Part shown: piece after piece, positions 1 through 64,000 of the stretch
Layout of the letters: each line of letters starts with the position of its first letter
Numbering within the stretch: the first letter of the stretch is position 1
NCBI GenBank assembly: GCA_032250735.1
Contig: JAVVEP010000009.1
Span: forward strand, 32,334 to 96,333
DNA length: 64,000 bases
Source: Gammaproteobacteria bacterium
Lineage (GTDB): Bacteria > Pseudomonadota > Gammaproteobacteria > SZUA-152
Reading direction: 5' to 3'
Position numbers and translations under genes: made by a program
Notes under the pieces: generated by a model
The model's input: the letters and a program-made list of their open reading frames with translations, nothing else
Databases searched by the model: none
Told to the model about the DNA's origin: nothing

Positions 1-1076
1 GCGGTGACTTCCACGTGGTGGCCAATCAGACCCTGTATATCCAGCTCGATATCGATGCCGACAAATCCCTGCACATTGTGCAAACGGGCAACGGTGGCTA
101 TCGGTTCCGCCCGGTGATCTTTGTGGACATCATCGACCAGCAGTTCAGCGGCAAGCTGGTGCGCCACTTTGGCTATGTGCAGAGCCTGGATGCGGCCAAT
201 AACCGCTTCAAATTATGCGATCAACCGATGGCGGATATGCCGACCACCACCGCGCTCAGCCTGGTGACGCAGAGTATCGATGGTTGTATCGAGGTGGTCG
301 CCGACGACGTCTCTGTGTTTGATCAGAACGGCGATCCTGCCGATAGGAGCGGCATTCAGGATGACGACATGCTGACCGTCATCGGCTTCGTACGCAGTTA
401 TGAAGAGCATGACGATGATGACGAAGAGACTGGTAGTACCAACAGTACCGATGCGGACAGCACCGATGCAGATAGCACCGATGCAGACGACCATACGATT
501 CGCCTGTATGCCGAAGTGATCGAGATGGGTGACCGTGACACCTTCGCCATCGTTGATGGCAGCGTTACCACCGAACCACAGACCGCCGCGGCGGCCTTTG
601 GTCTGGCGCTGGATGAGACCACGGATATTCAGGTGCAGCTACAGGCACAGGCCGGCACCCGGGTGTTTTCACGCAGCGGGCAGCGGCTGGACTACCGGGG
701 TATCGACCTGGGCCTGACGGCCTCGGTGGACGGCGTCTATTCCGCCACCGACAGCAGCCTCCTTAAGGCCGGCCTGGTGATTGTGGATAGCGCCAAGATC
801 GACAGCCTGCAGAAGCTGTCCGGCACGGTGCTGAGTGTCGATGCCGACTCCAGGCTTATTACCATCAGTAGCGACAGCGGCGACAAGCTGATCCGCCTGA
901 CCGACGACAGCCACATCTTCCTCATGCTGGGGGATGGTGCCGGCGCGCTGAGCACCGTGATCGACATCCTGGCCGTGCCCGTCGGTGCGGAACTGGATGT
1001 CTATGGCCATGCGGCTACCGACGGCTACTTCGATGCCAATACGGTCATCGTGGAGTCACCGGACACGACGCCATAG
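1..1076 (+). CDS. Hypothetical acidic repeat protein, 5'-truncated at the window edge. It contains STDAD x3 repeats and a D/E-rich tract.
   Basis: Long ORF whose frame is open to position 1 (GTG at 15, no upstream stop). A 15-bp in-frame tandem repeat x3 at 444-488 encodes STDADSTDADSTDAD. No recognisable catalytic motifs. A rho-independent terminator follows. Confidence 0.55.
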   Translation, partial: GDFHVVANQTLYIQLDIDADKSLHIVQTGNGGYRFRPVIFVDIIDQQFSGKLVRHFGYVQSLDAANNRFKLCDQPMADMPTTTALSLVTQSIDGCIEVVADDVSVFDQNGDPADRSGIQDDDMLTVIGFVRSYEEHDDDDEETGSTNSTDADSTDADSTDADDHTIRLYAEVIEMGDRDTFAIVDGSVTTEPQTAAAAFGLALDETTDIQVQLQAQAGTRVFSRSGQRLDYRGIDLGLTASVDGVYSATDSSLLKAGLVIVDSAKIDSLQKLSGTVLSVDADSRLITISSDSGDKLIRLTDDSHIFLMLGDGAGALSTVIDILAVPVGAELDVYGHAATDGYFDANTVIVESPDTTP

Positions 1077-1100
1077 ATCATCGCGTTCAGCATCAGCACG

Positions 1101-1132
1101 AAAAAGGGCCTGTTCTTCAGGCCCTTTTTTTT
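1101..1132 (+). terminator. Rho-independent terminator
   Basis: GC stem GGGCCTG/CAGGCCC followed by a T8 run, directly after the stop of the first ORF. Confidence 0.7.
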
Positions 1133-1243
1133 ACGGCAGCGCGCCCGGTTGTTCGTGTTGTTCGTATATTCCTGCCATCCCTGTGATCGCCCCTGCGTGA
1201 TACCGCGACACCACCTCACTCTGGCAGCCTCCAGCCCTTGAAT

Positions 1244-1258
1244 GTTCTCTGCTTGTTC
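1244..1258 (+). promoter_or_regulatory. GTTC-N7-GTTC direct repeat upstream of lexA, a candidate LexA operator of the type described for Alphaproteobacteria
   Basis: Exact GTTCtctgcttGTTC about 62 nt upstream of the lexA start. No CTGT-N8-ACAG gamma-type box is seen in the region. Confidence 0.35.
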
Positions 1259-1283
1259 TCTATGCTGTGTGCATCGCGTTTCT

Positions 1284-1319
1284 GACACAGTGAGTGACAC
1301 AGTGAGTGACACAGTGAAG
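1284..1319 (+). repeat. 12-bp direct repeat (gacacagtgagt) x3 abutting the lexA start codon
   Basis: Three tandem copies read directly from the sequence, ending 1 nt before the ATG at 1320. Possible operator or UTR element. Confidence 0.6.
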
Positions 1320-1931
1320 ATGCCCATGCTTACCCCCGGCCAGCGCAAAGCCCTGGATTTCATTAAAGATTACCTGTCGCGTGAGGGCTTTGCCCCGAGT
1401 CTCGCGGAGATCGCCGAGGGTCTCGGCACCCGCTCGCGTGGCTCCATGCACAAGCAAGTGCAGGCGCTGGCCGCGGCCGGCGCCATCCGCTTGATACCCG
1501 GTCGGCAACGGGGCATTGAACTGGTGGAGCCGTGGGACGACATCGAGCCCCACCGCTACAGCCTGCCCCTCCTGGGGCGCATTGCCGCCGGCCGGCCCAT
1601 CGAGGCGATCCCCGACGAGGACACCCTCAACCTGGCGGAATTCCTCCTCGGCCCCGACCGCTTTGCCCTGCGGGTGCAGGGTGACTCCATGATCGAGGCC
1701 GGGATCCTGGATGGTGATACGGTGATCATCAAGCGCGGCGAGACCGCCACCGATGGGGACATCGTGGTGGCGCTGATTGATGACGACGCGGCCACCCTGA
1801 AACGTTTTCACCGTCGCGTCGGCGGCAAGATCGAGCTGGCCCCCGAAAACCGCAGCCTGCGCCCCCTGGTGCTGGACGCCCATCGGGTGCGCATCCAGGG
1901 TGTGCTGGTCAGCCAACTCCGCACCTATTGA
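1320..1931 (+). CDS. lexA: LexA transcriptional repressor (S24 peptidase)
   Basis: N-terminal wHTH (GFAPSLAEIAEGLG) and C-terminal S24 motifs (GRIAAG, QGDSMIEAGILDGD, VALIDDDAATLKRF). The likely start is the ATG at 1320 or 1326; the track ORF begins at 1242. Confidence 0.92.
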   Translation: MPMLTPGQRKALDFIKDYLSREGFAPSLAEIAEGLGTRSRGSMHKQVQALAAAGAIRLIPGRQRGIELVEPWDDIEPHRYSLPLLGRIAAGRPIEAIPDEDTLNLAEFLLGPDRFALRVQGDSMIEAGILDGDTVIIKRGETATDGDIVVALIDDDAATLKRFHRRVGGKIELAPENRSLRPLVLDAHRVRIQGVLVSQLRTY

Positions 1932-1958
1932 TCCCCCGTCAGCAACGCAGGCCGTCAC

Positions 1959-3263
1959 GTGACTCGCACCGTCTTTCGCCCCTGGCGTCGCGCCATCATT
2001 CTGGTCGACATGAACGCCTTCTTTGCCTCGATCGAGCAGCTGGATCGCCCCGAGTGGCGCGGGCGTCCAGTGGCGGTGACCAATGGCCTGACCGGCACCT
2101 GCATCATCACCAGTTCGTACGAGGCCCGCGCCTGTGGCGTCAGGACTGGCATGCGGCTGAAAGAGGCGCGTCGATTGTGCCCCGCACTGATTCAGTCCCC
2201 GGCCCGGCCGGAACGCTATGCCGCCGTGTCATCCCGCATCATGTCGGCGCTCGATGCCATTTCGCCCGACATCGAAGTCTTTTCCGTCGACGAGGCCTTC
2301 CTGGACGTCACCCGCTGTCAGCGCCTGCTCGGCTCCCCCGAACACATCGCCCGGCTGACCAAGGAGATCGTGTTCCAGGCCTCGGGCATCCCCTGCTCGG
2401 TGGGGGTCAGTGGCGACAAGACCACCGCCAAGTATGCCGCCAAGCTCAACCGGCCCGACGGTTTAACCGTGATCCCGCCCTGGGAGGCGAAGGCGCGCCT
2501 GCGCGATGTGCCGGTGACCGAGCTCTGTGGCATCAATAAGGGGATCGGCGGGTTTCTTGCTGCACGCGGGGTTTACACCTGCGGTGACATGGAACGCCTG
2601 CCGATTGGTGTGCTGGCGCAGCGCTTCGGCAACCCGGGGCGGCGCATCTGGTACATGGCACAGGGGGCCGATCCGGAGCCCCTGCAACTCGGCCTGGCCG
2701 CGCCCAAAACCATGGGCCACGGCAAGGTCATGCCACCAAATACCCGCGCGGCGGGCGTCATCCTCACCTATCTATTACACATGAGCGAAAAGCTCGCCGC
2801 GCGCTTGCGACGCCATGCCATGGTGGCGCAGACCTTTTCCATCGCCCTCAACACACGCGAGGGATGGATCGGCAACAAGGCGCGCAGCGTAGTGCCCACC
2901 CAAAACGGCAAGACCATTGTGCAACTGTGCAAACGGGTGATCGGCGCCTGCTGGCGCGGCCAGGGGGTACATCAGGTGCAGGTCACCGCCCTGGATCCGC
3001 GCCCCCTGAACGGGCAGCTGGAGATGTTTGCAGCGGGCGCGGAGCCGGACCGGGAAAAGCAAACCCGGGCCCATGCGGCCATCGATACGATCAACGCCCG
3101 TTATGGTGAATTTACCCTGGCCCCCGCCCGCCTGCTCAACCGCTCCACCATGCCCAATGTCATTGCCCCGGCCTGGAAGCCTTACGGCCATCGACAGACC
3201 ATTCAGGATATCGAGGCCGACACACGGCGGGCCAATAAGGATGATGCGGACGCACCCGGCTAG
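1959..3263 (+). CDS. dinB: Y-family DNA polymerase (DinB/Pol IV-like), co-oriented immediately downstream of lexA
   Basis: ILVDMNAFFASIE catalytic-Asp motif, SYEARACGV, FSVDEAFLDVT, GVSGDKTTAKYAAKLNRPDG. GTG start 27 nt after the lexA stop. No imuA or dnaE2 partner in the window. Confidence 0.8.
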   Translation: MTRTVFRPWRRAIILVDMNAFFASIEQLDRPEWRGRPVAVTNGLTGTCIITSSYEARACGVRTGMRLKEARRLCPALIQSPARPERYAAVSSRIMSALDAISPDIEVFSVDEAFLDVTRCQRLLGSPEHIARLTKEIVFQASGIPCSVGVSGDKTTAKYAAKLNRPDGLTVIPPWEAKARLRDVPVTELCGINKGIGGFLAARGVYTCGDMERLPIGVLAQRFGNPGRRIWYMAQGADPEPLQLGLAAPKTMGHGKVMPPNTRAAGVILTYLLHMSEKLAARLRRHAMVAQTFSIALNTREGWIGNKARSVVPTQNGKTIVQLCKRVIGACWRGQGVHQVQVTALDPRPLNGQLEMFAAGAEPDREKQTRAHAAIDTINARYGEFTLAPARLLNRSTMPNVIAPAWKPYGHRQTIQDIEADTRRANKDDADAPG

Positions 3264-3525
3264 GGGGAGACGCTGATTACCCAGAGATGGCCAGCCCTCC
3301 AATAAACCCTATAAAAATAGGGAAATTTGGCCCGTATTGACCCACAATTTCGTATCGTTTAAGGTGTCCCTGCTAATTTTTTGGCCAAACATCTATTTCT
3401 AACATTCTACTATTGGGAGAGTCGCTATGAGCCTTGCTATTACTTTCTTTGTTGTGCTTTTGGGTACCGCTTTTCTGGGCATGTTTACCTCTTAAGACAC
3501 GCCTCTGCCGCCAGGCAGATTGCAG

Positions 3526-3568
3526 AAAAAAAGGCTGAAACAGTAAAAACTGTTCCAGCCTTTTTTTT
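3526..3568. terminator. Bidirectional rho-independent terminator
   Basis: A7-GGCTGAAACAG...CTGTTCCAGCC-T8: a hairpin flanked by an A-run and a T-run, sitting between convergent genes. Confidence 0.65.
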
Positions 3569-3623
3569 GTCCCGGATTTATGTGAGCCGCCAGGGATATT
3601 TTATTGCCGCGACCTGCGGGCCA

Positions 3624-4061
3624 TCACCGTGGCCTGAAATGCACCACCTCGCGGACGATCTCATCAAAGGGCAGCACATCAGAATCGGCAAAATGCTGAT
3701 CCCGGGCCTCCAGCACCGCAAACACATCCGGCCGGACCGGCGGATCACCCACATCGAGTTCCAGCAGTCGGCACAGCCCCAGCATTCCTCCGGCCTGCAC
3801 CTTCATTTCCTTGCCATGCGGCAGCACGGCCACCGGCCCCGCAGTATGCAGCGCGAATTGGGATTTTTGCCGCAGCAGCAACAGCCAGTCATTACAGCGC
3901 GCGGCATAGTGCGCGGAGGCACACATCACCACCTCCCGCTCGGCGATGTTCTTCCTTGATGCCTTTGAGCACTGTGTCTTTAAGGCCAGGATGGTTTTCT
4001 CGAAAACACAGGGGGCCGAGACCAGCGTATCGCGTACCGAGCGATATTCATTTTCATCCAT
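3624..4061 (-). CDS. Hypothetical 145-aa protein at the promoter-distal end of the hybrid-kinase operon (high-GC gene next to the low-GC kinase)
   Basis: Clean ORF ending just inside the terminator, 30 nt downstream of the kinase stop. No recognisable motifs. Confidence 0.4.
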   Translation of the reverse strand: MDENEYRSVRDTLVSAPCVFEKTILALKTQCSKASRKNIAEREVVMCASAHYAARCNDWLLLLRQKSQFALHTAGPVAVLPHGKEMKVQAGGMLGLCRLLELDVGDPPVRPDVFAVLEARDQHFADSDVLPFDEIVREVVHFRPR

Positions 4062-4091
4062 ACGCGGATACCGGAAATTTGTTACCGACGC

Positions 4092-6788
4092 TCATTGCGG
4101 CAGGCCATGGTCACCAATTCTTTCACGCAGATATCGGCTGACATCACGAAATTCATTTTCTATCGCAACAAACCGGTCGGCAATATCATCGGGCACTTTT
4201 CCCGCACGCACGGCATCCACGATATCTCGACACATGCCCGATAATGTTATGGCACCCAGGTTTGCACTACTGCCCTTTAATGAATGGGATACCGACTCAA
4301 TATCCGCCATATCCATTTTGGCCATCGCAGATCCAAGCTCTTTAATACGCTGCCGGGAATGTTCAATAAACAATTTTACCAGCTCGGTAAATTTATTCTC
4401 GTCCAGCAGTTCTTCCAGATCAGACAATACACCCATATCAAAATGTTGCTCGATTGCATCATGGGATAGTGAAGTAGCCTGGGGAAAGTTTTCTTCAGCC
4501 ACCGGAGTATCCGTTTCCAGATAACGCGAAAACACATCAATCACCGCATTGATCCGCATGGGCTTGACCAGAAAATCATCCATGCCTGACTCAAAACAGG
4601 CCTGGCGGTCCTGGTCGGATGCATTGGCCGTTAAGGCGATAATCGGGGTGCGTGACGAGCCATGGGTAAGCTCATAGACGCGAATCTTGCGTGTGGCCTC
4701 AAAGCCATCCATAACGGGCATCTGGCAATCCATTAACACCACATTGTAGTTATTGGCCTTGAACAGGGTGATCGCCTGCAGACCATCATTCGCGATATCC
4801 ACCATGAAACCCTGCTTCTGCAGGATGGACACGGTGACCTGCTGATTAACGGCATTGTCGTCGACCAACAGTACTGATATGCCTTTATGCGGAGGTACAA
4901 GCTGGTCAGCATTATTGGCGTGATGTGGAATAATTATTTCGTTACTGGCATGCATGCTGGAAAGCGCGGCAAGCAGTGGAGATTTCCGTATCGGCCGGGT
5001 GATGCTGGCGGAAAAATGGAAATGCTTGACCTTTTCGGCAAGGTCGCGTTCCGAAAGCCGGAAGATGCCAATCATGAATTTTGCAACAACGATACGTTTG
5101 CGCAGGCTGTAGATGTCAGTAACATTCAGTGATAGCAGTTTATCCACGTCCAGGATGGCCACATCAACTGAGGGAATATTTTTTCCAGCAACGATACCGG
5201 AAGGCGTAATAACATCACCGCCCCAATACTGGACAAGACTACCGATTGTTTTTTCCATCCCCCGGCTTTTGGTCAGAACAAATACCCTCAAGCCGGAAAA
5301 TATGCCCTTTTCACGGCGATTAGAGCGTCGCTCCGTGGCGGGCAAATTGGCCGTGAACCAGAAGGTGCTGCCTTTACCCTCTTCGGATTCAACACCAATT
5401 TCGCCACCAAACAGCTTCGTCATCTGCTCGCAGATGGCCAGGCCCAGCCCTGTCCCGCCGAATTTACGGGTGGTCGACTCATCGGCCTGCGTAAACGAAC
5501 CAAAGATTACTTTCTGCGCCGATTTGGGAATACCGATGCCGGTATCGATCACCGAAAACCTGAGCAGTCCAGAAACATCTGTCCCCTCATTATCCGCCCG
5601 TTTGAGCTCGACAATGATCTCGCCATCATGGGTGAACTTTATCGCATTGCTGATCAGGTTGTTCAGAATCTGTCGCAGGCGTGTCGGATCTCCCCGCACA
5701 TATTCAGGTACATCATTTTCGATACAGGCGGTAATTTCTATGCCCTTGTCCTGCACATTCTTGGCATAGAGCCCTACCACCTCTTCAAGAAGATGCCTGA
5801 TATCAAACTGAATGACTTCATAATCAATCTTGCCGGCCTCAATTTTAGAAAAATCGAGAACATCCTTAATAACAACCAATAGGGCCTCTGCGGAGTTATA
5901 CGCGGTATCAACAAAATATTTCTGTTCCGACACCAGCTTCGTTTCACGCAGCAGGTCCAGCATACCCAGTACACCTGTCATTGGCGTGCGTATCTCATGA
6001 CTCATATTTGCCAGAAAGGTGGATTTCGCCTTGGTGGCATCCTCTGCATTTTTATAGGCCAATGCCAATTCAGTGTTTTTCTGATTCAGCTCAAAGCTCT
6101 TATTCCTGACATTATTGATAACAAAGCGCGCGATAAGAATCCCGACGACCAGCACAATAATGCCGAGCGAAAACTGCATCAGTAAGATAAATCTAAAATC
6201 CTTCTGATTACTCTGAACGGCATCATCCGTGTATTGCTGCTGCAGGGTTGTCAACTCATCAAGTAGATCGAGCAAAAGCTTCTGCTTCTCCAGGCCATGA
6301 GTAATCGCTGCTGCGACGACATCCGCCGGAGCGTCCTGCATCAGCAGCTCTGCTGATCGCTGGTTGGCAGGCTGCGCCTCAGAGGCGACAATCGCCAGCC
6401 TTGCATGGATTTCCTTTTCCTTTTTATCCACACCAAGACTGACCAGCTCATCTCGCATGTTCCGGTACTCACCGGCATATGAATAAAACCGGAGTGACTC
6501 AGCATCTCGAACAAAGATGTCATCCGTCGCCAGCATGGTATAAATACTGATAGCCCTCTGACGAATGGCATCGCGCATACCGAACGCCAAAGCCACCTTC
6601 TTATTGTGGACTTCGACGATCTTTTCCATGTTGGTATTGAATTCTTTAAGCCGATAAAGACTGATCGCGGAAAGCACCAGCACCAGGACCAGCACCGCAC
6701 TAAACCCCATCTGTACCACATGCACCAGACGACGATGCTCATCCTGCTCGTGGTGAGACGCGATTATTGAGTTTTTCTGATGAACCAT
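4092..6788 (-). CDS. Hybrid sensor histidine kinase (periplasmic sensor, HisKA, HATPase, pseudo-REC, REC, Hpt), BarA/ArcB/TorS-like
   Basis: Two TM segments bracketing a periplasmic domain. H-box SHEIRTPMTGVLGML, N/G boxes (NLISNAIKFT, DTGIGI, GGTGLGLAI). REC VLLVDDNAVNQ...LMDCQMPVMDG. C-terminal Hpt HSLKGSSANLGA. The start is probably the ATG at 6788 (GAGAGA SD); the ORF is open to 6854. Confidence 0.85.
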   Translation of the reverse strand: MVHQKNSIIASHHEQDEHRRLVHVVQMGFSAVLVLVLVLSAISLYRLKEFNTNMEKIVEVHNKKVALAFGMRDAIRQRAISIYTMLATDDIFVRDAESLRFYSYAGEYRNMRDELVSLGVDKKEKEIHARLAIVASEAQPANQRSAELLMQDAPADVVAAAITHGLEKQKLLLDLLDELTTLQQQYTDDAVQSNQKDFRFILLMQFSLGIIVLVVGILIARFVINNVRNKSFELNQKNTELALAYKNAEDATKAKSTFLANMSHEIRTPMTGVLGMLDLLRETKLVSEQKYFVDTAYNSAEALLVVIKDVLDFSKIEAGKIDYEVIQFDIRHLLEEVVGLYAKNVQDKGIEITACIENDVPEYVRGDPTRLRQILNNLISNAIKFTHDGEIIVELKRADNEGTDVSGLLRFSVIDTGIGIPKSAQKVIFGSFTQADESTTRKFGGTGLGLAICEQMTKLFGGEIGVESEEGKGSTFWFTANLPATERRSNRREKGIFSGLRVFVLTKSRGMEKTIGSLVQYWGGDVITPSGIVAGKNIPSVDVAILDVDKLLSLNVTDIYSLRKRIVVAKFMIGIFRLSERDLAEKVKHFHFSASITRPIRKSPLLAALSSMHASNEIIIPHHANNADQLVPPHKGISVLLVDDNAVNQQVTVSILQKQGFMVDIANDGLQAITLFKANNYNVVLMDCQMPVMDGFEATRKIRVYELTHGSSRTPIIALTANASDQDRQACFESGMDDFLVKPMRINAVIDVFSRYLETDTPVAEENFPQATSLSHDAIEQHFDMGVLSDLEELLDENKFTELVKLFIEHSRQRIKELGSAMAKMDMADIESVSHSLKGSSANLGAITLSGMCRDIVDAVRAGKVPDDIADRFVAIENEFRDVSRYLRERIGDHGLPQ

Positions 6789-7076
6789 GTGTCTCTCAGT
6801 CGGTACAGCTAGCCCGGCCCTATAGGCTGGGGCCCGTCGGATTTTGGGAAGCAATCGCTAATCTATCAGATATTTCGCGCCAAGATCTTGCATACGCCAC
6901 GACAAGGCGTTATTAGTCTTGCATATCAATAGCTTATCAATTTTCCAGCATTCCCACTCCCTGATCGCTGTCGGCATTTATTGCCCGAAATGTGAAGTTT
7001 TCACCTTTCTTGCCGCTACTAGTCTGGAAGCAGGCTTCAGGCAAAAAATGACAATCGAAACAGGAATTTAGCGTAG

Positions 7077-8948
7077 ATGTCCGAGGTAACCGCAGTAGTT
7101 CAGGCACACACAACAGATGGCAGGCCGCAGCTTGCCGCCCTCATGCTGTTGGTCCTTGTGCTGTTTACAACAGCCTCACACGTCCATGCAGACGCAGCAA
7201 ATACCGCCGCACCGCATACACCGGTCAATGATGTGCGCGTACTGATCGATATATCCGGCAGTATGAAAACAAATGACCCGGCGAATTTGCGTCAACCGGC
7301 ACTCAATCTCTTCGTATCATTACTACCCAATGAGACACAGGCGGGTGTCTGGACCTTTGGACAATGGGTCAACATGCTCATTCCCCACGGTCCTGTCACG
7401 GCAGCGTGGAAGAACGATGCCAAGGCATCGGTACAGAAGATCAACTCAGCGGGACTTTTCACCAACATCGAGGATGCCATCAGACGATCCACATGGGACT
7501 GGCGAGACACACCCCCTACGTCGGGCTCGGAACGCAATCTTATCTTACTCACCGATGGACTGGTCGATATCGCACTCGATGAACAGGAAAATCGGGCATC
7601 GCGCCAGCGAATATTGCGGGAGCTCCTGCCCCTCCTGCAAAAAGCCGGCGTTACGATCCATGCGATTGCACTGTCCAATGAATCTGACCGGAATTTACTA
7701 GAACAGCTGACAACCGCGACCGGTGGCCGGTTTGAGGTCATTGAAACGGCAGAAAACCTGGAACGACTCTTTTTACGCCTGTTTGACAACGTGGCACAGG
7801 CAGACAGTCTTCCTTTAACCGATAACCGCGTAAAGGTAGACGACAGCATTAAGGAAATGACCTTTCTGGTGTTCCGGGGCGCGGCCGTAGAAGAAAGTAG
7901 CATCACCTCACCCGCAGGCGAAAAGTACGATATCAACAATAAACCACAAGATGTGACGTGGCATAAAGAATCGAATTACGACCTGGTGACAGTCAAAAAC
8001 CCTGCCGCTGGCTACTGGCAAATAAATACCAAAGAAGATCCTGACAACCGGGTGATGATTGTGACAGACCTCAAGTTGGTCAACACAAGATTGCCCGTCA
8101 CACTATCCGTCGGTGACAAACAGACACTCCACCTACACCTGGAAAATAGTGGCACCATGATTGATCAGCGCGATTTCCTGCACTTTGTCAAAGCGACACT
8201 TAACCAGGTCGCAATTGACACTGAAAACGAGGAAAAGAAGTGGAATTTAAAAATACTGGACAATGGAAAAGGCGTCGATAAAAAAGAAAAGGATGGTATT
8301 TATTCCATCGAGCTCAACGAGACCCTGATTGCCGGTGAACATGACATCGAGGTGGAGATCAACGGCACCACCTTCCGACGACAGTTCAGGAAACAGCTAA
8401 CTGTTTACGCTTACCCGGCAACAGCGAATATAGAACCCGTATCAAAAGAGGCATTCAGGGTAAGTGTATTGCCATACCAGACACTGATTGACACCGATGC
8501 AATGCAGGTAACGGCGGAACACAAGCTACCAAACGGTGAGATTAACAAGATAACGATCACACGGGTCAATCCGGCAGAATGGATGCAGGAGTTCACGACC
8601 AACGGAATTCCCGGCAAGCATGAAGTGACCATAGCGATATCCGGCTCCAGCAAGGATGGAAAACCACTGGAGGCAACACTCCCTCCACTCAGCATTGATA
8701 TCGATGGTGAGAAATCACCGCCTCCAGAAAGTAATAAGCCGGAAACTGAAGAACAGGTTGAGGGTATCGATAATAGCGTGACGAATACCGAAACAGAAGA
8801 AGAGCCCGTTAGCTGGGTGATGGTTTCTGTGAAAGTGGGACTATTTAACATTATTGTCATCGGAATTTTCTTTGCCGCCTACAAATATTCATCAAGCATT
8901 CGGAAAAAGCCTTTAAAGAAACAATCAGAGGAAGAGTCAGATGGCTAG
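7077..8948 (+). CDS. Secreted, C-terminally membrane-anchored von Willebrand factor A (VWA) domain protein
   Basis: N-terminal signal peptide (LLVLVLFTTASHVHA). MIDAS motif DISGSM followed by a VWA fold. Beta-rich middle region. C-terminal TM helix WVMVSVKVGLFNIIVIGIFFAAY followed by a KK-rich tail. Confidence 0.75.
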   Translation: MSEVTAVVQAHTTDGRPQLAALMLLVLVLFTTASHVHADAANTAAPHTPVNDVRVLIDISGSMKTNDPANLRQPALNLFVSLLPNETQAGVWTFGQWVNMLIPHGPVTAAWKNDAKASVQKINSAGLFTNIEDAIRRSTWDWRDTPPTSGSERNLILLTDGLVDIALDEQENRASRQRILRELLPLLQKAGVTIHAIALSNESDRNLLEQLTTATGGRFEVIETAENLERLFLRLFDNVAQADSLPLTDNRVKVDDSIKEMTFLVFRGAAVEESSITSPAGEKYDINNKPQDVTWHKESNYDLVTVKNPAAGYWQINTKEDPDNRVMIVTDLKLVNTRLPVTLSVGDKQTLHLHLENSGTMIDQRDFLHFVKATLNQVAIDTENEEKKWNLKILDNGKGVDKKEKDGIYSIELNETLIAGEHDIEVEINGTTFRRQFRKQLTVYAYPATANIEPVSKEAFRVSVLPYQTLIDTDAMQVTAEHKLPNGEINKITITRVNPAEWMQEFTTNGIPGKHEVTIAISGSSKDGKPLEATLPPLSIDIDGEKSPPPESNKPETEEQVEGIDNSVTNTETEEEPVSWVMVSVKVGLFNIIVIGIFFAAYKYSSSIRKKPLKKQSEEESDG

Positions 8949-9591
8949 CGCCGACCCCACTGCCGTGATCATACTTGGTGAGATTGTCGTATTGGAGACA
9001 ATCGCAATTATTGGCTTTGTCATCTTCTTTTTTGTGAGAAAGAAAAAAATAAAAGCACAACTCGGAAAAAGTAAAAGCGATTATCTCAAAAGTGTCAGCG
9101 ACAGGAAATCATCACTAAAGTCATCCTTCGAAGGGACACCGTACGCACAAATAAATAACATCGATCAGGTGGTCGATAATCTGGTTGAGCATGAAACAGC
9201 GTTTTTTCACTCCATTCTTGGAATTATCGAAAAAAATGACGGAACTGCCATTGGCAAAATAGACGACAATATTCATGCGCTAGTGAACCAATATACCCTG
9301 CTGATCAAGTCTGGCGATGCACTGGGCGCTGAAACCGAAGAGGAAAATCCCATTGTACCTGACATCGATAGCGCTATCGATGACTTATTGGCGGACGAAG
9401 CCGATGATGCCGAAGGCGACCCCGCATTTGATCTCAGCGAAGCAATTGTGGCGGATGATGAAATCGCCGAAATCCCCGATGAATTGCTGGCGGATGACAA
9501 TCAGGACGAGAGCGCCACAGCATCAGAGATCACCTCGGATGACCCAAGCGACCCCGAACAATCAAAATCGCCAACCGACAAGACCCACTAG
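8941..9591 (+). CDS. Small membrane protein with one N-terminal TM helix and a strongly acidic C-terminal tail
   Basis: An 8-nt overlap with the VWA gene suggests an operon. TM helix AVIILGEIVVLETIAIIGFVIFFFV. C-terminal D/E-rich repeats (DDLLADEADDAEGD...). Confidence 0.6.
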   Translation: MASADPTAVIILGEIVVLETIAIIGFVIFFFVRKKKIKAQLGKSKSDYLKSVSDRKSSLKSSFEGTPYAQINNIDQVVDNLVEHETAFFHSILGIIEKNDGTAIGKIDDNIHALVNQYTLLIKSGDALGAETEEENPIVPDIDSAIDDLLADEADDAEGDPAFDLSEAIVADDEIAEIPDELLADDNQDESATASEITSDDPSDPEQSKSPTDKTH

Positions 9592-9607
9592 ATCAAGGCA
9601 GTAAATA

Positions 9608-11248
9608 ATGAAAATCTGGAGCCTCAAAGGTAAAGACATACTGATCATTGATGATTTTCCTGGCATGCGCACAATGTTGAAGAACATGCTTGCCGTCTAC
9701 AATGCAAACAGTATAACCGATGCAGTCAATGGCGAAGAGGCAATAAAACTCATCTCTGAGAATCAGTATGACGTGATATTGTGTGACTACAATCTAGGGA
9801 ACGGTAAGGACGGACAGCAGGTGCTAGAGGAAGCGAAGGAAAGGGATCTTATCCCGTACTCCAGCATATACATCATGACGACGGCAGAAAATACCGCAGA
9901 GATGGTTATGGGTGCGGTGGAATACATCCCGGATGATTATCTGTCCAAGCCCTTCACCAAAGAGGTCCTTATAGCCAGGCTAAAGCGACTGGTTGAGAAA
10001 AAGGAAAATCTGAGAGAAATATCACAGGCGATACAGCAACGTGATTATCTGTCTGCCATCGATATCTGCGAAAAACTACTGGATAACAAACCAAAAAACC
10101 GGTATGAACTGCTTAAGACACAGGCGGAGTTGTATATAAAAGTAAAAGACTATGACAATGCGGAAGCCGTGGTTAACGCTGTTTTGCAAGAAAGGGAGAT
10201 ACCCTGGGCTTTGCTTTATCTTGGCCAGATACATTTCCACCGTGGAAAATATGATGAGGCGAGGTATATCTTCGAAGACCTATCAGCAGACAACCCTAAC
10301 TATCTGTTTGCACATGACTGGCTATCTATTGTCCATGAAAAGACCGGCGACCTGAAAAACTCGCAAGACGCTCTGATGAGGGCCATAGAAAAATCACCAA
10401 AGGCGATAAAGCGGCAGCAATCACTCGCGAGCATCGCCTTTAAGAATCAAGATCTGGATACCTCGGAAAAGGCCTACAAAAGAATAGTCAGAACAGGAAA
10501 ACATTCATGTTATTTTACCCCTGACGACTACTCAGGACTCGCCAGAGTATACATAAAAAAGGGCATGACCGCTGATGCCCTGAACACACTTAGCTCAATG
10601 AAAGAGTCATTCTGTCTCCCCAACTCAGATCTTAATCTCAAATATTATATACATGAGGCGGCCATACACAATGAAATGCTGAATAATGAAAAAACCGTAT
10701 CATCGCTGAATAAAATAATGGATATCTTCGAAGTGTCGCCAGGAGAAATGAACAGCAGCGATGCCATAGATATTGCGGAAATATGCTACGCCCACGGCAT
10801 GCATGATGCCGGGAATAAATTATCCTGTCATGCCATCAGGAACAACCATGATAATCAGGAGGCGATTGATGAAATCATCACGCGCCTGTCGGCATCTGGA
10901 TTGTCTATAGAAAACATTGACACGCTCATGGAAACGCGTGACGAAGTTGTCGAGCTGAATAACCGCGGCGTTAAACTCGCAACAAACGGAAACATTCAGG
11001 AGTCGATATCACTGTTCGTCAAGGCGGCGGCCGCCATGGCTGAAAATAAAGTGATAAATCTCAATGCCGCTCAGTCCCTGATAATGTTCATGAAACAGGC
11101 TGGCCCGACACATGCCCTGCTAAACGAAACCAAGAAATATCTGGACCGCGTATCATTCGATGGTAAACCCAGTGACAAATACAGGATGCTAACGAAACTC
11201 TATCGAGAACAGAAAAAATCTGCCGACAAACAGTCGAGCCAGAGCTAA
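9608..11248 (+). CDS. Response regulator with an N-terminal receiver domain and a C-terminal TPR-like repeat region
   Basis: REC motifs ILIIDDFPGM, phospho-acceptor region DVILCDYNLG, SKPF. A ~400-aa helical-repeat region follows, with no DNA-binding domain. Confidence 0.8.
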   Translation: MKIWSLKGKDILIIDDFPGMRTMLKNMLAVYNANSITDAVNGEEAIKLISENQYDVILCDYNLGNGKDGQQVLEEAKERDLIPYSSIYIMTTAENTAEMVMGAVEYIPDDYLSKPFTKEVLIARLKRLVEKKENLREISQAIQQRDYLSAIDICEKLLDNKPKNRYELLKTQAELYIKVKDYDNAEAVVNAVLQEREIPWALLYLGQIHFHRGKYDEARYIFEDLSADNPNYLFAHDWLSIVHEKTGDLKNSQDALMRAIEKSPKAIKRQQSLASIAFKNQDLDTSEKAYKRIVRTGKHSCYFTPDDYSGLARVYIKKGMTADALNTLSSMKESFCLPNSDLNLKYYIHEAAIHNEMLNNEKTVSSLNKIMDIFEVSPGEMNSSDAIDIAEICYAHGMHDAGNKLSCHAIRNNHDNQEAIDEIITRLSASGLSIENIDTLMETRDEVVELNNRGVKLATNGNIQESISLFVKAAAAMAENKVINLNAAQSLIMFMKQAGPTHALLNETKKYLDRVSFDGKPSDKYRMLTKLYREQKKSADKQSSQS

Positions 11249-11253
11249 TCGAA

Positions 11254-11946
11254 ATGCATAACACAAACGAGAGTATAGACTTTTCGACAGTGCTGGCCGG
11301 CTCCGTGCATGACATGAAAAATTCCCTGGCCATGTTGCTTGGTTCCATTTCAGAGATCACAAACCACTGCAATCCTCAATCATGTCCGATGTATGACACA
11401 TTCAATCGAATGCAGCATGAGGCCCAACGCGTAAATCGCGATCTGATTCTATTACTAACACTCTACAAGATGGACAAGGGGCAGTATTTTTTCAATATTG
11501 ACGAAGTCAATATGAATGAATTTCTTGAAGAGGTTATTATTGACTATAAAGACCTGTTACAGAATTACAATATAAAGATATCGCTTGAATGCGACCCTGA
11601 TTTGGTTGGATATCTTGACCGCAACCTTGTCTCCAGCATTATAAAAACCATTATTAGCAATGCCTATCAATACACAACAGACAGTATCGTAATCAATGTC
11701 ACCAGCGACGACGGCTATACGAAAATTTCGGTGATCGATAACGGATGCGGCTACCCGGAGCAAATGCTGATCGATGGAACGCCAGATTCAAATACGGTCA
11801 ATTTTGAAACCGGCAGCACAGGACTGGGGCTGTATTTCTCCTCACGCGTTGCAAATCTGCACAAAAGCAAGACGAGAAAAGGTTATATCCGAATCAGCAA
11901 TAAAACCAATCCACAGGGCGGCTGTTTTAGCATTTATCTCCCGTAA
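11254..11946 (+). CDS. Soluble histidine kinase (HisKA plus HATPase_c, no sensor or TM)
   Basis: H-box SVHDMKNSLAML, N-box ISNAYQYT, G1 DNGCGYP, G2 GSTGLGLYF. 6-nt spacing from the REC-TPR gene. Confidence 0.75.
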   Translation: MHNTNESIDFSTVLAGSVHDMKNSLAMLLGSISEITNHCNPQSCPMYDTFNRMQHEAQRVNRDLILLLTLYKMDKGQYFFNIDEVNMNEFLEEVIIDYKDLLQNYNIKISLECDPDLVGYLDRNLVSSIIKTIISNAYQYTTDSIVINVTSDDGYTKISVIDNGCGYPEQMLIDGTPDSNTVNFETGSTGLGLYFSSRVANLHKSKTRKGYIRISNKTNPQGGCFSIYLP

Positions 11947-12008
11947 TCGTTACACAAGCACATACAACACATGTTTTATCACCTTAATTAGAAGTAATCA
12001 TAAACACT

Positions 12009-14360
12009 ATGAATGATAAAAATCTGGACCTAAACACCGCCTCTACAACGCCTCTTATCATTACTGGCTTTGTAACAATGTTATTGATTATCGCCTTGAT
12101 TATCGGTTTCTGGCTTAAAAGTCTGGCTGACAACAAAGAGTCGTTAGAAGAAATGGCCTCTGAATCCATTGAGGTGCGCACGATATCCCGGCTTATCTTT
12201 TCAGTTCATCAACAGATCGTCACCCTTGGCGATCTCTCCGCTGCGCCATCATCAGAGGCGAAAGAGGATTCATTCAGACAATATTTAAATAACCGGGATA
12301 TCATGCATGGCCTACGCCAGGACATCTCCAACTCACCAATGGAAGACAAGGAACTTACAATATGGCATCATACCAATAGCCTATTGGAAAGCCTGGAAGA
12401 ATCCGAGAATCGGGCGATCACCCTGAAAAATAGCGGAGACCAGGATGCCGCATATAAATTATTGATCAATAATGTCTCTGATGAACAGCATCAATCCATC
12501 ACCCAACTACCCGGCTTACTGAATAAATTACTCACCACATCTCGTGATGAGATAACCAACATTATCGCGACGTCTGACAGGAAAAACAAAACAACTTATA
12601 TTCTTGTCATATTTCTCAGTTTCGCCGCCGTATCTCTCGGCATATTCACTATTTTCGTGGTAAAAAAGACCAGTTCCAGAGAGACTCAGTTAGTCGATCA
12701 AGGAAAACGCATCCAGCTTTTGTACGAGGCCACATCCAACTCAGGCCTTAGCCTGGATGACCGCATCACCGAAACATTGAAACTCGGCTGTCGTGTACTG
12801 GGTATGGAAATCGGTAAACTCGGCTGCCAGGATCCCGAAAACAATAAATCCACCTTCCTGAACACTATCGCACCACCTGAATTGCCCGCGAAAAGGGGAT
12901 TGGTACTTCCGCTTGATAAGACATTTTGCAATATCACCTTCTCTACCGATGGCCCAATTGCTATCCACCATGTAAGCACTTCATCCTATAAGGATCACCC
13001 CGCCGCCGAGTTTCTGGGTATGGAGGCCTACATTGGCACTACCATCTACGTGCACGACAAAAAATTTGGCACCGTCAATTTCTCGAATCGAAAACCCATG
13101 TCAAAATCCTTCACTCGGGCGGATATTGATTTTGTTAATCTGCTGGGTAAATGGATAAGCGTCACCATGGAGCAAATCATTATCCAGGAAGAGCTCCAAA
13201 AATCGAAAGAAGCGGCAGAATCGTCGAATCAGGCCAAAACCACATTCCTGGCGAATATGAGCCATGAAATCAGAACGCCGCTGACGGCCATCCTGGGTTA
13301 CTCAGAAATGCTTCTCGATGAGGGCCAATCACAGGAAGACATGGAACATGAAATAAAATCCATTATCGCCAGCGGTTCGCATTTACAAAAGATCATCAAT
13401 GATATCCTTGACTTGTCCAAGATCGAGGCCGGCCAGCTTATTATTGAAGATAAGATGATATCCCCCGTGACGTTTGCCAATGAATTGAGCACGATAATCG
13501 CCACACGCGCTCATGACAAGGGGCTCGCATTCAATATCGAATACCACTTTCCTCTGCCAAAATTTATCAATACCGACCCCACCAGGCTCAAGCAAATCCT
13601 CATCAACCTGTGCAGCAATGCCATAAAGTTCACCGACACGGGTCATGTTACCTTATCGCTAACGTACGTGGCTGACGTCAACCAACTGGAGATCACTGTT
13701 TCGGATTCCGGCATAGGCATCAGTGAAAAAGAGCAACTCAAATTATTCAAACCCTTTTCACAGGCAGACGAATCCACTACCCGCATCTACGGCGGAACAG
13801 GCCTGGGACTCTGTATCTCGAAGCAGCTGGCGACGCGATTGGGCGGCGATATCTCTATCAACAGCACCAAGGGTCAAGGCAGTCAATTCATCACCCTTAT
13901 TGATATTGGCATTGATGCAGATGACATCGAGTTTATCACTGATATCAACGCGGATGATCACACGCCGGACAACATCACGCTGGCCACTGTAGCGAAGCTA
14001 CAGGGGCACATTTTGCTGGCGGAAGATAACCTCGAGAACCAGGCGCTCATCTCAAAATACGTCACCAAACTGGGACCCACTGTCGATATTGCATCAAATG
14101 GTCAGGATGCCATCGATAAAATATTTACTCATCACTATGATTTGATCTTGATGGATATGCAAATGCCCGTCATGGATGGCCTGTCAGCAACGCGTCATCT
14201 ACGCGCAATCGGAAATACGACAGCCATTATCAGCCTGACGGCGAACGCCATGCTGGAAGACAGAAAGAAATGCCTTGAGGCTGGGGCAAATGACTATCTT
14301 TCCAAACCGATCGAGTTCAAGGAATTCTATTCCACATTGAAAAAATATCTAGCGAAATAG
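12009..14360 (+). CDS. Hybrid sensor histidine kinase (TM, GAF-like, HisKA, HATPase, C-terminal REC)
   Basis: TM helices near the N-terminus. H-box NMSHEIRTPLTAILGYSEML. N/G boxes (LINLCSNAIKFT, DSGIGI, GGTGLGLCIS). REC ILLAEDNLENQ...LMDMQMPVMDG. Confidence 0.85.
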   Translation: MNDKNLDLNTASTTPLIITGFVTMLLIIALIIGFWLKSLADNKESLEEMASESIEVRTISRLIFSVHQQIVTLGDLSAAPSSEAKEDSFRQYLNNRDIMHGLRQDISNSPMEDKELTIWHHTNSLLESLEESENRAITLKNSGDQDAAYKLLINNVSDEQHQSITQLPGLLNKLLTTSRDEITNIIATSDRKNKTTYILVIFLSFAAVSLGIFTIFVVKKTSSRETQLVDQGKRIQLLYEATSNSGLSLDDRITETLKLGCRVLGMEIGKLGCQDPENNKSTFLNTIAPPELPAKRGLVLPLDKTFCNITFSTDGPIAIHHVSTSSYKDHPAAEFLGMEAYIGTTIYVHDKKFGTVNFSNRKPMSKSFTRADIDFVNLLGKWISVTMEQIIIQEELQKSKEAAESSNQAKTTFLANMSHEIRTPLTAILGYSEMLLDEGQSQEDMEHEIKSIIASGSHLQKIINDILDLSKIEAGQLIIEDKMISPVTFANELSTIIATRAHDKGLAFNIEYHFPLPKFINTDPTRLKQILINLCSNAIKFTDTGHVTLSLTYVADVNQLEITVSDSGIGISEKEQLKLFKPFSQADESTTRIYGGTGLGLCISKQLATRLGGDISINSTKGQGSQFITLIDIGIDADDIEFITDINADDHTPDNITLATVAKLQGHILLAEDNLENQALISKYVTKLGPTVDIASNGQDAIDKIFTHHYDLILMDMQMPVMDGLSATRHLRAIGNTTAIISLTANAMLEDRKKCLEAGANDYLSKPIEFKEFYSTLKKYLAK

Positions 14361-14462
14361 ACTAGTATGGCAAGCGGAACATTCACTTGCATATTTAACG
14401 AGCTCTAGCAAAGTCACGCAATAGCTTGACCCAGCCTGGTCGAAAATACGATCATTTACCCC

Positions 14463-15602
14463 ATGCACCCGATCAACCACACACTCGCCGCAGAATTCCC
14501 TCTGCGCGATGATGTCATTTATCTCAACCATGCCGCCGTGTCTCCCTGGCCGGTACGGACAAAAAATGCGGTCGTACAATTTGCGCAAGAAAATGTCGTA
14601 CAGGGATCCAGGAATTATCTGCAGTGGCTTGATACCGAGACGCGGCTACGGCAGCATATGCGCCAGCTCATCAATGCCGGCTCCGCTGACGATATCGCGC
14701 TATTAAAAAACACCTCTGAGGCACTCTCGGTTGTGGCCTTTGGCCTGGACTGGCAGGCCGGCGAAAACATTGTCAGTTTCTCCGGTGAATTTCCGTCTAA
14801 TCGCGTGGTATGGGAAGCGCTGTCCCCCAAAGGGGTCGAGCTGCGTAAGGCTGATCTCACAGCAGACGACCCCGAGCAGGCCCTGTTTGATAGCGTGGAC
14901 AAACACACCCGCCTGATTGCGATCAGCTCGGTACAGTATGCCACGGGCCTGCAACTCGACCTCCGGCGCATTGGTGATTTCTGCCGAAAAAATAATATCC
15001 TGTTCTGTGTTGACGCCATTCAAGGCATTGGGGCGTTGCAATTTGACGTGCAGGAGATTCAGGCGGATTTCGTGATGGCGGATGGACACAAGTGGATGCT
15101 CGGACCAGAGGGTGTTGCCTTATTCTATTGCCGGCCCGAACGGCGTGAAGCCTTGACCCTGCATCAGTTTGGCTGGCATATGACGGACGCCTTCACCGCA
15201 TACGATAAAGAGCAATGGAAACCCGCGACTACGGCCCGGCGTTTTGAGTGTGGCAGCCCCAACATGCTGGGCATTCATGCCCTTGAAGCCAGCCTTTCGC
15301 TGTTATTGGAGACCGGCATGCAAACGGTGGAAGCAATGGTGACGCAGAATAGCGACTATCTATTCGAGGGAATTAAGGCATCGAAACAGCTTGAACTATT
15401 GACCGATTGTACGCCCGGGCGATATGCCGGCATTGTGACGTTTCGTCATCGTCACACCGACAATGACACACTGTTCTCGGCACTCACGGAGCAGGGGGTG
15501 ATGTGCGCGCAACGCGGTGGTGGCATACGCTTTTCACCGCATTTTTATACGCCGAGGGATAAACTGCGTCAGGCGCTAGACATTGCGGCGGCAGTGACCT
15601 GA
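14463..15602 (+). CDS. Class V aminotransferase (PLP-dependent; cysteine desulfurase / isopenicillin-N-epimerase-like)
   Basis: DVIYLNHAAVSPWP N-terminus. PLP-lysine region ADFVMADGHKWMLGPEGVALFY. Confidence 0.75.
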   Translation: MHPINHTLAAEFPLRDDVIYLNHAAVSPWPVRTKNAVVQFAQENVVQGSRNYLQWLDTETRLRQHMRQLINAGSADDIALLKNTSEALSVVAFGLDWQAGENIVSFSGEFPSNRVVWEALSPKGVELRKADLTADDPEQALFDSVDKHTRLIAISSVQYATGLQLDLRRIGDFCRKNNILFCVDAIQGIGALQFDVQEIQADFVMADGHKWMLGPEGVALFYCRPERREALTLHQFGWHMTDAFTAYDKEQWKPATTARRFECGSPNMLGIHALEASLSLLLETGMQTVEAMVTQNSDYLFEGIKASKQLELLTDCTPGRYAGIVTFRHRHTDNDTLFSALTEQGVMCAQRGGGIRFSPHFYTPRDKLRQALDIAAAVT

Positions 15603-15624
15603 TCGTATTGCGGGTATATCCGTG

Positions 15625-16443
15625 CTACGCCTGCGCACCAAAACGTTTGAAATAATTTTCCGTGGTCTTTTCTGCAATCTGCTCCCACGAGCTGTCGCGC
15701 AAGCTCGCAATACACTCTGCCACCTGGCGAACATAGGCGGGCTGATTGGGCTTTCCCCGAAAGGGCACCGGCGCAAGATAGGGTGAATCGGTCTCCACCA
15801 GCATGCGCTCGATGGGAATATTCCTGGCGACCTCCTTCAGCTCTTTGGCCGAATTAAAGGTGACAATCCCCGAGAATGAAATATCGAAATTGAGATCCAG
15901 GGCCCGCTTGGCAATGTCCCAGTTTTCCACGAAGCAGTGCATCACGCCGCCGACTTCATCGGCGCCCTCTTCCCTTAACATCCGCAGGGTGTCCTCGGTG
16001 GCATCGCGCATATGGATAATCAACGGCTTGCGTACGGCCCGCGATGCGGCGATGTGCTGACGGAAGCGTTCCCGCTGCCATTCCAGCTCACCCGCCTCGC
16101 CTTCTTCACAGCGGAAATAATCCAGCCCTGTTTCACCAATGGCCACCACCTCGGGCTCCGCTGCCAGGGCGATTAATTCGCCGCTGCTGGGATCATGTCC
16201 TGTCTGCGAGGTGGGGTGTACGCCGACGGAAACCGAAATCTGCGGATAGCTTTTGGCCATTTGCAACAGCGCGGGGTAGTGCTCAAGATCAATGGACACG
16301 CACAGAAAGTGCCCCACACCCTGCGCGGCGGCATGTTGCAGGGCGCCGTTTAGATCACCATTCCAGGGGGACAGATCCAGCCGGTCAAGGTGACAGTGGG
16401 AATCGACCAACGGTGTGGTTGTAATTGAAGATGGGATGGACAC
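15625..16443 (-). CDS. tatD: TatD-family metal-dependent DNase/hydrolase
   Basis: LVDSHCHLD N-terminal His motif. Conserved holB-pilZ-tatD synteny. Confidence 0.85.
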   Translation of the reverse strand: MSIPSSITTTPLVDSHCHLDRLDLSPWNGDLNGALQHAAAQGVGHFLCVSIDLEHYPALLQMAKSYPQISVSVGVHPTSQTGHDPSSGELIALAAEPEVVAIGETGLDYFRCEEGEAGELEWQRERFRQHIAASRAVRKPLIIHMRDATEDTLRMLREEGADEVGGVMHCFVENWDIAKRALDLNFDISFSGIVTFNSAKELKEVARNIPIERMLVETDSPYLAPVPFRGKPNQPAYVRQVAECIASLRDSSWEQIAEKTTENYFKRFGAQA

Positions 16444-16506
16444 AGGCGCTACCGTGATACGGACAAGGTCGCCGACACGACGACGGGGTGAGACAGACGA
16501 AAGTGG

Positions 16507-16857
16507 CTACATGGTATGCGTCTGCCGATCAGACTTCAATGCACCGGCGAGATAAGTTTCGATCTTGTTGCGCACCGCGCCATTGTCCTGGTTGCTGAAT
16601 TGCACCCCGATACCGGCGATACGCGCACCCTGGGCACCGGTCGGCGTCACCCAGACGATCTTGCCGGCCACCGGAAGCTTCTCGGTTTCTTCCATCAGGG
16701 TGAGCAGCATGAAGACTTCGTCACCCAGTTTGTATTGCTTGTTGGTGGGGATAAACAGCCCGCCGAATTTCACAAAGGGCATATAGGCCGCATACAGCGA
16801 GCTCTTGTCCTTGATCGCCAACGAAAGAATACCGCCTTGTCGAAAATCTCCGCTCAT
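16507..16857 (-). CDS. pilZ: Type IV pilus assembly protein PilZ (PA2960-type, non-c-di-GMP-binding PilZ)
   Basis: 116 aa located between holB and tatD, exactly as in Pseudomonas. PilZ-fold sequence (KFGGLFIPT...IVWVTPTG). Confidence 0.8.
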   Translation of the reverse strand: MSGDFRQGGILSLAIKDKSSLYAAYMPFVKFGGLFIPTNKQYKLGDEVFMLLTLMEETEKLPVAGKIVWVTPTGAQGARIAGIGVQFSNQDNGAVRNKIETYLAGALKSDRQTHTM

Positions 16858-16910
16858 ATTTCCCGCTCACTCCCGATATCATTTTTTCCGCCGGTCGCCC
16901 GGCATCAACG

Positions 16911-16982
16911 CCGACGGCTCTCGACTAACGCTGACGGCTCTCGATTAGCGCTGACGGCTCTCGATTAGCGCTGACGGCTCCA
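16911..16982. repeat. 20-bp tandem repeat (gctgacggctctcgattagc), about 3.6 copies, overlapping the holB stop codon
   Basis: Directly visible in the sequence. The TAA stop of holB lies inside repeat copy 3. Confidence 0.7.
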
Positions 16983-17960
16983 GCAGATCATCAGCTCGTC
17001 CATCGCCAGCTGGGGATTTAATTGTCCGCCTGCCCAGCGCGTATAGTCGGTGATCTGTTCCAGGTAGGCAAACAGCGCCTTCAGTTCCAGGCCACCGACC
17101 AGTTTTTGCAGTTGCGGCCGTAGGTCACCATTAGAAATAGCGTCCGGATCCATGCCCGACTTGAGCCGGATCAGGTCCATGGTCCAGCTGGCCAGCCACT
17201 GGGTTGCCTGGGGTATACCCAGTTCCGACCACTGTTTCGCGCAGGCCAGTGGATCCCCCTTGCCCATGCGCAGAGCGGCCCATCGCTCCATCAGCTCGCT
17301 GCGGATGGCCAGCCCGCCGCTCTCACACAGAGCCAGTGCGCCCAGGGGCGCGCCATCGCTCAGCATTAGCAGCTCCTTGAGGCCAATCGCGGGTGCCTTG
17401 CCCTCGAGGCTGGCCAGCTGTGCGGCCAGCCAGGGCTCACTGGTCTCCGCCGCCGGCCGCTGAAAGATCACCTGCTGGCAACGGCTGCGAATGGTCGGCA
17501 ACAACAGCGATGGCTGGCTGCTGATCAGGATCAGCAGGGCATCGTCACTCGGCTCCTCGAGGGTCTTCAACAGGCTATTGGCCGAAAACCGGTTCATGGC
17601 CTCGGCGGGATTGATCAGCACGACCTGGCGCCCACTGTATTGGCCCTTGAGGGCCAGAAAATCGCCCACCGCGCGAATACTATCCACCGGGATGGCCTTG
17701 CCCTTTTCTTTCGGCTCGATCTCCAGCAGGTCAGGGTGGGTACCCGCCGCCAGCAGCCCGCAACCCTGGCAGCGACCGCAGGCGCGGCCGTCATCCTGTG
17801 GCGACTGGCACATCAAGCTCTGGGTCAGCGCCTCGGCCAGTACCGCCTTGCCGTAGCCGACCGCACCGCTGAACAACAGCGCGTGCGGCAGCGTGCCGGA
17901 TCGCAGCCGACCGATGAGGTCGTCCCACAGCGACTGTTGCCAGGGTAAGGGTGCGGCCAT
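16965..17960 (-). CDS. holB: DNA polymerase III subunit delta'
   Basis: LLFSGAVGYGK P-loop-like region, Zn-finger CGRCQGCGLL, clamp-loader fold. Lies next to tmk. Confidence 0.9.
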   Translation of the reverse strand: MAAPLPWQQSLWDDLIGRLRSGTLPHALLFSGAVGYGKAVLAEALTQSLMCQSPQDDGRACGRCQGCGLLAAGTHPDLLEIEPKEKGKAIPVDSIRAVGDFLALKGQYSGRQVVLINPAEAMNRFSANSLLKTLEEPSDDALLILISSQPSLLLPTIRSRCQQVIFQRPAAETSEPWLAAQLASLEGKAPAIGLKELLMLSDGAPLGALALCESGGLAIRSELMERWAALRMGKGDPLACAKQWSELGIPQATQWLASWTMDLIRLKSGMDPDAISNGDLRPQLQKLVGGLELKALFAYLEQITDYTRWAGGQLNPQLAMDELMICWSRQR

Positions 17961-17963
17961 CTA

Positions 17964-19710
<1,747 letters not shown>

Positions 19711-19714
<4 letters not shown>

Positions 19715-20562
19715 GCGCCGACTCCGCTGTCCTGCTCCAGGGCCGCACGCAGACGACGGGTCAGCGGCCCGGGCGCATAGTCGTGTTGCTCGAACTGGCG
19801 CACCGGCCAGATGCCGATCAGGCTGTTGCAGACAAACACTTCCGTGGCCTGCTGCAGATCCGTCAGTTGCAGTTCGGTCTCGCGACAGGGAATGTCGAGC
19901 TGTCTGGCAAGCGCCAGAATGCGCTCACGGGTCACCCCCCGCACGCCACAACGGGAAAGGCTGGGGGTCAGCAAGATCGGCGGCGCGCCTGCGGGCGCCT
20001 GTACACAAAACAGATTGCTCATGGTTCCCTCAATAATATTATTATGATTATCCATCAGCAGCCCCTCGGCAATCGCGGGGTCGTCCCACTCCGCCCGCGC
20101 CAGCACCTGCTCCAGGCGATTGAGGTGCTTGATGCCGGCCAGGGCCGGATTGTCGCCGAGGCGCATCGTGCACAGCCGCAGCCGGATGCCCTGAGTCGCA
20201 TGACTGGCGGGAAATTCCGGCACGGGGAAGACCGCCAACACCCGCGTCGGCTCACCCACACCCCTGGCACCATAACCCCGCCCTCCGCTTCCTCGGGTCA
20301 CGGTGATCTTCAGCACGCCGCACTCACTGTCCCCGGACTCACCACACAGCTGCTCGGCCTCGGTACGCAGCAAGGCGAGGTCCGGCGGGGTGATGCCCAG
20401 ACGCTCACAGCCACTGACCAGGCGCGCCATGTGTCGCGGCCAGTGTTGCGGCTGTCCCTGAGCGATGCGCAGCGTCTCAAACACGCCATCGCCGTACTGG
20501 AAACCACGATCCAGCACCGAGAGTTGTTGCGTCGGATGTCCGTTGATTAATATGCCGGCCAC
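19711..20562 (-). CDS. pabC: Aminodeoxychorismate lyase (class IV aminotransferase fold)
   Basis: LDRGFQYGDGVFETL N-terminus, PLP fold IV. Adjacent to pabB and mltG. Confidence 0.85.
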
Positions 20563-20678
20563 TGGGTCTGCTCATCCTGTCGATTACGGGTCGCTGACAC
20601 GGGATCGTAGCGTCTCGTCAGAAGCGGTTAGGATAACACAAGCCGATGCCGACACCGGGGCAACCGCGGCGTGTCGCT

Positions 20679-22070
20679 TCAGCCCCGTGGCGTGTCATCG
20701 GCCAGCGCCAGCAACAGACCACGGGCCTTGGCACGGGTCTCCTCCAGCTCGTTCTGCGGCACCGAGTCGGCAACGATGCCCGCCCCCGCACGCAGCATCA
20801 GCTGTCGTCCCGACAGGGTGATGGTGCGAATCAGGATATTCAGATCCAGACGGCCGTCATGATTGAGGTAGCCCATGGAACCGGTGTAGGCCCCACGGCC
20901 CTCGGCCTCCAGCTCGGCGATAATCTCCATGCAGCGGACCTTGGGGCAACCGGTGATGGTGCCGCCGGGAAATACCGCGCGGATCACCTGCCCGGGCGTC
21001 ACGCCGGGGCGCAGACGGCCGCGCACATTGGAGACAATGTGATGCACATGGGTATAACTCTCCAACACCATCAGCTCGTTGACCTCGACACTACCGGGCA
21101 CGCAGACGCGGCCGAGATCATTGCGCTCGAGGTCAATGAGCATAATGTGCTCGGCACGCTCCTTGGGATGGGCCAGCAGCTCGTCCTGCAGGGCATGATC
21201 GTCGGCGGCATGCGCCGCCCGCGGACGGGTGCCGGCGATGGGGCGCGTCTCCACCCGCTGCCCATGAGTGACGCGCACCAAACGTTCCGGCGACGAGCTG
21301 ATCACGGCGGCATCGCCGATCACCGCCAACCCGGCAAAGGGGGCCGGATTTTGCGCACACAGCTGCTGATAGATATCCGCCGCCGTCACCTTTGCATCAC
21401 ACTCCCCCTGCCAGGCCCGCGACAGATTCACCTGAAACACATCGCCATCCACGATGTACTGCTTGATCCGCTCCACGCCCTGTAGATAACGCGATGGCGG
21501 GTCCTCGGTCAGCGCAACGTGAAGGCCTTTCAGTACCGCAGGCGGGAACGGCGTCGCCGTGCAATCCCGCTGCAGGACATCAAGCAGGTCGGCCTGATCC
21601 GCCTCGCTCAGCAGCCAGGTCTGCTGGCGCTGATGATCGATGATCACCGCCGCGGGGATGCGAGCGGCATAGGCCACCGGCAAGGCCGTCTTGGCCGCCG
21701 GCAGATCCAGACTGGGCTCGACCTGCCCGGCCAGCTCGTAGGCCAGAAACAGAAACCAGCCCCCGGTGAAGGGCAGTCCATCGGCAGGGGCTGGCGCGAC
21801 GCTGGAAGACGCATCGCGCCAACGGGCATCGAGCCGGTCGAGAAAGTCCCCGGCCGCGGAGGACGTAGCCGTGGCCAAGGCGTCCGCACGCAGGGTCTCT
21901 CCGGGGAAGGCGAACAGAATGTCGAAATGGGCATCCGCCGCGCCGTGCGCGACACTCTGCAACAGGAAGGGATAACGCTGGGGATTACGCCGATGCAGCG
22001 CGAGCAGATCAAGCGTCGCATCCAGCACCCGGATGCAGGGACTCGCGTTTGCCTGCGTTGCATGAGCCAT
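20679..22070 (-). CDS. pabB: Aminodeoxychorismate synthase component I (chorismate-binding enzyme)
   Basis: SPERLVRV, LIDLERNDLGRV, GGTITGCPKVRCMEIIAELE, GAYTGSMGY motifs. The start is trimmed to the ATG at 22070 so that it does not overlap fabF. Confidence 0.82.
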   Translation of the reverse strand: MAHATQANASPCIRVLDATLDLLALHRRNPQRYPFLLQSVAHGAADAHFDILFAFPGETLRADALATATSSAAGDFLDRLDARWRDASSSVAPAPADGLPFTGGWFLFLAYELAGQVEPSLDLPAAKTALPVAYAARIPAAVIIDHQRQQTWLLSEADQADLLDVLQRDCTATPFPPAVLKGLHVALTEDPPSRYLQGVERIKQYIVDGDVFQVNLSRAWQGECDAKVTAADIYQQLCAQNPAPFAGLAVIGDAAVISSSPERLVRVTHGQRVETRPIAGTRPRAAHAADDHALQDELLAHPKERAEHIMLIDLERNDLGRVCVPGSVEVNELMVLESYTHVHHIVSNVRGRLRPGVTPGQVIRAVFPGGTITGCPKVRCMEIIAELEAEGRGAYTGSMGYLNHDGRLDLNILIRTITLSGRQLMLRAGAGIVADSVPQNELEETRAKARGLLLALADDTPRG

Positions 22071-22099
22071 GGGCCGGCGCTGCTCGAATCGCTTGCGGG

Positions 22100-23341
22100 C
22101 TAGTCCGGCTTGCGGAAGATCAGCGTACCGTTGGTGCCACCAAAACCGAAGGAGTTGGACATGGCGATATCGATTTTCATCGGCCGCGCGGCACCCGGCA
22201 CATAATCCAGATCGCATTCCGGATCCGGATGATCCAGGTTGATGGTCGGCGGTGCGACCTGGTCACGAATCGCCAGCGCCGTGAACACCGCCTCAATGCC
22301 GCCCGCCGCGCCGAGCAGGTGCCCGGTCATGGATTTGGTGGAGCTGACCGCGACATTGTAGGCGTGCTCGCCGAAGGCGGTTTTCATCGCCTGGGTCTCG
22401 CCCACATCACCCGCGGGCGTGGAGGTGCCGTGGGCATTGATGTAGTCCACCTGCTGCGGATTGATGCCGGCATTTTTCAGCGCCAGCTTCATACAACGTG
22501 CGGCACCTTCGCCACCCTGTGAGGGCGAGGTCATGTGATAGGCGTCACCGCTCATGCCGAAGCCGATGACTTCCGCGTAAATTTTTGCGCCGCGCGCCTT
22601 GGCGGTTTCGTACTCTTCCAGCACCACCACACCCGCACCGTCACTGAGCACGAAGCCGTCACGGTCCTTGTCCCACGGCCGACTGGCGGCCTGCGGGTCA
22701 TCATTGCGGGCGGAGAGCGCACGCGCTGCGGCAAAGCCGCCCAGACCGGTGGTGGAGGTCGCCATTTCCGCGCCGCCGGCGATCATCACATCGGCGTCAC
22801 CGTATTCGATAAGGCGCGCGGCATCGCCAATGCAATGCGTGGCGGTGGCACAGGCGGTGGTGATCGCATAGTTCGGACCCTTCATGCCGTAAACAATCGA
22901 CAGGTTGCCCGAGATCATATTGATGATGTTGCTGGGCACAAAGAACGGTGAAATCTTGCGCGGCCCACCCTTGAGAAAGGCATCGTGTCCCTTTTCAATA
23001 CCGGTAAGTCCACCGATCCCCGAACCGATGGCGACGCCAATCCGTTCGGCATTTTCCTCGGTCACTTCCAGCCCCGAATCCTGCACGGCCTGCATACCGG
23101 CGGCAATGCCGTAGTGGATAAACGGATCCATCTTCTTGGCATCCTTGCCGGAGATGTATTCGGTGATATCAAAATCGCGAATGGAACCGCCAAAGCGCAC
23201 CGGAAAGTCACTGACATCAAAATGGGTCAGTGGCGCAATGCCACTCTTGCCGGCCAATATGTTTGCCCAGGAATCAGCGACATTCAGTCCCACGGGGGAG
23301 ACCATGCCCAGTCCGGTAATCACTACGCGTCGTTTAGTCAC
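22100..23341 (-). CDS. fabF: 3-oxoacyl-ACP synthase II
   Basis: [12 protein letters not shown]-terminus, active-site Cys region ([13 protein letters not shown]), His-His region ([11 protein letters not shown]). Confidence 0.93.
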
Positions 23342-23605
23342 TGCACTCTCTCGCTGCTGTTTTTACGGATGGTTTACGACGGCCTTACAAGGTACGGGTA
23401 GGCAACCGGTCAGGATCAACCCTGCCCCGCCTGCCCCCTGCCACTGCAAAACCGATGGTATCAACATAGAAAAGGCCGCAACCACTTATCAGCAGTCTTG
23501 CGGCCTCAGTAACCGACATTCATCGTCGGTCACACTTTTTTCTCGCACCAGGCCCCTTCCTAACCAAAATGAGCCTTCAGAAAACAAACCTGGCGGAAAA
23601 CAAAC

Positions 23606-23845
23606 CTAGCTTTCGGTGTGGGCGGTAACGTAATCCGTTGCCTGCTTTACCGTGGTGATTTTTTCGGCGTCTTCATCAGGAATTTCGGTATCAAATTCCT
23701 CTTCCAATGCCATCACTAACTCTACAGTGTCCAGGGAATCGGCACCCAGATCGTCAACAAATGATGACTCGCTGCTGACTTCTTCTTCCTTAACGCCAAG
23801 TTGTTCAACAACGATTTTCTTGACCCGTTCCTCAATGGTGCTCAT
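23606..23845 (-). CDS. acpP: Acyl carrier protein
   Basis: [18 protein letters not shown] phosphopantetheine-attachment Ser motif. 79 aa. Confidence 0.95.
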
Positions 23846-24007
23846 CTCGGATAAATCCTCCCAAAGTTTTTACAATGCAGCCCCTAGCCGCGTGGCGGTA
23901 TTCTAGAGAAAACGTCGCCGGGTTACAAGCAAAAAAACCCTTTAACATTGTGCTGCAACCTGTTGATAAATAAAAAATTATACATTTCAAACAAAATCCG
24001 CCGAGGA

Positions 24008-24775
24008 TTAAGCCATGTACATTCCACCATTCACGTGCAACGTTTCGCCGGAGATGTAGGCCGCGCCCGGCGAGGCCAGAAAGGCCACTGCGGCTGCAAT
24101 CTCCTCAGGCTGTCCCAAACGATTGAGGGGAATACCGGTCAGCAGCGCCTCACGTTGCGCATCGGGCAGGGCGCGCGTCATGTCCGTGTCGATAAAGCCA
24201 GGCGCGACGGCATTGACGGTAATCCCGCGTGCGCCGACTTCGCGCGCCAGCGATTTGGTAAAACCGATCAAGCCCGCCTTGGCAGCCGCATAATTGGTCT
24301 GTCCCGCATTGCCGGCGGCCCCCACGACGGAGCTGATGCTGATGATGCGACCCTTGCGCGCCTTGGTCATTGCCCGCAGGCAGGCCTTGGACAAGCGATA
24401 CACCGAGGTGAGATTGGTATCGATGATGTCCTGCCATTCGTCTTCCTTCATGCGCATCAACAGGTTGTCGCGCGTGATGCCCGCGTTGTTGACCAGAATG
24501 CTGGGGGCGCCAAAGGCCTCGGTCACGGCGGACACGACCTGGCTGACGGAATCGGCATCCGTCACGTTCAACGCCATGCCCTGCCCCCTGATATTCTGCG
24601 CCGCAAAGTAGGCCGTGATCGCATCGGCGCCCGTCGCCGATGTCGCGGTGCCGACAATGGTCGCGCCCATATTGCCCAGCGCCAGGGCGATAGCCTGACC
24701 AATACCACGACTGGCTCCCGTCACCAGGGCAACTTCACCCTCCAGACTGTTTTTCATCTGCTCAGTGTTTGACAT
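24008..24775 (-). CDS. fabG: 3-oxoacyl-ACP reductase (SDR)
   Basis: VTGASRGIG Rossmann motif, YAAAKAG catalytic Tyr-Lys. Confidence 0.93.
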   Translation of the reverse strand: MSNTEQMKNSLEGEVALVTGASRGIGQAIALALGNMGATIVGTATSATGADAITAYFAAQNIRGQGMALNVTDADSVSQVVSAVTEAFGAPSILVNNAGITRDNLLMRMKEDEWQDIIDTNLTSVYRLSKACLRAMTKARKGRIISISSVVGAAGNAGQTNYAAAKAGLIGFTKSLAREVGARGITVNAVAPGFIDTDMTRALPDAQREALLTGIPLNRLGQPEEIAAAVAFLASPGAAYISGETLHVNGGMYMA

Positions 24776-24777
24776 CG

Positions 24778-25719
24778 TTAGTCTCCCCCCTGAATGGCCT
24801 GCAAGGCCGTGTTAAAGCCGGCTACATCGGATGTCGTGTAGGCGGCCATGTCTCGATTGATGCGTTTATTCAGCCCTGCCAGCACCTTGCCCGGGCCACA
24901 TTCGACCAGCTGTTGAATGCCCTGACCAGCGATGGCATTGATGGTTTCCACCCAGCGCACCGGACAAAACAGCTGGCGTCGGAGCGCGTCACGGATGGCG
25001 TCTACGTCGCTCTCGGCGGTGACATCGACATTATTTAATACCGCAATCGTCGGCGTGTTAATCGTGATCTCGGCCAGGCGTGTCGCCAACTGCTCGGCGG
25101 CCGGCAGCATCAGACTGCAATGCGATGGCACGCTCACCGGCAACATCAGGGCACGTTTCGCACCGGCCTGTTTGGCGCCCTCAACCGCGCGCTCGACCGC
25201 AGCGGCATGGCCCGCGATAACCACCTGGCCCGGTGAATTAAAATTCACCGCGCTCACCACCTCGCCCCCGGCGGCACTAGTGCATACCGCGATCACCTGT
25301 TCGTCCTTCAGGCCCAGTATCGCCGCCATCGCGCCGACCCCCGCCGGTACCGCCTGTTGCATAAAACGCCCACGATCTTCAACCAGCTTGACCCCGTCGG
25401 CCAGGGACAGGCTGCCGGCGGCGACCAGGGCGCTGTATTCGCCCAGGCTGTGGCCCGCCATGACAGCCGGCCTGAGGTCGGTCTGCGACTGCCATAAACG
25501 CCACACCGCAATACCGCCCGTCAGCATCGCCGGCTGGGTGATGTGTGTCTTGCCAAGCTCATCTTCAGGGCCATCCTGGATCCGCTGCCAGAGATCATAG
25601 TCCAGCGCATCACTGGCCTCCTGAAATGTCTGTTTGATCTGCGGATGCAGCGCGGCAAGTTCTGCCAACATACCCACGGACTGTGAACCCTGACCGGGAA
25701 AAACCAATGCGAAGCTCAT
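24778..25719 (-). CDS. fabD: Malonyl-CoA:ACP transacylase
   Basis: FPGQGSQ, GHSLGEYSAL active-site Ser motif. Confidence 0.93.
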   Translation of the reverse strand: MSFALVFPGQGSQSVGMLAELAALHPQIKQTFQEASDALDYDLWQRIQDGPEDELGKTHITQPAMLTGGIAVWRLWQSQTDLRPAVMAGHSLGEYSALVAAGSLSLADGVKLVEDRGRFMQQAVPAGVGAMAAILGLKDEQVIAVCTSAAGGEVVSAVNFNSPGQVVIAGHAAAVERAVEGAKQAGAKRALMLPVSVPSHCSLMLPAAEQLATRLAEITINTPTIAVLNNVDVTAESDVDAIRDALRRQLFCPVRWVETINAIAGQGIQQLVECGPGKVLAGLNKRINRDMAAYTTSDVAGFNTALQAIQGGD

Positions 25720-25875
25720 GTCTTAATTCCTGAAATTTTTACGGACAATCTACAACCACTGTAAAAATGGCCTGACTGTCACCTGAATTCGTGGCTTAAC
25801 CGTGGATTCAGGTGTTACTTTTCTCTGCGAACTCAATGTCGTGCTTAACTTACGTCTTGGCCGGTAGCCCATCAA

Positions 25876-26868
25876 TCAATAACGCAACAGGGCCGAGCCC
25901 CAGGTAAAACCGCCACCGAAGGCTTCCAGCAAAATGGTCTCACCGCGCTGAATGCGGCCATCACGCACCGCCACATTGAGCGCCAGCGGCACGGACGCCG
26001 ACGAGGTATTGCCATGTTCGGCAACGGTGACCACCACGTGGTCCGGACTCATCTTCAGTTTTTTGGCAGTGGCATTAATGATGCGGATATTGGCCTGATG
26101 CGGCACCAGCCAGTCAATGTCTGACTTTTTCATGTTATTTGCGGCCAGCGTTTCATCAACGATACGCCCCAGGGTATTCACCGCCGTTTTAAATACTTCG
26201 TTACCCTGCATGGTGACATGTGCCTTGCCGTTACTGCCCTCGGGAAAGCCCTCGGATATACCGCCGGTGGTCGACAATAATTCCTTGTACTGGCCGTCGG
26301 CATGCAGATGCGTCGACAGGATTCCCGGTTCGTCACTGGCGCCAAGCACGACGGCGCCCGCACCGTCACCAAACAATACACAGGTACCGCGATCGGTCCA
26401 GTCCACAATGCGCGACATGGTTTCCGCACCCACTACCAGGGCAAGTTTATGGCTGCCGCTTTTTATAAATTTGTCCGCGACACCGAGTGCGTAAACGAAA
26501 CCGGTACACACCGCCTGAATATCAAAGGCCGCACAGCCGTGGATATCCAGCCGTTGCTGTAACAGGCAGGCGGTACTCGGAAACACACGATCCGGTGTCG
26601 TGGTCGCAACAATAATTAGATCGATCTCTTGCGGAGCAATACCCGCAGCCTCAATCGCCTGACGCGCGGCATGCTCGGCCAGGTCACAGGTGGTTTCGTC
26701 ATCAGCGGCGATATGGCGCTTTTTAATCCCGGTGCGCTCTGTAATCCACTGATCCGATGTGTCCACCAGTGTTTCGAGGTCGTGATTGGTCAACACCTTC
26801 TCCGGCAGATAGCCGCCAGTACCCAGAATTTTGGAATAGATAGGAGACTCCTTAGCGGCGCTCATCAA
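25876..26868 (-). CDS. fabH: 3-oxoacyl-ACP synthase III
   Basis: Active-site Cys region [19 protein letters not shown] motif. 4-nt overlap with plsX. Confidence 0.93.
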
Positions 26869-27905
26869 TCGCTCTGCCTTCGAGCCATTGCCTCTTCCAC
26901 GTGTTTACTGATGCGTTCAGGGATATTTTTATCAACTTCCACTAGCGCCTCACGAATCGCGCTGGCGTAGGCCAATACATCCGCGCCACCATGGCTTTTA
27001 ACGACAATACCGGTGAGCCCCACCAGGCTCGCGCCATTATAGCGCCGAGGATCGATCCGCTGTTTCAGGGCCTTTAGCACCGGTAAGGCGATCAACCCTG
27101 CACAACGGGTAAAAATATTGCGCCTGAATTCTTCGCGTAAAAAGTGGCTGATCATTTTTGCCACGCCTTCTGCGGTTTTCAGTGAGACGTTGCCGACAAA
27201 ACCGTCACACACCACCACATCCACCTTGCCATTAAAAATGTCATCACCTTCGACAAAACCGATGTAGTTAAGGTCGCTGCTCGCCAAAATGCGCGCCGCC
27301 TCTTTTACGCGCTCGTTACCCTTTACCTCTTCTTCACCGATATTCAGCAGACCAATCGTCGGCGACTCTATATTCTCCACCGCGCTGGTCAGCACCGAAC
27401 CCATCACCGCAAACTCGAAAAGATTGTCCGCGCTGGTGTCAACATTGGCGCCCAGATCCAGCATGTGGGTATGGCCTTTCAGGCTCGGCAGTGTGGAGAT
27501 AATGGCGGGCCGATCGATCCCTGGCAGGGTTTTCAGCACGAAACGCGCCGTCGCCATCAGGGCTCCGGTATTGCCGGCACTCACGCAGGCCCTGGCCTGC
27601 CCCTCCTTGACCATGTTGATGGCCACGCGCATCGAGGAATCTTTTTTGGTCCGCAATGCAACGGAAGGCTTTTCATCCATTGTCACCTGTTGCGAGGCAT
27701 GCTGAATGGATAACCGTGACGAGATAGAGGATGTGGCAGCCTGCTTGTGTGTCGCCAGCTCTTGTTCCAACACCGACTCATCACCCACCAGGATAATGCG
27801 CAGCTGTGGGGATTCCGCCAAAATTTGCAGCGCAGCGGGCACCACGACCGATGGGCCGTGATCACCACCCATAGCATCAAGCGCGATGGAAAATTCTAGG
27901 CTCAT
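26865..27905 (-). CDS. plsX: Phosphate:acyl-ACP acyltransferase
   Basis: [13 protein letters not shown]-terminus typical of PlsX. Conserved rpmF-plsX-fabH order. Confidence 0.92.
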
Positions 27906-28068
27906 ATGGATTTTTTGATGTTATTTTGTAATACGAGGACGCGACAGACACCGCGTCACAGATTCTCAGCGTGTTAAACAGCGCTGAGAATCTGAACCGT
28001 GCAGTTGAACAACGGTGGGTATAGTGTGCCCATAACCGTTAATTGTTGTCTATTGCGCTAACGAAGTG

Positions 28069-28251
28069 TTATTCGCCGCTGGTGGAACCCGTTACCTTGC
28101 GGCCACGATAATAACCATCGGCACTCACGTGATGACGACGATGTGTTTCACCGGTAGTTGGTTCAATCGACAGGGTCGCCGGTTTCAACGCATCATGTGA
28201 ACGACGCATGCCGCGACGTGAAGGGGTTACTTTGCTCTTTTGCACTGCCAT
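28069..28251 (-). CDS. rpmF: 50S ribosomal protein L32
   Basis: [23 protein letters not shown], 60 aa. Confidence 0.95.
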
Positions 28252-28279
28252 TGTTAAATCCTCTTCTTTACAGGTTCCC

Positions 28280-28825
28280 TCAATCGTCGTGTGACGACTG
28301 AGAGGTTTTCAATTGTGCCAGTACAGCAAACGGATTTTCGCGCTGCGGTGCTGACCCATCCTCGGTATTAAGGAATGCTTCGCCTTTCGGGCAATCTTTT
28401 ATTTCATGCATTGCCACCTGTGGCAGGGCAAGAATCAATTCGTCTTCAATGATCGACTCAACACTGGTCTCTTCATCCGGCAAGACCAGTAACGGGTCAT
28501 AATTTTCCGGCAGCTGCTGTGCCGCCTGTCTGGACTTCACCAGGGCCAGGTTAAGCACCAGGCTGACCGGAAACGCCAGCTCTTCCATACAGCGCTGACA
28601 TTGCAATGGCAACACTGCCTGCAGTGTCCCCGTCAGCCCCGGAACTCCACCCTCGTCAACACCAAAATTCAGCACGTAATCAACCCGACATCGACCCAGC
28701 ACCACAAGGTCGTCCGTGATTAACAACGGGATCAGTCGCGGCAAGCTCGATACTGGCAGATGACCTGCCAGCGTACGGTGCTGCGCTGCCAGTTCAAAAG
28801 GCTCAATAATATCCATAACAACCAC
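28280..28825 (-). CDS. yceD: YceD/DUF177 family protein (large-subunit rRNA accumulation protein)
   Basis: Conserved position upstream of rpmF. CxxC...CxxC pairs. Confidence 0.8.
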
Positions 28826-29183
28826 TACTCATCGACCCACGACAGGCCAAACAGGCTGCATCCACCGCAAGGCGGCTCGAACCAAACGCGCGATTTTAAG
28901 TGGGATTCGGTTTCCTGTCAAAGCCTTAGCGCCGAATGTGGCAGGGGAATCCCCATCAACACCGCTGGCCGGGCGCCGGGCTGGCTTGACGCACTGTTTG
29001 TGATCCGCAATAGTCGGTGGGGTGATTCCGGTCAGGTTTTTTGACGGCCTGCCACTATTAATCAGATGCGCGTGCGAAACGGTCTCTGGATTGACTCCGG
29101 GCATCACAAAAACTTAATAATTACCATTAAAAACAATGCGTTGAAATAACGCTCCGACTCACGCCCTAAACGACGGGTTTGCC

Positions 29184-30602
29184 ATGATCAAGAAAGTCCT
29201 CATCGCCAATCGCGGTGAAATTGCGGTGCGTATTGTCCGTGCCTGTGCGGAGCTCGGTATCAAATCCGTGGCGATCTATACGGATGCGGATCGCTATTCG
29301 CTGCACGTCAAAAAGGCCAACGAGGCCTACAATCTCGGGCCCGACTCCGTTTCCGGCTACCTGAATGTGCACCGCATCGTCAATCTGGCCATCGCGACCG
29401 GCTGTGATGCCTTGCACCCGGGCTATGGGTTTCTCTCCGAGAACCCGCTGTTGGCCGAGGCCTGTGAGAGACGCGGCATCCATTTTATCGGCCCAACGGC
29501 CGAGGTAATTCGCCGTCTGGGCGACAAGCTGCAGGCCCGCGCCGCGATGATCGAGGCTGGCGTGCCGGTCACCCCCGGCAGTGAAAACAACCTGCAGTCC
29601 GTCAAGGAGGCACTCACCATCGCTGAACAGATCGGCTACCCGGTGATGTTGAAGGCCACCAACGGCGGCGGCGGGCGCGGTATTCGTCGCTGCGCGGATG
29701 CCGATGAACTTAATCGGAATTTTGACCGCGTGGTCTCGGAGGTCAGCAAGACCTTTGGCGCCCCCGAGGTGTTTCTGGAAAAGTGCATCGACAACCCCCG
29801 CCACATCGAGGTGCAGGTGCTGGGCGATCAACACGGCAAGATCATTCATCTGTTCGAGCGAGACTGCTCCATCCAGCGCCGTCACCAGAAGCTCATCGAG
29901 ATCGCGCCATCGCCGCAGCTCAATGACGAGCAGCGCAAGTACATCGGCAAGCTGGCCGTCACGGCGGCCCGCTCCGTGGGCTACACCAATGCCGGCACCA
30001 TCGAGTTTCTACTAACGGAGAATGATGAATTTTACTTCATGGAGGTGAACACCCGCCTGCAGGTGGAGCACACCATCACCGAACAGATCACCGGTATCGA
30101 TATTGTGCAGGAACAGATCCGCATCGCGGCCGGACTGAAATTGCGCTACAGCCAGCGCGATGTGAAGCGTCGCGGCTTTGCCATGGAATTTCGCATCAAC
30201 GCCGAAGACCCGAAGAATGATTTTCTGCCCAGCTTCGGCCGCGTCACCCGCTATTTCGCCCCGGGCGGACCCGGGGTGCGTACCGATGCGGCGATTTATA
30301 CGGGTTATGAAATCCCCCCCTACTACGATTCCATGTGCGCCAAGCTCATCGTCTGGGCGCTGGACTGGGATTCGCTGCTGGACCGTGCCAACCGCGCCCT
30401 GAATGACATCGGGGTGTACGGCGTCAAAACGACCATCCCGTACCAGCTGGAGATTCTGAAATCGGCGCATTTTCAATCCGGCAAGTTCGACACCTCGTTT
30501 GTCGAATCACACCCGGAGCTGATCAATTATTCGGTGCGCCCCTCATCACGCCACCTTGCCGCCGCCATTGGCGCCGCCGTCGCCGCCCACATGGGCCTCT
30601 GA
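29184..30602 (+). CDS. pycA: Biotin carboxylase subunit of a two-subunit pyruvate carboxylase (AccC-like)
   Basis: KVLIANRGEIAVRI N-terminus, ATP-grasp motifs. Followed by a carboxyltransferase/biotinyl subunit. Confidence 0.85.
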   Translation: MIKKVLIANRGEIAVRIVRACAELGIKSVAIYTDADRYSLHVKKANEAYNLGPDSVSGYLNVHRIVNLAIATGCDALHPGYGFLSENPLLAEACERRGIHFIGPTAEVIRRLGDKLQARAAMIEAGVPVTPGSENNLQSVKEALTIAEQIGYPVMLKATNGGGGRGIRRCADADELNRNFDRVVSEVSKTFGAPEVFLEKCIDNPRHIEVQVLGDQHGKIIHLFERDCSIQRRHQKLIEIAPSPQLNDEQRKYIGKLAVTAARSVGYTNAGTIEFLLTENDEFYFMEVNTRLQVEHTITEQITGIDIVQEQIRIAAGLKLRYSQRDVKRRGFAMEFRINAEDPKNDFLPSFGRVTRYFAPGGPGVRTDAAIYTGYEIPPYYDSMCAKLIVWALDWDSLLDRANRALNDIGVYGVKTTIPYQLEILKSAHFQSGKFDTSFVESHPELINYSVRPSSRHLAAAIGAAVAAHMGL

Positions 30603-30649
30603 CGTCTAGGCACTTGGCACTATCTTTTAAACCGCACCAGGAAAGAACC

Positions 30650-32476
30650 ATGTCGAAAGTCTACATTACCGATACCGTGCTACGGGATGCGCACCAATCA
30701 TTACTGGCAACCCGGATGCGCACCGAAGACATGCTGCCCATCTGCAGCAAGCTCGACGCCATCGGGTATTGGTCGCTCGAAATGTGGGGCGGCGCTACCT
30801 TTGACGCCTGCATCCGTTTCCTCAAAGAAGACCCCTGGGAACGGCTGCGGCAATTGCGCGCCGCGCTGCCCAATACCCGTCTGCAGATGCTGTTACGTGG
30901 CCAAAATCTGCTGGGCTACCGACACTACTCCGATGACGTGGCCCGCGCCTTTGTGAAATGCGCCGCCGACAATGGGATTGATGTGTTCCGGATCTTCGAT
31001 GCGCTCAACGATGTACGCAACCTGCAGGTCTCCATCGAGGCCGTCAAGGCGGCCGGCAAGCACGCCCAGGGCGCCATCAGTTACACCATCAGCCCCGTGC
31101 ATTCCATCGAACAGAATGTCGAGATGGCCGTAACACTGCAGAACATGGGCTGCGACAGTATCGCCATTAAGGACATGGCCGGCCTGCTCACGCCCATGGC
31201 CACCGCCGAACTGGTCAAGGCCCTGGTGGCTGCCGTCGATATCCCCGTGCACCTGCATTCGCACGCCACCGCCGGTCTGGCCAGCATGTGTCAACTCAAG
31301 GCCATTGAGAACGGCTGTCGTCACATCGACACTGCCATCTCGCCCCTGTCCGGCGGCACCAGTCATCCGCCGACGGAGAGCATGGTGGCCGCGGTGCGCG
31401 ACACCGAATACGACACCGGCATCGATCTCGCCGCCCTGCAGGAGATCGGCTTTTACTTCTTCGAGATCCGCAAAAAATATCACCAGTTCGAGAGTGAATT
31501 CACCGGCATCGATACCCGCGTACAAAACAATCAGGTACCCGGCGGGATGATCTCCAACCTTTCCAACCAGCTTAAGGAACAGGGCGCGCTCGACCACATG
31601 AATGCCGTGCTGGACGAAATTCCCCGCGTGCGCGCCGACCTTGGCTACCCACCGCTGGTCACTCCCACCTCGCAAATCGTCGGCACCCAGGCCCTGCTCA
31701 ACGTGCTCTCTGATTCGCGCTATCAAAACATCACCAATGAAGTGAAACTGTATCTGCAGGGGAAATACGGCAAGCCGCCTGCGGAGGTGGATGCCACGGT
31801 GCGACAGAAGGCCATCGGCAATGAAACGGTCATCACCTGTCGCCCCGCCGATTTACTAAATCCGGAGATGACCCGCTTACGCGGCGAGATCGGTGAACTC
31901 GCGAAATCCGAAGAAGACGTGTTGACCTACGCCATGTTCCCGGACATCGGCCGTGAATTCCTCGAACACCGTCAGGCCGGCACCCTGGTGCCAGAAATGC
32001 TGGAGCCCCTGCCCGGCCATTCTCAGTCCTATTGTGCGGCTGCAACGGAATTTAACATTGGGCTGCACGGTGAGAACTACCACATCAAGGTCACCGGTAC
32101 CGGCTATAAGCAGGACGACAAACGCGCCTTCTTCATCAATGTAGATGGCTCACCGGAAGAGGTGATGGTCGAATCACTGGACGAAGTGATGACGGTGGGC
32201 GCGGCCAACCAGCCCACCGCCACCAGCAAGGCCAAGGGCAGCAGTCGTCCCAAGGCCACTGAGCCGGGGCATGTCACCGCCTCCATGCCCGGGATTATTG
32301 TCGAGGTGCTGGTGGCCGTGGGCGATGAAGTCGCTGCGGGCGATCCCGTCCTCGTGACCGAAGCGATGAAAATGGAAACCGAGGTACAGGCCCCCATAGC
32401 AGGCACCATCAAGGCGATACACGCCAAAAAAGGCGACAGCGTCAACCCGGATGAGGCCCTGGTGGAGATTGGATAA
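30650..32476 (+). CDS. pycB: Pyruvate carboxylase subunit B / oxaloacetate decarboxylase alpha-like (carboxyltransferase plus C-terminal biotinyl domain)
   Basis: TIM-barrel carboxyltransferase motifs (RDAHQSL, HxHxH region HLHSHATAG). C-terminal EAMKMETEV biotinyl-lysine motif. Start set at the ATG at 30650 behind an AGGAAAG SD. Confidence 0.85.
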   Translation: MSKVYITDTVLRDAHQSLLATRMRTEDMLPICSKLDAIGYWSLEMWGGATFDACIRFLKEDPWERLRQLRAALPNTRLQMLLRGQNLLGYRHYSDDVARAFVKCAADNGIDVFRIFDALNDVRNLQVSIEAVKAAGKHAQGAISYTISPVHSIEQNVEMAVTLQNMGCDSIAIKDMAGLLTPMATAELVKALVAAVDIPVHLHSHATAGLASMCQLKAIENGCRHIDTAISPLSGGTSHPPTESMVAAVRDTEYDTGIDLAALQEIGFYFFEIRKKYHQFESEFTGIDTRVQNNQVPGGMISNLSNQLKEQGALDHMNAVLDEIPRVRADLGYPPLVTPTSQIVGTQALLNVLSDSRYQNITNEVKLYLQGKYGKPPAEVDATVRQKAIGNETVITCRPADLLNPEMTRLRGEIGELAKSEEDVLTYAMFPDIGREFLEHRQAGTLVPEMLEPLPGHSQSYCAAATEFNIGLHGENYHIKVTGTGYKQDDKRAFFINVDGSPEEVMVESLDEVMTVGAANQPTATSKAKGSSRPKATEPGHVTASMPGIIVEVLVAVGDEVAAGDPVLVTEAMKMETEVQAPIAGTIKAIHAKKGDSVNPDEALVEIG

Positions 32477-32524
32477 ACACGGACGGCATCGACAGACCCC
32501 GATCAACACACCAGTACAGTACAA

Positions 32525-32687
32525 GGGCGCAATAAACGAAGGGCATTGCGCCCTGTAGGAGCCCAGCCCTCTCGGCGATTCCCTTCCAACAATCGCACCC
32601 TCTCAACCCATCGGCCAGGGGGGCTGCCCTCCTACACAGTGCCGTAGTGCCGTAGGGCGCAATAACCGAAGGGCATTGCGCCGTATG
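32525..32687. repeat. Pair of REP-like hairpin elements (GGGCGCAATAAmCGAAGGGCATTGCGCC) between convergent genes
   Basis: Two ~28-bp near-identical copies at 32525-32559 and 32655-32687, each with a GCGCAAT/ATTGCGC stem. Likely terminator or REP structures. Confidence 0.6.
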
Positions 32688-32718
32688 CCTCTCCGTCTAT
32701 CTCACATTAGAATGAAAC

Positions 32719-33258
32719 TTATGCCGCGGTGGGTTTACGTTTCACACTGCGCTTCTTTTTCGAAGCCCTGGCCTTTTTGGCAAGCTTGCTCGCAAAATCG
32801 GCTTCCCATTTTGCCTGGAATTTCGCGATCGCCGCCGCCTTGGCCTCTTCCATCTTGCGCTCGAACTCAGCCGCCTTAATCGCCTCGTTCAGCGATTTTT
32901 GTGCGGCGCTGGCCTTGGCCTTGCCGGCAGAAACGGCGGCCTTGCCTTTCATCAGCGCCTGCTTTGCGGATGCCACTGCACGCTTGGCAGCGGCGGTCTC
33001 TTTTCGGGCGGCCGCGCGCACGGCGCCTTCCAGCTTCAGCACATGCGTTGCCAGATTTTCTTCCGCAGCAACCACCTTCGCCGCTAGAGTATCCGCTGCA
33101 TTCAAAGCGCTATTAACCACTTTCAATGTTTTCTCATGCGTCTTACTTAGGGGTTTCGATGCGGCGACCCGTGCCGGGGTGCGTTTGGCTACGCGGCGGG
33201 CCTTTGGTTTTACTTTTGATTTGGCTTTTGCTTTGGTTTTAGTTTTTCTTTTAACCAC
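32719..33258 (-). CDS. Lys/Ala-rich histone H1-like / AlgP-PhaF-like nucleoid or granule-associated protein
   Basis: KRKTKTKAKAKSKVKPKARR basic N-terminus, Ala-rich helical body, KKARASKKKRSVKRK C-terminus. GTG start behind a GGAGA SD (the track ORF extends to 33327). Confidence 0.65.
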   Translation of the reverse strand: MVKRKTKTKAKAKSKVKPKARRVAKRTPARVAASKPLSKTHEKTLKVVNSALNAADTLAAKVVAAEENLATHVLKLEGAVRAAARKETAAAKRAVASAKQALMKGKAAVSAGKAKASAAQKSLNEAIKAAEFERKMEEAKAAAIAKFQAKWEADFASKLAKKARASKKKRSVKRKPTAA

Positions 33259-33392
33259 GACATTCTCCTTGATGGACACTGAAAACGTGACGAAATAAAA
33301 GTGTATCCGCTTTTTTCTCAATAACAAGTTAAATATGATTTCGGTGACTTGCCTGAAACCGGGTTAAGCAAACCGAAACCTTTTCTGGATAT

Positions 33393-34883
33393 TCACGCAT
33401 CCACCAAAAGATCGTTCGTAATCGACTCTGCGTAATGCAGCAATGCGTCCAGTATGTGCTGTTGCTTTTGATCCAGATCCGAGGTCTGTTTTAGCAGCGC
33501 AATGCGTTCACGCAATTCAGACAGGCTAAGGCCTGCGCCATGACTATTCATCGTCAGGCGTTGCAGCCTGAATTCATCCCAGCGCCTGTTTTCGTCTTCA
33601 CTGAGAAACTCCGGATAATTGCGCGCCCGATACCGAAACAGCATTTCCGACAGGCGCTGATCCTGAAAGGGCAGATCCAGGCTCGCCAGTTGTTGCGGAA
33701 CGGTCTGACGAACGATCTCCATTCGGTCTCGATCATCATTGGAAAAGAATCCACCGCTGTAAAGCATGAAGTCCGGGTCATCCACGGCCTCGAAACTTCG
33801 GCTCTCCTTATAGACGGCCTGCAGATTTCTGGAAAAATCCGCATGTGCCAACAGCACTGCCAGGTTTTGCTGTGCGCGCGTCACATTGAGTTGCCATTTC
33901 TCGGCCGCCGCAGCGGTTAGGGTAGTGACCGGAACCAGGACCGGACTCTTGTTGATATGCACCGTCTTGACCGGCAGCCTGGCGCAGCCCTCGGGCAATG
34001 CATCCTGTCGGGTAAACAGGCGCTCCGCCATTTCATCCGGACGCAGTGCCAAAAAGGGCTGCGGCGAAACGCTCAGGTCATAGACAATGAGTTCATTTTT
34101 ATTGACAGGGTGTGCCGCCAGCGGGGCGACCAGTGCGATACAGCCGCGCTCCGCAGGATACATGGAGGAAACATGCAGCACCGGCGCCGGCCTGGCGATA
34201 TTGAGCAGTTGGGCGACGCTCTGTTTGGAGCGATGGCGGTAGACATAATCATATAATCTGGGTTGTTTTTCTTTTATCAGCCGCGCCATGGCAATCGTCG
34301 CCTGCACGTCCGACAAGGCATCATGCGCCGCCTCGTGGCTGATGCCATTGATCGCCGTCAGCTGTTCCAGTCGAAAGCTGGTTTTTCCGTCCGCATGGGT
34401 TGGCCACCGTATGCCTTCGGGACGCAGCGCATGGGTCAGTCGCAGCATATCGATAATGTCCCAGCGCGAATTGCCGTTTTGCCATTCACGGGCGTAGGGG
34501 TCGTAAAAATTACGGTACAGGGTGGTGCGGGTCACCTCGTCGTCAAACCGGATATTGTTATAACCCACCACGCAGGTGTTGGGCTGCGAAAACTCGGCAT
34601 GGATCTGACGGATGAACTCGGCCTCGGGAACTCCCTCGGCCAGGGCCTTTTGCGGCGTAATCCCGGTAACCAGGCACGCCTCTGGCGCCGGTAAAAAATC
34701 ATTGGCCGGGCGACAATACAGGCTTAGCGGTTCGCCAATGATATTGAAATCGAGATCGGTACGAATGCCCGCAAACTGTGCCGGCCGATCGCGACGGGGG
34801 TCGACACCAAATGTTTCATAGTCGTGCCAATACAGTGTGGGTCCGGAATATCCGGACTGGCCCTGCCGCTTATGTGTGGCCAC
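33393..34883 (-). CDS. sbcB: Exodeoxyribonuclease I
   Basis: YWHDYETFGVDP DEDDh exonuclease motif I. Typical length for ExoI. Confidence 0.9.
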   Translation of the reverse strand: MATHKRQGQSGYSGPTLYWHDYETFGVDPRRDRPAQFAGIRTDLDFNIIGEPLSLYCRPANDFLPAPEACLVTGITPQKALAEGVPEAEFIRQIHAEFSQPNTCVVGYNNIRFDDEVTRTTLYRNFYDPYAREWQNGNSRWDIIDMLRLTHALRPEGIRWPTHADGKTSFRLEQLTAINGISHEAAHDALSDVQATIAMARLIKEKQPRLYDYVYRHRSKQSVAQLLNIARPAPVLHVSSMYPAERGCIALVAPLAAHPVNKNELIVYDLSVSPQPFLALRPDEMAERLFTRQDALPEGCARLPVKTVHINKSPVLVPVTTLTAAAAEKWQLNVTRAQQNLAVLLAHADFSRNLQAVYKESRSFEAVDDPDFMLYSGGFFSNDDRDRMEIVRQTVPQQLASLDLPFQDQRLSEMLFRYRARNYPEFLSEDENRRWDEFRLQRLTMNSHGAGLSLSELRERIALLKQTSDLDQKQQHILDALLHYAESITNDLLVDA

Positions 34884-34933
34884 AGTCTCTCCCCAGATGC
34901 CTGTCAGGCGCCTAATAGTCTCTTACTAAGAAA

Positions 34934-35047
34934 GCGCATGGAAAGGATACCCTTCAATCAAGACACGCTGAGAATACATCCGTGTACGCTCGACAGCAGC
35001 ATCCTTGCTGCTGACGGTCTTGATTGAAGGGTATCCTTTCCATGTGA
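34934..35047. mobile_element. MITE-like element, copy 1 (~108 bp core with 27-bp perfect terminal inverted repeats CATGGAAAGGATACCCTTCAATCAAGA)
   Basis: Intergenic between sbcB and the PP2C gene. Near-identical copy at 50708-50815 with the internal segment inverted. Confidence 0.7.
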
Positions 35048-35092
35048 CTCAATAAAATAATAAGCCGGTTTTATGAATCCATGCCGCAGAGC

Positions 35093-35827
35093 TTAATCCG
35101 CGGTTGAAACGGTGTCCTCTGCGGGGCCTGCCACCAGCAACACCGTGATGTTATCCGCACCACCATTATCCAGTGACTTCTGAATCAGCAGGTCAGTTTT
35201 CTGCTTTTCATTGAGTTCCAGACCCAGAATTTCGGCAATCTCCGCATCGGAAACCTCACCCGTCAGGCCATCACTGCATAACAGCAACTGTTGTCCCTGA
35301 CACAGCCTTCCCTGCACGCGGCCGACCTGCATGGTCTGCAAATCCGACATGCCGATGGCCTGGGTGATGTAATTGCGCTGCGGATGCACCCGCGCCTCGG
35401 CCAGTGTGATGCTGCCATCATCCACCAGCGCCTGCACCAGGGAATGATCCTTGGTGATCTGGGTCAATGCGGTGCCGTCCCAGAGATAGGCGCGGCTGTC
35501 GCCCACCCAGACGATTTCAAAGTTTTCCTGATCCATTTTCAGGGCGAGTGCGGTAGAGCCCATGCCCGGCTTTCCTTCACCCCGATCCGCCGCCTTGCGT
35601 ACGGCATGGTGCGCCTGTACCAGGGCATCCGCCATCGGCCGCCCCGCACGAATTTCGGCGCACACGCACTCCACCACGATGCGGCTGGCGATCTCCCCGC
35701 CCTCATGGCCACCCATACCATCGGCCAGCACACCAAAGTTATACTCAGTATCGATGCAATAGGCATCTTCATTGTGCTGCCTCACATTACCGACGTGAGT
35801 CAGATGACCGCAATTCCTGAATGCCAT
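35093..35827 (-). CDS. PP2C-family Ser/Thr protein phosphatase
   Basis: HVGNVRQHNEDA, LADGMGGHEGGEIAS metal-binding motifs, DNITVLLV C-terminal motif. Confidence 0.88.
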   Translation of the reverse strand: MAFRNCGHLTHVGNVRQHNEDAYCIDTEYNFGVLADGMGGHEGGEIASRIVVECVCAEIRAGRPMADALVQAHHAVRKAADRGEGKPGMGSTALALKMDQENFEIVWVGDSRAYLWDGTALTQITKDHSLVQALVDDGSITLAEARVHPQRNYITQAIGMSDLQTMQVGRVQGRLCQGQQLLLCSDGLTGEVSDAEIAEILGLELNEKQKTDLLIQKSLDNGGADNITVLLVAGPAEDTVSTAD

Positions 35828-35875
35828 AAATCAATTCATCTCCACCAAAGCTATCGCAAAACGCATCGTAAAAGG

Positions 35876-37966
35876 TCAGGGCCGATCGAACAACCGATAG
35901 GCCTGACTGTCAATAAACACCTCCACTAACAGTGGATCAATCTTGCCGTGCGCGGCCTCATGCTTGAGGAGATCCAGCGCCTTGTCGACACTGAGGCTCC
36001 GTTTGTAGGGCCGATCCCCCGCCGTTAAGGCATCAAAAATATCGGCCACAGTCATCACCCTCGCCGGGATCGGAATCTCGTCCCCCTTCAGGCCCTGCGG
36101 ATAACCGCTGCCATCCAGCTTTTCGTGATGGGCGTGGGCAATATCCGCCACCGCGGCCAGCGATCCCGTCCAGGGAATATGGCTCAGGAAGGAAAAGGTA
36201 TGACTGACGTGTGACTGAATATCCAGCCGCTCATCGGGTGTCAGACTGCCGCGGGCCAGGGTCAACGCCTCAAACTCCGCCGTATTGAGCAAAGCCACAG
36301 CCTCGCCCTGTTCACCGGGAAATACGAAATCGGCGACCGCCTGTAGTTCGCCGTTGACCTGATCATCAATCACCGACGGTTCATTGGCGTGTCTGATGAT
36401 CGCCATGAAACGTTGCAGGCGTCCCGCCTCCAGTTTCAATCGCGCCTCCACCGCGCCCCGGTGCCGCCTGAACTCGGCCGGCGACAGCTCACTGTGCTGA
36501 TAAACCAGTTCGCGATAGGCCTGCCGCTCCAGACTCGCCCGCGCATAACGGAATCTTTCCTGCAAAACGTCCAGCTGCGAATGATACAGCTTTCGGGCCT
36601 TGATCAGCACATGTTCCCGCACCCCCACCTTGCCAAAGTCATGCAGCAGGGCCGCGTAGCGCAGTTCCCGGATTTGCTCCAGGCTAAAGCGGATATCACG
36701 CAGCGCCTGATGCTGGCTACCATCCACCGCCTGCGCCAGGCGCTGGGAATATTCCGCCACCCGAAACGAATGCCCCGCCGTGGCGGGATCGCGTTCCTCA
36801 ATGGCGTGTACCGAGGCCGTTACAAAACCCTCGAACAGCTGTTCAATATCTTCGTAGAGGCCAAAATTCTTGAGCGCGACCGCGACTTGCGCGCCGATGC
36901 CGGTCAGGATCTGCAGGTCTTCCTGGTCAAATGAATGCGTCTGGCGATGGGTGTCGATCTGGATCAAACCGATGACCTCGGCCTCCACCAGCAAGGGCAC
37001 GCACATCACGCTACGCAGCCCCAGCTGCGAGATAGACTCTTGCCCCTTAAAGCGCTGATCATCCATCACATCGGTGGAAAGAATACTGCGCCGCTGTCCG
37101 ACCACCTCGTCAACGATGACCTCGGACAGCACCAGCACCGTGTTCTCCGCGCCGGGCGTGCGGGTCGAGGCGGCCGCCGGATGAAACCCGGCCACCCCCT
37201 CGCCACGCCTGTCGCGCAGCACCACAAAGGCCCGTTCTGCGGTGGGGAAGATGTCAAAAATCACCGCCATGATCCTGGCAAACAGGGCCTCCCGGCTGCT
37301 CTCCGTACCCAGCCCAATACTGACCTGCACCATGGCGCGCAGGCGTCGCAGCAGCTGGCTGTTGCTCTCGGTGGTATCGGTCTGCGCGATATGCAGCTGT
37401 TCCATCACCTCGGAGACATCCAGCACGGCGCTGATCTCCGGTGAGGTCATTTCGGGGGCGCGAAACAGCATCGAGACATCTGCCGCCCTCTCACCGTCTG
37501 CATTGGCGGGAGTGAGGGAGAAATCAAAAAACTCCTCATTGCGCCCGATCTCGGAGGGATAGTCGGAGGAATAACCTGAGGAACGCTCCGAGGAACCCGG
37601 CGCCTGCGCCACGGCAGCGGGACGAAAACGTAGATAGACCCCGCCGACCTGAATATTGCTGCCATCACGCAACACATAGGGGGTACCGGGGGTCAGCCGA
37701 AAGGCATTCAGAAACGTGCCATTGGTCGAGTGCGTATCTTCCAGATAAAACCGACCATTGCTCTGAAATATCCGCGCGTGGTACCGGCTGACCCGGCTAT
37801 CCGACAGGCCGATGCTGTCTTCGGGCAGACTGAAATCCTCGTCATTGCGACCGATGAGGGTTTCCGCCGCCAGCGTGAAATACCGCTGTGCCGGGGCGCC
37901 ACCGCGCACCTCCAGGTAGGCCGATGCCGGTCGTCGGGGTACCGCGTCGGTCATGTGTGTCATCAT
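35876..37966 (-). CDS. FHA-GAF-HD-GYP multidomain protein (putative phosphothreonine-regulated c-di-GMP phosphodiesterase)
   Basis: N-terminal FHA (RVSRYHARI...DTHSTNGTFLN), central GAF, C-terminal HD-GYP (ALLHDFGKV, HHEKLDGSGYPQG). Confidence 0.8.
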   Translation of the reverse strand: MMTHMTDAVPRRPASAYLEVRGGAPAQRYFTLAAETLIGRNDEDFSLPEDSIGLSDSRVSRYHARIFQSNGRFYLEDTHSTNGTFLNAFRLTPGTPYVLRDGSNIQVGGVYLRFRPAAVAQAPGSSERSSGYSSDYPSEIGRNEEFFDFSLTPANADGERAADVSMLFRAPEMTSPEISAVLDVSEVMEQLHIAQTDTTESNSQLLRRLRAMVQVSIGLGTESSREALFARIMAVIFDIFPTAERAFVVLRDRRGEGVAGFHPAAASTRTPGAENTVLVLSEVIVDEVVGQRRSILSTDVMDDQRFKGQESISQLGLRSVMCVPLLVEAEVIGLIQIDTHRQTHSFDQEDLQILTGIGAQVAVALKNFGLYEDIEQLFEGFVTASVHAIEERDPATAGHSFRVAEYSQRLAQAVDGSQHQALRDIRFSLEQIRELRYAALLHDFGKVGVREHVLIKARKLYHSQLDVLQERFRYARASLERQAYRELVYQHSELSPAEFRRHRGAVEARLKLEAGRLQRFMAIIRHANEPSVIDDQVNGELQAVADFVFPGEQGEAVALLNTAEFEALTLARGSLTPDERLDIQSHVSHTFSFLSHIPWTGSLAAVADIAHAHHEKLDGSGYPQGLKGDEIPIPARVMTVADIFDALTAGDRPYKRSLSVDKALDLLKHEAAHGKIDPLLVEVFIDSQAYRLFDRP

Positions 37967-38197
37967 CTGTTGTCACCCTGTTGTCCTGTGGCCAGGCGCG
38001 AGGTCAGTTGACCTTGCGCGGCGTTACTTGTGCGGCGTTCATTGTCGAAGAATAATCGACCCACCGTCGAACGCGTAGCGACGGCCCGATCATCCACCTA
38101 CGGCAACCCTGTAAACTGATGTTTTTCATAATATTAAATCGTTATACTCAATCCGGCCTGCCCGATACAGCCCGCGCCGTTGAATTCAGTGATTTTA

Positions 38198-38382
38198 CTC
38201 AGAGCCTGTGAAAGAACCGTTGGCCGTAGCGAGGGCGTCGATTTTCGAGCGAAACAAGGCGCGCACCATGAAAACAAGGGAGTTTGGTGGACCAAATGAC
38301 CGCCGTTTTCATGGTGCGCAACGCCGTTGCAGCCGAAAAGCGACGTCCGCAGTAGGTCGACGATTTTTTCACAGGCTCTCAG
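38198..38382. repeat. 185-bp nested imperfect inverted repeat in a 537-bp divergent intergenic region
   Basis: Outer 16-bp inverted repeat (CTCAGAGCCTGTGAAA / TTTCACAGGCTCTCAG). Inner perfect 15-bp inverted repeat (GCGCACCATGAAAAC / GTTTTCATGGTGCGC). Central TTTGGTGGACCAAA palindrome. The arms are about 70-75% complementary. Confidence 0.65.
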
Positions 38383-38503
38383 GCATATCAGCCCGATTCG
38401 CGTATACTAAAAACCCTCTCCTGGAGATGGATATTGGCACACTGACTACGTTTATTGTCGCGTCACACACAATTCGATAACACATCGCACAAAAGGCCAT
38501 GCC

Positions 38504-38998
38504 GTGGATAACAACACTTTAAAGGTTCCGAAAAAACTCCGCCCGGTCACCCTCTGGGTTCATCCGGAGGGTCGCGTGATTGGCGCGATCTATCTGCGCA
38601 CGCAAAGCCCGCACCATGCCGGCAGCGAACAGCCACTGGAGGCACTGAATCTGTGTCAGAGTTTTCTGGTCTTTAATCGTGACGAGGCACCCGAGTTGCG
38701 ATTTTATAACATCAAATCGGTGACCCGCGTTGAATATGAGGCCACCGAGGAGGACCAGCAGGCTACCAAAACCAATCCCATGCGTTGCCACTTGCAGTTA
38801 ATGGATGGCGCCTATATCGCCGGCACGATACGCGAATCACTGCCACCGAATCATGCCCGCCTGCTGGACTACCTGAATCGTGCGGATGAAACCTTCATCA
38901 AGATTCATATAGATGACGGACTGATCTACCTCGTCAATAAATCCTACATCAACCATGTCCAGGTCGATCAGCTCGGTGATGACGAGGGAGAGGGCTAG
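38504..38998 (+). CDS. Hypothetical 164-aa protein, first gene of the kinase / PilT-like operon arm
   Basis: Clean ORF 57 nt upstream of the kinase gene. No confident motif. A PilZ-like region (DGAYIAG) is speculative. Confidence 0.45.
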   Translation: MDNNTLKVPKKLRPVTLWVHPEGRVIGAIYLRTQSPHHAGSEQPLEALNLCQSFLVFNRDEAPELRFYNIKSVTRVEYEATEEDQQATKTNPMRCHLQLMDGAYIAGTIRESLPPNHARLLDYLNRADETFIKIHIDDGLIYLVNKSYINHVQVDQLGDDEGEG

Positions 38999-39055
38999 CT
39001 TGCGCCACGCCGTCTTCCCATCGCGCGTGAGCCAGACAGCGCAGACGCTTGCCGG

Positions 39056-41575
39056 GTGTCGGTCCGGCCACGGTTGCCGCGCATGAGCCTGTTATCGGGA
39101 TTTCAGGCCGGTCGGGCAATCAACACCCTGCTCGCCGACGATGCCGGCGCCAGCGCGGAAGGCAAGCGCGCCCTGTACCGGCTCAAGCAGATCGGCGAGC
39201 CGGCCATTCCCCGGCTGATTGAGGCCCTCGGCAGTCCACAAAACACCGCCACCCTGGAGCAGTTGCTGATCGGCTTTGTGCGCAACAGCACCCTGCACGC
39301 CTTTGTCGTCGGCCTGAGCGCGGGCGACCAACGCATCGTGGATGGGGTAACCCGTATCCTCAAGCGCTCGAAGGAGTTCAACCCCAACGACCTACTCCCC
39401 TATTTCAGTCAGCCCATTGGCGAGGCCGAGGTCTCCAAGACGGCCCTGGGCGAGATACTCACCAGCCACGCCGAGCGCATCAACCCCACGACCCTGCTGG
39501 GCCTGCTGGATCACGTCGACAGCAAGGTGCGCCCCATGCTGTATCGATTGCTGGACACCATCGCCACCGAGGCCCTGGTGCCGGACCTCATCCAGCGCCT
39601 CGACAGCCCGCAGACCCTGGTGCGCACCCACCTGCTCAATCTGCTGGCCCGTTTCGATACCGCGGCCAGTCGCGAGGGACTGGTAAAGGGGCTCGGCGAT
39701 AGCAATAAGTCCGTGCGTCAGGCGGCCCTCAATGGGCTGGCCACGCTGCAGGCGACGGAACATGTGGCGGACATCTGCCAGCTATTGAGCGACCCCGACC
39801 TCACGGTGCAGTCGGCCGCCATCGAGACCCTGGCCAAGATTCAGTCGCCGGACACGGTCAAACACCTGATCACGGTGCTGCAGGATGAATCGGAATACGT
39901 GCGCCGCGCCGCGGTGGAGGTACTCAACGAGGTCGGTGACCAGAATGCGGTGAAAGACCTGCTCAACGCGCTGCGTGACGTGGACTGGTGGGTGAAGGTG
40001 CGGGCCGCCGATGCCCTGGGGGCAATCGGCGGACCCAAGGTTTTCGATGCGGTGCTGGCCCTGATCAAGGACAAGGACGAATTTCTGCGCCGCACCGCGG
40101 TGGAGATTCTGAACACCGGCAAAGACCCGCGCGCCCTGGACCGCCTCATCGAGGCCCTGCGCGACGAAGACTGGTGGGTGCGAGAGCGGGCGGTGGACGC
40201 CCTCGCCGCCATTGGTGACGCCCGCGCCGTGCCGCACCTGATCACCATGCTGGAGGAAAATCCCGAGGCCGGCCAGGTGGTAATCCGCGCCCTCGCCACG
40301 CTGGGCGATCGGCAGGCGATCAATCCCCTGCTCCGCCAGCTCGACAAGGCCGACAACACGCTGCGCAAAGAGGCGCTGAAGGCGCTGGAGAGTCTCACCG
40401 ATGACACCTCCGCACAGGCGGTGCAGGAGGCCGTGACCCAGCTCATCCATACCCGGGGCGACGAGGTCGGCAGCGCCGCCGACGAGACGGTGCGCAGTCT
40501 GATTCAGCGTTTTGGCGACCGCGCCAGCCCTGCCTCCCGTGGCGCGTCCGCCGTCGCGCCACCGGTCGCCCGCCCGTCGACGGAGGTGATGGATCTGCCC
40601 ACCCAGGCCTTCGACAGCCGCGCGCCCCAGCCGGACAGCTCGGGGCAAACCCAGTCCATGCCGCTCGATGCCACCAGGGCGACCGACAGTGAAACCACGC
40701 CACTCACCCACTATCTTGACCCCTCGCGACTGGTGCCCAATACGATCCTGGCGGAACGCTATCACGTGATCCGCAAGATTGGCGAGGGCGCCTTTGGCGT
40801 CGTGTGGCTGGTGGAAGACGTGATGGTGGGTGATGAATTCATCCTCAAGTTCCTCAATCCCCAGTTTGCCGCCGACCAGAACATGATCGAGCGTTTCATG
40901 CACGAGCTGCGCTACGCCCGCAAGATCACCCACGAAAACATCATCCGCATCTACGACCTGGTCACCGTGGGCGATTCCTACGCGATTTCCATGGAATACT
41001 TTCCCAGCCACTCGCTGGCGGACGAGCTGCGGGAGCACAAAACACGGCACACCACCTTTGATCTGCCGCGCGGCATCCACGTGATTTCCTGCATCTGCCG
41101 CGGTATGGCCCAGGCCCAGGCCCAGGCGGTGGTGCACCGTGACCTGAAACCCGCCAACATCCTCATCGACGAGAACGACGAGCTGAAGATCGTGGATTTC
41201 GGTCTGGCCGCCGCCGCCCGCAAGGCGGATTCCCGGCTCACCAAGAGCGGCATACTGGTGGGCACCCCGACCTACATGGCGCCCGAACAGGTGCGGGGAC
41301 GCACCATCGATTCGCGTACCGATATCTACACCCTGGGGATCATCATGTATGAAATGTTCGCCGGCCAGGCGCCGTACACCGGCGACGAGTCCATGGCGAT
41401 CCTGTTTCAGCACGTGGAAGGCAAGGCCATCCCGCCCCGTGAGATCAATGCCGACATTCCGCCCGCGCTGGAACAGGTGATCATCAAGGCCATGGCCGTC
41501 GACCCCGAACAGCGTTTTCAAACCTTCGACGCGCTGCGCCTGCAACTGGAAACCATCTGCAAGGATGCATGCTAA
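39056..41575 (+). CDS. Hanks-type Ser/Thr protein kinase with an N-terminal HEAT / PBS-lyase repeat array
   Basis: About 450 aa of HEAT-like repeats (DWWVKVRAADALGAIG, DWWVRERAVDALAAIG). C-terminal kinase: GEGAFGVVW, ILK (VAIK-type), HRDLKPANIL, DFGLAA, GTPTYMAPE. Confidence 0.88.
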   Translation: MSVRPRLPRMSLLSGFQAGRAINTLLADDAGASAEGKRALYRLKQIGEPAIPRLIEALGSPQNTATLEQLLIGFVRNSTLHAFVVGLSAGDQRIVDGVTRILKRSKEFNPNDLLPYFSQPIGEAEVSKTALGEILTSHAERINPTTLLGLLDHVDSKVRPMLYRLLDTIATEALVPDLIQRLDSPQTLVRTHLLNLLARFDTAASREGLVKGLGDSNKSVRQAALNGLATLQATEHVADICQLLSDPDLTVQSAAIETLAKIQSPDTVKHLITVLQDESEYVRRAAVEVLNEVGDQNAVKDLLNALRDVDWWVKVRAADALGAIGGPKVFDAVLALIKDKDEFLRRTAVEILNTGKDPRALDRLIEALRDEDWWVRERAVDALAAIGDARAVPHLITMLEENPEAGQVVIRALATLGDRQAINPLLRQLDKADNTLRKEALKALESLTDDTSAQAVQEAVTQLIHTRGDEVGSAADETVRSLIQRFGDRASPASRGASAVAPPVARPSTEVMDLPTQAFDSRAPQPDSSGQTQSMPLDATRATDSETTPLTHYLDPSRLVPNTILAERYHVIRKIGEGAFGVVWLVEDVMVGDEFILKFLNPQFAADQNMIERFMHELRYARKITHENIIRIYDLVTVGDSYAISMEYFPSHSLADELREHKTRHTTFDLPRGIHVISCICRGMAQAQAQAVVHRDLKPANILIDENDELKIVDFGLAAAARKADSRLTKSGILVGTPTYMAPEQVRGRTIDSRTDIYTLGIIMYEMFAGQAPYTGDESMAILFQHVEGKAIPPREINADIPPALEQVIIKAMAVDPEQRFQTFDALRLQLETICKDAC

Positions 41576-42669
41576 TGGCCAGAATTGACGCCTTTTTGAA
41601 GCTCGGCCGTGAACAGGGTTGCACCGATATCCACTTCGCAGTGGGCATGCCGCCGCTGCTGCGCAGCATGGGCGAGCTGCTGCCCATCAAGTATCGCGAA
41701 CTCTCCGAACAGGAGCTGGCGAGTCTGATCGATGACATCATCGACCCGCAACAGAGGGCGCAGTTCGAGAACGGCAAGGACATCGATTTTGCCTACCAGA
41801 GCCATGAGGTCGGGCGCTTTCGGGTCAGCCTGTTTCGTAAAACCAGCGGCATCGGTGCGGCCTTTCGACTGGTCAACACCGACATCCCCAGTCTGGACGA
41901 TCTGGGCATGCCGCCGGCGGTGGCCAAATTTATTGACACCCATCAGGGCCTGGTGCTGGTCACCGGCGCCACCGGCACCGGCAAGTCCACCACCCTCGCC
42001 TCGATGCTGGACCTGCTAAACCGCACCCGGCGCCTGAACATCATTACCCTGGAAGACCCCATCGAGCACATCCACCACAGCCAGAAATCGCTGGTGGTGC
42101 AACGGGAGATCGGCACCCATGTGAACAGCTTTGCCAACGGTCTGAGAGCGGCGCTGCGCGAGGACCCCGACGTGATCCTGGTCGGCGAGCTACGCGACCC
42201 CGAGACCATCCTGATGGCGATGACCGCCGCCGAGACCGGCCACCTGGTACTGGGGACCCTGCACACCACCTCCGCCACCAAAACCATTGACCGGATTATC
42301 GATGCCACACCGACCGCGCAAAAGGCCCAGGCGAGTAACTTTCTCGCCCAGCACCTGCGCGGCGTGATCAGCCAGAAACTGGTCAAGAGCCCCGACGGGC
42401 GCAGCCGCAAGGCCATCGTCGAGGTGTTTATCAATACCCCCGCGATCGCCAATCTCATCAATACCGGCAAGATCTTCCAGATCCCCTCGATCCTGCAGAC
42501 CGGGCGCGACAAGGGCATGCAGACCATGGATCAGGCCCTGCTGGAGGCGGTGCAGAACAAGACCATCGATCCCGATGAGGCCTATCTGCACGCCACCGAC
42601 AAACAGCAATTCCAGCGCTTCGTGACCAACCCCGAGCTGCTGCCCCAGGTCAACCTGGCGATCAGCTGA
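41569..42669 (+). CDS. PilT/PilU-family type IV pilus retraction ATPase, paralog 1
   Basis: Walker A GATGTGKSTT, Asp box, TIEDPIE, Walker B DVILVGELRD, His box, AIANLI motif. The start overlaps the kinase stop by 7 nt. Confidence 0.85.
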   Translation: MLMARIDAFLKLGREQGCTDIHFAVGMPPLLRSMGELLPIKYRELSEQELASLIDDIIDPQQRAQFENGKDIDFAYQSHEVGRFRVSLFRKTSGIGAAFRLVNTDIPSLDDLGMPPAVAKFIDTHQGLVLVTGATGTGKSTTLASMLDLLNRTRRLNIITLEDPIEHIHHSQKSLVVQREIGTHVNSFANGLRAALREDPDVILVGELRDPETILMAMTAAETGHLVLGTLHTTSATKTIDRIIDATPTAQKAQASNFLAQHLRGVISQKLVKSPDGRSRKAIVEVFINTPAIANLINTGKIFQIPSILQTGRDKGMQTMDQALLEAVQNKTIDPDEAYLHATDKQQFQRFVTNPELLPQVNLAIS

Positions 42670-42671
42670 GC

Positions 42672-43760
42672 ATGAGCCGCGTCGACGCCTTTCTGGAGCT
42701 GCTGGTCAAACAGTCCGGCTCCGACCTGCACCTGGTTTCAGGCAATCCCCCGCGGATACGCCTGTACGGCGAGATCCACCCCATCAAATACCGCGAACTG
42801 ACCGAGAGCGAAACCGAAGACCTGCTGTTCGAGATCATGCCGCAACGGGTCAAAACGGTGTTGGCCGAAAAGGGCGGGGCCGATTTTTCCTACCAGCTGC
42901 CCGATGTGGCCCGTTTTCGCGTCAATGTGTTTCGCCACCTCGGCGGCATTGGCGCGGTGTTCCGGGCCATCCCCAACCAGATCACGCCCCTGGAGGAGCT
43001 GCGCATGCCGGCGGTGCTGAAGACCCTGGCCCGCCAGCGCAAGGGGCTGATTCTGGTGGCCGGCCCCACCGGCTCGGGCAAATCCACCACCCTCGCGGCG
43101 ATCATCGACTTCATCAATCGGGAGCGCAAAGGCCACATCATCACCATCGAAGACCCGGTGGAACACCTGCACAGCAACAAGACCTGCCTGATGAGCCAGC
43201 GGGAGCTGGGCGATCACACCGAGGGCTTCGCCCAGGCGCTGCGTTCCGCCCTGCGCGAGGACCCCGACGTGATCCTGGTGGGAGAAATGCGCGACCTGGA
43301 GACCATCAGCCTGGCCGTGACCGCCGCCGAGATGGGTATCCTGATCCTCGCGACCCTGCACACCAATGGCGCCGCCGCCGCCATCGACCGGATCATCAAC
43401 GTCTTCCCGCCGGGCGAAGAACCCTATATCCGCACCATGCTGTCCACCTCGCTGTGCGGGGTGATCTCCCAGCAACTGGTAAAAACGGCCGATAATCGTG
43501 GCAGACTTGCAGCGGTAGAGACTCTGATTAATAATTCCGCTGCGTCGAACATGATCCGCGAGGGGAAAACCGAGCAGCTGGAGAACGTGATTCAGGCCGG
43601 GGCGCTACAGGGGATGCAGACGATCGACACCGCGCTACGCCGCCTGCTCGATGAAAAATTGATTACCGGCGAAGAGGCCTACCGAAAGGCCCGCCAGAAA
43701 TCAAACTTTGAACAATATAGGGAACACGATGAATCACTCAAGCCGATCACCCGCCAATGA
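42672..43760 (+). CDS. PilT/PilU-family type IV pilus retraction ATPase, paralog 2
   Basis: GPTGSGKSTT, TIEDPVE, DVILVGEMRDLETI, ASNMIREGK. 2 nt after the previous stop. Confidence 0.85.
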   Translation: MSRVDAFLELLVKQSGSDLHLVSGNPPRIRLYGEIHPIKYRELTESETEDLLFEIMPQRVKTVLAEKGGADFSYQLPDVARFRVNVFRHLGGIGAVFRAIPNQITPLEELRMPAVLKTLARQRKGLILVAGPTGSGKSTTLAAIIDFINRERKGHIITIEDPVEHLHSNKTCLMSQRELGDHTEGFAQALRSALREDPDVILVGEMRDLETISLAVTAAEMGILILATLHTNGAAAAIDRIINVFPPGEEPYIRTMLSTSLCGVISQQLVKTADNRGRLAAVETLINNSAASNMIREGKTEQLENVIQAGALQGMQTIDTALRRLLDEKLITGEEAYRKARQKSNFEQYREHDESLKPITRQ

Positions 43761-44541
43761 CAGACGGACCCATGCACCGGTCTCCCTCCACAGCGGGCGG
43801 GATGCGGCCTCTCCCGGCGTGTCGCCGGAAGCGGGACAGGTCGGTGACGTCGCCGCCCGCGCCCCTGAGGCGCGGCGTCGACTGATCCTCACCCTGGAAG
43901 GCAAGATCATCCGCGAAATTCCCGTTACCGGCCGTCCCATCAGCATCGGGCGCAAACATGACAACGACATTCAGCTGAATGACCTGACCCTGAGCGGACG
44001 GCATGCGCAGATCTCCAGCGTGCCCGATTATGTCTTTATCGAAGACCTGGGCAGCACCAACGGCACCCTGGTCAACGGCAATCACGTGAAGAAGGTGGCG
44101 CTGGAACACGGCGACATTGTCCAGATCGGCCACCACCAGTTGACCTATATGCAGGAGTCGGAGAACAGCTACGAACCCACCATGTTCATCAAGGCCGAAT
44201 TCGACGAGACGCAGTTCATCTATGCCGACGACATCGCCACCCACGTGGTCAAGGGACTGCCACTGGGCGGATTCCGGACCGTGGGTGGCCCCGGCACAAA
44301 GTGTGTGATGGAGCTGCGTAAAACCTACAACACGATCGGCTTTCAGGGTAAGCGCGTGGCACTGATCACCCGTGGCACCGGCGGCTATTACATCACCTCC
44401 GTTGCCGGCACCCGCAGTCGTAGAACCTCCGACATACCCCTGCTGAACAATGCCGTTATCAACACCGAACTGACGCTGCTAAAGGAAAACGACATTATCA
44501 ACATCGCCGGCTTTGAGGTGCAGTTTTATTTTTTAAACTAG
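43708..44541 (+). CDS. FHA-domain protein (N-terminal FHA, uncharacterised C-terminal domain), paralog A
   Basis: FHA: ISIGRKHDNDIQLNDLTLSGRHAQI...EDLGSTNGTLVNG. The C-terminal domain is shared with the next ORF. The start is ambiguous (43708 or 43729) and overlaps the ATPase end. Confidence 0.75.
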   Translation: MNNIGNTMNHSSRSPANDRRTHAPVSLHSGRDAASPGVSPEAGQVGDVAARAPEARRRLILTLEGKIIREIPVTGRPISIGRKHDNDIQLNDLTLSGRHAQISSVPDYVFIEDLGSTNGTLVNGNHVKKVALEHGDIVQIGHHQLTYMQESENSYEPTMFIKAEFDETQFIYADDIATHVVKGLPLGGFRTVGGPGTKCVMELRKTYNTIGFQGKRVALITRGTGGYYITSVAGTRSRRTSDIPLLNNAVINTELTLLKENDIINIAGFEVQFYFLN

Positions 44542-44677
44542 CTGCCCGAGTTAAACGCCGAGTCCAGTCTGTGAGCCCAGAGTTGCAACCAGAACCAGCC
44601 TCAAACCCGACTCACCGAAATTCAACCATGCCACATAAGAAAGTGTGGCGAGCTGAACCTCGCAAGGATTTGCACGC

Positions 44678-45355
44678 ATGAACAGTAAACTCATCCTGAC
44701 CCTGGATGGCGAAATCATCAATGAATATGCGCTCGATCGCGCACATCTCAGCATTGGCCGGAAACACGGTAATGACATCCAGCTCAATGACCTGACCGTC
44801 AGTGGCCGTCATGCCATGATCAGTTCATCACTGCCGGAGCAGGTGTTTGCCGAAGACCTGGGCAGCACCAACGGCACCCTGGTCAATGGCAATCACATCA
44901 AAAAGACCTCGCTGCAACACGGCGACATCATTCAGGTGGGACACCACCAGTTCACGTTTCTGAATGAGGGCGAGGCCCGCTATGAGCCCACCATGTTTAT
45001 CAAGGCCGAGTTGGATGATACGCAGATGGTATTGCCCGACTGGGAGTCCCGCGCCGAGACCATCAAGGGTCAGCCGCTGGCGGGTCTACGAACCTTGAAC
45101 GGTCCCCTTGCCCGTACCGTGATGGAACTGCGTAAACCGTTCAGTACCCTCGGCTTCCAGGGCCACAAACTGGCGCTGATCAGCCGGGGCTTAAACAGCT
45201 ATTCCATCAGCCCGGTGCATGCCTCCAAGCATCGCCGCGGCACAGACACCCCCTTACTCAACGGCGAACCTCTTGGTGCATTGCCCGTCGAGCTCAAGCC
45301 CGACGACACCATCAGCATCGCCGGCTTTGAAGTGGCGTTTTATTACATCCATTAG
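44678..45355 (+). CDS. FHA-domain protein, paralog B (same architecture as 43708-44541)
   Basis: FHA: LSIGRKHGNDIQLNDLTVSGRHAMI...EDLGSTNGTLVNG. Conserved C-terminus TMFIKAE.D.TQ...MELRK...GFQG...ISIAGFEV.FY. Confidence 0.78.
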   Translation: MNSKLILTLDGEIINEYALDRAHLSIGRKHGNDIQLNDLTVSGRHAMISSSLPEQVFAEDLGSTNGTLVNGNHIKKTSLQHGDIIQVGHHQFTFLNEGEARYEPTMFIKAELDDTQMVLPDWESRAETIKGQPLAGLRTLNGPLARTVMELRKPFSTLGFQGHKLALISRGLNSYSISPVHASKHRRGTDTPLLNGEPLGALPVELKPDDTISIAGFEVAFYYIH

Positions 45356-45472
45356 TGGTTAGGTGACACCGGAGCCATGGAATTGGCACGGAGCAGCAGG
45401 GTCTCGTGCCGACCTGGCTGGGATTCAGACCAGGGTCTGTCGGCGCGGACGCAAGAAAGTCACACGCCCCAT

Positions 45473-46933
45473 CTATTTTGCGTACGGATTGGCACCCGCC
45501 GGCAGGGTCTGTTGCGCGGAGGATTTCTGCATTGCCGGCACCTTGTTCGCCGTCACAATTTCTATCGAGCGCAGCGACTCCAGCTCCGCGATACTGGCCT
45601 CGAGCGACACCGCCTCGGTAATACCTTGTTGCAGGAATTCGGATAACTGCGGATACAGCGCCACCGCCTCATCAACACGCGCATCGCTGCCCGGTCGGTA
45701 GGCGCCAACGCTAATGAGATCCCGGTGCTGACGGTAGGTTGAATACCACTGCTTGAACTGACGCGTGGCATCCTGGTGTTCCGGCGTGGTGATCTCCGTC
45801 ATGGCGCGACTGATGGAGGCCTCGACATCAATCGCAGGATAGTGGCCGGAATCCGCCAGCTCACGTGACAACACGATATGCCCATCGAGAATCGCACGCG
45901 CCGCATCCGCAATCGGGTCCTGCTGATCATCCCCCTCCGTCAACACGGTATAGAATGCCGTGATCGAACCACCGCCCGTATCACCGTTACCGGCCCGCTC
46001 CACCAGCTGCGGAATTTTCGCAAACACAGAAGGTGGATAACCTTTAGTAGCCGGTGGCTCGCCAATCGCCAGTGCCACCTCACGCTGTGCCTGGGCATAG
46101 CGCGTCAGGGAGTCCATCAACAAAAGTACATTGAGTCCCTGGTCCCGGAAATATTCCGCGATACGTGTCGCCAGGGTGGCGCCATGCAGGCGTAAAACCG
46201 GGGCGTCATCCGCCGGTGATGCCACCACCACGGCGCGCGACATGCCTTCCTCGCCCAGAATGTTTTCAATGAATTCCTTGACTTCGCGACCGCGTTCACC
46301 GATCAGCCCAACCACGATCACATCCGCCGTGGTGTATTTTGTCATCATGCCAAGCAGCACGCTTTTACCCACACCACTACCCGCAAACAGACCCATGCGT
46401 TGACCGCGCCCCACACTCAACAGGGCATTGATCGCACGGATACCTACATCCAGTTTCTCGCGAATCGGCTGCCGCGCCAGCGGATTGATGGCACGCCCCG
46501 CCAACGGCACACGGTCACTGGTGCTGATGGCCCCCTTCCCGTCCAGAGGATTGCCCGCGCCGTCCAGCACGCGCCCCAATAGTTCAGGGCCGACGGCGAC
46601 ATCATATACTTCCTTGCTGGGCACAACGCGGGCGTTTGGCAGAATGCCGTGCATGCGCCCGACGGGCATTAAATAGAGTTTTTCACCGGAAAACCCGACC
46701 ACCTCTGCCTCGATGTCCGTACCGTCAGGCCCCTCCACCAGGCAGCGCGAACCCACAGGGGCATGGCAACCAACGGCCTCCAGGGTGAGGCCGACCATCC
46801 GCGTCAGATGGCCTTCGACGATCAGCTTTGGACGATCAACCAGCCGCTCCACCGCGGCAAGACGTTTGGCCCACAGCCCACTGCGGTTGACCGCACTGAG
46901 CGTGTCATCACTGTCATGGATGGAGTCGCCCAT
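45473..46933 (-). CDS. fliI: Flagellum-specific ATPase FliI
   Basis: Walker A GSGVGKS, T3SS ATPase fold. The ORF is open to 46975; the start is set at the ATG at 46933 to avoid running into fliH. Confidence 0.9.
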
Positions 46934-46940
46934 CGCTCGG

Positions 46941-47624
46941 TTATTCGTCGTCCGCCGGCGCGGCAGGTGTCGCATCGCGGCCCCGCGCGTCGGCCAGCAA
47001 CGGCGCGACCACCGCAGTCAGTCGCTTTTCCAGCGTCGCCTCAATCTGCGACACCCTGGTGAGAATTCTGCAATCACCACGCATCAGGCTGGGGTCTTCC
47101 ACCAACGACCAGTTTTGGTCGGCGCCTGACTGCGCGATCGACTCACGCATCAGCAGCACATCATCCGGGTGCAGACAGACTTTGACATCCTGTGAACCGA
47201 TGGGGAGCACCGCCAGGGCCTCGCGAACCACACCGACGACCTGGCCTGGGTCCGCCTTGAGCTCACGCCGCACCAACTGTCTGGCAATAGACAGCGCAAG
47301 GCTTACCAGCTGCTGTTCAACCGCTTCATCCAGCCGATCAAGCGGATGACTGAGTGAATCGAGCATCGTGGTTAATAATTTTTCCTTGGTGGCGATTTCC
47401 GCCTTGCCGGATGCCATGCCTTCCTGCCGGCCCTTCTGAAAACCGGCATCGTATGCTTCCTTGTAGGCCTGCTTCTGAATACGTTCGATCTGCTCTGCCG
47501 TCATCAGGCCCGGCGCCTTGCCATGACGGGCATCCTTTACGGCGGCGGAGACATCTTCAACGATCGGCAGATCCCAGCATTCAAAGCCGTGCGCAGCATC
47601 GCGGGGTATTACCCTGGAGGTCAT
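46941..47624 (-). CDS. fliH: Flagellar assembly protein FliH
   Basis: Position between fliG and fliI. FliH-like coiled-coil plus C-terminal domain. Confidence 0.8.
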
Positions 47625-48637
47625 TACACGTACTCCTCGCCACCCGAACCACCGAGCGCAATATCACCGGCATCCGCCAGACGGCGGGCAACGGAAAGTA
47701 TTTCTTTCTGTGCGCCCTCCACTTCACTCAGGCGCACCGGGCCCTTCGCCTCAAGGTCGTCACGCAGCATTTCGGCCGCGCGTTTTGACATGTTGCGGAA
47801 AATCTTCTCCTTCAGTTCATCATCCGTTCCCTTGAGGGCAAGCACCAGCGACTCGGATGAGATCTCCCGCAGAATGGTCTGGATATCACGGTCATCGACG
47901 GCATTGAGGTTGTCAAACACAAACATCAGGTCCTGAATATTCTGACCCAGGTCGGCATCGATCTCCTTCACGCTGTCCATCAGTTCACCTTCCAGCGCAC
48001 TATCGATGAAGTTGAGAATATTTGCCGCTGCCTTGATGCCGCCAACGCTGGACGATTTGACATTGTTCTTGCCGGTAAACTGTTTCTCCATAATGTCATT
48101 CAGCTCATTCAGCGCAGCTGGCTGGATGCCATCCAGCGTGGCGATACGCATCAGCACGTCAACGCGAATCTTTTCGGGAAACAGCGACAGCACTTCGGCG
48201 GACTGGTCGGGCTCAAGATAGGACAGCACAATGGCAATGATCTGCGGATGCTCCAGACGAATAATCTCGGCAACCGCCCGCGAGTCCATCCACTTGAGGG
48301 TTTCCAGACCTTTGGTATTTCCACCCTGTAAAATCCGATCGATGATATTATCCGCCTTGTCATCGCCCAACGCCTTTCTCAGCACCGTGCGCACATATTC
48401 GTCCGTGCCCAGGCCCAGACCGGTCTCTTCCAGGACCGTGGTGCAGAATTCGTTCAGCACCGACGTCACCTGGCCGCGGGTTACATTCTTTAGCTGCGCC
48501 ATCGCTGCACCCAGGGTTTGCACCTCCTTGGGGTCCATGTGTTTCAACACTTCCGAGGCCGACGCCTCACCGAGACTCATTAACAGTATCGCGGCACGAT
48601 CAACACCACGTACCTCATTATTTTTTTGATCAGCCAT
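47624..48637 (-). CDS. fliG: Flagellar motor switch protein FliG
   Basis: AAILLMSLGE..., torque-generating C-terminal domain. Canonical position. Confidence 0.9.
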   Translation of the reverse strand: MADQKNNEVRGVDRAAILLMSLGEASASEVLKHMDPKEVQTLGAAMAQLKNVTRGQVTSVLNEFCTTVLEETGLGLGTDEYVRTVLRKALGDDKADNIIDRILQGGNTKGLETLKWMDSRAVAEIIRLEHPQIIAIVLSYLEPDQSAEVLSLFPEKIRVDVLMRIATLDGIQPAALNELNDIMEKQFTGKNNVKSSSVGGIKAAANILNFIDSALEGELMDSVKEIDADLGQNIQDLMFVFDNLNAVDDRDIQTILREISSESLVLALKGTDDELKEKIFRNMSKRAAEMLRDDLEAKGPVRLSEVEGAQKEILSVARRLADAGDIALGGSGGEEYV

Positions 48638-50273
48638 CCGATGCCACCCAGTTTTTAACAACCTGCGCCACTAGTTTTGGATCCTGCTCAACGGCCGCGT
48701 TTGCCGTTAGCAGATTTTGCTCATAACTGCCCGGCGCCTTGATGGCGAGGTTTTCGGGTTTCGCACCCAGCGTCAGCGTATCGTCAGACATCGCCCGTTC
48801 ATTATTACCAAATGCAGCGACCGGCATCATCTTGGACTGGGTGGCCAGCTGCCTCAGGATAGGCTTGAGCACACCGAACAATAACAACATCACCAACAAT
48901 GCACCCAGGGATTTCTTGGCAACATCCTGCGCCCAGCCCTGCTCCCAGAGAGGCACTTCCGGTAGCTCTTCCGGCGTAACAGGCATGGTGAAGGATGAAT
49001 TCATGATGTTCAGGGTATCACCACGCTGGGCATTAAAGCCGACCGCCTCCTTGACCAGATTGCTCAGTCGATCCAGCTCTTCCGGCGTGCGCTGTGTCCG
49101 GGTCAACGAACCATCGGCCGCCGTTATCAGGGAATCATCCACCACCACGGCGACTGAGAGGCGGCGGAGACGCCCCATGGAAAAACGGGTATGGCTGATC
49201 GTCTTGTCCAGTTCGTAGTTTTTGATTTCCTTGCGATGCGAGTTGCTGGAACCATTTGCGCCGCCGTTAACGCCACCCTCGACACCCCCATTGACAAGCT
49301 CTGGTGCGGTCGCCGCGCCCGGAGGCTGGTTGGACAAGGCACCAGGAATCCCGCCATTCATGCTGCCACCCGATGACTGCTCGACCAGGGTCTGATTACT
49401 CCGCAGGGCCGGGGTATCCGGGTTAAAGCTCTCCTGGGTCTGCTCACTCATGGTGAAATCGATATCCGCGGTCACCTGTGCGCGAACGGACTCCGAACCC
49501 AGAATCGGTGTGAGCAGGCGCTCGATGCGATCGATATAACTGTTTTCCAGCCGGCTGGCATACTCAAACTGTGCGCCGGTCTTTGCCATCTTCTGGGTCG
49601 ATTCACCACGCGACAGCAGGTTGCCTCGTTGGTCCACGATAGTGACGTTCGAGATATTCATATCCGCAACACTGGATGAGACCATGTGCATAATCGATGA
49701 CACCTGCCCTTCATCCAGGTTTCTTCCCGGAAACAGGTTGACCACCACGGAGGCACTCGCATTCTTTCGATTGCGCACAAACACTGACTGCTGTGGCACC
49801 GCCAGATGCACTCTGGCATTTTTGACATTGCTCAGGCTGGAGATGGTCCGCGCCAGTTCAATCTCCAGCGCGCGCTGGTAACGCGCCTTTTCCATAAATT
49901 GCGAAACGCCAAAATTATTTTTTTCGTCCAGCGCGTCAAAACCGGCACTCACGCCTTTTGGCAGTCCCATCGACGCCAGCTTGATTCGTGCATCATGAAT
50001 ACTGCTGGTGGGCACCAGAATCGCCCCTGTCGCCTGATCCAGTTTTGCCTCAAACCCGTTCTGCTGAAGTGCATCCAGCACCGTGCTGACATCCTGCTCT
50101 TCAAGCGCGCCGTACAGCACGCCAAAACTGGGCGCCCATGACCAGAGCACAATCGTAACGCCCAGGGCGACGCTGGCGGCAAGGCCCAGCATGATCCCGA
50201 TCTGTCGGAAGGCATGCAGGCCACTCAAACCAGTGAACCCCGCGGATACTTCTTCGGCTTTTACCAGTGCCAT
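48630..50273 (-). CDS. fliF: Flagellar M-ring protein FliF
   Basis: 547 aa, two TM helices, secretin/YscJ-like domain. Canonical position. Confidence 0.9.
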   Translation of the reverse strand: MALVKAEEVSAGFTGLSGLHAFRQIGIMLGLAASVALGVTIVLWSWAPSFGVLYGALEEQDVSTVLDALQQNGFEAKLDQATGAILVPTSSIHDARIKLASMGLPKGVSAGFDALDEKNNFGVSQFMEKARYQRALEIELARTISSLSNVKNARVHLAVPQQSVFVRNRKNASASVVVNLFPGRNLDEGQVSSIMHMVSSSVADMNISNVTIVDQRGNLLSRGESTQKMAKTGAQFEYASRLENSYIDRIERLLTPILGSESVRAQVTADIDFTMSEQTQESFNPDTPALRSNQTLVEQSSGGSMNGGIPGALSNQPPGAATAPELVNGGVEGGVNGGANGSSNSHRKEIKNYELDKTISHTRFSMGRLRRLSVAVVVDDSLITAADGSLTRTQRTPEELDRLSNLVKEAVGFNAQRGDTLNIMNSSFTMPVTPEELPEVPLWEQGWAQDVAKKSLGALLVMLLLFGVLKPILRQLATQSKMMPVAAFGNNERAMSDDTLTLGAKPENLAIKAPGSYEQNLLTANAAVEQDPKLVAQVVKNWVASDG

Positions 50274-50328
50274 AATTGACCTTTACCCATCATTAATGAT
50301 TACGAATTTGACAACATTACCGGCTACG

Positions 50329-50649
50329 CTAAACCTGCATTGCCATGATTTCCTTGTAGGCGCCCAACAGTTTATTTCTAACCTGAAGCGTCGCCTCAAA
50401 GGCGATGCCCGATTTCTGTTTCGCGATCATCACCTCGGCAAGGCTGACGGCTGGATCACCCATCACAAAGGCATCGCCTAGCCGCCCGGCCTCCTGCTGG
50501 ACTTCATTGACACTGTTGATGCTCTTCATCAGCATTGAACTAAAGTCACTGCCGGCGGGGCCACTCTCCTGTAGTTGCGGCGTACCCTGCGCCGCCGCGG
50601 CCATGGCCCGCATCTGGGTGATCAATTGACTGGTATCGATTTCATTCAT
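50329..50649 (-). CDS. fliE: Flagellar hook-basal body protein FliE
   Basis: 106 aa with FliE C-terminal motif (AEVMIAKQKSGIAFEATLQVRNKL). Confidence 0.88.
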   Translation of the reverse strand: MNEIDTSQLITQMRAMAAAAQGTPQLQESGPAGSDFSSMLMKSINSVNEVQQEAGRLGDAFVMGDPAVSLAEVMIAKQKSGIAFEATLQVRNKLLGAYKEIMAMQV

Positions 50650-50707
50650 CGTTGTTCTCCTACTTCAATATACAGGAAGCTGATTACCGCTTTTTACTAA
50701 CAAGGCG

Positions 50708-50815
50708 CATGGAAAGGATACCCTTCAATCAAGACCGTCAGCAGCAGGGATGCTGCTGTCGAGCGTACACGGATGTATTCTCAGCGCGTCTTGATTGAAG
50801 GGTATCCTTTTCATG
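50708..50815. mobile_element. MITE-like element, copy 2 (same 27-bp terminal inverted repeats as copy 1, 1 mismatch in one repeat; internal region in opposite orientation)
   Basis: Intergenic between fleR and fliE. The flanks also resemble those of copy 1 for about 15 bp. Confidence 0.7.
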
Positions 50816-50850
50816 TGATGCAATAATAATTCATTACAAAAAAGCAAAAT

Positions 50851-52212
50851 CTATGCCGTTTCCGCCCCATAACGCCCGGGAACGGTCATGCCGATTTCCC
50901 GCATTCGTGCCAGTTTGTAACGCAGGGTCCGCTGGCTGATCCCCAGCTTGTCGGCGGCCGTTTGCCGATTGCCGTGATCGGCCTGCAGCACGGCCAGAAT
51001 TCTGTTGTATTCATGATTCTTCATTTCATTGCCCAGCGTGCTTGGCTCGCCGTTACCCATCACATCCAGGCCAGCCTCATCGGCCGACAGGTTTTCAAAC
51101 TGCACATCACTGGCGGTGATCTTGTCGCCGTTACTCAGTATCAGGGCGCGCTGCACGACGTTGTCCAGCTCACGCACATTGCCGGGCCATTGATGCGCCA
51201 TCAGGCGCTCACACGCCGCGGTGGTTAGCTCCGGCAACGGTGCCTGGCTGGACTGAAAGTGTTTCTCGATAAGCTTCCTGCTCAGCGGCAGGATGTCACC
51301 GGTACGCTCACGCAAGGCGGGAATCTGGATGGGGAATACATTCAGGCGGTAAAACAGATCTTCGCGAAAACGGCCTTCGTTGACCTCGGTGCGCATCAGG
51401 CGGTTGGACGTCGCCAGTACGCGGACATCCAGCGCCATGGTTTTCTGTCCACCCAGGCGTTCCACCTCCCGCTCCTGCAGGACCCGCAGCAGCTTTGCCT
51501 GCAGGGCCGCATCCATTTCCGAGATCTCGTCCAGCAATAACGTGCCGCCCTGGGCCAGTTCGAACTTTCCCGGGCAGGCCTTGTAGGCCCCGGTGAAGGC
51601 GCCCTTCTCGTAGCCGAACAACGTGGCTTCCAGCATGTTCTCGGGGATCGCGGCACAGTTGATCGCGACAAAGGGTTTGTCCGCACGCGATGAATTGTTG
51701 TGAATGAATCGCGCCAGCACCTCTTTGCCGACGCCACTTTCACCGGTCAGCATGATGGTGGCATCACTCTCGGCCACCCGTCGTACCAGTTCCACCAGCT
51801 CCTTACTGCGCAGATCCTCGGCGACCATCGTGTCGGTCGCGATATTGCGTGTGCCGACATAGCGGCTCACCATGGTGGCCAGCACTTCGGCCTCGAAGGG
51901 TTTGCTCAGATAATCCACAGCACCATCGCGCATCGCCTCAACGGCCATCTGAATGGAACCATAGGCGGTCATTAACATCACCGGCAGATCCTGCCATTGC
52001 GCCTTGATCTGCTTCAGCAGCTCATGGCCATCCATGCCGGGCATCTGGATGTCGGTAATCACCATATCCACCATTTTCCGGCGGAGGATTTCCAGGGCCT
52101 CGACACCATCGTTCGCGGTCTCGGTGCCATAACCCGCCAGTGCCAGGGTATCGCACAGCGCGATCTGCAAATCCGCATCATCTTCAACCACGAGTATTAC
52201 TGCTTGAGTCAT
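50851..52212 (-). CDS. fleR: Sigma-54-dependent flagellar response regulator FleR/FlrC
   Basis: REC (ILVVEDDADL...DIQMPGMDG), AAA+ sigma-54 activator (GESGVGKE, GAFTGA-type ESELFGHEKGAFTGA), C-terminal HTH. Confidence 0.9.
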   Translation of the reverse strand: MTQAVILVVEDDADLQIALCDTLALAGYGTETANDGVEALEILRRKMVDMVITDIQMPGMDGHELLKQIKAQWQDLPVMLMTAYGSIQMAVEAMRDGAVDYLSKPFEAEVLATMVSRYVGTRNIATDTMVAEDLRSKELVELVRRVAESDATIMLTGESGVGKEVLARFIHNNSSRADKPFVAINCAAIPENMLEATLFGYEKGAFTGAYKACPGKFELAQGGTLLLDEISEMDAALQAKLLRVLQEREVERLGGQKTMALDVRVLATSNRLMRTEVNEGRFREDLFYRLNVFPIQIPALRERTGDILPLSRKLIEKHFQSSQAPLPELTTAACERLMAHQWPGNVRELDNVVQRALILSNGDKITASDVQFENLSADEAGLDVMGNGEPSTLGNEMKNHEYNRILAVLQADHGNRQTAADKLGISQRTLRYKLARMREIGMTVPGRYGAETA

Positions 52213-52236
52213 ACAACCTCCTGAAATTCGGGCGTG

Positions 52237-53430
52237 CTAATTTTGTATGCCGGCGATCGGCAGCTGAACAATCGGCAGTTGAACAATGAAACGGCTTCCC
52301 TGGCCTTCGATCGAGTCCACCCGCACGCTGCCTCCATGAGCGCGTGCCACTGCCTGCACAACCGCCAGGCCAAGGCCGGTGCCGTCATTACGGGTGGTGA
52401 AAAAGGGCTTAAACAGGTCTTTCTGAATATGCTTGGGGATGCCAGGGCCGTCGTCGATGACCGACAGCTCCACGGTGTCGCCCATGCCGTCATCGGCATG
52501 CAGGTGTAGCGTTCCCTGTTTGCCGATGGCCTGAATCGCGTTGTTGGCAAGATTCAGCAATGCGCTGCCGAGAATGCGGGGATTGCCTTTGACCTGGCGG
52601 TCCGGCGTGTCACTGCTGACCACCAGCGTGATATCACGCTGTTCGCACATGGCCGCCACCGCGCTGGAGAGATCCGTCAATAGCGCCTGCAGGCTGATGC
52701 TTTCCTCGCCGCTGTAGCCGGAACGTGAAAACATCAGCATGTCGGTGATCAGTGCCTCGAGCTGACGCAGCTGGCCCATGACCTTGTCCACAATGCGGGA
52801 GCGATGCGCGTTATCGAGGTGGGAATTTTTGAGCTGGGCGGCAAACAGCAGGCTGGATGCCAGGGGGGTGCGGATCTGATGGGCCAGGCCCGCGGCCATT
52901 TCACCCATGGCAATCAGCCGCTGGTGTTGGCCCAGGTGTTCCTGCAATTCACGGGTCTCGGTGAGATCGGTAATCAGCAGCACCTGGCCGGGCTGGCCGT
53001 CACTCAGGGGGCAGGTGGAAATGCTGGCGCGCCGGCCGTCACGTAATGAGATCTCATGGCCATCATCGGAACGCGGCGCAAACACCCGGGCGATAACCGT
53101 GGCCCAGCTCTCGCCCTGCAACGGCTCACCCAGCAACTGTCTGGCGGCGGGATTACACTCGCTGATACAGCCGGCCCCATCCAGCACCACCACGCCGGCT
53201 GGCAGGGCGGTGAGGATCGCATCCAGGCGTGCGGCCCGGAAGGCCACTTCACCCGAGGTGTTGGCGGCCTCCTGGGCCCGTGACTGTTGGGTATTGCTGA
53301 GCTCGCTGTGCAGCTGGGTTACGCTGTCTTCGAGCTGGTGATAGGACGCTTCCAGGTGTTCGGAAACGCGATTGAATATCCGGAAACTCTCTTCCAGGTC
53401 CTGGATGTGTTGTGCTTGAGTCGATGCCAT
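52237..53430 (-). CDS. fleS: Flagellar sensor histidine kinase FleS/FlrB (PAS, HisKA, HATPase)
   Basis: PAS region, H-box AHQIRTPLAS, G boxes DDGPGIP, GTGLGLAV. Confidence 0.88.
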   Translation of the reverse strand: MASTQAQHIQDLEESFRIFNRVSEHLEASYHQLEDSVTQLHSELSNTQQSRAQEAANTSGEVAFRAARLDAILTALPAGVVVLDGAGCISECNPAARQLLGEPLQGESWATVIARVFAPRSDDGHEISLRDGRRASISTCPLSDGQPGQVLLITDLTETRELQEHLGQHQRLIAMGEMAAGLAHQIRTPLASSLLFAAQLKNSHLDNAHRSRIVDKVMGQLRQLEALITDMLMFSRSGYSGEESISLQALLTDLSSAVAAMCEQRDITLVVSSDTPDRQVKGNPRILGSALLNLANNAIQAIGKQGTLHLHADDGMGDTVELSVIDDGPGIPKHIQKDLFKPFFTTRNDGTGLGLAVVQAVARAHGGSVRVDSIEGQGSRFIVQLPIVQLPIAGIQN

Positions 53431-53510
53431 GACACGCCTTGCCTTTCAGTAACAAACTGTCTGTGTTTGAAGGGGTGGCCAAAAGCCGCCGCCGGGTTTC
53501 ATCACAGAAA

Positions 53511-53526
53511 AGCAAATTGCGTGCCT
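53511..53526 (-). promoter_or_regulatory. Sigma-54 (-24/-12) promoter match upstream of fleS
   Basis: Minus-strand sequence aGGCACgcaatTTGCt, matching TGGCAC-N5-TTGCW. About 80 nt upstream of the fleS start. Confidence 0.55.
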
Positions 53527-53580
53527 AAATTACGACTTCCTTAATTATCAATAAGTTATAACCGGATGGATTTTGCCGGG

Positions 53581-55020
53581 TCAAATTCCCGTCACGGTTT
53601 CGCCGCGTTGCAGGCCATATTTCCGCAGTTTTTCCACCAGGGTCGTGCGCCGCATCTTGAGCCGCTTTGCGGCATGGGCGACGACGCCGTCGGCCTCGTC
53701 CAGGGCCTGCTTGATGAGGGAGCATTCCATGGTGCTGATGTGCTCCTTGAGATCCAGCCCCTCGCGCGGCAGGCGTGACGAGGTCTGGAAGTCCGTGCTG
53801 GACACCAGGTGCGGCTCAAAATTCATCACCGGAAGGTCCTGGGTCATGGGGCTGCCCGCCGGACGGAATTTCGCCGGCAAGTCGCCCACATCGACAATCC
53901 CATACGGATACATGATGACCATGCGTTCCAGCAGATTCGACAGCTCGCGCACATTGCCCGGCCACCGGTACTGACACAGCGCCATCATGGTTGCCGGCGT
54001 AAACCGCACGGAGCCACGCTTTTCATGTTCCATGCGGGCGATCAACTCGTTGACCAGCAGCGGAATGTCGTCGATACGATCGCGCAACGGCGGCATATCA
54101 ATGGGGAAGACATTGAGGCGGTAGAACAGGTCTTCGCGGAACTTGCCTTCCTTGATCAGCTCTTCCAGATTTTGATGGGTGGCCGCAACCACCCGGACAT
54201 CGGCGGTTAATTCTTTTGTGCCACCCACGCGCTCGAAGATGCGTTCCTGCAGAACTCGTAGCAATTTGACCTGCATGTTCATCGGCATATCACCGATCTC
54301 ATCCAGAAACAGGGTGCCGCCCTCCGCCATTTCAAAGCGCCCACGGCGGGCGCTGATGGCGCCGGTAAAGGCGCCCTTTTCATGGCCAAACAGCTCGCTT
54401 TCCAGCAATTCAGCGGGGATCGCGCCGCAGTTGATGGGCACGAAGGCCTTATTACGACGGGAAGAATGGTAGTGCAGATTGCGGGCAACCACTTCCTTGC
54501 CGGTGCCCGACTCACCCAGAATCAGCACCGTGGCCTCCGACTCGGCCACCTGCTCGATCAGTTTACGCACCTCCACCACGCCCCGGCTGTTGCCGACCAG
54601 ACTGCGGAAAAGCTCGAGATTGATACCGCCGCCCCCACCCCGTTTGCGCCCCAGATTAAACACCTCCGCCCGTTGCAGCACATCGGACAGTTCGGAATAG
54701 CGCATCGGTAGGTTAAGCAGGGCAAAGGCAGACTGAACCGTCTCCTTGGGCAGGGGTGACTCGCCATTGTCGGGAACCAGCAACACCAGAGGTGTCTGCT
54801 CCGATTTTGCCTTGATCGCCTCAAACAGCTCGGTCAATTGTTGGGTAGAACCACAATTGCCCAACAACACGACCTCAACACTGCCGTTAATCTTGTCGAG
54901 CGCCTGCTGACTATCAGTGACACTTACCGCTCCCTGGGCAACAAACTCCAATATAGCCGCGAGTTTTTGACGCTGCTGGTCATCATCTTCAACCAGCAAC
55001 AACGTCATTGAATCAGGCAT
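53581..55020 (-). CDS. fleQ: Sigma-54-dependent flagellar master regulator FleQ/FlrA
   Basis: Degenerate N-terminal REC, AAA+ (GESGTGKE, ESELFGHEKGAFTGA), C-terminal HTH. Confidence 0.88.
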   Translation of the reverse strand: MPDSMTLLLVEDDDQQRQKLAAILEFVAQGAVSVTDSQQALDKINGSVEVVLLGNCGSTQQLTELFEAIKAKSEQTPLVLLVPDNGESPLPKETVQSAFALLNLPMRYSELSDVLQRAEVFNLGRKRGGGGGINLELFRSLVGNSRGVVEVRKLIEQVAESEATVLILGESGTGKEVVARNLHYHSSRRNKAFVPINCGAIPAELLESELFGHEKGAFTGAISARRGRFEMAEGGTLFLDEIGDMPMNMQVKLLRVLQERIFERVGGTKELTADVRVVAATHQNLEELIKEGKFREDLFYRLNVFPIDMPPLRDRIDDIPLLVNELIARMEHEKRGSVRFTPATMMALCQYRWPGNVRELSNLLERMVIMYPYGIVDVGDLPAKFRPAGSPMTQDLPVMNFEPHLVSSTDFQTSSRLPREGLDLKEHISTMECSLIKQALDEADGVVAHAAKRLKMRRTTLVEKLRKYGLQRGETVTGI

Positions 55021-55202
55021 CGTCTCCTCCCCGGATAAGACCACTTACCGCTAAAAATTGTGTGAATCTCGAATTCGCGGGTAAGTTATACACCATATCC
55101 TGATAATGTCAAAATACTGGCGCTGTCTTTATATAAAAAAAGGGGTGTAAAAACGGGGGCCTAGCGGATATTGCTCGACCGAGTCGGGAACTTTGCGCGG
55201 TA

Positions 55203-55766
55203 TCAGCTTTCGCTTGCGCTGCGCGACAGGGCAATGGCGCGGCGATGCTGGCGAAAGATCAGCTTGTCGAACTGTGCCTGCACCAGTCCACCCTGAGGGT
55301 GCAACGCCACCGAAAAACCGGTCTCCGTCGTCGTGGACACACTCCCATACAGCACCAGGGCCTGCGGGAAACGGGTATCCAGAAACAGCCGCAGCCGCAG
55401 CAGATCGCCCGCACCCGGCACACTCGGGGGCCTTAGCTCGGTCAGCGACAAGGCGTGACTGGAGATCGTCACCACCGCGACCTCCGGTATCTTCGCCTGC
55501 TGATGCAGCAATTCGCCCAGCATGCCGAGGATGAGATCCAGTTTGGCATCCAGGTGGGAGGACTCGGTCAGGGCCTGGGGGGATTTCTCCAGATCGTGCG
55601 GGATTTCTTCGAGGACATTCAGCGCGTTCAGCAGACGTAAATTGGCACTGGCGGTTTGCGATTGGGTACGGTCAAGCGGCAGCGACGGGATTTTGCACCA
55701 GTCAACAGGCACCACTGCCTGAAACCTTATTCCATCCGAGAGCGCCTGGGTGTGATCGTCTGACAT
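55203..55766 (-). CDS. Hypothetical protein in the fliS-fleQ interval (flagellar-cluster accessory protein)
   Basis: ORF lying between fliT-like and fleQ genes. No recognisable motif. Confidence 0.45.
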   Translation of the reverse strand: MSDDHTQALSDGIRFQAVVPVDWCKIPSLPLDRTQSQTASANLRLLNALNVLEEIPHDLEKSPQALTESSHLDAKLDLILGMLGELLHQQAKIPEVAVVTISSHALSLTELRPPSVPGAGDLLRLRLFLDTRFPQALVLYGSVSTTTETGFSVALHPQGGLVQAQFDKLIFRQHRRAIALSRSASES

Positions 55767-55918
55767 GCGCTGAAGGGTAAACAGGCGGATTCGAAAACAC
55801 AAGTCTGCGCTACAGCAGTGAAAGCTAGTGCTTTGGGAGTGCGAAGTTGGGGCGGTGTCGCATCCACGTCTTTTTTGCACCACAGTAGATGCCGACGTGG
55901 CAGACGATGATGCAGTCG

Positions 55919-56245
55919 TTACCGGATTCCATCGTTACCGGAGGTTGAGTCCTGGATAGTCTGATAAGCCGTATTGGCCTTGCCTGAGGTCTGCATCAGC
56001 AGAATCGCCTGTTGCAACACCGGCATCTGGGCCTGTACCAGGCTCTGGGTTTGTTCATCCAGCGCAAGCACTTCCCTTGCAAGCGCGATCCTGCCGGAAA
56101 TACCCTGTGCAAAAATCTCATTAAACAGCGGGAGTCTGGATTGTTCGAGCTTGGTCAATTGATCCCAATCACCGCTTGTGGCGCACTGCAACATCTCGCG
56201 CGACAGACTGAGCAGACATTCATCGGGAGTGAGCGTAGATTCCAT
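55919..56245 (-). CDS. fliT: FliT-like flagellar export chaperone
   Basis: About 108 aa, helical, GDWDQL...LEQSRLPLF pattern like FliT. Position downstream of fliS. Confidence 0.55.
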   Translation of the reverse strand: MESTLTPDECLLSLSREMLQCATSGDWDQLTKLEQSRLPLFNEIFAQGISGRIALAREVLALDEQTQSLVQAQMPVLQQAILLMQTSGKANTAYQTIQDSTSGNDGIR

Positions 56246-56293
56246 ATTGAAAATAATGTTGAATAATTTCGAGGAGAAATTACTCTAGCCTTA

Positions 56294-56716
56294 CTAGCGA
56301 GATGCCAAAACTTGATCGCCAATACCATCCCAGCCAGATTTTATTTCGGTTAACAACGAAACAACTTCATCAAGCAGAGCAACATTATTTTCCGCGTGCG
56401 CCTTCAAAAGACACACAGCCATATGCTCGTATAACGCATGAAGTTTTTTCGCCAGATCACCACCTTCTTCCATATTCAAAGAGCTATTCAGCCCATCCGT
56501 TATGATTGCAATAGCAATTTTTATATGCTCTCCCTTGGCGGAAATATTCCCATCTATCATGAATTGCTTGGCTTTCAAGGTTGAATCAATAGCCTTGGAA
56601 AGTAATTTTGCAATTAATTCATATGGAGTCGCCCCTAGCACTGAGGCATCTAACTGTACCGACTGATAGGCATTAACCGCCGTTTTCATACTTTCCATCC
56701 CAATCTCCATCAGCAA
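56294..56716 (-). CDS. fliS: Flagellar export chaperone FliS
   Basis: AYQSVQLDASVLGATPYELIAKLL conserved FliS N-terminus. Confidence 0.9.
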   Translation of the reverse strand: MLMEIGMESMKTAVNAYQSVQLDASVLGATPYELIAKLLSKAIDSTLKAKQFMIDGNISAKGEHIKIAIAIITDGLNSSLNMEEGGDLAKKLHALYEHMAVCLLKAHAENNVALLDEVVSLLTEIKSGWDGIGDQVLASR

Positions 56717-56789
56717 TTTATTTATAGTTTTTTTGCCTGATAATAGTAGTAATATTTATTCAACAAAGGAATGATCAAATTTTTCATCG

Positions 56790-58223
56790 CTATGAAGAAA
56801 GACCTAGACTGTCAAGTTGTTGTGACAAGGCGCTATTCGTTGAATTCAGGCTTGCCACCAATACATCAAGAGCAGTAAACCGCGCTCGCAATCGTTCCTC
56901 AGTTCTGGATAGCGCACCTTCAATAGACTCCTGTCGATCATCCAGTATGCTGATTCTGTCCTTAAAGGCATTGGTCCGAGCGTCAATACTGCCGTTATAG
57001 GCCAACATCTCTGACACGACAGTGTCGAGTCGTGTCGCATAACCATCGGCAGAAGAAAATAAATCTACAACATTGTTACTATTGGCCTGTATGGCAGCAT
57101 CCAGTTTCGTCTCATCCAGAGCCAACTTTCCACCAGCTTGAAAAGAAACGCCAACGCTTGAGAGAGTCGTGTATGAACCCGTTACTCCCGTCGGAATTTT
57201 GTTCAGCTCGGCACGGATACTCGACATAATTTGACGTGTCAAAGAATCACTTGCCAGGGCACCCGCTTCACCACCGCCAACGCCAGAATCTATTTGCGTC
57301 TTAATTTCTGCCTGCAGGCCATTATAGGCATCAACAAAAGCCTTGACTGCCTCCTTGGCTTTACCGGTATCTTGCGATACGGATAGTGTCACTGTGCTTC
57401 CTGCTGTCACTCCGGCCAATTCCAGCGTCACGCCTTCAATTACATCCGTTACCGTGTTTGAAGATTTAGTAATCGATATCCCATCAACTTTAAAGTTTGC
57501 ATCCTGGGCTATTGATGTTTGTGCAAGGTTTTGTGCCCCCGCAGGGTCATAATTCAGCAGGCTTGTTAAAGTTGCATCTCCAGAAACCACAATCTGCATG
57601 CTCTGATCTGCCCCACTGTTCGTTGAGCTCAGCACCAGGCGATAGGGGTTAGCCGCATCGCCATCGTTTACAATAGTTGCGGTTACTCCTCCATTGGCCG
57701 AGTTAATCGCATCGCGAATGCCTTCCAACGTATTATTGCTACTATCAATGACTACATCAAATGAAGGGTCCGCATTGGACGTGAACGTTGCGCCGGAAGT
57801 TGTGCCTAAATTGATGGTGAGTGTTGTGGATGTGCCGGCACCAATAGATGCGGTCGCATCAGCCTGCCCGGCCGCCACAAGTTTTTGTGATTTGGCGAGC
57901 TGTGTTAGATCTGTTATTGAATAATTACCCGGTACCGCGCCACTGGTTCCCGTCGCCTTAATGATGCTGGAGTCTGACGACGTGGCAGAACTAGCCTGAA
58001 AAGTCGTGCTCGTGACCAGGCCATCAAGTGCGGATTGAAATGACGAAAGGGAGCTTTTAATCGTGCCTAGTGCGGATATTTTGGCATCAAAACTGGTTTT
58101 CTGTGCGATAAGCCGATCGAGAGGGATCCTTTCAACCTGCATCAATTGAGTGACGAGACCAGAAAGGTTGAGACTTGAGCCAATGCCCTGAGAAGTGATC
58201 GTACCAAAACCAAACGTAGCCAT
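56790..58223 (-). CDS. fliD: Flagellar filament cap protein FliD
   Basis: N-terminal (ISGLV...FDAKISALG) and C-terminal (FTALDVLVASLNS) FliD domains. Confidence 0.88.
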   Translation of the reverse strand: MATFGFGTITSQGIGSSLNLSGLVTQLMQVERIPLDRLIAQKTSFDAKISALGTIKSSLSSFQSALDGLVTSTTFQASSATSSDSSIIKATGTSGAVPGNYSITDLTQLAKSQKLVAAGQADATASIGAGTSTTLTINLGTTSGATFTSNADPSFDVVIDSSNNTLEGIRDAINSANGGVTATIVNDGDAANPYRLVLSSTNSGADQSMQIVVSGDATLTSLLNYDPAGAQNLAQTSIAQDANFKVDGISITKSSNTVTDVIEGVTLELAGVTAGSTVTLSVSQDTGKAKEAVKAFVDAYNGLQAEIKTQIDSGVGGGEAGALASDSLTRQIMSSIRAELNKIPTGVTGSYTTLSSVGVSFQAGGKLALDETKLDAAIQANSNNVVDLFSSADGYATRLDTVVSEMLAYNGSIDARTNAFKDRISILDDRQESIEGALSRTEERLRARFTALDVLVASLNSTNSALSQQLDSLGLSS

Positions 58224-58240
58224 TATCAGATCCCCCTACT

Positions 58241-58288
58241 CAGAACTACAACCAGAACTACAACCAGAACTACAACCAGAACTACAAG
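58241..58288. repeat. 12-bp tandem repeat (cagaactacaac) x4 in the flaG-fliD intergenic region / fliD 5' leader
   Basis: Directly visible in the sequence. Lies 18 nt upstream of the fliD start on the coding strand. Confidence 0.7.
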
Positions 58289-58335
58289 TTATACATGACA
58301 CATAAGCAATATATGCATGTTACATGCCATTATAA

Positions 58336-58755
58336 CTATACCTTTTCCTCAAGCATGGTTCCGCGCTGGAACTCATCTAATGTGCGGGCAATAGCCACCA
58401 TCGCCTCCGATGGAAACTGCCGGATCAGTTCACCTGTTTCCTTATCCTCGATTCGAACAACATTAATATCGGTACCATTTACAACGGTAAATTTCAGGTC
58501 ACTAAATCGTGCCTGTAACGACACATTGGCCTGTGAGACAAGCTGATCCAGTTCCTTTGAAGTGGGTTGTGCGGAGGGGGAATTTTGCTGTGGAGTATCG
58601 CCGGTTGTCGGCTGGTCTGCTGAATGCACACCGACCTGCCTCATAGCCGGCAAAGCCTTGCCATTCACCGCTGGGCTGCTGCTTTCTGAGGCTACTGCCT
58701 CCTTTACCACAGGTGGCGACATTGTGCCCATCTGGGTCAGGTTAGAGATATTCAT
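58336..58755 (-). CDS. flaG: Flagellar protein FlaG
   Basis: C-terminal FlaG motif (LKFTVVNGTDINVVRIEDKETGELIRQFPSEAMV). Position downstream of flagellin. Confidence 0.85.
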   Translation of the reverse strand: MNISNLTQMGTMSPPVVKEAVASESSSPAVNGKALPAMRQVGVHSADQPTTGDTPQQNSPSAQPTSKELDQLVSQANVSLQARFSDLKFTVVNGTDINVVRIEDKETGELIRQFPSEAMVAIARTLDEFQRGTMLEEKV

Positions 58756-58844
58756 ACCGGATCTCCTACTTCTCCTGCTGCCATAGCCCAGCCATGTTTT
58801 ACCATGACCAGGCTATGTTACTGCAGAGTCCTACTTAGCTCTTA

Positions 58845-59543
58845 TTACCTTAAGAGGGCCAACACGTTTTGTGGAATCGAGTTGGCCTGAGCCACCATCG
58901 CCGTACCAGCCTGCATCAGGATTTGGCCACGTGCCAGGTTCGCTGTTTCCATTGCAAAATCCGTATCCATGATACGACTGCGTTCAGCCGATTTGGCCTC
59001 ACGCGATGCCTCAAACCGTTGGATGGTAAACTCGGCAACAGCCATTGTGGCACCATGCCCCGCACGAGTCGCCGCAGTGGCAGTTAGTGCAACTCCTGCA
59101 GCTGTCGCGGCTGCAGCACCATTTGACGCGGTCAGGCTAGCGACGGTAGAGGCGGTAGAACCAGTGATATTCGCCAGCTCTGTCACCAATGCTGTGTATT
59201 CCGTATTGATATTTGCAACCTGAGCTTGGCCGTTGGTACCTTGCGCCTGCACCGCCAGCTCATTCATGCGTTGCAAAATATCCGTTGCCACACCCAAGCC
59301 TGCATCTGAGTTCTGCGCGCTAGAGATTTTGTCAGCCTCGTTTCTCATCTGCACACTCAGCGAACGAATGTCAGACTGCAGCGTCATGCCGACAGCCAGA
59401 CCAGCAGCATCGTCACGCGCACTGTTTACACGCAGACCAGAAGACAAACGTTCTAGCGAGGTGGCCAGACCCAGAGAGTTTTTATTAAGGTTACGCTGGG
59501 CGTTTAAAGACATTAGATTGGTATTGATGATACTAGCAGCCAT
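58845..59543 (-). CDS. fliC: Flagellin (minimal, 232 aa; essentially D0/D1 only)
   Basis: Conserved N-terminus (IINTNLMSLNAQRNLN...LSSGLRVNSARDDAAG) and C-terminus (QILMQAGTAMVAQANSIPQNVLALLR). A sigma-28 promoter lies upstream. Confidence 0.9.
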   Translation of the reverse strand: MAASIINTNLMSLNAQRNLNKNSLGLATSLERLSSGLRVNSARDDAAGLAVGMTLQSDIRSLSVQMRNEADKISSAQNSDAGLGVATDILQRMNELAVQAQGTNGQAQVANINTEYTALVTELANITGSTASTVASLTASNGAAAATAAGVALTATAATRAGHGATMAVAEFTIQRFEASREAKSAERSRIMDTDFAMETANLARGQILMQAGTAMVAQANSIPQNVLALLR

Positions 59544-59660
59544 TGTAGGTGCTCCTATTTATACCCCACTGGCGCGACTTATGCGGACCAGGATACGGGG
59601 TGCTTCATATTCAGCGGATATATCTCCTAAGTCTGGAAATATTTACCGCTCCCATACCCT

Positions 59661-59688
59661 ATTACGGCTCCCGCCAAAAAAGCTTTAA
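59661..59688 (-). promoter_or_regulatory. Sigma-28 (FliA) promoter for flagellin
   Basis: Minus-strand TAAAGCTT-N11-GCCGTAAT, matching TAAAGTTT-N11-GCCGATAA. About 115 nt upstream of the fliC ATG. Confidence 0.65.
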
Positions 59689-59831
59689 TCTATTTACGAA
59701 TAAATCTCCTGGACATTGGAAGAGAAGGGAAGAGAAGGGACGGTTAGAGACCCTTAGAAGTGGCATACAATTTGCTTAATATGCAAGCATTATATTTATA
59801 ATCTGTCAGGATAATTTAGGGGTGGGGTAAT

Positions 59832-62345
59832 TTGACCGAAATCGATAAAACTCAGCAAATGGATTCTGGCAATACTGTCTGCAATGCATTCGGCGAGTGC
59901 TACCTGTTCGCTATCAACCGCAATCTCTTCGAGAACACCTGTGCTAACACCGTGTTCCAGACCCAATACGGTGAGTCACTTTTCCAGAAAGATACCTTTT
60001 ATGTGATTCCAGGGACCGACAGTGGTCTTCTCTTCCAGTATGTGAAAAAGCATGGCATTCCGGCCGGCAGCCGTTATCTCTTTGTGGAATTGCCTCACGT
60101 ACTGGTCTTATTGGGCGATCTCGGTAGCCAAGAGCCGGAACTACAAATAACCAGCGATACACACTGGCTGGCGCAGGCCAAGGCAATGGGGGCAGAAAAC
60201 TACGCCTTGCTGGGCCAACTGACGCTGATGCGTTCACGCGGGGTACTGCATGGCCATTACCCCGATTACCCGCACTTCTGGAGTCGTCTCAAGGGAGAAT
60301 TCGATGCCTTCTCCTGGCAGTATGCCCTGGTCCAGAATGCCCACTATTTCACGATGCGCCAGATCGAGAACCTGACAGAGAATCAGGTGCCGGCACTCTG
60401 CCTGAAGGACAGCTTCCGCGGCAAAACCGCAGTCCTGCTGGCTGGCGGACCATCACTGGATGAACTGTTGCCCTGGGTGCGGCAACACCGCAAAAACCTG
60501 CTGGTAATCGCTGTGTCCCGTGTCAGCCGTGCACTGATTCAGGCCGGCATCCAGCCCGACATCAGCGTATCAATCGACCCCCAGCCCATCAACCTGGAAG
60601 TCAGCCGGGACATGCTCGAATTTCAGGACGGTACGTTACTGGTGAACAACACCCATTTGACCCCCTACCTGTTGTCGAGCTGGGGGGGTGAAAAAGTATT
60701 CATCGGACAACGCTACCCATGGAGCACCCCGCAGGAACCGGAAAACCTGCCGCCCATTGAAGGCCCTACCGTCACCGAAAGTGCATTTTCATTTGTCGTT
60801 GAAACAGGTGTTACGCAAATTATTTTAGGTGGCGCTGACTTCTGCTTTAGTCAGAGTGGGTATACCCATGCTAGCGGTACTGCAGAGCACGCCTTAGGGC
60901 CCAGGCCCATGGCGGGGAACCTGCAAGTGACGACCAACAGCGGTGTATCGGCGAACACCTCGGCCACGCTTCTAAAGGCCGCCCAATATATCGATACCCA
61001 ATCTCAGAATGCGATGGCGCGTGGTTGTCGAACAGTGAACCCGGCAGCCGGAGCCATGCGTCTGCTCCATGTTGACTATGCAGCATTAAATACTATCCAG
61101 ATCACCCCGATGGAGATACCGGCACGTAAGATTATCGCTGACTGCGTACCCCCCTCCGATGCCAGAGTTAGAATTAGCTACTACAAAGAAATACTAAGTG
61201 AGGTAGATCATGTGCTCACCGAACTGAGTATCATTAAAGGGCTGGCGAACAAAGCATTAATATATAACCACAAATTAATCGCCAAGAAAGAAAAAGGGAG
61301 TGAGATTCATAATAAAGCAAAAATAAAGCATGTTGAGAAACAGCTCGACGGCAAATATATATCAACTTCAACATTCATCAAACATTTTGGCGTACGTCGA
61401 TTTCTCCTACTCCTCAGGCCAACTCACCGAAACACTCAGGATATCGAGTATAAAAAAAACCAGCACTATTTCCAGGCATTCATCGAAACCAGTGATGAAA
61501 TCCTGGATATGCTCCGTTTGACTAGAACCCGTATCTTAAGTCGTGTGGAGGAAGAGAGCCCCAAACCCGATGTGCGGCACCTCATTGAACAATGGCGGCG
61601 CGATCAACAGCCTGGACGCGCTATAAATTGGGCAAGATACCATGCAGCTTACGTAAGCCACCTACCAATTGCAGAGCAACAGTTATTGCATGATTACCAG
61701 GAGTCAATCGCGGACGTGGTGGCGGAGATTGCTCAAGATCACTCAGCCCTCATCGAACGGGGGGCCTCACTTGGTGGCGCACCAGATCGAGCATATGAGT
61801 ATTTTCAATGCCAGAATCAGCAAGGTTTACAACGTTTGCTGGCTGGCTTAGAGAAAAATCACAAGCCGGATCAGGCCGTTCTTTTGATACCATTAATACG
61901 CGGTTACATAGCCGAGCTCGAAGGTGACGACACATCTGCAATCACCGCGTATGAATCCATTGCAAGCGGCCCTGCATACCTAAATGCACTCAAGCGAAGA
62001 TTAATGCTGTATTCCAATGCAGGGAAGAATGACGCAGCTATCGACGCATTGAAGACAATGTCCGGCCTGAACTCCTCATTTACCCCACTGTACGCCGACA
62101 TGCTTCTATTAACGGGAAATATCGATGAGGCTATGAATGTTTACACCGATTATTTACTGGACCACCCTAATGACCTGGACACAGTATTAAAGGCAGGTAA
62201 ATTATTCTGGCAATGTGATATGCCCCAAGGGGCAGATTGGGCAGTGCGCTATATTCTCGAGAAAGACCCACACAATCAGAATGCACAACGATTCCTGATT
62301 AAAATAGAGAAAAACACGCCAGAAAGTTTCGCCGACAACGTATAA
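59832..62345 (+). CDS. maf: Motility accessory factor (Maf / DUF115, MptE-like) with a C-terminal TPR-like region; putative flagellin glycosyltransferase
   Basis: TAVLLAGGPSLDEL motif typical of DUF115/Maf proteins. 837 aa, low GC, adjacent to flagellin. TPR-like C-terminus. Confidence 0.7.
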   Translation: MTEIDKTQQMDSGNTVCNAFGECYLFAINRNLFENTCANTVFQTQYGESLFQKDTFYVIPGTDSGLLFQYVKKHGIPAGSRYLFVELPHVLVLLGDLGSQEPELQITSDTHWLAQAKAMGAENYALLGQLTLMRSRGVLHGHYPDYPHFWSRLKGEFDAFSWQYALVQNAHYFTMRQIENLTENQVPALCLKDSFRGKTAVLLAGGPSLDELLPWVRQHRKNLLVIAVSRVSRALIQAGIQPDISVSIDPQPINLEVSRDMLEFQDGTLLVNNTHLTPYLLSSWGGEKVFIGQRYPWSTPQEPENLPPIEGPTVTESAFSFVVETGVTQIILGGADFCFSQSGYTHASGTAEHALGPRPMAGNLQVTTNSGVSANTSATLLKAAQYIDTQSQNAMARGCRTVNPAAGAMRLLHVDYAALNTIQITPMEIPARKIIADCVPPSDARVRISYYKEILSEVDHVLTELSIIKGLANKALIYNHKLIAKKEKGSEIHNKAKIKHVEKQLDGKYISTSTFIKHFGVRRFLLLLRPTHRNTQDIEYKKNQHYFQAFIETSDEILDMLRLTRTRILSRVEEESPKPDVRHLIEQWRRDQQPGRAINWARYHAAYVSHLPIAEQQLLHDYQESIADVVAEIAQDHSALIERGASLGGAPDRAYEYFQCQNQQGLQRLLAGLEKNHKPDQAVLLIPLIRGYIAELEGDDTSAITAYESIASGPAYLNALKRRLMLYSNAGKNDAAIDALKTMSGLNSSFTPLYADMLLLTGNIDEAMNVYTDYLLDHPNDLDTVLKAGKLFWQCDMPQGADWAVRYILEKDPHNQNAQRFLIKIEKNTPESFADNV

Positions 62346-62366
62346 CTTATTAATCTGCCATTGTTA

Positions 62367-63356
62367 CTATTGCTTTTCTTTGCGCAGCATGTGTTGGTCA
62401 AACAGGCTGTTTTTCTTCATGCAAGGCGCACCATCACGCATCAAATCCTTACGCATAGAATTATTGAAACGCTCAGTCGTTATGCCACGGTTGACAGAGT
62501 CAAGGAACGTTGCACTACTGTCAGGGTCTTTGGCAATAAGATATCGCAATGATACTCGTTCGTTGGATCCAATATTTGGCTCAGTTCCATGAATGGTACA
62601 CGCATGCCATAGCGCAACATTCCCAGCACTACCAGTAATGACCTGTTGTATGGCTTCAACGCTCTGCCCCGACTTGCCGTGCACATAACGCCAACGATTA
62701 CTTGTTTCGTCAGCCAGGTCTATATCATGCGGAAACCCATCAACGCCTAGCCGGAATGAACCCGGAAGTAAATTTAGAGGCGCGGCATTTTCAGACACAT
62801 CATGTAGATACACATAGAGCGTGATAAAGTCGATATCCCGGTCTGCAAAATCAATGACGTCCTGATGAAAATCAATACCGTAGAAATAGGTTACATCCCG
62901 ATATTCAGGGCGAACGTAAGGCCCAAGATTATTAACCGGATTTTCACGAATTCGATCGAGTATCCAACGAGGTATCCACTCCTCTGGGACGCCACATATT
63001 ATTTTTTTTCTGATGATGCTATAGCCATTCCCAAGCAAGTTTCTTAACAATGAAGTAATCTCATCAGTATTTTCTATTGCTTGAGCAAAATCATCGTAGT
63101 TATCCAGAAGATTGAATCCCGGCTTAGGATTTACTCCGTTAAATACCGGGCTGCGAAGAAACGATTCTTCGTCCATAAACATCGCTGGTGAAAATTGCTT
63201 CTCAGATCTTATTTTTGCAAGCAGATCGGCGCATGTATTTACATCGACAACACTTCCTAGATCGACATAACCCTGCTTGCCAAACTGTTCCAGATTTTTC
63301 TCGATTTTGGTCATGACACTTTTCTCTCTGCTTACCGTATCCGTCACGCGGGCCAT
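62367..63356 (-). CDS. PhyH-like Fe(II)/2-oxoglutarate-dependent dioxygenase family protein
   Basis: HQD facial-triad motif (FHQDVIDF) and distal His (WHACTIHG). Low-GC island beside maf. Confidence 0.55.
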   Translation of the reverse strand: MARVTDTVSREKSVMTKIEKNLEQFGKQGYVDLGSVVDVNTCADLLAKIRSEKQFSPAMFMDEESFLRSPVFNGVNPKPGFNLLDNYDDFAQAIENTDEITSLLRNLLGNGYSIIRKKIICGVPEEWIPRWILDRIRENPVNNLGPYVRPEYRDVTYFYGIDFHQDVIDFADRDIDFITLYVYLHDVSENAAPLNLLPGSFRLGVDGFPHDIDLADETSNRWRYVHGKSGQSVEAIQQVITGSAGNVALWHACTIHGTEPNIGSNERVSLRYLIAKDPDSSATFLDSVNRGITTERFNNSMRKDLMRDGAPCMKKNSLFDQHMLRKEKQ

Positions 63357-64000
63357 ACGCCATTAAATTGTCCAGAACGATCAACTATGGCATGGGACAA
63401 TCTCCCGCAACCAACTTTCTTTGTCATTGAACGATTCCGTAGCACCACTAATTCGCCAGCAGATATAATCAGTGGCCGCCGATAGCGGCCACAGACTTCG
63501 TATCCGTTACTCTCGAATTCAGTGATGATCATATCCGAGGTCACCTGTTCAACAACTCCTATCTCATCACTATCACTGTCCGTTTTCATCGGCTTCCCAT
63601 TGATAGTGTTCAGCGAGACGACATATTTCACGTCAAGCCTTGCAACTTTATTGATATAGTTACGCACAACGTGCGGCTCCATTTCCTGGAAGGAGTAAGC
63701 ATTACAAAATACGTCAAATGGGCCTGATAATTTCTCGATTTCCCACGATGGCAGCGACCCACCCCTTAACCTCTTCGCTATATCATCTATCGAAATTAAC
63801 TCACAATCCCGTGAGTTCTGATAGTCCAGCACGGAGTCTTTTCCGAACAGAGTCTGAAGATAATAACTGGAGACCGCGACGAGTGGCGGAATATCGAGAT
63901 TGAGGTAGAAATTCCGCTCATCCTGCGCAAGAACGATCTCACCCAACGCGCCAAAGCCGCCACCGATCTCGAGAAACCGGGAAGGAGCTGAGTCAAGATG
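63344..64000 (-). CDS. Class I SAM-dependent methyltransferase, N-terminal end cut by the window edge
   Basis: The frame is open to 64000. Motif I LEIGGGFGALGE is encoded at ~63960-63995. The track ORF 'start' at 63946 is an internal TTG. Confidence 0.6.
   Translation of the reverse strand, partial: HLDSAPSRFLEIGGGFGALGEIVLAQDERNFYLNLDIPPLVAVSSYYLQTLFGKDSVLDYQNSRDCELISIDDIAKRLRGGSLPSWEIEKLSGPFDVFCNAYSFQEMEPHVVRNYINKVARLDVKYVVSLNTINGKPMKTDSDSDEIGVVEQVTSDMIITEFESNGYEVCGRYRRPLIISAGELVVLRNRSMTKKVGCGRLSHAIVDRSGQFNGVWPA

Follow-up and report, generated by a model that had tools for sequence, protein, structure and literature searches.

A VWA membrane-protein pair and a REC-TPR/kinase pair joined behind a sigma-28-type promoter-like motif point to an uncharacterised motility-control module

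CheY docks on the N-terminal peptide of FliM and on the C-terminal peptide of CheZ. A summary of the CheY/FliM-N motif is given in bioRxiv 10.1101/2021.07.06.451403. MotW, ZomB/MotV and VieB are recently found and poorly understood players in Vibrio motility. MotW (VC2232) of V. cholerae is a HubP-dependent polar motility regulator (PMC8789113). Its signal peptide is followed by three Ig-like domains, and a short K-rich tail comes after a C-proximal TM helix (PMC8789113; PMC12799141). Deletion of motW changes swimming speed and reversals, and the deletion is suppressed by mutations in vieS, cheX and fliG (PMC8789113; PMC12799141). The gene is monocistronic, unlinked to vieSAB and genetically independent of other motility genes, and according to its authors the suppression by vieS may be indirect, via c-di-GMP (PMC8789113). 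VieB (VC1651) has the REC-TPR architecture, a mass of 64 kDa and the residue D62; it binds VieS and inhibits it (PMC4352251). ZomB/MotV (VC1909) is a single-TM protein required for CheY-dependent motor reversal (bioRxiv 10.1101/2021.07.06.451403; PMC8789113).

The window analysed here is the whole 64,000-nucleotide (64-kb) stretch of DNA from a gammaproteobacterium, and the features discussed are collected in Table 1. The six proteins described in a preliminary description of this DNA are all present, and their open reading frames and domains agree with Pfam and with ORF analysis. The coupling of a VWA protein with several kinases and a REC-TPR regulator, which that description pointed out, is real and is kept as a tightly spaced operon. 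The VWA and partner genes overlap by 8 nt and the following gaps are 16, 5 and 62 nt. The locus is a join of two widespread two-gene modules, a fact that had been missed: module 1 is the VWA/TIGR03503-like gene with the acidic-tail gene, and module 2 is the REC-TPR gene with the soluble kinase gene. Our main reading is a late-flagellar-class operon with a sigma-28/FliA-type promoter, in which two motility-associated modules would form a relay from the envelope to the cytoplasm. We give this reading a probability of roughly one half. The locus points to an uncharacterised motility-control module.

Table 1. Positions in the window, strand and supporting evidence of the features discussed
Feature	Positions	Strand	Evidence
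Hybrid histidine kinase	4092-6854	-	Pfam: 4HB_MCP-like sensor, HisKA, HATPase_c, REC, Hpt
Sigma-28 (FliA)-type promoter-like motif	6993-7018	+	Consensus match, conservation in relatives
VWA membrane protein	7077-8948	+	Pfam, NCBIfam, AF2
Bitopic acidic-tail partner	8941-9591	+	Linkage, tail motifs; no family match
VieB-like REC-TPR response regulator	9608-11248	+	Pfam, AF2, Foldseek
Soluble sensorless histidine kinase	11254-11946	+	Pfam HATPase_c; linkage
GAF hybrid histidine kinase	12009-14360	+	Pfam
Flagellin gene	58845-59543	-	Pfam Flagellin_N, Flagellin_C; context only
Flagellin sigma-28-type promoter	59687-59661	-	Upstream sequence; in-genome reference for promoter class

The promoter-like motif of the operon, TGAAGTTT-N11-GCCGCTAC, ends 58 nt 5' of the VWA start codon. 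It matches sigma-28 TAAAGTTT-N11-GCCGATAA at 7/8 and 6/8 positions with the N11 spacing, and its -10 element has C where canonical GCCGATAA has A. The match is unique in the window, and its core, AAGTT and GCCGCTA, is invariant in seven aligned relatives. The window's flagellin promoter, TAAAGCTT-N11-GCCGTAAT, has the same layout, and as a positive control the flagellin gene of L153 also carries the motif. Within 250 nt upstream, a sigma-28-like motif was counted for 23 of 75 VWA genes vs 3 of 997 other genes (Fisher p ~1e-25; the loci are not phylogenetically independent), so that under the patterns used less than half of the VWA genes carry it. Stand-alone REC-TPR genes have it in 13 of 63 cases. 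By this consensus match the operon may depend on FliA. The window also holds a flagellar cluster with fliC, flaG, fliD, fliS and fleQ, together with FliF, FliG and FliI-type ATPase family proteins. Both the sigma-28-type promoter and this cluster had been overlooked earlier.

The VWA protein runs from a signal peptide through a periplasmic VWA domain, three β-sandwich (Ig-like) domains and a disordered linker to a TM helix and a cytoplasmic tail. The MIDAS motif is complete (D58-I-S60-G-S62-M), and residues D58, S60, S62, T129 and D160 are invariant across 55 VWA homologues. Structure prediction of the middle region, a check proposed with the preliminary description, gives three Ig-like β-sandwich domains at residues 243–336, 342–444 and 448–542 (AF2 model, pLDDT 81.7, pTM 0.74). 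Foldseek with this model found generic VWA folds only. The TM helix spans residues 580–608 and precedes the short lysine-rich tail IRKKPLKK; N591 in the helix is near-invariant among homologues. The model describes a predicted type-I inner-membrane protein with its MIDAS facing the periplasm. The protein matches TIGR03503, an NCBIfam hypothetical equivalog, over profile positions 2–368 of 374 (E 4.6e-47) with a score of 160.8 bits, below the curated cut-off of 305.6 bits. All 55 VWA homologues match this model, with a best E-value of 3.3e-53. The protein belongs to a VWA-bearing sister group homologous to TIGR03503, with the VWA domain added. This sister group occurs in more than 557 species-level genomes.

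The partner is anchored by a TM helix at its N-terminus and continues with ~100 helical residues in the cytoplasm and a disordered acidic tail. Glu14 (E14) in its TM helix is near-invariant. No match to the partner family was found in Pfam, NCBIfam or PDB; the family counts 844 representatives at 50% identity (E<=1e-3), and in 59 of 74 loci the VWA gene has the partner gene directly 3' of it. The tail of the window's partner carries three motifs, PDIDSAIDDLL, DPAFDLSE and EIAEIPDELL. A fusion subclade (L003, L006, L091) lacks the partner as a gene of its own. There the VWA protein continues beyond its TM helix into the acidic tail, which carries the same three motifs, and the partner's helical domain is dropped. 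The tail motifs are retained there ahead of REC-TPR. More generally, the AEIPxDLL and DPA[FL]DL motifs are restricted to tails followed by REC-TPR. The pattern [IVL]D[ADES][LIVM]L occurs 45 times in tails vs 3.6 +/- 1.8 in shuffles, and up to five DDIDALL copies are found in one tail. The strict 'IDxLL' form is present in only 27 of 72 tails.

The REC-TPR regulator has 546 aa (about 62 kDa). Pfam assigns REC to residues 11–125 and TPR to 141–335 and nothing further, and the AF2 model (pLDDT 92.1, pTM 0.86) shows an all-helical TPR superhelix over residues 136–545, for which Foldseek found an OGT-like TPR superhelix. The REC domain conserves D15, D16, D60, T92, Y111 and K114. Its closest PDB sequences are those of CheY, with 28% identity to E. 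coli CheY, and Y111, K114, R124 and R127 align with CheY Y106, K109, K119 and K122. Residues of the α4-β5 region are invariant, yet α4 is the sole low-confidence stretch of the model. Of 90 REC-TPR family members, 82 carry the signature CDYN[LF]G, and among 1905 ORFs no REC protein outside the family does. Directly 3' of REC-TPR, in 69 of 76 metagenome loci, lies the gene for the soluble kinase, and at least 518 REC-TPR/soluble-kinase pairs are confirmed among the 600 metagenome pattern matches listed. This kinase has 230 aa, consists of DHp and CA domains only, and is without a sensor or TM helix. Its motifs are an H-box VHDMKNSL, an N-box, G1 DNGCG and G2 GSTGLG. Such constant linkage suggests that it is the dedicated partner of REC-TPR.

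The minus-strand hybrid kinase is divergent from the operon. It consists of TM1, a periplasmic 4HB_MCP-like sensor, TM2 and then HisKA-HATPase_c-REC-Hpt, and its true start is probably the ATG at 6788, not the TTG at 6854. The cytoplasmic layout resembles that of BarA or VieS. As a BarA equivalog it was rejected, with an NF008318 score of 461.8 bits vs a cut-off of 890. Its orthologue is found in the same position in seven loci (L001, L007, L018, L085, L087, L088 and L164). The GAF kinase has TM1, a periplasmic 4HB-like sensor, TM2, GAF, HisKA, HATPase_c and REC, and is without Hpt. It is accessory to the operon, being present in L007, L085, L087, L088 and L089 and absent from L001, L002 and L090.

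The window's clade preserves the order of the four genes, and so does a distant clade (L082, L083, L095 and P0305), in which REC-TPR is 43% and the VWA protein 27–30% identical to the window's. In two further loci (L078 and L015) the modules lie 5–7 kb or less apart. Joined in the window's clade, the modules also lie near each other in no fewer than three further REC-TPR lineages, and in a neighbour-joining tree these co-localisations fall in separate REC-TPR lineages. Outside the window's clade, about 55 of 72 VWA/TM pairs are without a REC-TPR gene nearby and most REC-TPR/kinase pairs are without a VWA gene nearby. The modules, being mostly unlinked there, can therefore work apart. A MoxR gene together with a CoxE-like VWA gene adjoins REC-TPR only in another clade (L097-L105).

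In the relay that we propose, the VWA protein and its partner would form one transmembrane unit via their TM helices, each of which carries a conserved polar residue, and this unit would expose short linear motifs in the cytoplasm. REC-TPR would dock on the tail motifs, with its CheY-like α4-β5-α5 face on the FliM-N-like 'IDxLL'. Alternatively, the TPR groove of REC-TPR may take up the extended acidic peptides. In the window's lineage, the modules are flanked by the two hybrid kinases with predicted periplasmic four-helix-bundle sensors, one with Hpt (VieS/BarA-like) and one with GAF. The soluble kinase, or else a hybrid-kinase/Hpt relay, would phosphorylate D60 and may thereby alter the binding of the adaptor, as happens with VieB in its binding and inhibition of VieS. 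Pfam finds neither a DNA-binding nor an enzymatic output domain among the locus proteins. Flagellar behaviour, or the kinases themselves, would be controlled through protein–protein contacts rather than at the level of transcription. The three tail motifs, the two polar TM residues, the MIDAS and D60 offer testable sites.

The same genes could instead form a horizontally acquired island, in which the VWA protein senses surfaces or host ligands and a multi-kinase relay unrelated to flagella follows. The preliminary description had suggested acquisition because the segment 4092–14360 looked AT-richer than its flanks, and the base composition bears it out on that point. The GC of the segment is 0.469 vs 0.571 for the rest of the window; per-kb GC is 0.43–0.52 over ~4–15 kb and 0.56–0.65 in the flanks. 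GC is lowered at all three codon positions of the segment genes, and their GC3 is 0.49–0.55 vs 0.62–0.83 in most other window genes. A second low-GC block at 56–64 kb carries the flagellin, flaG, fliD and fliS genes; the dip is thus not unique in the window. The complete, periplasm-facing MIDAS also fits a ligand sensor. Recent acquisition, however, does not hold. Relatives have the cluster at the same site, bounded by orf145 on one side and the aminotransferase/tatD genes on the other; L001, L007, L085, L088 and L090 show these flanks. The housekeeping proteins of relatives are diverged by 14–24% from the window's; their TatD is 76–86% identical and their VWA protein only 43–55% identical. 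This conservation argues against an island and bears out one half of the refutation proposed with the preliminary description; the other half, core-like GC, does not apply to the cluster. The GC dip is common to syntenic relatives, being also found in L001 and L007. Module GC is near core in the L003/L006 subclade. The dip is therefore peculiar to a single subclade, and an old transfer or replacement could lie behind it. The segment is flanked by core genes (dinB; tatD-holB-tmk-mltG-pabB-fabF). A search of 1–22 kb of the window found no tRNA gene, repeats around the segment are at chance level, and no integrase, transposase or mobility gene lies at the locus. PADLOC anti-phage defence models gave weak matches to generic REC domains only among the locus proteins. 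The conserved sigma-28-type motif speaks for a flagellar link, and a VWA protein anchored in the inner membrane would have external surfaces out of its direct reach. The segment is better read as an old conserved operon than as a recently imported surface sensor, and we consider the island reading quite improbable.

Two other explanations accept the operon and differ in how its parts act. The two pairs may be co-regulated and mechanistically separate, each made up of late-flagellar genes with a function of its own, merged in the window's clade only through the common sigma-28 promoter and with no physical coupling. That each module is widespread alone, with its own sigma-28-like promoter elsewhere, agrees with this, as does the lack of linkage between motW and vieB in V. 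cholerae (PMC8789113). Such separateness is harder to reconcile with module co-localisation that recurs in at least four separate REC-TPR lineages, with AEIPxDLL and DPAFDL tail motifs that track the presence of REC-TPR, and with a fusion subclade that gives up the helical domain of the partner and keeps just these motifs. The ΔmotW defect is, moreover, suppressed by vieS alleles (PMC8789113). We regard separate pairs as possible but doubtful. In a VieSAB-like circuit, REC-TPR would be a purely stoichiometric inhibitor of the adjacent kinases, the Hpt would pass phosphate to a regulator elsewhere, for example a c-di-GMP enzyme, and the VWA pair would only be a structural element of the envelope or pole. 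REC-TPR is VieB-like in architecture, size and the CDYN[LF]G signature, an Hpt-bearing hybrid kinase adjoins the operon, VieB binds and inhibits its kinase (PMC4352251), and the locus encodes no output domain of its own. A search of the locus for an EAL protein or a VieA-like REC-EAL gene found none, REC-TPR is most constantly accompanied by the small soluble kinase rather than by a hybrid kinase, and hybrid kinases are absent from L002 and L090, all of which makes such a circuit improbable here. Under the main reading, of an envelope-to-cytoplasm relay in a late-flagellar operon, the scope may be wider. It is conceivable, if unlikely, that a MIDAS receptor of the MotW lineage and a FliM-mimicking tail partner recruit a CheY-like REC-TPR with its own kinase as a widespread, undescribed flagellar accessory system. 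Through it, polar-flagellated Gammaproteobacteria would feed a signal from the envelope into the control of the motor or of a polar organiser, as a second input alongside chemotaxis. If true, such a system would account for the way vieS alleles suppress V. cholerae ΔmotW, which would then reflect direct contact.

The preliminary description had also held that this is not a textbook system, and no characterised locus matches it. The Bat aerotolerance operon likewise combines VWA and TPR proteins; Pfam finds no BatA N-terminal domain, MoxR or DUF58 among the locus proteins, and Bat was rejected. The hybrid kinases BarA/GacS, TorS and RcsC have in common with the window kinases the HisKA, HATPase, REC, Hpt layout. 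Equivalog cut-offs for BarA, RcsC, TorS, LuxQ and ArcB are all missed by far, the locus is without a UvrY/GacA, TorT/TorR or RcsB/D partner, and no NarL-type regulator was found at it.

ZomB resembles the window's partner in being small and bitopic: each has its TM helix near the N-terminus, a helical part in the cytoplasm, a lysine-containing C-terminus and a motility context. ZomB is defined by a C-terminal KKKW (the MotV C-terminus deduced from primers is FGEKKKW), whereas the partner ends in ...SPTDKTH, and a KKW-like end was found in none of 154 partner-family sequences. The TM helix starts at ~residue 8 in the partner and at 25–50 in ZomB, and the long acidic tail of the partner has no counterpart in descriptions of ZomB. 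Because of these differences in KKKW, TM position and tail, the partner was not filed as ZomB/MotV. With respect to CheY, the tail motifs DDIDALL, EDIDALLNE and IDDLLADE resemble the FliM-N 'EIDALL'. The CheY-binding peptide sits on the FliM switch complex, while the candidate motif here is on a membrane-anchored partner, and the window REC, unlike CheY, is fused to a 400-aa TPR superhelix.

VieB and the window REC-TPR are built alike, with REC, TPR and a C-terminal half for which no homology is known, and are of similar mass (64 vs about 62 kDa). The phospho-acceptor is D62 in VieB and D60 in the window protein, and an Hpt-bearing hybrid kinase adjoins both. The primer-derived VieB peptide FDIFIC-D-YNFGKG fits CDYN[LF]G, a comparison that covers only ~13 VieB residues. 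A VieA (REC-EAL-HTH) partner is found in vieSAB and not at the window locus. Conversely, the 230-aa soluble kinase nearly always follows the window-type REC-TPR, and vieSAB is without it.

The likeness to MotW is one of architecture. Residues 243–623 of the window VWA protein carry the domain order of MotW in the AF2 model; the MotW TM helix ends near residue 396, and the matching region of the window protein fits TIGR03503 positions 2–368. The MotW termini were taken from published primers (MLRILA... and ...PPKKGK) and MotW was otherwise compared by description. The window protein differs from MotW by an additional VWA/MIDAS domain of ~190 aa at its N-terminus, and an acidic-tail partner gene as a rule follows the window-type VWA gene. 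The link to motility is a phenotype for MotW and a predicted sigma-28-type promoter for the window locus. The link to a VieS-type kinase is genetic suppression for MotW and gene adjacency in the window. The comparison defines three uncharacterised families, the VWA-bearing TIGR03503 sister group, the acidic-tail partner and the REC-TPR/soluble-kinase pair, all of which are assigned to the predicted FliA regulon. Counterparts of MotW, VieB and VieS meet here in one operon with a promoter of flagellar type, which gives comparative-genomic support for a direct MotW–Vie connection so far hinted at by genetics.

The preliminary description of an AT-rich segment with six ORFs is confirmed by GC content, codon-position GC, ORF calls and domain searches. 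GC per kb is 0.43–0.52 across ~4–15 kb of the window and 0.56–0.65 in the flanks. The cluster at 4092–14360 has a GC of 0.469, compared with 0.571 for the remainder of the window. The shift in the cluster affects every one of the three codon positions, with a GC3 of 0.49–0.55 versus 0.62–0.83 in most other genes. The source genome is a MAG of an uncultured organism. The five plus-strand genes have an operon-like arrangement, with an 8-nt overlap followed by gaps of 16, 5 and 62 nt. The H, D and Hpt sites of the two hybrid kinases are intact, and the soluble kinase is likewise intact. The inverted repeat I1 between the two hybrid kinase genes was considered as a boundary repeat and rejected; its two arms are HATPase-coding regions that are homologous and run in opposite directions, which suggests that the two kinases are paralogues.

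Positions of the cluster genes, the domains of the VWA protein and other features of the window
Feature	Position	Strand	Description	Basis
Tiny hydrophobic ORF, then hairpin	3427–3567		MSLAITFFVVLLGTAFLGMFTS
Hairpin	3526–3567		near-perfect, 19 nt, with A-run and T-run flanks
orf145	3624–4061	−	145 aa, no Pfam family
Hpt kinase	4092–6854	−	4HB-like sensor, HisKA, HATPase, REC, Hpt	domain search
Inverted repeat I1	5631–5672 / 13593–13634		42 nt, 83% complementarity
Sigma-28-type motif	6993–7018		TGAAGTTT-N11-GCCGCTAC
VWA protein	7077–8948	+	623 aa	domain search
VWA protein, N-terminus			signal peptide	AlphaFold model
VWA protein, VWA domain	residues 51–239			AlphaFold model
VWA protein, beta-sandwich domains	residues 243–336, 342–444, 448–542		three domains	AlphaFold model
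VWA protein, linker			disordered	AlphaFold model
VWA protein, TM helix	residues 580–608		one helix	AlphaFold model
VWA protein, C-terminus			short lysine-rich tail	AlphaFold model
Partner	8941–9591	+	216 aa, one TM helix, acidic tail, no family match	domain search
REC-TPR protein	9608–11248	+	546 aa	domain search
Soluble kinase	11254–11946	+	230 aa, catalytic core alone	domain search
GAF kinase	12009–14360	+	4HB-like sensor, GAF, HisKA, HATPase, REC	domain search
tPilZ gene	55203–55883	−	atypical PilZ c-di-GMP receptor, adjoins fleQ
Second low-GC block	56294–64000		GC 0.42–0.54; fliS, fliD, flaG, short 232-aa flagellin, 837-aa MptE-like/TPR protein, PhyH-family gene

The middle region of the VWA protein, singled out for structure prediction in the preliminary description, is modeled by AlphaFold (pLDDT 81.7, pTM 0.74) as three beta-sandwich domains between the VWA domain and the linker. 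The MIDAS residues D58, S60, S62, T129 and D160 are all invariant in 55 homologues, and N591 in the TM helix is near-invariant. A Foldseek search against the PDB returned generic VWA relatives alone (a bacterial VWA protein, anthrax toxin receptor, integrins and CLCA1), and a PDB sequence search with the family gave one marginal match. The NCBIfam model TIGR03503 matches residues 244–599 over nearly its full length, with 161 bits against a cut-off of 306. This sub-cut-off match is common to all 55 homologues, so we place the family as a VWA-bearing sister group of TIGR03503. No papers on TIGR03503 were found by name in the literature searched.

In the model of the REC-TPR protein (pLDDT 92.1, pTM 0.86), the REC domain leads into a helical superhelix that runs without a break to residue 545. 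Of the generic TPR folds that Foldseek matched in the PDB, the TPR domain of OGT resembles this superhelix most. The nearest solved structure to the REC domain is CheY itself, with 28% identity to the E. coli protein. In the alignment, D15, D16, D60, T92, Y111 and K114 correspond to CheY D12, D13, D57, T87, Y106 and K109, and R124 and R127 to K119 and K122. The protein thus combines a REC domain of CheY type, which can be phosphorylated, with a superhelix of the peptide-binding type. The alpha4-beta5 stretch of REC is invariant in 53 family members, yet it is the sole low-confidence part of the model.

ORFs were clustered around 80 VWA loci and 83 REC-TPR loci. The partner gene lies directly after the VWA gene in 59 of 74 cases and the 230-aa kinase gene directly after the REC-TPR gene in 69 of 76, while all other neighbours of either pair are variable. 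Most VWA pairs are on their own, with housekeeping genes (soxYZ, ahpC, rpoH and bepA, for example) around them. The four-gene order is found throughout the window's clade and recurs in a distant one (L082, L083, L095 and the P0305 contig), where REC-TPR is 43% and VWA 27–30% identical. In L078 and L015 the two modules are 5–7 kb apart on opposite strands. The joined cases fall in separate REC-TPR lineages of a neighbour-joining tree, and the two modules appear to have been joined repeatedly. The hybrid kinases are accessory members: L001, L007, L018, L085, L087, L088 and L164 have the divergent Hpt kinase, L007, L085 and L087–L089 have the GAF kinase, and L002 and L090 have neither. A second, unrelated kind of VWA neighbour is seen in L097, L099, L101 and L105, where genes for a MoxR AAA+ ATPase and a cytoplasmic CoxE-like VWA protein lie directly upstream of REC-TPR (e.g. 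L099, ~6000–8000); a sigma-28-like motif of its own is nevertheless retained by REC-TPR in this clade.

In the divergent intergenic region, alignment of seven relatives shows one invariant element, TGAAGTT-N12-GCCGCTA, in poorly conserved surroundings. Divided into two octamers, the window's element (6993–7018) is TGAAGTTT-N11-GCCGCTAC, compared with the sigma-28 consensus TAAAGTTT-N11-GCCGATAA. It is the sole match of this motif type in the 64-kb window; the conserved operon lies behind it. The window's flagellin promoter reads TAAAGCTT-N11-GCCGTAAT. In very distant lineages, too, VWA genes are preceded at 60–100 nt by a motif of the same class, for example the canonical TAAAG-N15-GCCGATAA in Thiodiazotropha. 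Within 250 nt upstream, the motif is found for 23 of 75 VWA genes versus 3 of 997 other genes of the same loci (Fisher p ~1e-25, with counts that are not phylogenetically independent). Stand-alone REC-TPR genes have it in 13 of 63 cases, and in L153 (7332–11168) REC-TPR and the small kinase are ~0.7 kb from a flagellin gene whose own upstream motif, TAAAGTTTTTGTTCGCTGCCGCCGATA, serves as a positive control. By consensus and conservation, both modules are predicted members of the FliA regulon. No GG-N10-GC match to a sigma-54 promoter was seen by eye in the divergent intergenic region, and a generic sigma-70 and terminator scan gave counts no different from those of shuffled sequence.

The window has a flagellar cluster (flagellin, flaG, fliD, fliS, a PilZ protein, fleQ, and members of the FliF, FliG and FliI-type ATPase families). 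With the flagellar genes of the second low-GC block, both AT-rich blocks of the window are probable late-flagellar loci. The MptE-like/TPR protein in it may act in Maf-type flagellin modification, and the tPilZ gene beside fleQ suggests c-di-GMP control of the flagellar cluster. Further matches in a bulk Pfam scan (15–63946) are three FHA-domain proteins, one Ser/Thr kinase of eukaryotic type, one HEAT-repeat protein and two T2SSE-family ATPases; these may form another signalling or secretion cluster.

With one genome per species, VWA relatives were found in at least 557 genomes, mostly marine or sulfur-oxidising Gammaproteobacteria. The closest relatives (L001, L007, L085, L088 and L090) have the cluster between the same flanking genes; the core genes tatD-holB-tmk-mltG-pabB-fabF form its downstream flank. 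Identity to the window is 76–86% for TatD and 67–75% for the aminotransferase; divergence is much greater for the cluster proteins (VWA 43–55%, REC-TPR 55–68%). No tRNA, boundary repeat or mobility gene was found in a search at the cluster. The recent horizontal acquisition first suggested is not borne out, as relatives share the site and the GC dip and insertion hallmarks are absent; a strain-level island is refuted. The cluster is conserved in relatives but its GC is not core-like: L001 (0.32–0.39 versus 0.54–0.61) and L007 have the dip at the same place. In the L003/L006 subclade the module is near core level. Low GC thus characterises a single subclade rather than the gene families. The cluster may have been transferred or replaced long ago. 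Beside the cluster, orf145 is syntenic in L001 (53% identity), and homologues are also near VWA genes in L004, L053 and L067. The neighbouring hairpin, situated between dinB and orf145, resembles a bidirectional terminator.

Profile and sequence searches gave no Pfam, NCBIfam or PDB relative of the partner; a PDB search with the family returned de novo helical bundles and one marginal MotB-related match, nothing else. Its N-terminal profile had 5 matches in a word-indexed protein search, and an exhaustive HMMER search was used instead. E14 in its TM helix is near-invariant. In L003, L006 and L091 the separate partner gene is absent, and the VWA protein (772–819 aa) has an acidic tail after its own TM helix, with the REC-TPR gene directly following. 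This natural fusion keeps the three motifs of the window partner and loses its helical domain: VPDVDQAIDELL corresponds to PDIDSAIDDLL, DPDLDLSADD to DPAFDLSE and EIAEIPEDLI to EIAEIPDELL. The VWA protein and partner probably behave as one unit, with the tail as a predicted conserved interface. Other partner-family members show a coiled coil (EYxxMFxGG) instead, and their acidic tails contain as many as five DDIDALL copies. For the core [IVL]D[ADES][LIVM]L, 45 occurrences were counted in tails versus 3.6 ± 1.8 in shuffles; the motif statistics are inflated by common ancestry. The tail core motif resembles two peptides that dock on the alpha4-beta5-alpha5 face of CheY, one from the N-terminus of FliM (EIDALL) and one from the C-terminus of CheZ. 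In L012, L013 and L010 the tails encoded by the partner genes (e.g. the L012 gene at 11547–13121) have four or five near-identical DDIDALL(A/T)A repeats ~30–50 residues apart, a multivalent FliM-N-like array with no REC-TPR neighbour.

The motif-bearing tail is cytoplasmic, and the MIDAS head is periplasmic on an inner-membrane stalk. We propose that the VWA protein and partner form one transmembrane unit, the tail of which would recruit REC-TPR. REC-TPR would switch between partners when phosphorylated by the soluble kinase or through the Hpt relay, as for VieB/VieS. The output would act on flagellar behaviour via protein contacts, since the locus encodes no DNA-binding or enzymatic output domain. 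That the locus is a motility-associated, functionally coupled module has a probability of about 0.5. The main rival is co-regulation of the two modules without physical coupling. Common membership of the FliA regulon, predicted for both, would make their merging into one operon possible. Beside this stands the distribution of AEIPxDLL and DPA[FL]DL, which among 72 partner proteins are confined to tails with REC-TPR next; the distant L082 clade has the variant EIAEIAEIP. The exhaustive search added motif-bearing P0305, with the same gene order and then REC-TPR and kinase, and P0358 (L164), with the same order and the next gene truncated by the contig end; the P0371 contig (1.3 kb) is too short to inform on neighbours. 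We consider co-regulation alone rather unlikely, and the specific docking of the tail on REC-TPR, as one part of the coupled module, is quite speculative.

Several known systems were compared. Bat, BarA/GacS, RcsC, TorS, Lux and Arc identities were rejected on curated cut-offs and missing partners, and an anti-phage defence system because its defining tests failed. The vWA-MoxR ternary conflict systems are cytoplasmic, without histidine kinases and with other partners (PMC7159879), and were also rejected. ZomB/MotV has a similar outline to the partner (one N-proximal TM helix, ~254 aa), but neither the window protein nor any of 154 family sequences ends in KKKW, the ZomB hallmark, and the partner is therefore not filed as ZomB. 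MotW of V. cholerae is polar in a HubP-dependent manner; cells lacking it swim more slowly and reverse less often, and point mutations in vieS, cheX and fliG suppress the deletion (PMC8789113; PMC12799141). Its architecture corresponds to residues 243–623 of the window VWA protein, and the construct 'motW 1-396' fits the 374-position TIGR03503 model; from architecture, we infer that the TIGR03503-like part is probably homologous to MotW. VieB is a 64-kDa protein with REC, TPR and an unknown C-terminal half, and its mutagenesis primers encode FDIFIC-D62-YNFGKG (PMC4352251). This peptide matches the signature CDYN[LF]G, which 82 of 90 members of the REC-TPR family have and which, across 1905 ORFs, no REC protein outside the family has, so on limited sequence evidence REC-TPR is VieB-like. 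The loose genetic hint that vieS mutations suppress the motW deletion becomes a testable physical model, with specific residues and motifs named as mutation targets. The three families (VWA sister group, partner and REC-TPR/kinase) are not known to have been described before. The kind of system, a two-component relay with membrane accessory proteins regulating motility, is already known; the gene combination and its predicted FliA-regulon membership are new.

Follow-up and report, generated by a model that had tools for sequence, protein, structure and literature searches.

The window, a 64-kb stretch of DNA (64,000 nucleotides), contains two copies of a short element, at positions 34924-35062 (copy 1) and 50695-50828 (copy 2). 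The two sequences are very probably copies of a non-autonomous DNA transposon of the MITE (miniature inverted-repeat transposable element) type, which targets TA, relies on a transposase supplied elsewhere, and had its core flipped later in copy 1. The element is 134–139 bp long and non-coding, without an open reading frame of its own. It has the properties by which MITEs are recognized: a non-coding sequence shorter than 500 bp, terminal inverted repeats, dispersed copies, and sites that exist both filled and empty. An autonomous partner, which is a further such property, was not found in the loci and collections searched. The element itself encodes nothing, and its movement would therefore depend on a transposase from another source. 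Over half of all prokaryotic genomes contain MITEs, whose families are mostly genus-specific (PMC11602168). The family described here is new as a family; its kind is well known, and the recognition of the element as a MITE is in itself routine. Beyond the routine are the ~94% identity of copies from hosts whose SbcB proteins share 56% identity, and the rare isomers in which the core is flipped within fixed ends.

The 27-nucleotide arm CATGGAAAGGATACCCTTCAATCAAGA has four matches in the window. Three of them are exact, at 34937-34963(+), 35018-35044(-), and 50708-50734(+), and the fourth, at 50789-50815(-), contains a single mismatch. No matches were found in 100 dinucleotide-preserving shuffles of the window, and none is expected by chance. 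The arm search and the shuffles agree with the earlier note, which had described two copies with 27-bp inverted arms and one mismatch in copy 2. Apart from two differences, the 54-bp cores of the two copies are reverse complements, and a repeat finder reports the inner 113 nucleotides of both copies as an inverted repeat with 96% complementarity, in keeping with the reversal of the ~54-bp inner segment that the same note had seen. The ends of the two copies form direct repeats, on the left between 34923-34964 and 50694-50735 (95%) and on the right between 35017-35055 and 50788-50826 (92%). That copy 2 is copy 1 inserted the other way round is ruled out: the ends of both copies have the same orientation, and the flip in copy 1 is confined to its core. 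Both copies are intergenic, and the genes named as their neighbors, sbcB and the PP2C gene for copy 1 and fleR and fliE for copy 2, were confirmed by Pfam. The PP2C phosphatase gene (35093-35827, minus strand) lies upstream of copy 1, and sbcB (33393-34883, minus strand), which encodes SbcB/exonuclease I with a sequence 100% identical to MDT8384208.1, lies downstream. Copy 2 is preceded by a gene for a fleR-type sigma-54 response regulator (50851-52212, minus strand) and followed by fliE (50329-50649, minus strand).

The unit of the family is 134 bp long, with TA at each tip, 40-bp imperfect terminal inverted repeats, and a 54-bp core that contains two small hairpins. The inner 27 nucleotides of the 40-bp repeats are perfectly complementary, and the outer 13 nucleotides are asymmetric between left and right: the terminal TACTA pairs with TAGTA, and an asymmetric stretch of eight nucleotides follows. 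The left end of the family reads TACTAACAA(AA/GG)CG and the right end T(A/G)ACTCAATAGTA. In the alignment of 52 copies, conservation extends 13 nucleotides past each arm and stops exactly at TACTA...TAGTA. Because conservation runs 13 nucleotides beyond the arms, the unit is 134 bp long and the similar flanks belong to the element. The unit of ~108 bp proposed previously, placed at 34934-35047, brackets the arms of copy 1 and is shorter than the family unit, which extends each copy to the limits given above. The similarity of ~15 bp of flanking sequence, noted at the same time, is real, but it belongs to the outer 13 nucleotides of the element and not to its flanks.

Copy 1 (34924-35062, plus strand) is 139 bp long, including TA at each end, and its extent is defined by the empty allele and by the boundaries of the family. 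It starts with the outer left end TACTAAGAAAGCG (34924-34936, plus strand; family consensus TACTAACAAGGCG), which is followed by the left 27-bp arm (34937-34963, plus strand, from the arm search), the 54-bp core (34964-35017, minus strand), the right 27-bp arm (35018-35044, plus strand), which is a perfect complement of the left one, and the outer right end TGACTC-AATAA-AATAA-TA (35045-35062, plus strand). This right end is the family end TGACTCAATAATA with an additional 5-bp tandem duplication (AATAA). The ends of copy 1 are oriented as in the family consensus, and its core is inverted. The features of the core are assigned from the folds and from the match of the minus strand to the RNA family TwoAYGGAY: hairpin 2 is at 34970-34991 and hairpin 1 at 34994-35013, and the GGA-containing loops (AAGGAU and ACGGAU) are on the minus strand, in the sense direction of PP2C and sbcB. 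Copy 2 (50695-50828, plus strand) has the canonical arrangement of 134 bp, with the outer left end TACTAACAAGGCG (50695-50707), left arm (50708-50734, from the arm search), core (50735-50788, from the folds; hairpin 1 at 50739-50758 and hairpin 2 at 50761-50782), right arm (50789-50815), and outer right end TGATGCAATAATA (50816-50828), all on the plus strand. The one mismatch in its right arm, CCTTTTCATG, is a subfamily variant that metagenome copies also have. In copy 2, the GGA loops are on the plus strand, which runs antisense to fleR and fliE.

When one genome per species was scanned with an arm-derived 19-mer, 97 stretches were identified, all but one of which come from TamC13-13, GH5, and LH_M37, which are related uncultured gammaproteobacterial metagenome-assembled genomes (MAGs). 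The remaining stretch, from an alphaproteobacterium (L071), was rejected as a chance match, since it has no further similarity to the element. The further copies that the earlier note had called for were found by BLAST with a full copy, at 113 places in ~0.65 Mb of loci from the three MAGs, and by a metagenome scan, which gave 11 copies in 10 loci, all of them MITE-sized. TamC13-13 has 42 full-length copies, 47 cut at a contig or locus end, and three internal partial copies; the corresponding numbers are 12, six, and zero for GH5, one, zero, and zero for LH_M37, and two, zero, and zero for the window. One internal partial copy (L090:2741-2797) was examined; it represents a copy with an internal deletion and not an insertion sequence (IS) end. 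A repeat that disrupts short-read assembly typically leaves copies truncated at contig ends, and with 47 such contig- or locus-end partials in a single MAG the element is worth masking or annotating in these lineages. Neither the arm sequence nor the names of the MAGs gave a result in a literature search.

Many of the TamC13-13 copies are 100% identical to the reference copy L003 across 134 bp, and the copies of this MAG share a mean identity of 98% with their own consensus. Most of them have ends of the type ...AAAACG and TAACTC...; a few have a left end of the AAGG type (AAGGTG), some of these together with a TGACTC right end. This pattern of identity and end types is consistent with a recent burst that started from a single master copy. 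The left ends of the GH5 and window copies are AAGGCG. The window copies are 94–95.5% identical to the consensus sequences of the MAGs and have diagnostic bases in common with the metagenome copies, one of them the arm mismatch of copy 2. The SbcB of the window shares 55.6% sequence identity with that of TamC13-13. Because the hosts are this far apart and yet the copies are ~94% identical, the family has moved horizontally. In one relative the element has been amplified to ~100 copies, and it has spread among distantly related Gammaproteobacteria.

Empty alleles provide evidence of insertion at both window loci. Relatives for copy 1 were taken from the 90%-identity cluster of MDT8384208.1, with proteins from public sequencing-run assemblies (L110-L113). 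The spacer between PP2C and sbcB measures 72 bp in these relatives, the SbcB proteins of which are at least 90% identical to that of the window, and 209 bp in the window; the difference between the spacers is exactly the 139-bp element. The empty allele reads AGTCTCT-CA-AGCCGG, and the window AGTCTCT-[TACTAAG...AATAATA]-AGCCGG. Because the alignment to the empty allele is clean, it fixes the limits of copy 1 at 34924-35062. More distant relatives, with SbcB ~80% identical, also have a PP2C–sbcB spacer free of the element. The spacer between fleR and fliE is 90 or 42 bp long in relatives, where it contains neither arms nor core, and 201 bp long in the window. The spacers of close relatives are thus short and free of the element at either locus, which makes both window copies recent insertions.

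The intergenic DNA of the MAGs (~90% identity) is mostly too diverged for comparisons of filled and empty sites between them, and the usable comparison is that of loci L065, L051, and L035. LH_M37 has the empty site ...CATG-TA-ACTG..., which is filled in GH5. The left half of this site aligns with the DNA immediately outside the left end of a GH5 copy (L051), the right half with that immediately outside the right end of a GH5 copy (L035), and there is TA at each junction. The stretch between the two GH5 junctions is incompletely assembled; a further palindromic repeat, unrelated to the element, lies within it.

Almost all copies have TA at both limits (TA...TA). A weak palindromic consensus is seen in the flanks of 52 copies, with A at position -3 in 37 and T at position +3 in 35 of the 52, T or A at -1, and A or T at +1, which corresponds to the target A-N-W-TA-W-N-T. 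The element lands at a TA of such a weakly palindromic target, in intergenic DNA and in either orientation. A duplication of TA at insertion, the target-site duplication that had been suggested as worth looking for, is likely. TA is present once in two of the empty alleles, and the right junction TA|AAAAGC of copy 2 is preserved in its empty allele; however, the left junction of the latter contains an extra indel, and the empty allele of copy 1 has CA at the insertion point, one transition away from TA. IS630/Tc1-mariner-type enzymes typically target TA, as do several bacterial MITEs (PMC2229807, PMC2649163).

An element that encodes the partner transposase is expected to have the ends CTAACAARRCGCATGGAAAGG and its inverted complement. 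Neither an IS-sized element with matching ends nor a solo end or a long repeat turned up in the 0.65 Mb of related DNA, and neither BLAST against plasmids and phages nor a scan of viral contigs gave a match to the element. A cognate IS630 or IS200/605 transposase, which had been put forward as a candidate partner, was not found in the loci and collections searched. Like the element, RUP of Streptococcus pneumoniae and other IS630-dependent MITEs are small, have terminal inverted repeats, and insert at TA (PMC2229807). However, RUP has a partner with matching ends, IS630-Spn1, and none was found for the element in the DNA searched.

The core of the element resembles sequences that have been described in other bacteria. 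The consensus of the Rfam family Ysr224 (RF02770), which is the opposite strand of the Yersinia palindromic repeat YPAL/RU-2, aligns to the core with a local score of 45, compared with a mean of 14 and a maximum of 25 for shuffled sequences. The reverse complement of RU-2 is a nearly perfect match to the Ysr224 consensus, and one of the RU-2 hairpins matches the consensus of TwoAYGGAY. The published RU-2/YPAL of Y. pestis (168 nucleotides; PMC2759123, Table 1b) aligns to the core with a score of 40 over 58 nucleotides that include both hairpins, a score that none of 1000 shuffles reached (maximum 26). In a permissive Rfam scan, copy 1 matched the full-length model of TwoAYGGAY (RF01731) with 39.0 bits (E = 3.9e-5, minus strand, 34929-35052), and the flipped copy from GH5 also matched the full-length model, with 35.6 bits. 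Both matches are restricted to the GGA-loop strand and are below the gathering score of 43; two canonical copies had no TwoAYGGAY match in the same permissive scan. The Ysr224 model gave 17–24 bits against a gathering score of 70, and at gathering thresholds Rfam reported only tRNAs in the window and 18 loci. The TwoAYGGAY scores need care, because long perfect hairpins also draw 20–28 bits from unrelated miRNA models. The tests on primary sequence are more convincing than the model scores as evidence of homology of the core.

The MFE folds of both copies and of the consensus contain two successive hairpins with GGA-containing loops on a common, enclosing basal stem, which is the architecture of TwoAYGGAY. 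The ACGGAU loop of hairpin 2 fits the AYGGAY motif, and the loop of hairpin 1, AGGGAU or, in flipped copies, AAGGAU, differs from it by a purine at the Y position. Furthermore, ~35 nucleotides of the TwoAYGGAY model between the stem and the hairpins are absent from the element, and hairpin 2 of the element is shorter. YPAL/RU-2 shares with the element the central module of two hairpins, homologous to the core, and both are multi-copy, intergenic, non-coding, mobile, and capable of forming long hairpins (PMC2229807). By contrast, YPAL is ~168 bp long, lacks TA termini, has internal inverted repeats, and generates variable duplications of 3–26 bp adjacent to dyad symmetries (PMC2229807), whereas the element is 134 bp long, with 40-bp terminal repeats that end in TA and a TA target. 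There is no detectable similarity between the arms of the two elements. Judged from their sequences, YPAL, Ysr224, and TwoAYGGAY appear to be the same kind of module, of which the MITE carries a diverged copy between unrelated arms. In Pseudomonas, TwoAYGGAY has a high and variable copy number, its expansion has been called ‘mobile-element-like’ with mobility suspected, and it includes forms with extensions and flanking repeats (bioRxiv 10.64898/2026.09.22.753630). No such extensions or repeats were noticed around the element. YPAL, Ysr224, and MITEs are unmentioned in that preprint.

The resemblance of the core prompts one to ask if the sequence is a functional structured RNA in the first place, a member of the TwoAYGGAY/YPAL/Ysr224 group serving as a CsrA/RsmA sponge or as a cis-acting mRNA tag, with mobility as a secondary property. 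Such a role is conceivable but unlikely. It would account for the significant similarity of the core to Ysr224 and YPAL/RU-2 and for the two TwoAYGGAY matches, which cover the whole model on the GGA-loop strand. Hairpin 2 read on that strand, GUACACGGAUGU, agrees with 11 of the 12 positions of the CsrA SELEX consensus RUACARGGAUGU (PMC4347634), with GGA in the loop, and hairpin 1 presents a second GGA loop 23 nucleotides upstream of that of hairpin 2. TwoAYGGAY has been proposed to bind CsrA (PMC4333381), and Ysr224 was discovered in Yersinia as a temperature-responsive sRNA (PMC9029176). If transcribed from the right strand, the element would present two hairpins with GGA loops such as CsrA/RsmA binds. 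A possible binding of the core by CsrA is a lead from sequence resemblance; a motif search for a csrA gene in the window and the loci found none, which in so small a sample is uninformative. RNA fold prediction, a check proposed in the earlier note, gave very stable hairpins on both strands (from -66 to -78 kcal/mol; z-scores between -10 and -14), which would also be expected of a structured RNA.

Several observations speak against RNA function as the primary role. Genes called simply from their ORFs place nearly all copies between genes, and the copies are oriented at random to their neighbors, with 12, 11, 11, and nine copies in the four possible arrangements; between co-directional genes, nine copies are sense and 11 antisense. 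The GGA strand of copy 2 is among those antisense to the adjacent genes. Scans for sigma-70-like promoters, which took in the window copies with their immediate surroundings and the consensus copy itself, detected none. Pairing is kept at 97.5% among 44 distinct copies and at 97.4% in column shuffles, and the covariation signal is absent because the copies are too alike. No copy reaches an Rfam gathering score, canonical copies are without a TwoAYGGAY match, and the bits that miRNA models assign to long perfect hairpins count against the model scores as well. There is no evidence of host selection on orientation or structure. Of the structured sRNA that had been considered as an alternative to a MITE, the TwoAYGGAY-like shape and the homology of the core stand, but the random orientation and the lack of a promoter-like site in the sequences scanned speak against it. 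A selected function as a terminator or mRNA stabilizer was also considered and rejected on account of the random orientation; a terminator scan gave no terminator-like match in the window copies. In one subfamily, the left end read backwards forms a U-rich tail after a hairpin.

In 51 of 55 full copies, the core has a fixed orientation with respect to the asymmetric ends, and this canonical arrangement, in which the left end is followed by CCGTCAGCAGCAGGG..., accounts for ~95% of copies and includes window copy 2. Proper ends with a reversed core occur in three of ~65 full copies: window copy 1, L094:546-679 from GH5, and L026:2900-3025 from TamC13-13. Two further copies, L013 and L067, have a right-type end on both sides, which is the product expected of recombination between the arms of two copies or of a template-switch ‘correction’ of the palindrome. 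In copy 1, the core probably inverted later, between the 27-bp arms, which would leave the ends of this copy in the orientation of copy 2. The simplest mechanism for such a flip would be an exchange between the arms of one copy, by homologous recombination or by a switch of strand or template during replication. The flipped copies from the window and GH5 each have the marker bases of their own lineage; they share the loop base in CAAGGATG, instead of CAGGGATG, which is present in no canonical copy. Simple independent flipping does not account for this common base.

The presence of the core in both orientations between identical inverted repeats, with the ends fixed, is also what a programmed switch would produce, in which a site-specific recombinase inverts the core between the 27-bp repeats and alters the expression of the neighboring genes. 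The in-situ inversion of Correia elements, recorded in a passage of PMC10969869 that cites Elbeyioglu 2017, lends this idea some support and is a precedent for the flipping of a MITE. Nevertheless, a programmed switch is very improbable here. Switches of the fimS or hin type have an adjacent recombinase and an outward promoter; by contrast, no recombinase gene adjoins either window copy, the neighbors being sbcB, PP2C, fleR, and fliE, and the core is without a promoter-like site. Moreover, only three of the ~65 full copies are flipped, and each assembly contains a single orientation. By description, the Correia/NEMIS elements of Neisseria are similar to the element in more than their inversion: they are 100–160 bp long and non-coding, have long terminal inverted repeats, a TA target, and no known transposase, and their transcripts form long hairpins (PMC2649163). 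The element differs from them in that scans of the window and consensus copies revealed no promoter-like sites, and in that only the core between the inner arms flips, while the outer ends stay in place.

An intergenic, multi-copy, and strongly palindromic sequence could also be a REP/BIME-like palindrome spread by a RAYT (TnpA-REP), or a palindrome moved by IS200/IS605, and not an element moved by a DDE transposase. The REP-like module that had been offered as an alternative is, however, likewise very improbable. The element is 134 bp long and not 20–40 bp, its long terminal inverted repeats end in TA, its empty sites contain TA, and the consensus of its target is palindromic. Long repeats ending in TA and a palindromic TA target are not features of REP or IS200/605-type elements as these families are commonly described. 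Chance resemblance, or descent of the two copies from a larger segmental duplication, which the earlier note had named as a refutation, can be dismissed almost entirely, since no arm matches are expected by chance, the likeness between copy 1 and copy 2 is confined within the boundaries of the element, and more than 120 copies are found in unrelated contexts. The MITE favored by the earlier note is thus upheld by its dispersed copies, by the empty sites in relatives, and by the absence of a larger duplication.

As a MITE, the element is a clean sequence-level case of a TwoAYGGAY-like module that behaves like a transposon: it has terminal repeats and a TA target, and its sites occur filled as well as empty. 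It joins the YPAL/RU-2 repeat, the sRNA Ysr224, and TwoAYGGAY, which are handled separately in the literature compared. It is tempting to speculate, although we regard it as rather unlikely, that the TwoAYGGAY/YPAL module is a portable CsrA/RsmA-binding cassette that travels on different mobile chassis, among them the TA-targeting element, YPAL, and the extended forms in Pseudomonas. If this were the case, transposition would spread Csr/Rsm sites into new transcripts, and a flip of the core would switch the DNA strand that encodes them. Genomes would thereby gain a mobile means to rewire or titrate a global post-transcriptional regulator.

Two genomes related to that of the window, the MAGs TamC13-13 and GH5, each carry a copy of the element at two syntenic loci (L029/L087 and L051/L095). 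The copies occupy the same intergenic region in the same orientation in both genomes, and are 96–97% conserved, far above the adjoining spacer; the end type of each copy is that of its own genome. Either independent strikes at a preferred site or the homogenisation of old copies could explain this pattern.

Two core-flipped copies of different lineages, window copy 1 (34924–35062) and that at L094:546-679, share a variant of the hairpin-1 loop, CAAGGATG, that is found in no canonical copy. They are also the only copies matched by the model of the TwoAYGGAY RNA motif (Rfam RF01731).

Other repeats are present in the relatives. A palindromic repeat of ~240 bp in GH5 (L051:7557-7800), with the ends AAAGCTTTTAATTCTTGAGTCCGCAAGATGAACGC ... 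GCGTTCATCTTGCGGGCTCATGAATTAGCACTTAAAAGCT, is unrelated to the element and directly adjoins one of its copies, which suggests a further MITE-like family and the clustering of small repeats. Another intergenic repeat of GH5 (...ttctaactttgccatgcatgc...cgattacgctacgctaatcggacctacga...; L035) occurs at least three times in 4.6 kb. The PP2C-sbcB spacer of a more distant relative holds, instead of the element, a tandem array of ~12-nt units, ATTTCCGGTAGC / ATTTCCGACATCG (L098:2830-2990).

The window itself contains two near-identical 29-nt palindromic units, AGGGCGCAATAA(A/C)CGAAGGGCATTGCGCC, in direct orientation 130 bp apart (32524–32552 and 32654–32682), which could be REP-like or terminator-like hairpins. 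Short tandem arrays are located at 16904–16980 (period 20 nt, ...CGCTGACGGCTCTCGATTAG...) and 58241–58287 (CAGAACTACAAC, in three identical copies). Tandem paralogous segments that have diverged to ~75–79% identity form two pairs, at 41945–43397 and 43940–45344, with a spacing of 1097 and ~810 bp; they look like adjacent duplicated genes.

Copy 2 of the element occupies most of the 201-bp fleR-fliE spacer. The gene for the fleS-like histidine kinase (52237–53430) has a match to a sigma-54-type promoter, AGGCACGCAATTTGCT, upstream of it, on the minus strand at 53511–53526. Because no comparable match was found in the fleR-fliE spacer, fliE may be transcribed by read-through from fleSR or from an unrecognised promoter.

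Follow-up and report, generated by a model that had tools for sequence, protein, structure and literature searches.

A conserved gammaproteobacterial gene cassette joining a HEAT-repeat Ser/Thr kinase to two PilT-family ATPases

The timing of type IV pilus retraction is only partly understood, with c-di-GMP effectors, Chp-type chemosensory systems and small GTPases among its known inputs. To our knowledge, direct control of a PilT-type motor by a Ser/Thr kinase has not been described in bacteria. Could such a motor be switched by threonine phosphorylation? The locus described here raises this question in compact form, and makes a candidate system for motor control, by placing two motors in one locus with a kinase, an eraser, readers and a second-messenger enzyme. 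A reading made from the sequence alone had proposed that the arrangement is not a described system; in agreement with this, our literature search found no description of the cassette, and no paper on Ser/Thr-kinase control of a bacterial PilT-type motor.

Layout and inheritance of the cassette

The genes were checked by Pfam and NCBIfam profile searches. Within the window (the whole 64-kb stretch of DNA analysed), the locus and its flanks are arranged as follows.

33393-34883, sbcB flank (Exonuc_X-T_C, 9e-99)
35093..35827, minus strand, PP2C-type Ser/Thr phosphatase, 244 aa (PP2C_2, E 7e-13)
35876..37966, minus strand, FHA-GAF-HD-GYP protein, 696 aa (FHA 3.5e-18, GAF 2.9e-15, HD_5 1.2e-35)
37967..38503, no strand, divergent intergenic (promoter) region between the arms, holding a ~200-bp imperfect palindrome
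38504..38998, plus strand, small protein, 164 aa, first gene of the plus arm, without a Pfam match
39083..41575, plus strand, HEAT-repeat Hanks-type Ser/Thr kinase, 830 aa from its likely start (HEAT_2 4.6e-54, Pkinase 5.5e-52)
41575..42669 (alternative start 41569), plus strand, PilT-family ATPase 1 (T1), PilU-like (TIGR01420, 421.8 bits)
42672..43760, plus strand, PilT-family ATPase 2 (T2), PilT-like (TIGR01420, 446.6 bits)
43729..44541, plus strand, FHA protein A, a clade-specific duplicate (FHA 1e-20)
44678..45355, plus strand, FHA protein B, 225 aa, the widespread form (FHA domain, linker motif and FHA-like domain)
From 45473 onwards, flagellar flank fliI-fliH-fliG-fliF-fliE with sigma-54 regulators

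The inventory of eight genes, their two-arm layout and their position between sbcB and flagellar genes, all proposed in the sequence-only reading, held up under these searches, as did the overlap of the kinase stop with the start of the first ATPase. The kinase reading frame opens at 39056, with alignment to homologues placing the likely start at 39083, and its TAA stop (41573-41575) overlaps the T1 start either as TAATG or through the ATG at 41569. T1 and T2 are separated by 2 nt, and the ATG of FHA protein A at 43729 overlaps the 3' end of T2. In most loci the extrapolated distance from kinase stop to T1 start lies between -10 and -3 nt, which becomes an overlap of ~1 nt once two extra N-terminal residues of the window query are removed. 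The palindrome between the arms is a single-copy inverted repeat in the window (38190-38390, 36-nt arms, 78% complementary); the intergenic region gave neither a sigma-70-like site nor a match in Rfam.

Comparison with 80 related genomes from several gammaproteobacterial families showed that the kinase is followed by T1 at 73 of the 74 loci where the contig continues, the single miss being a split kinase alignment, and that T2 comes next after T1 at every one of 69 such loci. An FHA gene is linked in 51 of 61 relatives whose contig continues, so that kinase and FHA genes unlinked in relatives, named in the sequence-only reading as part of an outcome that would refute it, are not the rule. The kinase-T1-T2 block recurs in all 80 genomes, which include ones labelled Ectothiorhodospiraceae, Chromatiales, Thiohalomonadales, Thioalkalispiraceae, Competibacteraceae and Woeseiaceae. 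Since the Woeseiaceae cassettes have neither FHA nor small genes, these are not essential to the core. The invariant core is thus the kinase and the two ATPases, and their arrangement is not due to chance. The PP2C and FHA-GAF-HD-GYP genes are optional members, missing beside many cassettes; the PP2C gene adjoins the cassette in some relatives only. Median identity across loci is 69% for the ATPases versus 49% for the kinase.

An accessory origin had been suspected from the MITE-like element that adjoins sbcB. The element itself is real: its perfect inverted repeats are 28 nt long (34937-34964 and 35017-35044), another copy lies in the window at 50708-50815, and no match arose in shuffled sequence. 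It was found in none of 83 related loci, however, and is therefore a later local insertion. Further evidence against the suspicion comes from the synteny sbcB-cassette-fliI, which is kept at 74-77% kinase identity (loci L007 and L017), from partner identities that co-vary with that of the kinase (Spearman 0.61-0.91), and from flanks that elsewhere consist of differing housekeeping genes. The cassette had no match in viral contigs and no full-length match among 72,556 plasmids. It is chromosomally inherited, and not an accessory island.

Kinase, eraser, readers and c-di-GMP enzyme

The kinase carries the hallmarks of the Hanks type (Gly-rich loop, catalytic Lys, HRD, DFG and APE motif). Across 12 homologues of 54-100% identity, GxGxxG, the catalytic Lys, HRDLKPxN, DFG and TPxYMAPE are invariant, and the HEAT core is better conserved than the linker. 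A Pfam search returned no domains beyond HEAT_2 and Pkinase, and the protein is cytoplasmic. The phosphatase scores 49 bits against Pfam PP2C_2 (cut-off 24) and 217 bits against the NCBIfam Stp1/IreP model, just under its cut-off of 230. Of 24 orthologues, nearly all retain its metal-binding motifs NED, DGMGG, SDGL and GGxDN; the exceptions are two over-long ORF calls in which NED was not found in the first 60 residues, and one protein with GAKDN.

In FHA protein A, an N-terminal extension rich in Ser, Thr and Pro precedes an FHA domain, and the C-terminal domain is FHA-like. In FHA protein B, an invariant linker motif joins the FHA domain to an FHA-like one that is degenerate. The two share 57% identity, and the duplicate is confined to relatives whose kinase is ~65% or more identical. 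Their FHA domains retain the phosphothreonine-binding residues GR...SxxH...NG, with GarA as the closest fold, and their linker threonines, within an EPT-MF motif, are invariant. These proteins are tandem FHA/FHA-like adaptors. GarA and OdhI of actinobacteria differ in that the cassette motif follows the FHA domain rather than preceding it, and in that a second FHA-like domain comes after; the score to the OdhI model is 53 bits, where 200 are required, and the metabolic targets of these proteins are absent from the cassette.

The remaining protein of the minus arm has the motifs of the HD-GYP family (HD motif plus HHExxDGxGYP), namely LLHDFGK and HHEKLDGSGYP, and all 26 full-length orthologues keep LLHDFGK and HHE(K/R)xDGxGYP. 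It is predicted to be a phosphothreonine-docked, ligand-sensing c-di-GMP phosphodiesterase. At one related locus (L087), a PAS-GGDEF-EAL gene is followed by the small, kinase, T1 and T2 genes, so the link to c-di-GMP recurs with another enzyme; the link suggested in the sequence-only reading is a reasonable one. Bdellovibrio DgcB offers a contrast, as an FHA-GGDEF protein: the output here is instead a degradative HD-GYP with a GAF sensor, and the PAS-GGDEF-EAL enzyme has no FHA domain.

The same reading drew a parallel with the type VI secretion (T6SS) pathway PpkA/PppA/Fha1, in which control of ATPase recruitment by kinase, FHA protein and PP2C is established. The parallel is reasonable as regards kinase/PP2C/FHA control of a secretion-type ATPase: both loci encode a Hanks kinase, a PP2C and an FHA adaptor with a hexameric ATPase-driven machine, and the FHA-read phosphothreonine that gates use of the ATPase in T6SS may, by analogy, do so here. 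Membership of the pathway was rejected. The three FHA proteins score 31-43 bits against TagH (TIGR03354; cut-off 120.25), and no T6SS genes lie nearby, the flanks being sbcB and flagellar genes in the window and housekeeping genes in relatives. PpkA spans the membrane and senses the periplasm, whereas the cassette kinase is a soluble protein that carries a HEAT solenoid at its N-terminus; the T6SS motor is ClpV, and those of the cassette are PilT-family. The Sulfolobus system of ArnA (FHA), ArnB (vWA), the kinases ArnC and ArnD and PP2A controls the archaellum through expression of its genes and is not known to target the motor ATPase; beyond FHA and kinase folds its components show no homology to the cassette.

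The two motors and the small barrel protein

T1 and T2 both exceed the curated cut-off of 319.1 bits for TIGR01420, the PilT/PilU family model for type 4a pilus ATPases, and score 22-168 bits against the DotB, TraJ and PINA models. Walker A, Asp box, Walker B and His box are intact in both, and across 66 T1 and 57 T2 orthologues the sequences GxTGxGKST, T(L/I)EDP(I/V)E, EDPDVILVGE(L/M)RD and TLHT are conserved. Canonical proteobacterial PilTs are far closer to one another than 47-50%, and neither ATPase shows the high identity to a characterised proteobacterial PilT expected of a canonical member: T1 is 47% and T2 50% identical to P. aeruginosa PilT, which is itself 52% identical to the Aquifex or Geobacter PilTs, and T1 and T2 are no closer than that. 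They are 46% identical to each other. Given the 47-50% values, they are deep paralogues.

The two differ in motif state. AIRNLIRE of canonical PilT has been modelled at the PilC interface, and loss of this motif with an extended C-terminus characterises PilU (bioRxiv 10.1101/2025.10.30.685630). T1 has both PilU features. Its motif is degenerate, AI(A/S)NLI(L/M)x with RE lost, and a conserved tail, FQRFVT(D/N)P(D/E)LLPQVNLAxS, extends ~17 residues past the last aligned P. aeruginosa PilT residue (345). PilU has a conserved Lys (K348 in V. cholerae) that makes a salt bridge to PilT D2/E53; T1 carries a conserved DK(K/Q) just ahead of its tail. The T2 motif is A-x-(S/A)-N-x-I-R-E-G-K, in which A, N and the second R are invariant and the first R of AIRNLIRE is replaced in all 57 orthologues. 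T1 therefore looks PilU-like, and T2 PilT-like. As in the PilT-PilU pair, tandem ATPases are found of which one keeps most of the motif and the other has lost it and gained an extension. The cassette pair differs in its reversed order, with the PilU-like gene first, in the replaced R and low identity, and in the translational coupling of its first ATPase to a kinase. A search of the 64-kb window and of 22-kb stretches from the 80 relatives found no pilin, pilB, pilC or pilMNOPQ gene, so it is family membership that connects the cassette with a pilus.

The small protein is made up of tandem small beta-barrels that weakly resemble DUF6812 (PF20660). The window protein scores 15.5 bits, under the Pfam gathering threshold of 27.1; a weak match is present in 33 of 34 homologues, and the distant homologue at locus L088 reaches 30.3 bits. 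Distant relatives adjoin PilT-family ATPase genes in seven of nine other contexts, with overlapping genes in several cases and neighbours that vary (glycosyltransferases, ComEC, STAS, a sigma-54 regulator). One homologue has a plasmid/ICE-like context. The small protein is thus a recurrent genomic partner of PilT-family ATPases, which gives the DUF6812-like family, of unknown function, its first genomic context. On the motor side, the closest motif relatives are PilT-like ATPases paired with this protein in unrelated lineages.

Proposed switch and its alternatives

The cassette, we propose, reversibly switches an auxiliary pair of retraction motors by threonine phosphorylation, with coupling to c-di-GMP and a type IVa pilus as the likely client; we consider the chances of this being correct about even.

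It is rather improbable that T1 and T2 are simply the lineage's own divergent pilT and pilU, in an ordinary twitching operon with extra regulators. That account would fit the family model, the tandem genes (as for pilT-pilU in many Gammaproteobacteria) and the division into one PilT-like and one PilU-like protein. A metagenomic study of Woeseiaceae, in which automated annotation placed PilT/PilU in all its MAGs (PMC12175321), could also have been counting the cassette genes. It accords poorly, however, with identity to P. aeruginosa PilT no higher than that of Aquifex and Geobacter PilTs, with the reversed gene order, with the R replaced in every T2 orthologue, and with nearest motif relatives in unrelated lineages. 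Alternatively, the ATPases might form a phospho-regulated hexameric motor without a type IV pilus role, driving with the barrel protein some other process, be it a different filament, a step of secretion or the remodelling of nucleic acids or proteins. This is unlikely, although pilus genes are linked at no locus examined, the small-protein/PilT-like pair recurs in varied and once plasmid/ICE-like surroundings, and DotB, TraJ and archaeal PINA are PilT-like ATPases outside pili (NCBIfam match lists). Both proteins match the PilT/PilU model (422-447 bits) far better than those three families, T2 keeps A-x-x-N-x-IRE at the modelled PilC-interface position, and pilT genes are often unlinked from pilus structural genes in any case.

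An anti-phage or conflict system, with a Ser/Thr kinase and ATPases on a mobile island, seems very unlikely. The kinase domain does match PADLOC PD-T4-6 (260 bits) and mad6 (245 bits), and a repeated palindromic element adjoins the locus. These matches are nevertheless confined to the generic kinase domain: the ATPases give 24-28 bits to mad8, the PP2C is weak (PDC-M21C, 30.5 bits), and PADLOC returns nothing for the FHA, small and HD-GYP proteins. No known defence system is thus matched in several of its components. Housekeeping flanks, clade-stable synteny, partners that co-diverge as if vertically inherited, the missing viral and plasmid matches and the absence of the repeat from relatives likewise speak against mobility.

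In the proposed phosphorylation switch, the kinase, with its HEAT solenoid as a scaffold on the motors, would phosphorylate threonines. Candidate phosphosites are in the kinase linker and activation loop, at the EPT-MF threonine of the FHA protein and in the VT-x-P-(D/E) of the T1 tail. FHA domains reading these marks would cause the T1/T2 pair to be assembled or released and the HD-GYP enzyme to be docked, such that motor activity and local c-di-GMP may shift together; the PP2C would reset the switch. A type IVa pilus machine encoded elsewhere in the cell is the most likely client of the motors, and the output would be pilus retraction regulated in coordination with c-di-GMP, as used in twitching, adhesion or DNA uptake.

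A broader reading, which we think doubtful, is that the DUF6812-like barrel protein and PilT-like ATPase form a so far unrecognised motor module that spans phyla and stands apart from canonical retraction, duplicated in sediment Gammaproteobacteria and placed there under direct Hanks-kinase/FHA/PP2C control with a c-di-GMP output. If true, it would be the first bacterial PilT-type motor switched by threonine phosphorylation, and possibly a non-pilus one.

The T1 tail threonine usually has an acidic +3 residue in FHA-bearing cassettes and rarely in FHA-less ones, a difference confounded by phylogeny; a few of the FHA-bearing cassettes have N, A or M in place of the threonine. The cassette is conserved in abundant marine-sediment and sulfur-cycling Gammaproteobacteria, and its carriers include the named species Kaarinaea lacus.

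Gene content and setting of the cassette

ORF listing and profile searches confirmed every gene that the sequence-only reading had placed at 35093-45355 in the window. The cassette consists of a two-gene arm on the minus strand and a six-gene arm on the plus strand:

35093-35827, minus strand: PP2C phosphatase (ORF listing, profile searches)
35876-37966, minus strand: FHA-GAF-HD-GYP protein of 696 residues, motifs LLHDFGK and HHEKLDGSGYP (profile searches)
38504-38998, plus strand: small protein of 164 residues, without a Pfam family (ORF listing, profile searches)
ORF from 39056, plus strand: HEAT-repeat Hanks kinase, start placed at the ATG at 39083 by alignment with homologues
ending at 42669, plus strand: T1, first of two tandem PilT/PilU-family ATPases (profile searches)
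42672-43760, plus strand: T2, the second of these ATPases (profile searches)
last genes of the plus arm, plus strand: two FHA proteins, 57% identical to each other

The kinase stop codon (TAA, 41573-41575) overlaps the start of T1, as had been noticed, and 2 nt separate the T1 stop from the T2 start. Profile searches likewise bore out the flanks, with sbcB on one side and fliI, fliH, fliG, fliF, fliE, sigma-54 regulators and fliD on the other. Upstream of the cassette lies a further signalling cluster (4092-14360) encoding a hybrid histidine kinase with Hpt, a vWA protein, a response regulator-TPR fusion and a second hybrid histidine kinase. Two large ORFs beside the flagellar cluster (59832-62345, plus strand, 837 residues; 62367-63356, minus strand, 329 residues) have no NCBIfam match at E 1e-10.

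An imperfect palindrome of about 200 bp, present as one copy (38190-38390; 36-nt arms, 78% complementary), lies in the divergent promoter region that separates the two gene arms and has no Rfam match. No sigma-70-like promoter was found in this region, and a TGGCAC upstream of the small gene has, by eye, no TTGC at sigma-54 spacing. An RNA element or riboswitch was dropped as a candidate, as the Rfam scan of the intergenic regions returned nothing better than E 0.16. A 29-nt hairpin-forming, REP-like repeat, AGGGCGCAATAA(A/C)CGAAGGGCATTGCGCC, occurs at 32524-32682 in two copies 130 nt apart, downstream of biotin-dependent carboxylase genes.

Conservation and inheritance

The kinase alignment was scanned against one genome per species, giving at least 585 confirmed matches, and the window proteins were mapped onto the best 80 of these loci. 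By record label all 80 are Gammaproteobacteria, including Ectothiorhodospiraceae, Chromatiales, Thioalkalispiraceae, Thiohalomonadales, Thiohalophilus, Granulosicoccaceae, Competibacteraceae and Woeseiaceae, with kinase identity falling from 77% to 42%. A protein of a metagenome-assembled Gammaproteobacteria bacterium matches the window kinase at 100% identity. Kinase homologues at 53-95% identity came from uncultured Gammaproteobacteria only, together with Kaarinaea lacus.

Linkage of cassette genes among the best 80 loci, counting those whose contig continues
T1 after the kinase: 73/74 (the single miss is a split alignment)
T2 after T1: 69/69
FHA gene downstream: 51/61
small gene upstream of the kinase: 62/76

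In these relatives the kinase remains joined to the ATPases, and the FHA gene does so in most. Most loci without the FHA and small genes belong to Woeseiaceae, where the cassette is kinase-T1-T2 alone, between mrp and metG. Only the window's own clade has the duplicated FHA gene. The divergent arm varies as a set of modules, with both the PP2C and FHA-GAF-HD-GYP genes, just one of them, or none; two loci have the PP2C gene downstream on the same strand. The flanks depend on clade and are housekeeping in character, including PBP1B, an NlpC/P60 peptidase, a DinG-like helicase, TsaB, an RND efflux pump and MetG among others, named from our own reading of representative sequences. Identities of T1, T2, FHA, small, PP2C and HD-GYP proteins all co-vary with that of the kinase (Spearman 0.61-0.91), the ATPases being the most conserved members.

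An accessory origin had been suggested, partly on account of a MITE-like element beside sbcB. This element (34924-35052, about 130 bp) does carry 28-nt perfect inverted repeats and has a second copy at 50695-50823 (repeat-to-repeat span 50708-50815). Arms and immediately adjoining outer bases match between the copies and run the same way, but the 52-nt core that the arms enclose in one copy corresponds to the reverse complement of that in the other (2 mismatches by eye). The pattern suggests a core that is invertible or has recombined, and not a simple MITE. The palindromic repeat was found in none of 83 related loci checked, no relative of the kinase turned up on contigs of the viral collection, and no plasmid in the plasmid collection covered at least 80% of the kinase. 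Together with the stable synteny, housekeeping flanks and co-varying identities, these results rule out a mobile or accessory island and identify the cassette as an old, vertically inherited chromosomal unit. A defence system was also considered and rejected, since the PADLOC scan matched only the generic kinase domain.

Paired motors and the small protein

A curated model places T1 and T2 in the PilT/PilU family, but they appear not to be canonical PilT. The Walker A motif, Asp box, Walker B motif and His box are kept in 66 T1 and 57 T2 orthologues. T1 and T2 share 46% identity with each other, and 47% and 50%, respectively, with PilT of P. aeruginosa; since the latter is 52% identical to the PilTs of Aquifex and Geobacter, these values indicate that T1 and T2 are deep paralogues and not the usual gammaproteobacterial PilT. 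The motif AIRNLIRE, which has been modelled where the motor contacts the platform protein PilC, marks PilT, while PilU has lost this motif and carries a C-terminal extension that wraps around PilT (bioRxiv 10.1101/2025.10.30.685630). T2 carries A-x-(S/A)-N-x-I-R-E-G-K, with the A, N and R present in 57/57 orthologues. T1 has a degraded motif, AI(A/S)NLI(L/M)x, and a conserved tail, FQRFVT(D/N)P(D/E)LLPQVNLAxS. Judged by the published criteria, T2 reads as PilT-like and T1 as PilU-like, an order that reverses that of pilT-pilU.

For the small protein, an AlphaFold2 model built from a 34-sequence alignment confidently predicts tandem small beta-barrels (pLDDT 84, pTM 0.80). Pfam DUF6812 is a weak match for most homologues. 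When 1.84 billion representatives were searched with a profile, 622 relatives emerged. Nearly all of the best 150 stand alone, at about 150-165 residues (longest 240), with no informative domain fusion among them. Of nine distant relatives looked up on contigs long enough to judge, seven have PilT-family ATPase genes as immediate neighbours, and the reading frames often overlap. One such locus (L087) has the order PAS-GGDEF-EAL, small protein, HEAT-kinase, T1 orthologue (61%) and T2 orthologue (55%), and is the cassette with a different c-di-GMP enzyme. Four others pair the small protein with a single ATPase bearing an extra N-terminal domain.

ATPases paired with the small protein and carrying an extra N-terminal domain
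L088, 10450-11862
L090, 8219-9913
L092, 8475-10250
L093, 8494-9960

This domain is PilT-N-like, as translated or aligned for L088, L090 and L093 and by eye for L092. Its likeness rests on second blastp matches to T1/T2 residues 1-114 in L088 and L093, and was judged by eye in L090 and L092. In the longer of these proteins it is followed by an Ala/Pro-rich linker. The L088 and L090 ATPases contain the motif PAVSNLIREGKT(F/Y)QIPS, joining features now divided between T2 (SNxIREGK) and T1 (FQIPS). We infer a role for the small protein as dedicated partner to PilT-like ATPases of this kind, and an origin of the gammaproteobacterial cassette from a small-protein/ATPase pair through ATPase duplication and kinase insertion.

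A Deltaproteobacteria MAG (L091, 5799-9870) encodes two PilT-like proteins, the small protein and a sigma-54 response regulator in that order, a two-ATPase version of the module without the kinase. A distant small-protein homologue (L085, 10001-10489, and L086) lies in plasmid- or ICE-like surroundings marked by a ParM-like actin, a primase-like gene and a faint TraU, and has no PilT-like ATPase close to it.

A proposed phosphothreonine switch

The cassette is real and widespread and, as far as can be told, previously undescribed: in agreement with the sequence-only reading, the literature searched gave no description of this gene arrangement. The parallel drawn with the T6SS threonine-phosphorylation pathway holds for the proposed manner of working, as does one with archaeal Arn control of the archaellum, but the cassette falls outside both by their membership tests. 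Bdellovibrio DgcB offers a precedent for its coupling of FHA to c-di-GMP. We read the cassette as phosphothreonine control applied to PilT-type motors.

This proposal builds on features established here: the parts, with active sites intact, the close and ancient linkage among them, the PilT- and PilU-like motor states, the recurring c-di-GMP enzyme, and the association of PilT-like ATPases with the small protein. The kinase would be tethered to the motors through its HEAT solenoid and write phosphothreonine marks; its catalytic motifs are complete, its HEAT core is strongly conserved and its Ser/Thr/Pro-rich linker varies. Reading of these marks by FHA domains would cause the T1/T2 pair to assemble or release and would also dock the HD-GYP enzyme, with PP2C resetting the switch; catalytic motifs of both enzymes are conserved among their orthologues.

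The motors' client is most likely a type IVa pilus machine encoded elsewhere, as suggested by family membership and by the retention in T2 of the PilC-interface motif; pilus structural genes are absent from the window and from all 80 loci. Twitching genes including pilI and pilJ are reported in all MAGs of a Woeseiaceae study (PMC12175321). These are compatible with a pilus client without being independent evidence for it, because the PilT/PilU calls in that study may be T1/T2-type cassette genes themselves.

A few cassettes with an FHA gene have another residue in place of the T1 tail threonine, so the idea that this threonine is an obligatory FHA site was given up and it is kept as a lead only. 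The C-terminal half of the FHA protein is in register with the FHA profile (hhalign E 3.5e-4) and has no phosphothreonine-binding residues. The motif YEPTMFIKAExDETQ separates the two halves, and its Thr105 and Thr115 are invariant in 35 sequences. EPTMF is present in 60/71 FHA proteins of the loci, the remaining 11 being mostly unrelated flank FHA genes. By analogy with GarA/OdhI, this threonine region is a candidate phospho-acceptor that could bind the FHA domain in cis or in trans.

Follow-up and report, generated by a model that had tools for sequence, protein, structure and literature searches.

In this work, we have used domain searches, structure prediction and comparative genomics to examine a 696-aa protein encoded in a window of gammaproteobacterial DNA (the whole stretch analysed, 64 kb long). 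This FHA-GAF-HD-GYP enzyme probably couples Ser/Thr kinase signalling to second-messenger breakdown, because its FHA-bearing relatives almost always adjoin a Ser/Thr kinase gene. The three domains follow one another in a single polypeptide, the catalytic and phosphothreonine-binding residues are intact, and the tie to kinase genes is specific to the relatives that carry the FHA domain. Our preferred reading, to which we give about an even chance, is that the protein would be a competent binuclear HD-GYP phosphodiesterase with c-di-GMP as its likeliest substrate, its output being placed under a Hanks-kinase/PP2C phosphothreonine pathway. The features on which the analysis was built are collected in Table 1.

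Table 1. Positions in the window of the enzyme gene, its domains and the neighbouring genes
Feature	Position	Strand	Size or residues	Basis or remark
FHA-GAF-HD-GYP protein gene	35876..37966	-	696 aa	ATG start; ORF and translation, Pfam domains
FHA domain	37622..37918	-	aa ~17-115	Pfam; alignment with OdhI/GarA/DgcB FHA domains
FHA-GAF linker	37367..37621	-	aa 116-200	
GAF domain	36866..37300	-	aa ~223-367	Pfam; AF2 secondary structure
HD-GYP, N-terminal part	36590..36844	-	aa ~375-459	HMMER alignment to 4mcw
Helical insert	36251..36589	-	~113 aa (aa 460-572)	HMMER and Pfam matches both split there
HD-GYP, C-terminal part	35897..36250	-	aa 573-690	Pfam HD_5; alignments to 4mcw, 5z7c, 4r8z
PP2C-type Ser/Thr phosphatase, Stp1-like	35093..35827	-	244 aa	Pfam PP2C_2 6.8e-13
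Conserved protein	38504..38998	+	164 aa	First gene of divergent operon
HEAT-repeat Hanks-type Ser/Thr kinase, soluble	39056..41575	+	839 aa	Pfam HEAT_2 4.6e-54, Pkinase 5.5e-52
PilT/PilU-family ATPase, paralogue A	41569..42669	+	366 aa	NCBIfam pilT_fam 422 bits
PilT/PilU-family ATPase, paralogue B	42672..43760	+	362 aa	NCBIfam pilT_fam 447 bits
FHA-domain protein	43708..44541	+	277 aa	Pfam FHA 1e-20
FHA-domain protein	44678..45355	+	225 aa	Pfam FHA 7.6e-22

The initial annotation had placed FHA, GAF and HD-GYP domains in one polypeptide, and this was borne out by a Pfam search with E-values of the order of 1e-15 to 1e-35, which recovered FHA (aa 37-108, E 3.5e-18), GAF (aa 225-365, E 2.9e-15; GAF_2, 3.5e-15; GAF_3, 8.1e-9), HD (aa 397-514, E 2.9e-14) and HD_5 (aa 568-678, E 1.2e-35), the FHA, GAF, HD and HD_5 matches each lying above the curated cut-off. 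The HD...GYP motifs that it had quoted are present as H442-D443 and H611-A-H-H-E-K-L-D-G-S-G-Y-P-Q-G625. A 100% identical protein from a Gammaproteobacteria MAG (P0001) is annotated at NCBI as an HD domain-containing phosphohydrolase. In the AF2 model the GAF region adopts the alpha/beta GAF topology and weakly matches the Lcd1 GAF (5w10), which binds cAMP, and a long signalling helix of 45 residues (aa 348-392) is predicted to join it to the HD-GYP domain. The best structural match of the GAF-HD-GYP part is PmGH of Persephonella marina (4mcw).

All seven core metal ligands (H399, H442, D443, H586, H613, H614 and D642) could be mapped onto 4mcw with HMMER, and the catalytic D/K pair is retained as D393/K446. 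The PmGH residues that are needed for or contribute to activity (PMC4159591), namely D183, H189, H221/D222, K225, H250, H276/H277, D305 and D308, correspond here to D393, H399, H442/D443, K446, H586, H613/H614, D642 and D645, and the rest of the signature reads A395 at the PmGH E185 position and K456-A-R at that of the KPG loop in the N-terminal part, and H613-H614-E615, D618, G621-Y622-P623 and R652-P-Y-K655 in the C-terminal part. Among 57 FHA-bearing homologues (43-100% identity), the metal ligands, the D/K pair, GYP and RxYK show no or almost no variation, the HD dyad and the HHExx(D/N)GxGYP motif being invariant or at least 98% conserved; the same catalytic motifs are invariant or nearly invariant in 37 FHA-less sequences from many phyla. 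Degenerate HD-GYP motifs, which would have spoken against the initial annotation, were thus not what the alignment revealed, and the 696-aa protein is seemingly an active c-di-GMP-degrading enzyme. PmGH E185 is the third-metal ligand of a trinuclear site (PMC4159591). Since the residue at this position is never acidic in the 57 homologues (T in 19, S in 18, A in 8, V in 8, I in 3 and G in 1), the alignment places the family in the predicted binuclear HD-GYP subfamily, not in the trinuclear one (E/D-T-G). As for the substrate, Y622 of GYP and R652-x-Y-K655 are retained, and in the alignment of the RxY[K/R] motif the arginine and the tyrosine are each found in 56 of the 57 sequences and the last position is K in 43, R in 13 and Q in one. 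RxYK is the guanine-recognition motif and has been described as largely responsible for c-di-GMP specificity (bioRxiv 10.1101/2021.11.05.467447). c-di-GMP would be the most likely substrate.

The HD-GYP domain is split by a helical insert that follows the KPG-loop position and precedes the helix bearing the metal ligand H586. The AF2 model shows helices at aa 462-491, 496-527, 534-546 and 562-569 and a beta hairpin at 548-558, with pLDDT of 86-95 over the long helices (10-residue block means) and of 61-82 at the C-terminal end. The insert was found in 57/57 FHA-bearing homologues, its consensus is common to the FHA-less relatives, and tblastn with the insert alone gave a match in 28 of the 42 loci of these relatives. 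A fold search found no solved structure covering it. When the insert alone was used as a single-sequence query against 1.84 billion representatives, 29 matches were obtained at E<=1e-3, all of them at the expected position and mostly in proteins of 600-700 aa or shorter fragments; this number is not a census of the insert family, which evolves too fast for a single-sequence search. Lying beside the substrate loop, the insert defines a large, unstudied HD-GYP subfamily across many phyla.

The FHA domain carries an intact phosphothreonine pocket (G39 R40, S60 R61, H63 and S80 T81 N82 G83), and R40, S60, R61, H63, S80/T81 and N82 are each conserved in 54-57 of the 57 homologues. Foldseek matched its fold to the FHA domains of GarA, OdhI and DgcB with TM scores of 0.8-0.86 (normalised to the target). 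The phosphate-contacting residues are the same as in OdhI and DgcB, where the pocket is formed by R61/S75/R76/H78/S95/T96/N97 (PMC6733907), and the domain seems to be a phosphothreonine reader, as predicted from these residues. The Ser/Thr-rich linker that follows is predicted to be disordered over residues 120-163 (pLDDT < 50 in AF2), and between this segment and the GAF domain, at aa 164-220, conserved beta-strand and helix elements appear in both the alignment and the AF2 model.

A gap of 48 bp separates the enzyme gene from that of a PP2C-type phosphatase, which follows it on the same strand; the PP2C product scores 217 bits against NCBIfam Stp1/IreP, just below the cut-off of 230. A GGAG-like site stands upstream of the PP2C gene, no hairpin was found in the 48-bp gap, and the only terminator-like match nearby is a weak 6-bp stem within the 3΄ end of the phosphodiesterase coding region. 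Co-transcription of the two genes is plausible. The divergent kinase operon of the initial annotation was also recovered: it starts with the 164-aa ORF and the kinase comes next. The 164-aa protein has no Pfam match except a faint one to DUF6812 (E 0.017), its 225 homologues are all annotated as hypothetical, and it is kept next to the kinase in the type-A loci. Its AF2 model is beta-rich (pLDDT 84), unlike PilZ, with no significant PDB match in Foldseek; a PilZ-type c-di-GMP receptor was considered and dropped, the best Foldseek matches (E ~0.1) being Sm/Hfq-like and covering half of the protein. The kinase is built of HEAT repeats (aa ~40-480), an S/T-rich linker and a kinase domain (aa 567-835) in which HRDLKPANIL, DFG and APE can be read from the translated sequence. 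An FHA docking motif in its linker was sought and rejected, as the linker is neither conserved nor alignable and no conserved TxxL/I/V motif was found in it. The start of ATPase paralogue A overlaps the kinase stop codon. The best PDB match of this paralogue is Pseudomonas aeruginosa PilT (3jvu, E 8e-93), and it has AIANLINTGK instead of AIRNLIREGK; paralogue B matches 3jvu at E 7e-100, with roughly 50% identity by eye. The two FHA proteins that follow are paralogues, and the 225-aa one is kept in the type-A loci examined (L002-L016, L038, L040 and L088-L090). The PilT-like ATPases and FHA proteins of the kinase operon, the ~113-aa insert that splits the HD-GYP domain and the non-acidic residue at the E185 position are observations that go beyond the initial annotation.

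Two further ideas about this region were set aside. The module does not look like an anti-phage defence system: PADLOC gave generic kinase-domain matches (PD-T4-6, mad6, PglW) and weak P-loop and PP2C ones, and none for the FHA-GAF-HD-GYP enzyme, the 164-aa protein or the FHA proteins. Adjacency to flagellar genes is not a conserved trait, since the flagellar/FleQ cluster that lies beside the module here is missing from that place in L002, L004, L006 and L088. A motif scan of the 64-kb window found no GGDEF motif, nor any genuine EAL or PilZ gene.

What ties the enzyme to the kinase? When the FHA-bearing loci were limited to the 26 in which either flank extends for 5 kb or more, all 26 had a Hanks kinase within 10 kb and all 26 had another FHA gene within the same distance. 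Of the 19 FHA-less relatives that share the catalytic core, one has a kinase nearby. Over all loci, a kinase is near 35 of 41 FHA-bearing and 2 of 42 FHA-less ones (Fisher p 8e-15, uncorrected for phylogeny, although the loci are not phylogenetically independent). The association is seen in two module types, a gammaproteobacterial one with PilT-like ATPases and a betaproteobacterial one, which has another kinase and OEP/HlyD-like genes. The gammaproteobacterial module recurs with the enzyme as one arm and the small protein, the HEAT-repeat kinase, the two PilT-like ATPases and the FHA proteins as the other. The Hanks kinase, PP2C and FHA genes are therefore a clustered signalling module conserved across genomes, and the link from Ser/Thr kinase to c-di-GMP turnover put forward in the initial annotation is supported by the intact motifs, the matching FHA pocket and these counts, all of the computational checks that might have refuted it having turned out in its favour. 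Several findings count against the preferred reading of a kinase- and PP2C-controlled c-di-GMP phosphodiesterase: no TxxL/I/V motif is conserved in the N-terminal tail or linker of the enzyme or in the kinase linker, the window has no GGDEF motif, at least one genome (L089) has the five-gene kinase/PilT core but lacks the enzyme, and PP2C, which is encoded downstream of the enzyme in 14 of the 26 well-flanked loci, is missing from about half of related loci.

We propose that an unspecified cue would activate the divergently encoded soluble HEAT-repeat kinase, which would then phosphorylate threonines on itself or on another protein of the module. The N-terminal FHA domain of the enzyme would dock in trans on that phosphothreonine. 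In a dimer, the docking signal would reach HD-GYP by way of GAF and the long signalling helix, a relay in which the insert beside the substrate loop may join. In this way c-di-GMP hydrolysis would be altered near an assembly of PilT-like ATPases and FHA proteins, and the PP2C phosphatase would reset the system. What we infer here is gating, as opposed to mere recruitment, by the FHA domain, together with c-di-GMP as the substrate, whether regulation switches the enzyme on or off, which partner is phosphorylated and the allosteric transmission. A more ambitious version, which we regard as unlikely, is that the enzyme could be the second-messenger arm of an undescribed module of 7-8 genes (the small beta-rich protein, the HEAT-repeat Hanks kinase, a dedicated PilT-like ATPase pair, one or two FHA adaptors, the enzyme and PP2C) that would join threonine phosphorylation to local c-di-GMP removal and so switch a PilT-type motor, with FHA and GAF input shifting the family-specific insert so that the active site opens or closes. 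If true, an insert-gated active site would be a regulatory principle unseen in any solved HD-GYP enzyme.

Other explanations of the same data concern how the FHA domain is used. The enzyme may be constitutive, or regulated by a GAF ligand alone, and the FHA domain may simply tether it to a phosphorylated assembly of kinase, PilT-like ATPases and FHA proteins, so that an active kinase would bring about a local drop in c-di-GMP. We hold this recruitment to be possible, if on the doubtful side. The ~45 residues predicted to be disordered between FHA and GAF argue against rigid coupling, the three other FHA domains encoded in the module would suit a phospho-dependent scaffold, and the GAF/HD-GYP/insert core would function without FHA input, because it is also found in the relatives that lack the FHA domain. 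In DgcB, however, binding of a phosphopeptide by the FHA domain shifts the catalytic output through a dimer rearrangement despite a flexible connection (PMC6733907), and the conserved elements at aa 164-220 could pass a signal to the GAF domain here. It is also conceivable, but quite improbable, that the kinase phosphorylates the enzyme itself, on its tail (T3, T6) or its Ser/Thr-rich linker, and that its own FHA domain binds the product in cis or across the dimer, a mode known for DgcB and OdhI/GarA. Thr-rich tails do exist in this protein and its closest relatives (MMTHMTDAV, MTTHMTGAV, MTTTAPK and similar), and T6-D-A-V fits the pT+3 hydrophobic preference. A self-phosphorylated tail cannot, however, be the family-wide mode, because no TxxL/I/V or other Thr motif is conserved in the tails or linkers of the 57 sequences and many members have no tail, an 'MA' start standing directly before the FHA domain; a conserved tail of the DgcB/GarA kind was rejected on these grounds.

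The catalytic half of the preferred reading, c-di-GMP breakdown by a competent HD-GYP domain, has its own competitors. The KPG loop, which contacts the second base, reads K-A-R/K (K456 is invariant in the 57 homologues, the P-G positions being A/S/E then K/R/H), and the insert starts right after it, so that no contiguous KPG loop runs into the H250-equivalent helix and ~113 residues separate the loop from H586. With these changes substrate preference could differ from that of canonical enzymes, and there is a slim chance that the enzyme is redirected to 3΄3΄-cGAMP, pGpG or another cyclic nucleotide instead of or beyond c-di-GMP. The D-P-x-T-A-G-H-S loop does resemble a stretch of the cGAMP phosphodiesterase V-cGAP3 (5z7c), and HD-GYP enzymes without an E185 equivalent often stop at pGpG (bioRxiv 10.1101/2021.11.05.467447). 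Against this, RxYK is retained here whereas characterised cGAMP-shifted HD-GYP enzymes have RxxQ or RxxN (bioRxiv 10.1101/2021.11.05.467447), and a Leptospira protein, LA2847, compared here by its GAF-HD-GYP architecture only, reduces the c-di-GMP level measured with a reporter. It appears highly improbable that the HD-GYP domain has no catalytic role and serves as a sensor or interaction module, with the protein acting as an adaptor only: inactive HD-GYP proteins that work through protein-protein contacts are known from the literature and an insert of this size might block the active site, but the invariance or near-invariance of the core ligands and the D/K pair, with and without the FHA domain, is the pattern expected from purifying selection on catalysis.

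The FHA-GAF-HD-GYP protein is a real, widespread and uncharacterised variant of a known enzyme class. The combination of kinase signalling and c-di-GMP turnover had been called rarely characterised in the initial annotation. Literature searches on FHA with HD-GYP found no paper describing an FHA-HD-GYP protein, and those on PilT with FHA and kinase found none describing such a module, but the architecture is widespread in genomes and not rare. Betaproteobacterial members occur in cultured strains of Massilia, Noviherbaspirillum, Herbaspirillum and Aromatoleum, so genetics is feasible.

How does the enzyme compare with known systems? PmGH (4MCW/4MDZ) is both its best sequence match (E 3.8e-33) and its best fold match (E 2.7e-14), and is an active GAF-HD-GYP c-di-GMP phosphodiesterase (PMC4159591). 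The two share the order of GAF-like domain, signalling helix and HD-GYP, the seven metal ligands, the D183/K225 pair, GYP and RxYK. PmGH, in contrast, has no FHA domain, has E185 and a trinuclear iron site where the family here mostly has T/S/A/V, and has an intact KPG loop with no insert, whereas here K-A-R is followed by ~113 helical residues. V-cGAP3, the Vibrio cholerae 3΄3΄-cGAMP phosphodiesterase (5Z7C), is the second-best PDB match (E 2.5e-30). Its P-x-T-A-G-H-S loop is similar and lacks the acidic third-metal ligand, and its HHEKLDGxGYP motif is the same, but it consists of tandem HD-GYP domains without FHA, GAF or insert, and the c-di-GMP-type RxYK is found in the enzyme here.

In RpfG and the other receiver-domain HD-GYP regulators, an N-terminal domain that senses phosphorylation likewise controls an HD-GYP phosphodiesterase at the C-terminus. 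In Xanthomonas, RpfG has a link with motility that depends on PilT/PilU. In these regulators, a histidine kinase leads to aspartyl phosphorylation of the regulator's own receiver, whereas the enzyme here would read a Hanks-kinase phosphothreonine non-covalently. The PpkA/PppA/Fha threonine-phosphorylation pathway regulates type VI secretion in Pseudomonas, and there too a Hanks kinase, a PP2C phosphatase and FHA proteins are clustered with a regulated ATPase-driven machine. In one account of this pathway (PMC3953482), an FHA domain binds phosphothreonine on a machine component. The module here differs in its PilT/PilU-type ATPases, its soluble HEAT-repeat kinase and its second-messenger phosphodiesterase, and no type VI secretion genes are present at it.

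Hanks-type kinase and c-di-GMP signalling in bacteria are usually studied as separate networks, and the only structurally characterised direct link found in our literature searches is DgcB of Bdellovibrio bacteriovorus (FHA-GGDEF; 6HBZ/6HC0/6HC1), on the synthesis side, which has the same N-terminal FHA domain with the consensus pocket fused to a c-di-GMP-metabolising domain. In DgcB the FHA domain gates a diguanylate cyclase through phosphothreonine binding, and a Ser/Thr kinase has been proposed as its regulator (PMC6733907). Its output is synthesis (GGDEF), whereas degradation is predicted here; it has no GAF domain, and what its FHA domain binds is the phosphorylated tail at the protein's own N-terminus (pT14), of which the family here conserves no equivalent. 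The FHA-GAF-HD-GYP family thus offers a degradation-side counterpart to DgcB, and, unlike in DgcB, a candidate kinase and phosphatase are encoded beside the gene together with possible targets (the PilT-like ATPases and FHA adaptors), which makes the pathway directly testable.

The enzyme is encoded in a single open reading frame whose bounds are exactly those of the initial annotation, and in the domain search its FHA, GAF, HD and HD_5 domains all exceeded the curated Pfam cut-offs. The HD-GYP motifs (H442-D443 and H611-AHHEKLDGSGYPQG-625) lie in the same frame, so that FHA, GAF and HD-GYP are indeed joined in one polypeptide, as first proposed. Membership tests placed the protein within HD-GYP, FHA and GAF, and outside the trinuclear subfamily and the group with a contiguous KPG loop.

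Positions of the enzyme gene, its domains and neighbouring genes (window nucleotides; aa, enzyme residues)
Feature	Position	Strand	Details
PP2C phosphatase	35093..35827	-	48 bp downstream of enzyme, same strand; NCBIfam Stp1/IreP 217 bits
Enzyme	35876..37966	-	696 codons, ATG start
FHA	aa 37-108		Pfam E 3.5e-18
GAF	aa 225-365		Pfam E 2.9e-15
HD	aa 397-514		Pfam E 2.9e-14
HD_5	aa 568-678		Pfam E 1.2e-35
164-aa ORF	38504..38998		divergent operon, gene 1
Soluble HEAT-repeat Hanks kinase, 839 aa	39056..41575		divergent operon
PilT/PilU-family ATPase 1	41569..42669		overlaps kinase stop codon
PilT/PilU-family ATPase 2	42672..43760		divergent operon
FHA protein 1	43708..44541		divergent operon
FHA protein 2	44678..45355		divergent operon

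The closest solved relative is the Persephonella marina protein PmGH (4mcw; phmmer E 3.8e-33; Foldseek E 2.7e-14), an active c-di-GMP phosphodiesterase with GAF and HD-GYP domains (PMC4159591). Using a HMMER alignment, with residue roles from Bellini et al. (PMC4159591) and Galperin & Chou (bioRxiv 10.1101/2021.11.05.467447), PmGH D183, H189, H221/D222, K225, H250, H276/H277, Y285, D305, D308 and R314/K317 were mapped to D393, H399, H442/D443, K446, H586, H613/H614, Y622, D642, D645 and R652/K655 of the enzyme. In an alignment of 57 homologues (43-100% identity) these residues are invariant or at least 98% conserved, K655 excepted (K 43, R 13, Q 1), so the HD-GYP motifs are not degenerate, the outcome by which the initial annotation would have been refuted. 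The position of PmGH E185 is Ala in the enzyme, T/S/A/V across the family and acidic in none of the homologues, so the family falls in the binuclear subclass, in which pGpG is often, not always, the end product (bioRxiv 10.1101/2021.11.05.467447). The phosphothreonine pocket is also intact: R40, S60, R61, H63, S80, T81 and N82 correspond to R61, S75, R76, H78, S95, T96 and N97 of Bdellovibrio bacteriovorus DgcB, an FHA-GGDEF cyclase activated by phosphothreonine (PMC6733907).

Both HMMER and Pfam broke the HD-GYP domain into two matches with an insert between them, a feature that, like the missing third-metal ligand, was overlooked initially. The canonical loop VGIPDRVLLKPGKL reads VGVREHVLIKARKL in the enzyme, with K456 invariant and the P-G positions substituted; the insert spans about 113 residues (aa 460-572) and is followed by GSLTPDERLDIQSH586. 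Main-chain atoms of KPG touch the second guanine of c-di-GMP (PMC4159591; bioRxiv 10.1101/2021.11.05.467447), so the insert would emerge directly beside the substrate site. In an AF2 model built with the 57-sequence alignment (mean pLDDT 77) it comprises a pair of helices, each about 30 residues long (462-491, 496-527), then a third, a short beta hairpin and a fourth, with 10-residue pLDDT averages of 86-95 in the long helices and 61-82 at the C-terminal end; a structure search with this model found no PDB structure covering the insert. The GAF/HD-GYP/insert core and the insert consensus are common to 37 relatives that lack FHA (from Acidiferrobacterales, Gemmatimonadota, Acidobacteriota, Myxococcota, Nitrospirota, Leptospirales and other groups), where some 140 unannotated N-terminal residues precede the core, and a tblastn query consisting of only the insert gave a match in 28 of 42 FHA-less loci. 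The insert predates the FHA fusion. It also evolves rapidly, and as a single-sequence query it retrieved only 29 cluster representatives.

A database search returned 4018 proteins at E<=1e-10. Among the best 120 of these, 112 carry FHA, GAF and HD_5, including an NCBI entry, derived from a Gammaproteobacteria MAG, that is 100% identical to the enzyme, and the other eight are shorter (485-611 aa) and have no FHA match; about 40 of the best 80 loci (GTDB species representatives) encode the full architecture. Carriers belong to the Gammaproteobacteria (Chromatiales, Ectothiorhodospiraceae, Thiohalophilus) and Betaproteobacteria (Massilia, Noviherbaspirillum, Herminiimonas, Pseudoduganella, Aromatoleum, and also Herbaspirillum sp. 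ST 5-3). A locus assigned to an Actinomycetota MAG (L075, 10001-11233) holds an FHA-GAF part of 42% identity, clipped by the contig end and adjacent to a kinase; as the sole FHA-fusion match outside Proteobacteria among the loci found, it could stem from gene transfer or from wrong binning. Full-text literature searches turned up no publication dealing with an FHA-HD-GYP protein or with the kinase/PilT/FHA module, and FHA goes unmentioned in the main text of the census of HD-GYP domain architectures. The architecture is common in genomes yet unstudied.

In the window, the PP2C gene, initially taken to be co-transcribed with the enzyme, has an ATG preceded by a GGAG-like site, and the 48-bp gap holds no hairpin; its score lies slightly under the NCBIfam cut-off of 230 bits. 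Just 3' of its stop codon, before the exonuclease I gene, a perfectly matched inverted repeat, some 25 bp long (ggaaaggatacccttcaatcaagac ... gtcttgattgaagggtatcctttcc; ~34940-35045, minus strand) is probably a terminator or repeat element. The kinase operon does diverge from the enzyme gene, beginning 538 bp upstream. The intergenic region holds an imperfect long palindrome (38196-38386; outer arms ctcagagcctgtgaaa...ttttcacaggctctcagg, inner arms gcgcaccatgaaaac...gttttcatggtgcgc), which could represent either an element of REP/MITE type or a structure with a regulatory role. The 164-aa protein has 225 homologues, every one hypothetical, and a confident, beta-rich AF2 model with weak Sm/Hfq-like resemblance in one half only and no significant structural neighbours. 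Both PilT-like ATPases share about 50% identity, judged by eye, with P. aeruginosa PilT (3jvu), and their AIRNLIREGK motif has diverged to AIANLINTGK and AASNMIREGK, which points to a dedicated pair of paralogues and not to the housekeeping PilT/PilU. The two FHA proteins are also paralogous, each with a C-terminal region of about 120 aa that has no Pfam match and resembles a degenerate second FHA at its end (LLNG..L....L...D.I.IAGFEV.FY). A flagellar cluster (45473-58223; FliI, FliH, FliG, FliF, a FleR-like sigma-54 regulator, a FleS-like PAS kinase, FleQ and FliD) directly follows the FHA genes; FleQ is a c-di-GMP receptor in Pseudomonas, and this adjacency is not kept in the related loci compared. 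Elsewhere, positions 8000-14000 have a GC content of 43-46% against 55-65% around them, encode a VWA-domain protein, a receiver-TPR protein and a hybrid histidine kinase, and may be horizontally acquired.

Two module types recur around the enzyme. Type A, in Gammaproteobacteria including the window, comprises the 164-aa protein, HEAT-kinase, two PilT-like ATPases and FHA protein(s), in an operon divergent from the enzyme gene in most loci and downstream in one (L015), and the enzyme is often followed by PP2C. In type B, found in Betaproteobacteria, the enzyme is translationally coupled to genes for an outer-membrane factor, an 832-aa double-FHA protein and a HlyD-like protein; upstream lie a Hanks kinase unlike that of type A and, in many loci, PP2C, and the single locus examined in detail has a caspase/FGE-sulfatase gene. 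Within 10 kb, after removal of duplicate contigs, 35 of 41 FHA-bearing loci have a kinase, 37 another FHA gene and 17 a PP2C (26, 26 and 14 of the 26 with flanks of at least 5 kb on both sides), against two, two and three of 42 FHA-less loci (one each of the 19 so flanked). Of all the evidence that the FHA domain links the enzyme to a Ser/Thr kinase pathway, this contrast carries the most weight (kinase, all loci: Fisher p = 8e-15, without phylogenetic correction). One locus (L089) keeps the five-gene kinase/PilT core without the enzyme, which makes the enzyme, with or without PP2C, an accessory arm. In a metagenomic locus (L090, 15652-18513) the module is followed by a third PilT-like ATPase and an MshE-type ATPase carrying MshEN, a known c-di-GMP-binding domain. 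In an Acidobacteriota MAG (L079, 5218-11197), an FHA-less GAF/HD-GYP/insert gene diverges from an operon for PP2C, an FHA protein and an 809-aa protein, possibly the fusion in 'split' form.

The best-supported reading, to which we give about an even chance, is that the adjoining kinase would put phosphothreonine on a partner protein, that the FHA domain would read it in trans, and that the signal would pass through GAF and a 45-residue helix (aa 348-392 in the AF2 model; presumed dimer) to HD-GYP, altering c-di-GMP hydrolysis near a PilT-like ATPase assembly until PP2C resets the system. A trans mode is favoured over cis, since an N-terminal tail is missing from many family members and neither tails nor linkers share a conserved Thr motif across the family. 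These points make a GarA/DgcB-type self-phosphorylation switch improbable, although the enzyme's own tail (T3, T6-D-A-V) could serve a local cis mechanism. The kinase linker is S/T-rich and not conserved, and so offers no prediction of the docking site. Recruitment without allostery is somewhat easier to entertain, though still doubtful.

The altered KPG loop and the insert could point to a substrate other than c-di-GMP, but the retained RxYK motif argues for c-di-GMP, and we hold another substrate to be quite improbable; that the HD-GYP domain is a non-catalytic adaptor seems to us very unlikely indeed. As far as sequence analysis reaches, the link between kinase signalling and c-di-GMP turnover drawn in the initial annotation is supported.

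Domain shuffling is common among signalling proteins, and DgcB already provides a precedent for an FHA-fused c-di-GMP enzyme; some unexpected content comes from the insert and from the conserved module with its PilT-like ATPases. The FHA-GAF-HD-GYP finding is real, and represents a widespread, uncharacterised and directly testable variant within a known enzyme class. The enzyme would operate as GAF-HD-GYP enzymes of the PmGH type do, with FHA as an additional input. By analogy it may functionally mirror DgcB, whose conserved self-tail it lacks. Its module follows a logic similar to that of the PpkA/PppA/Fha pathway of type VI secretion, but differs in having PilT-type ATPases at its centre.
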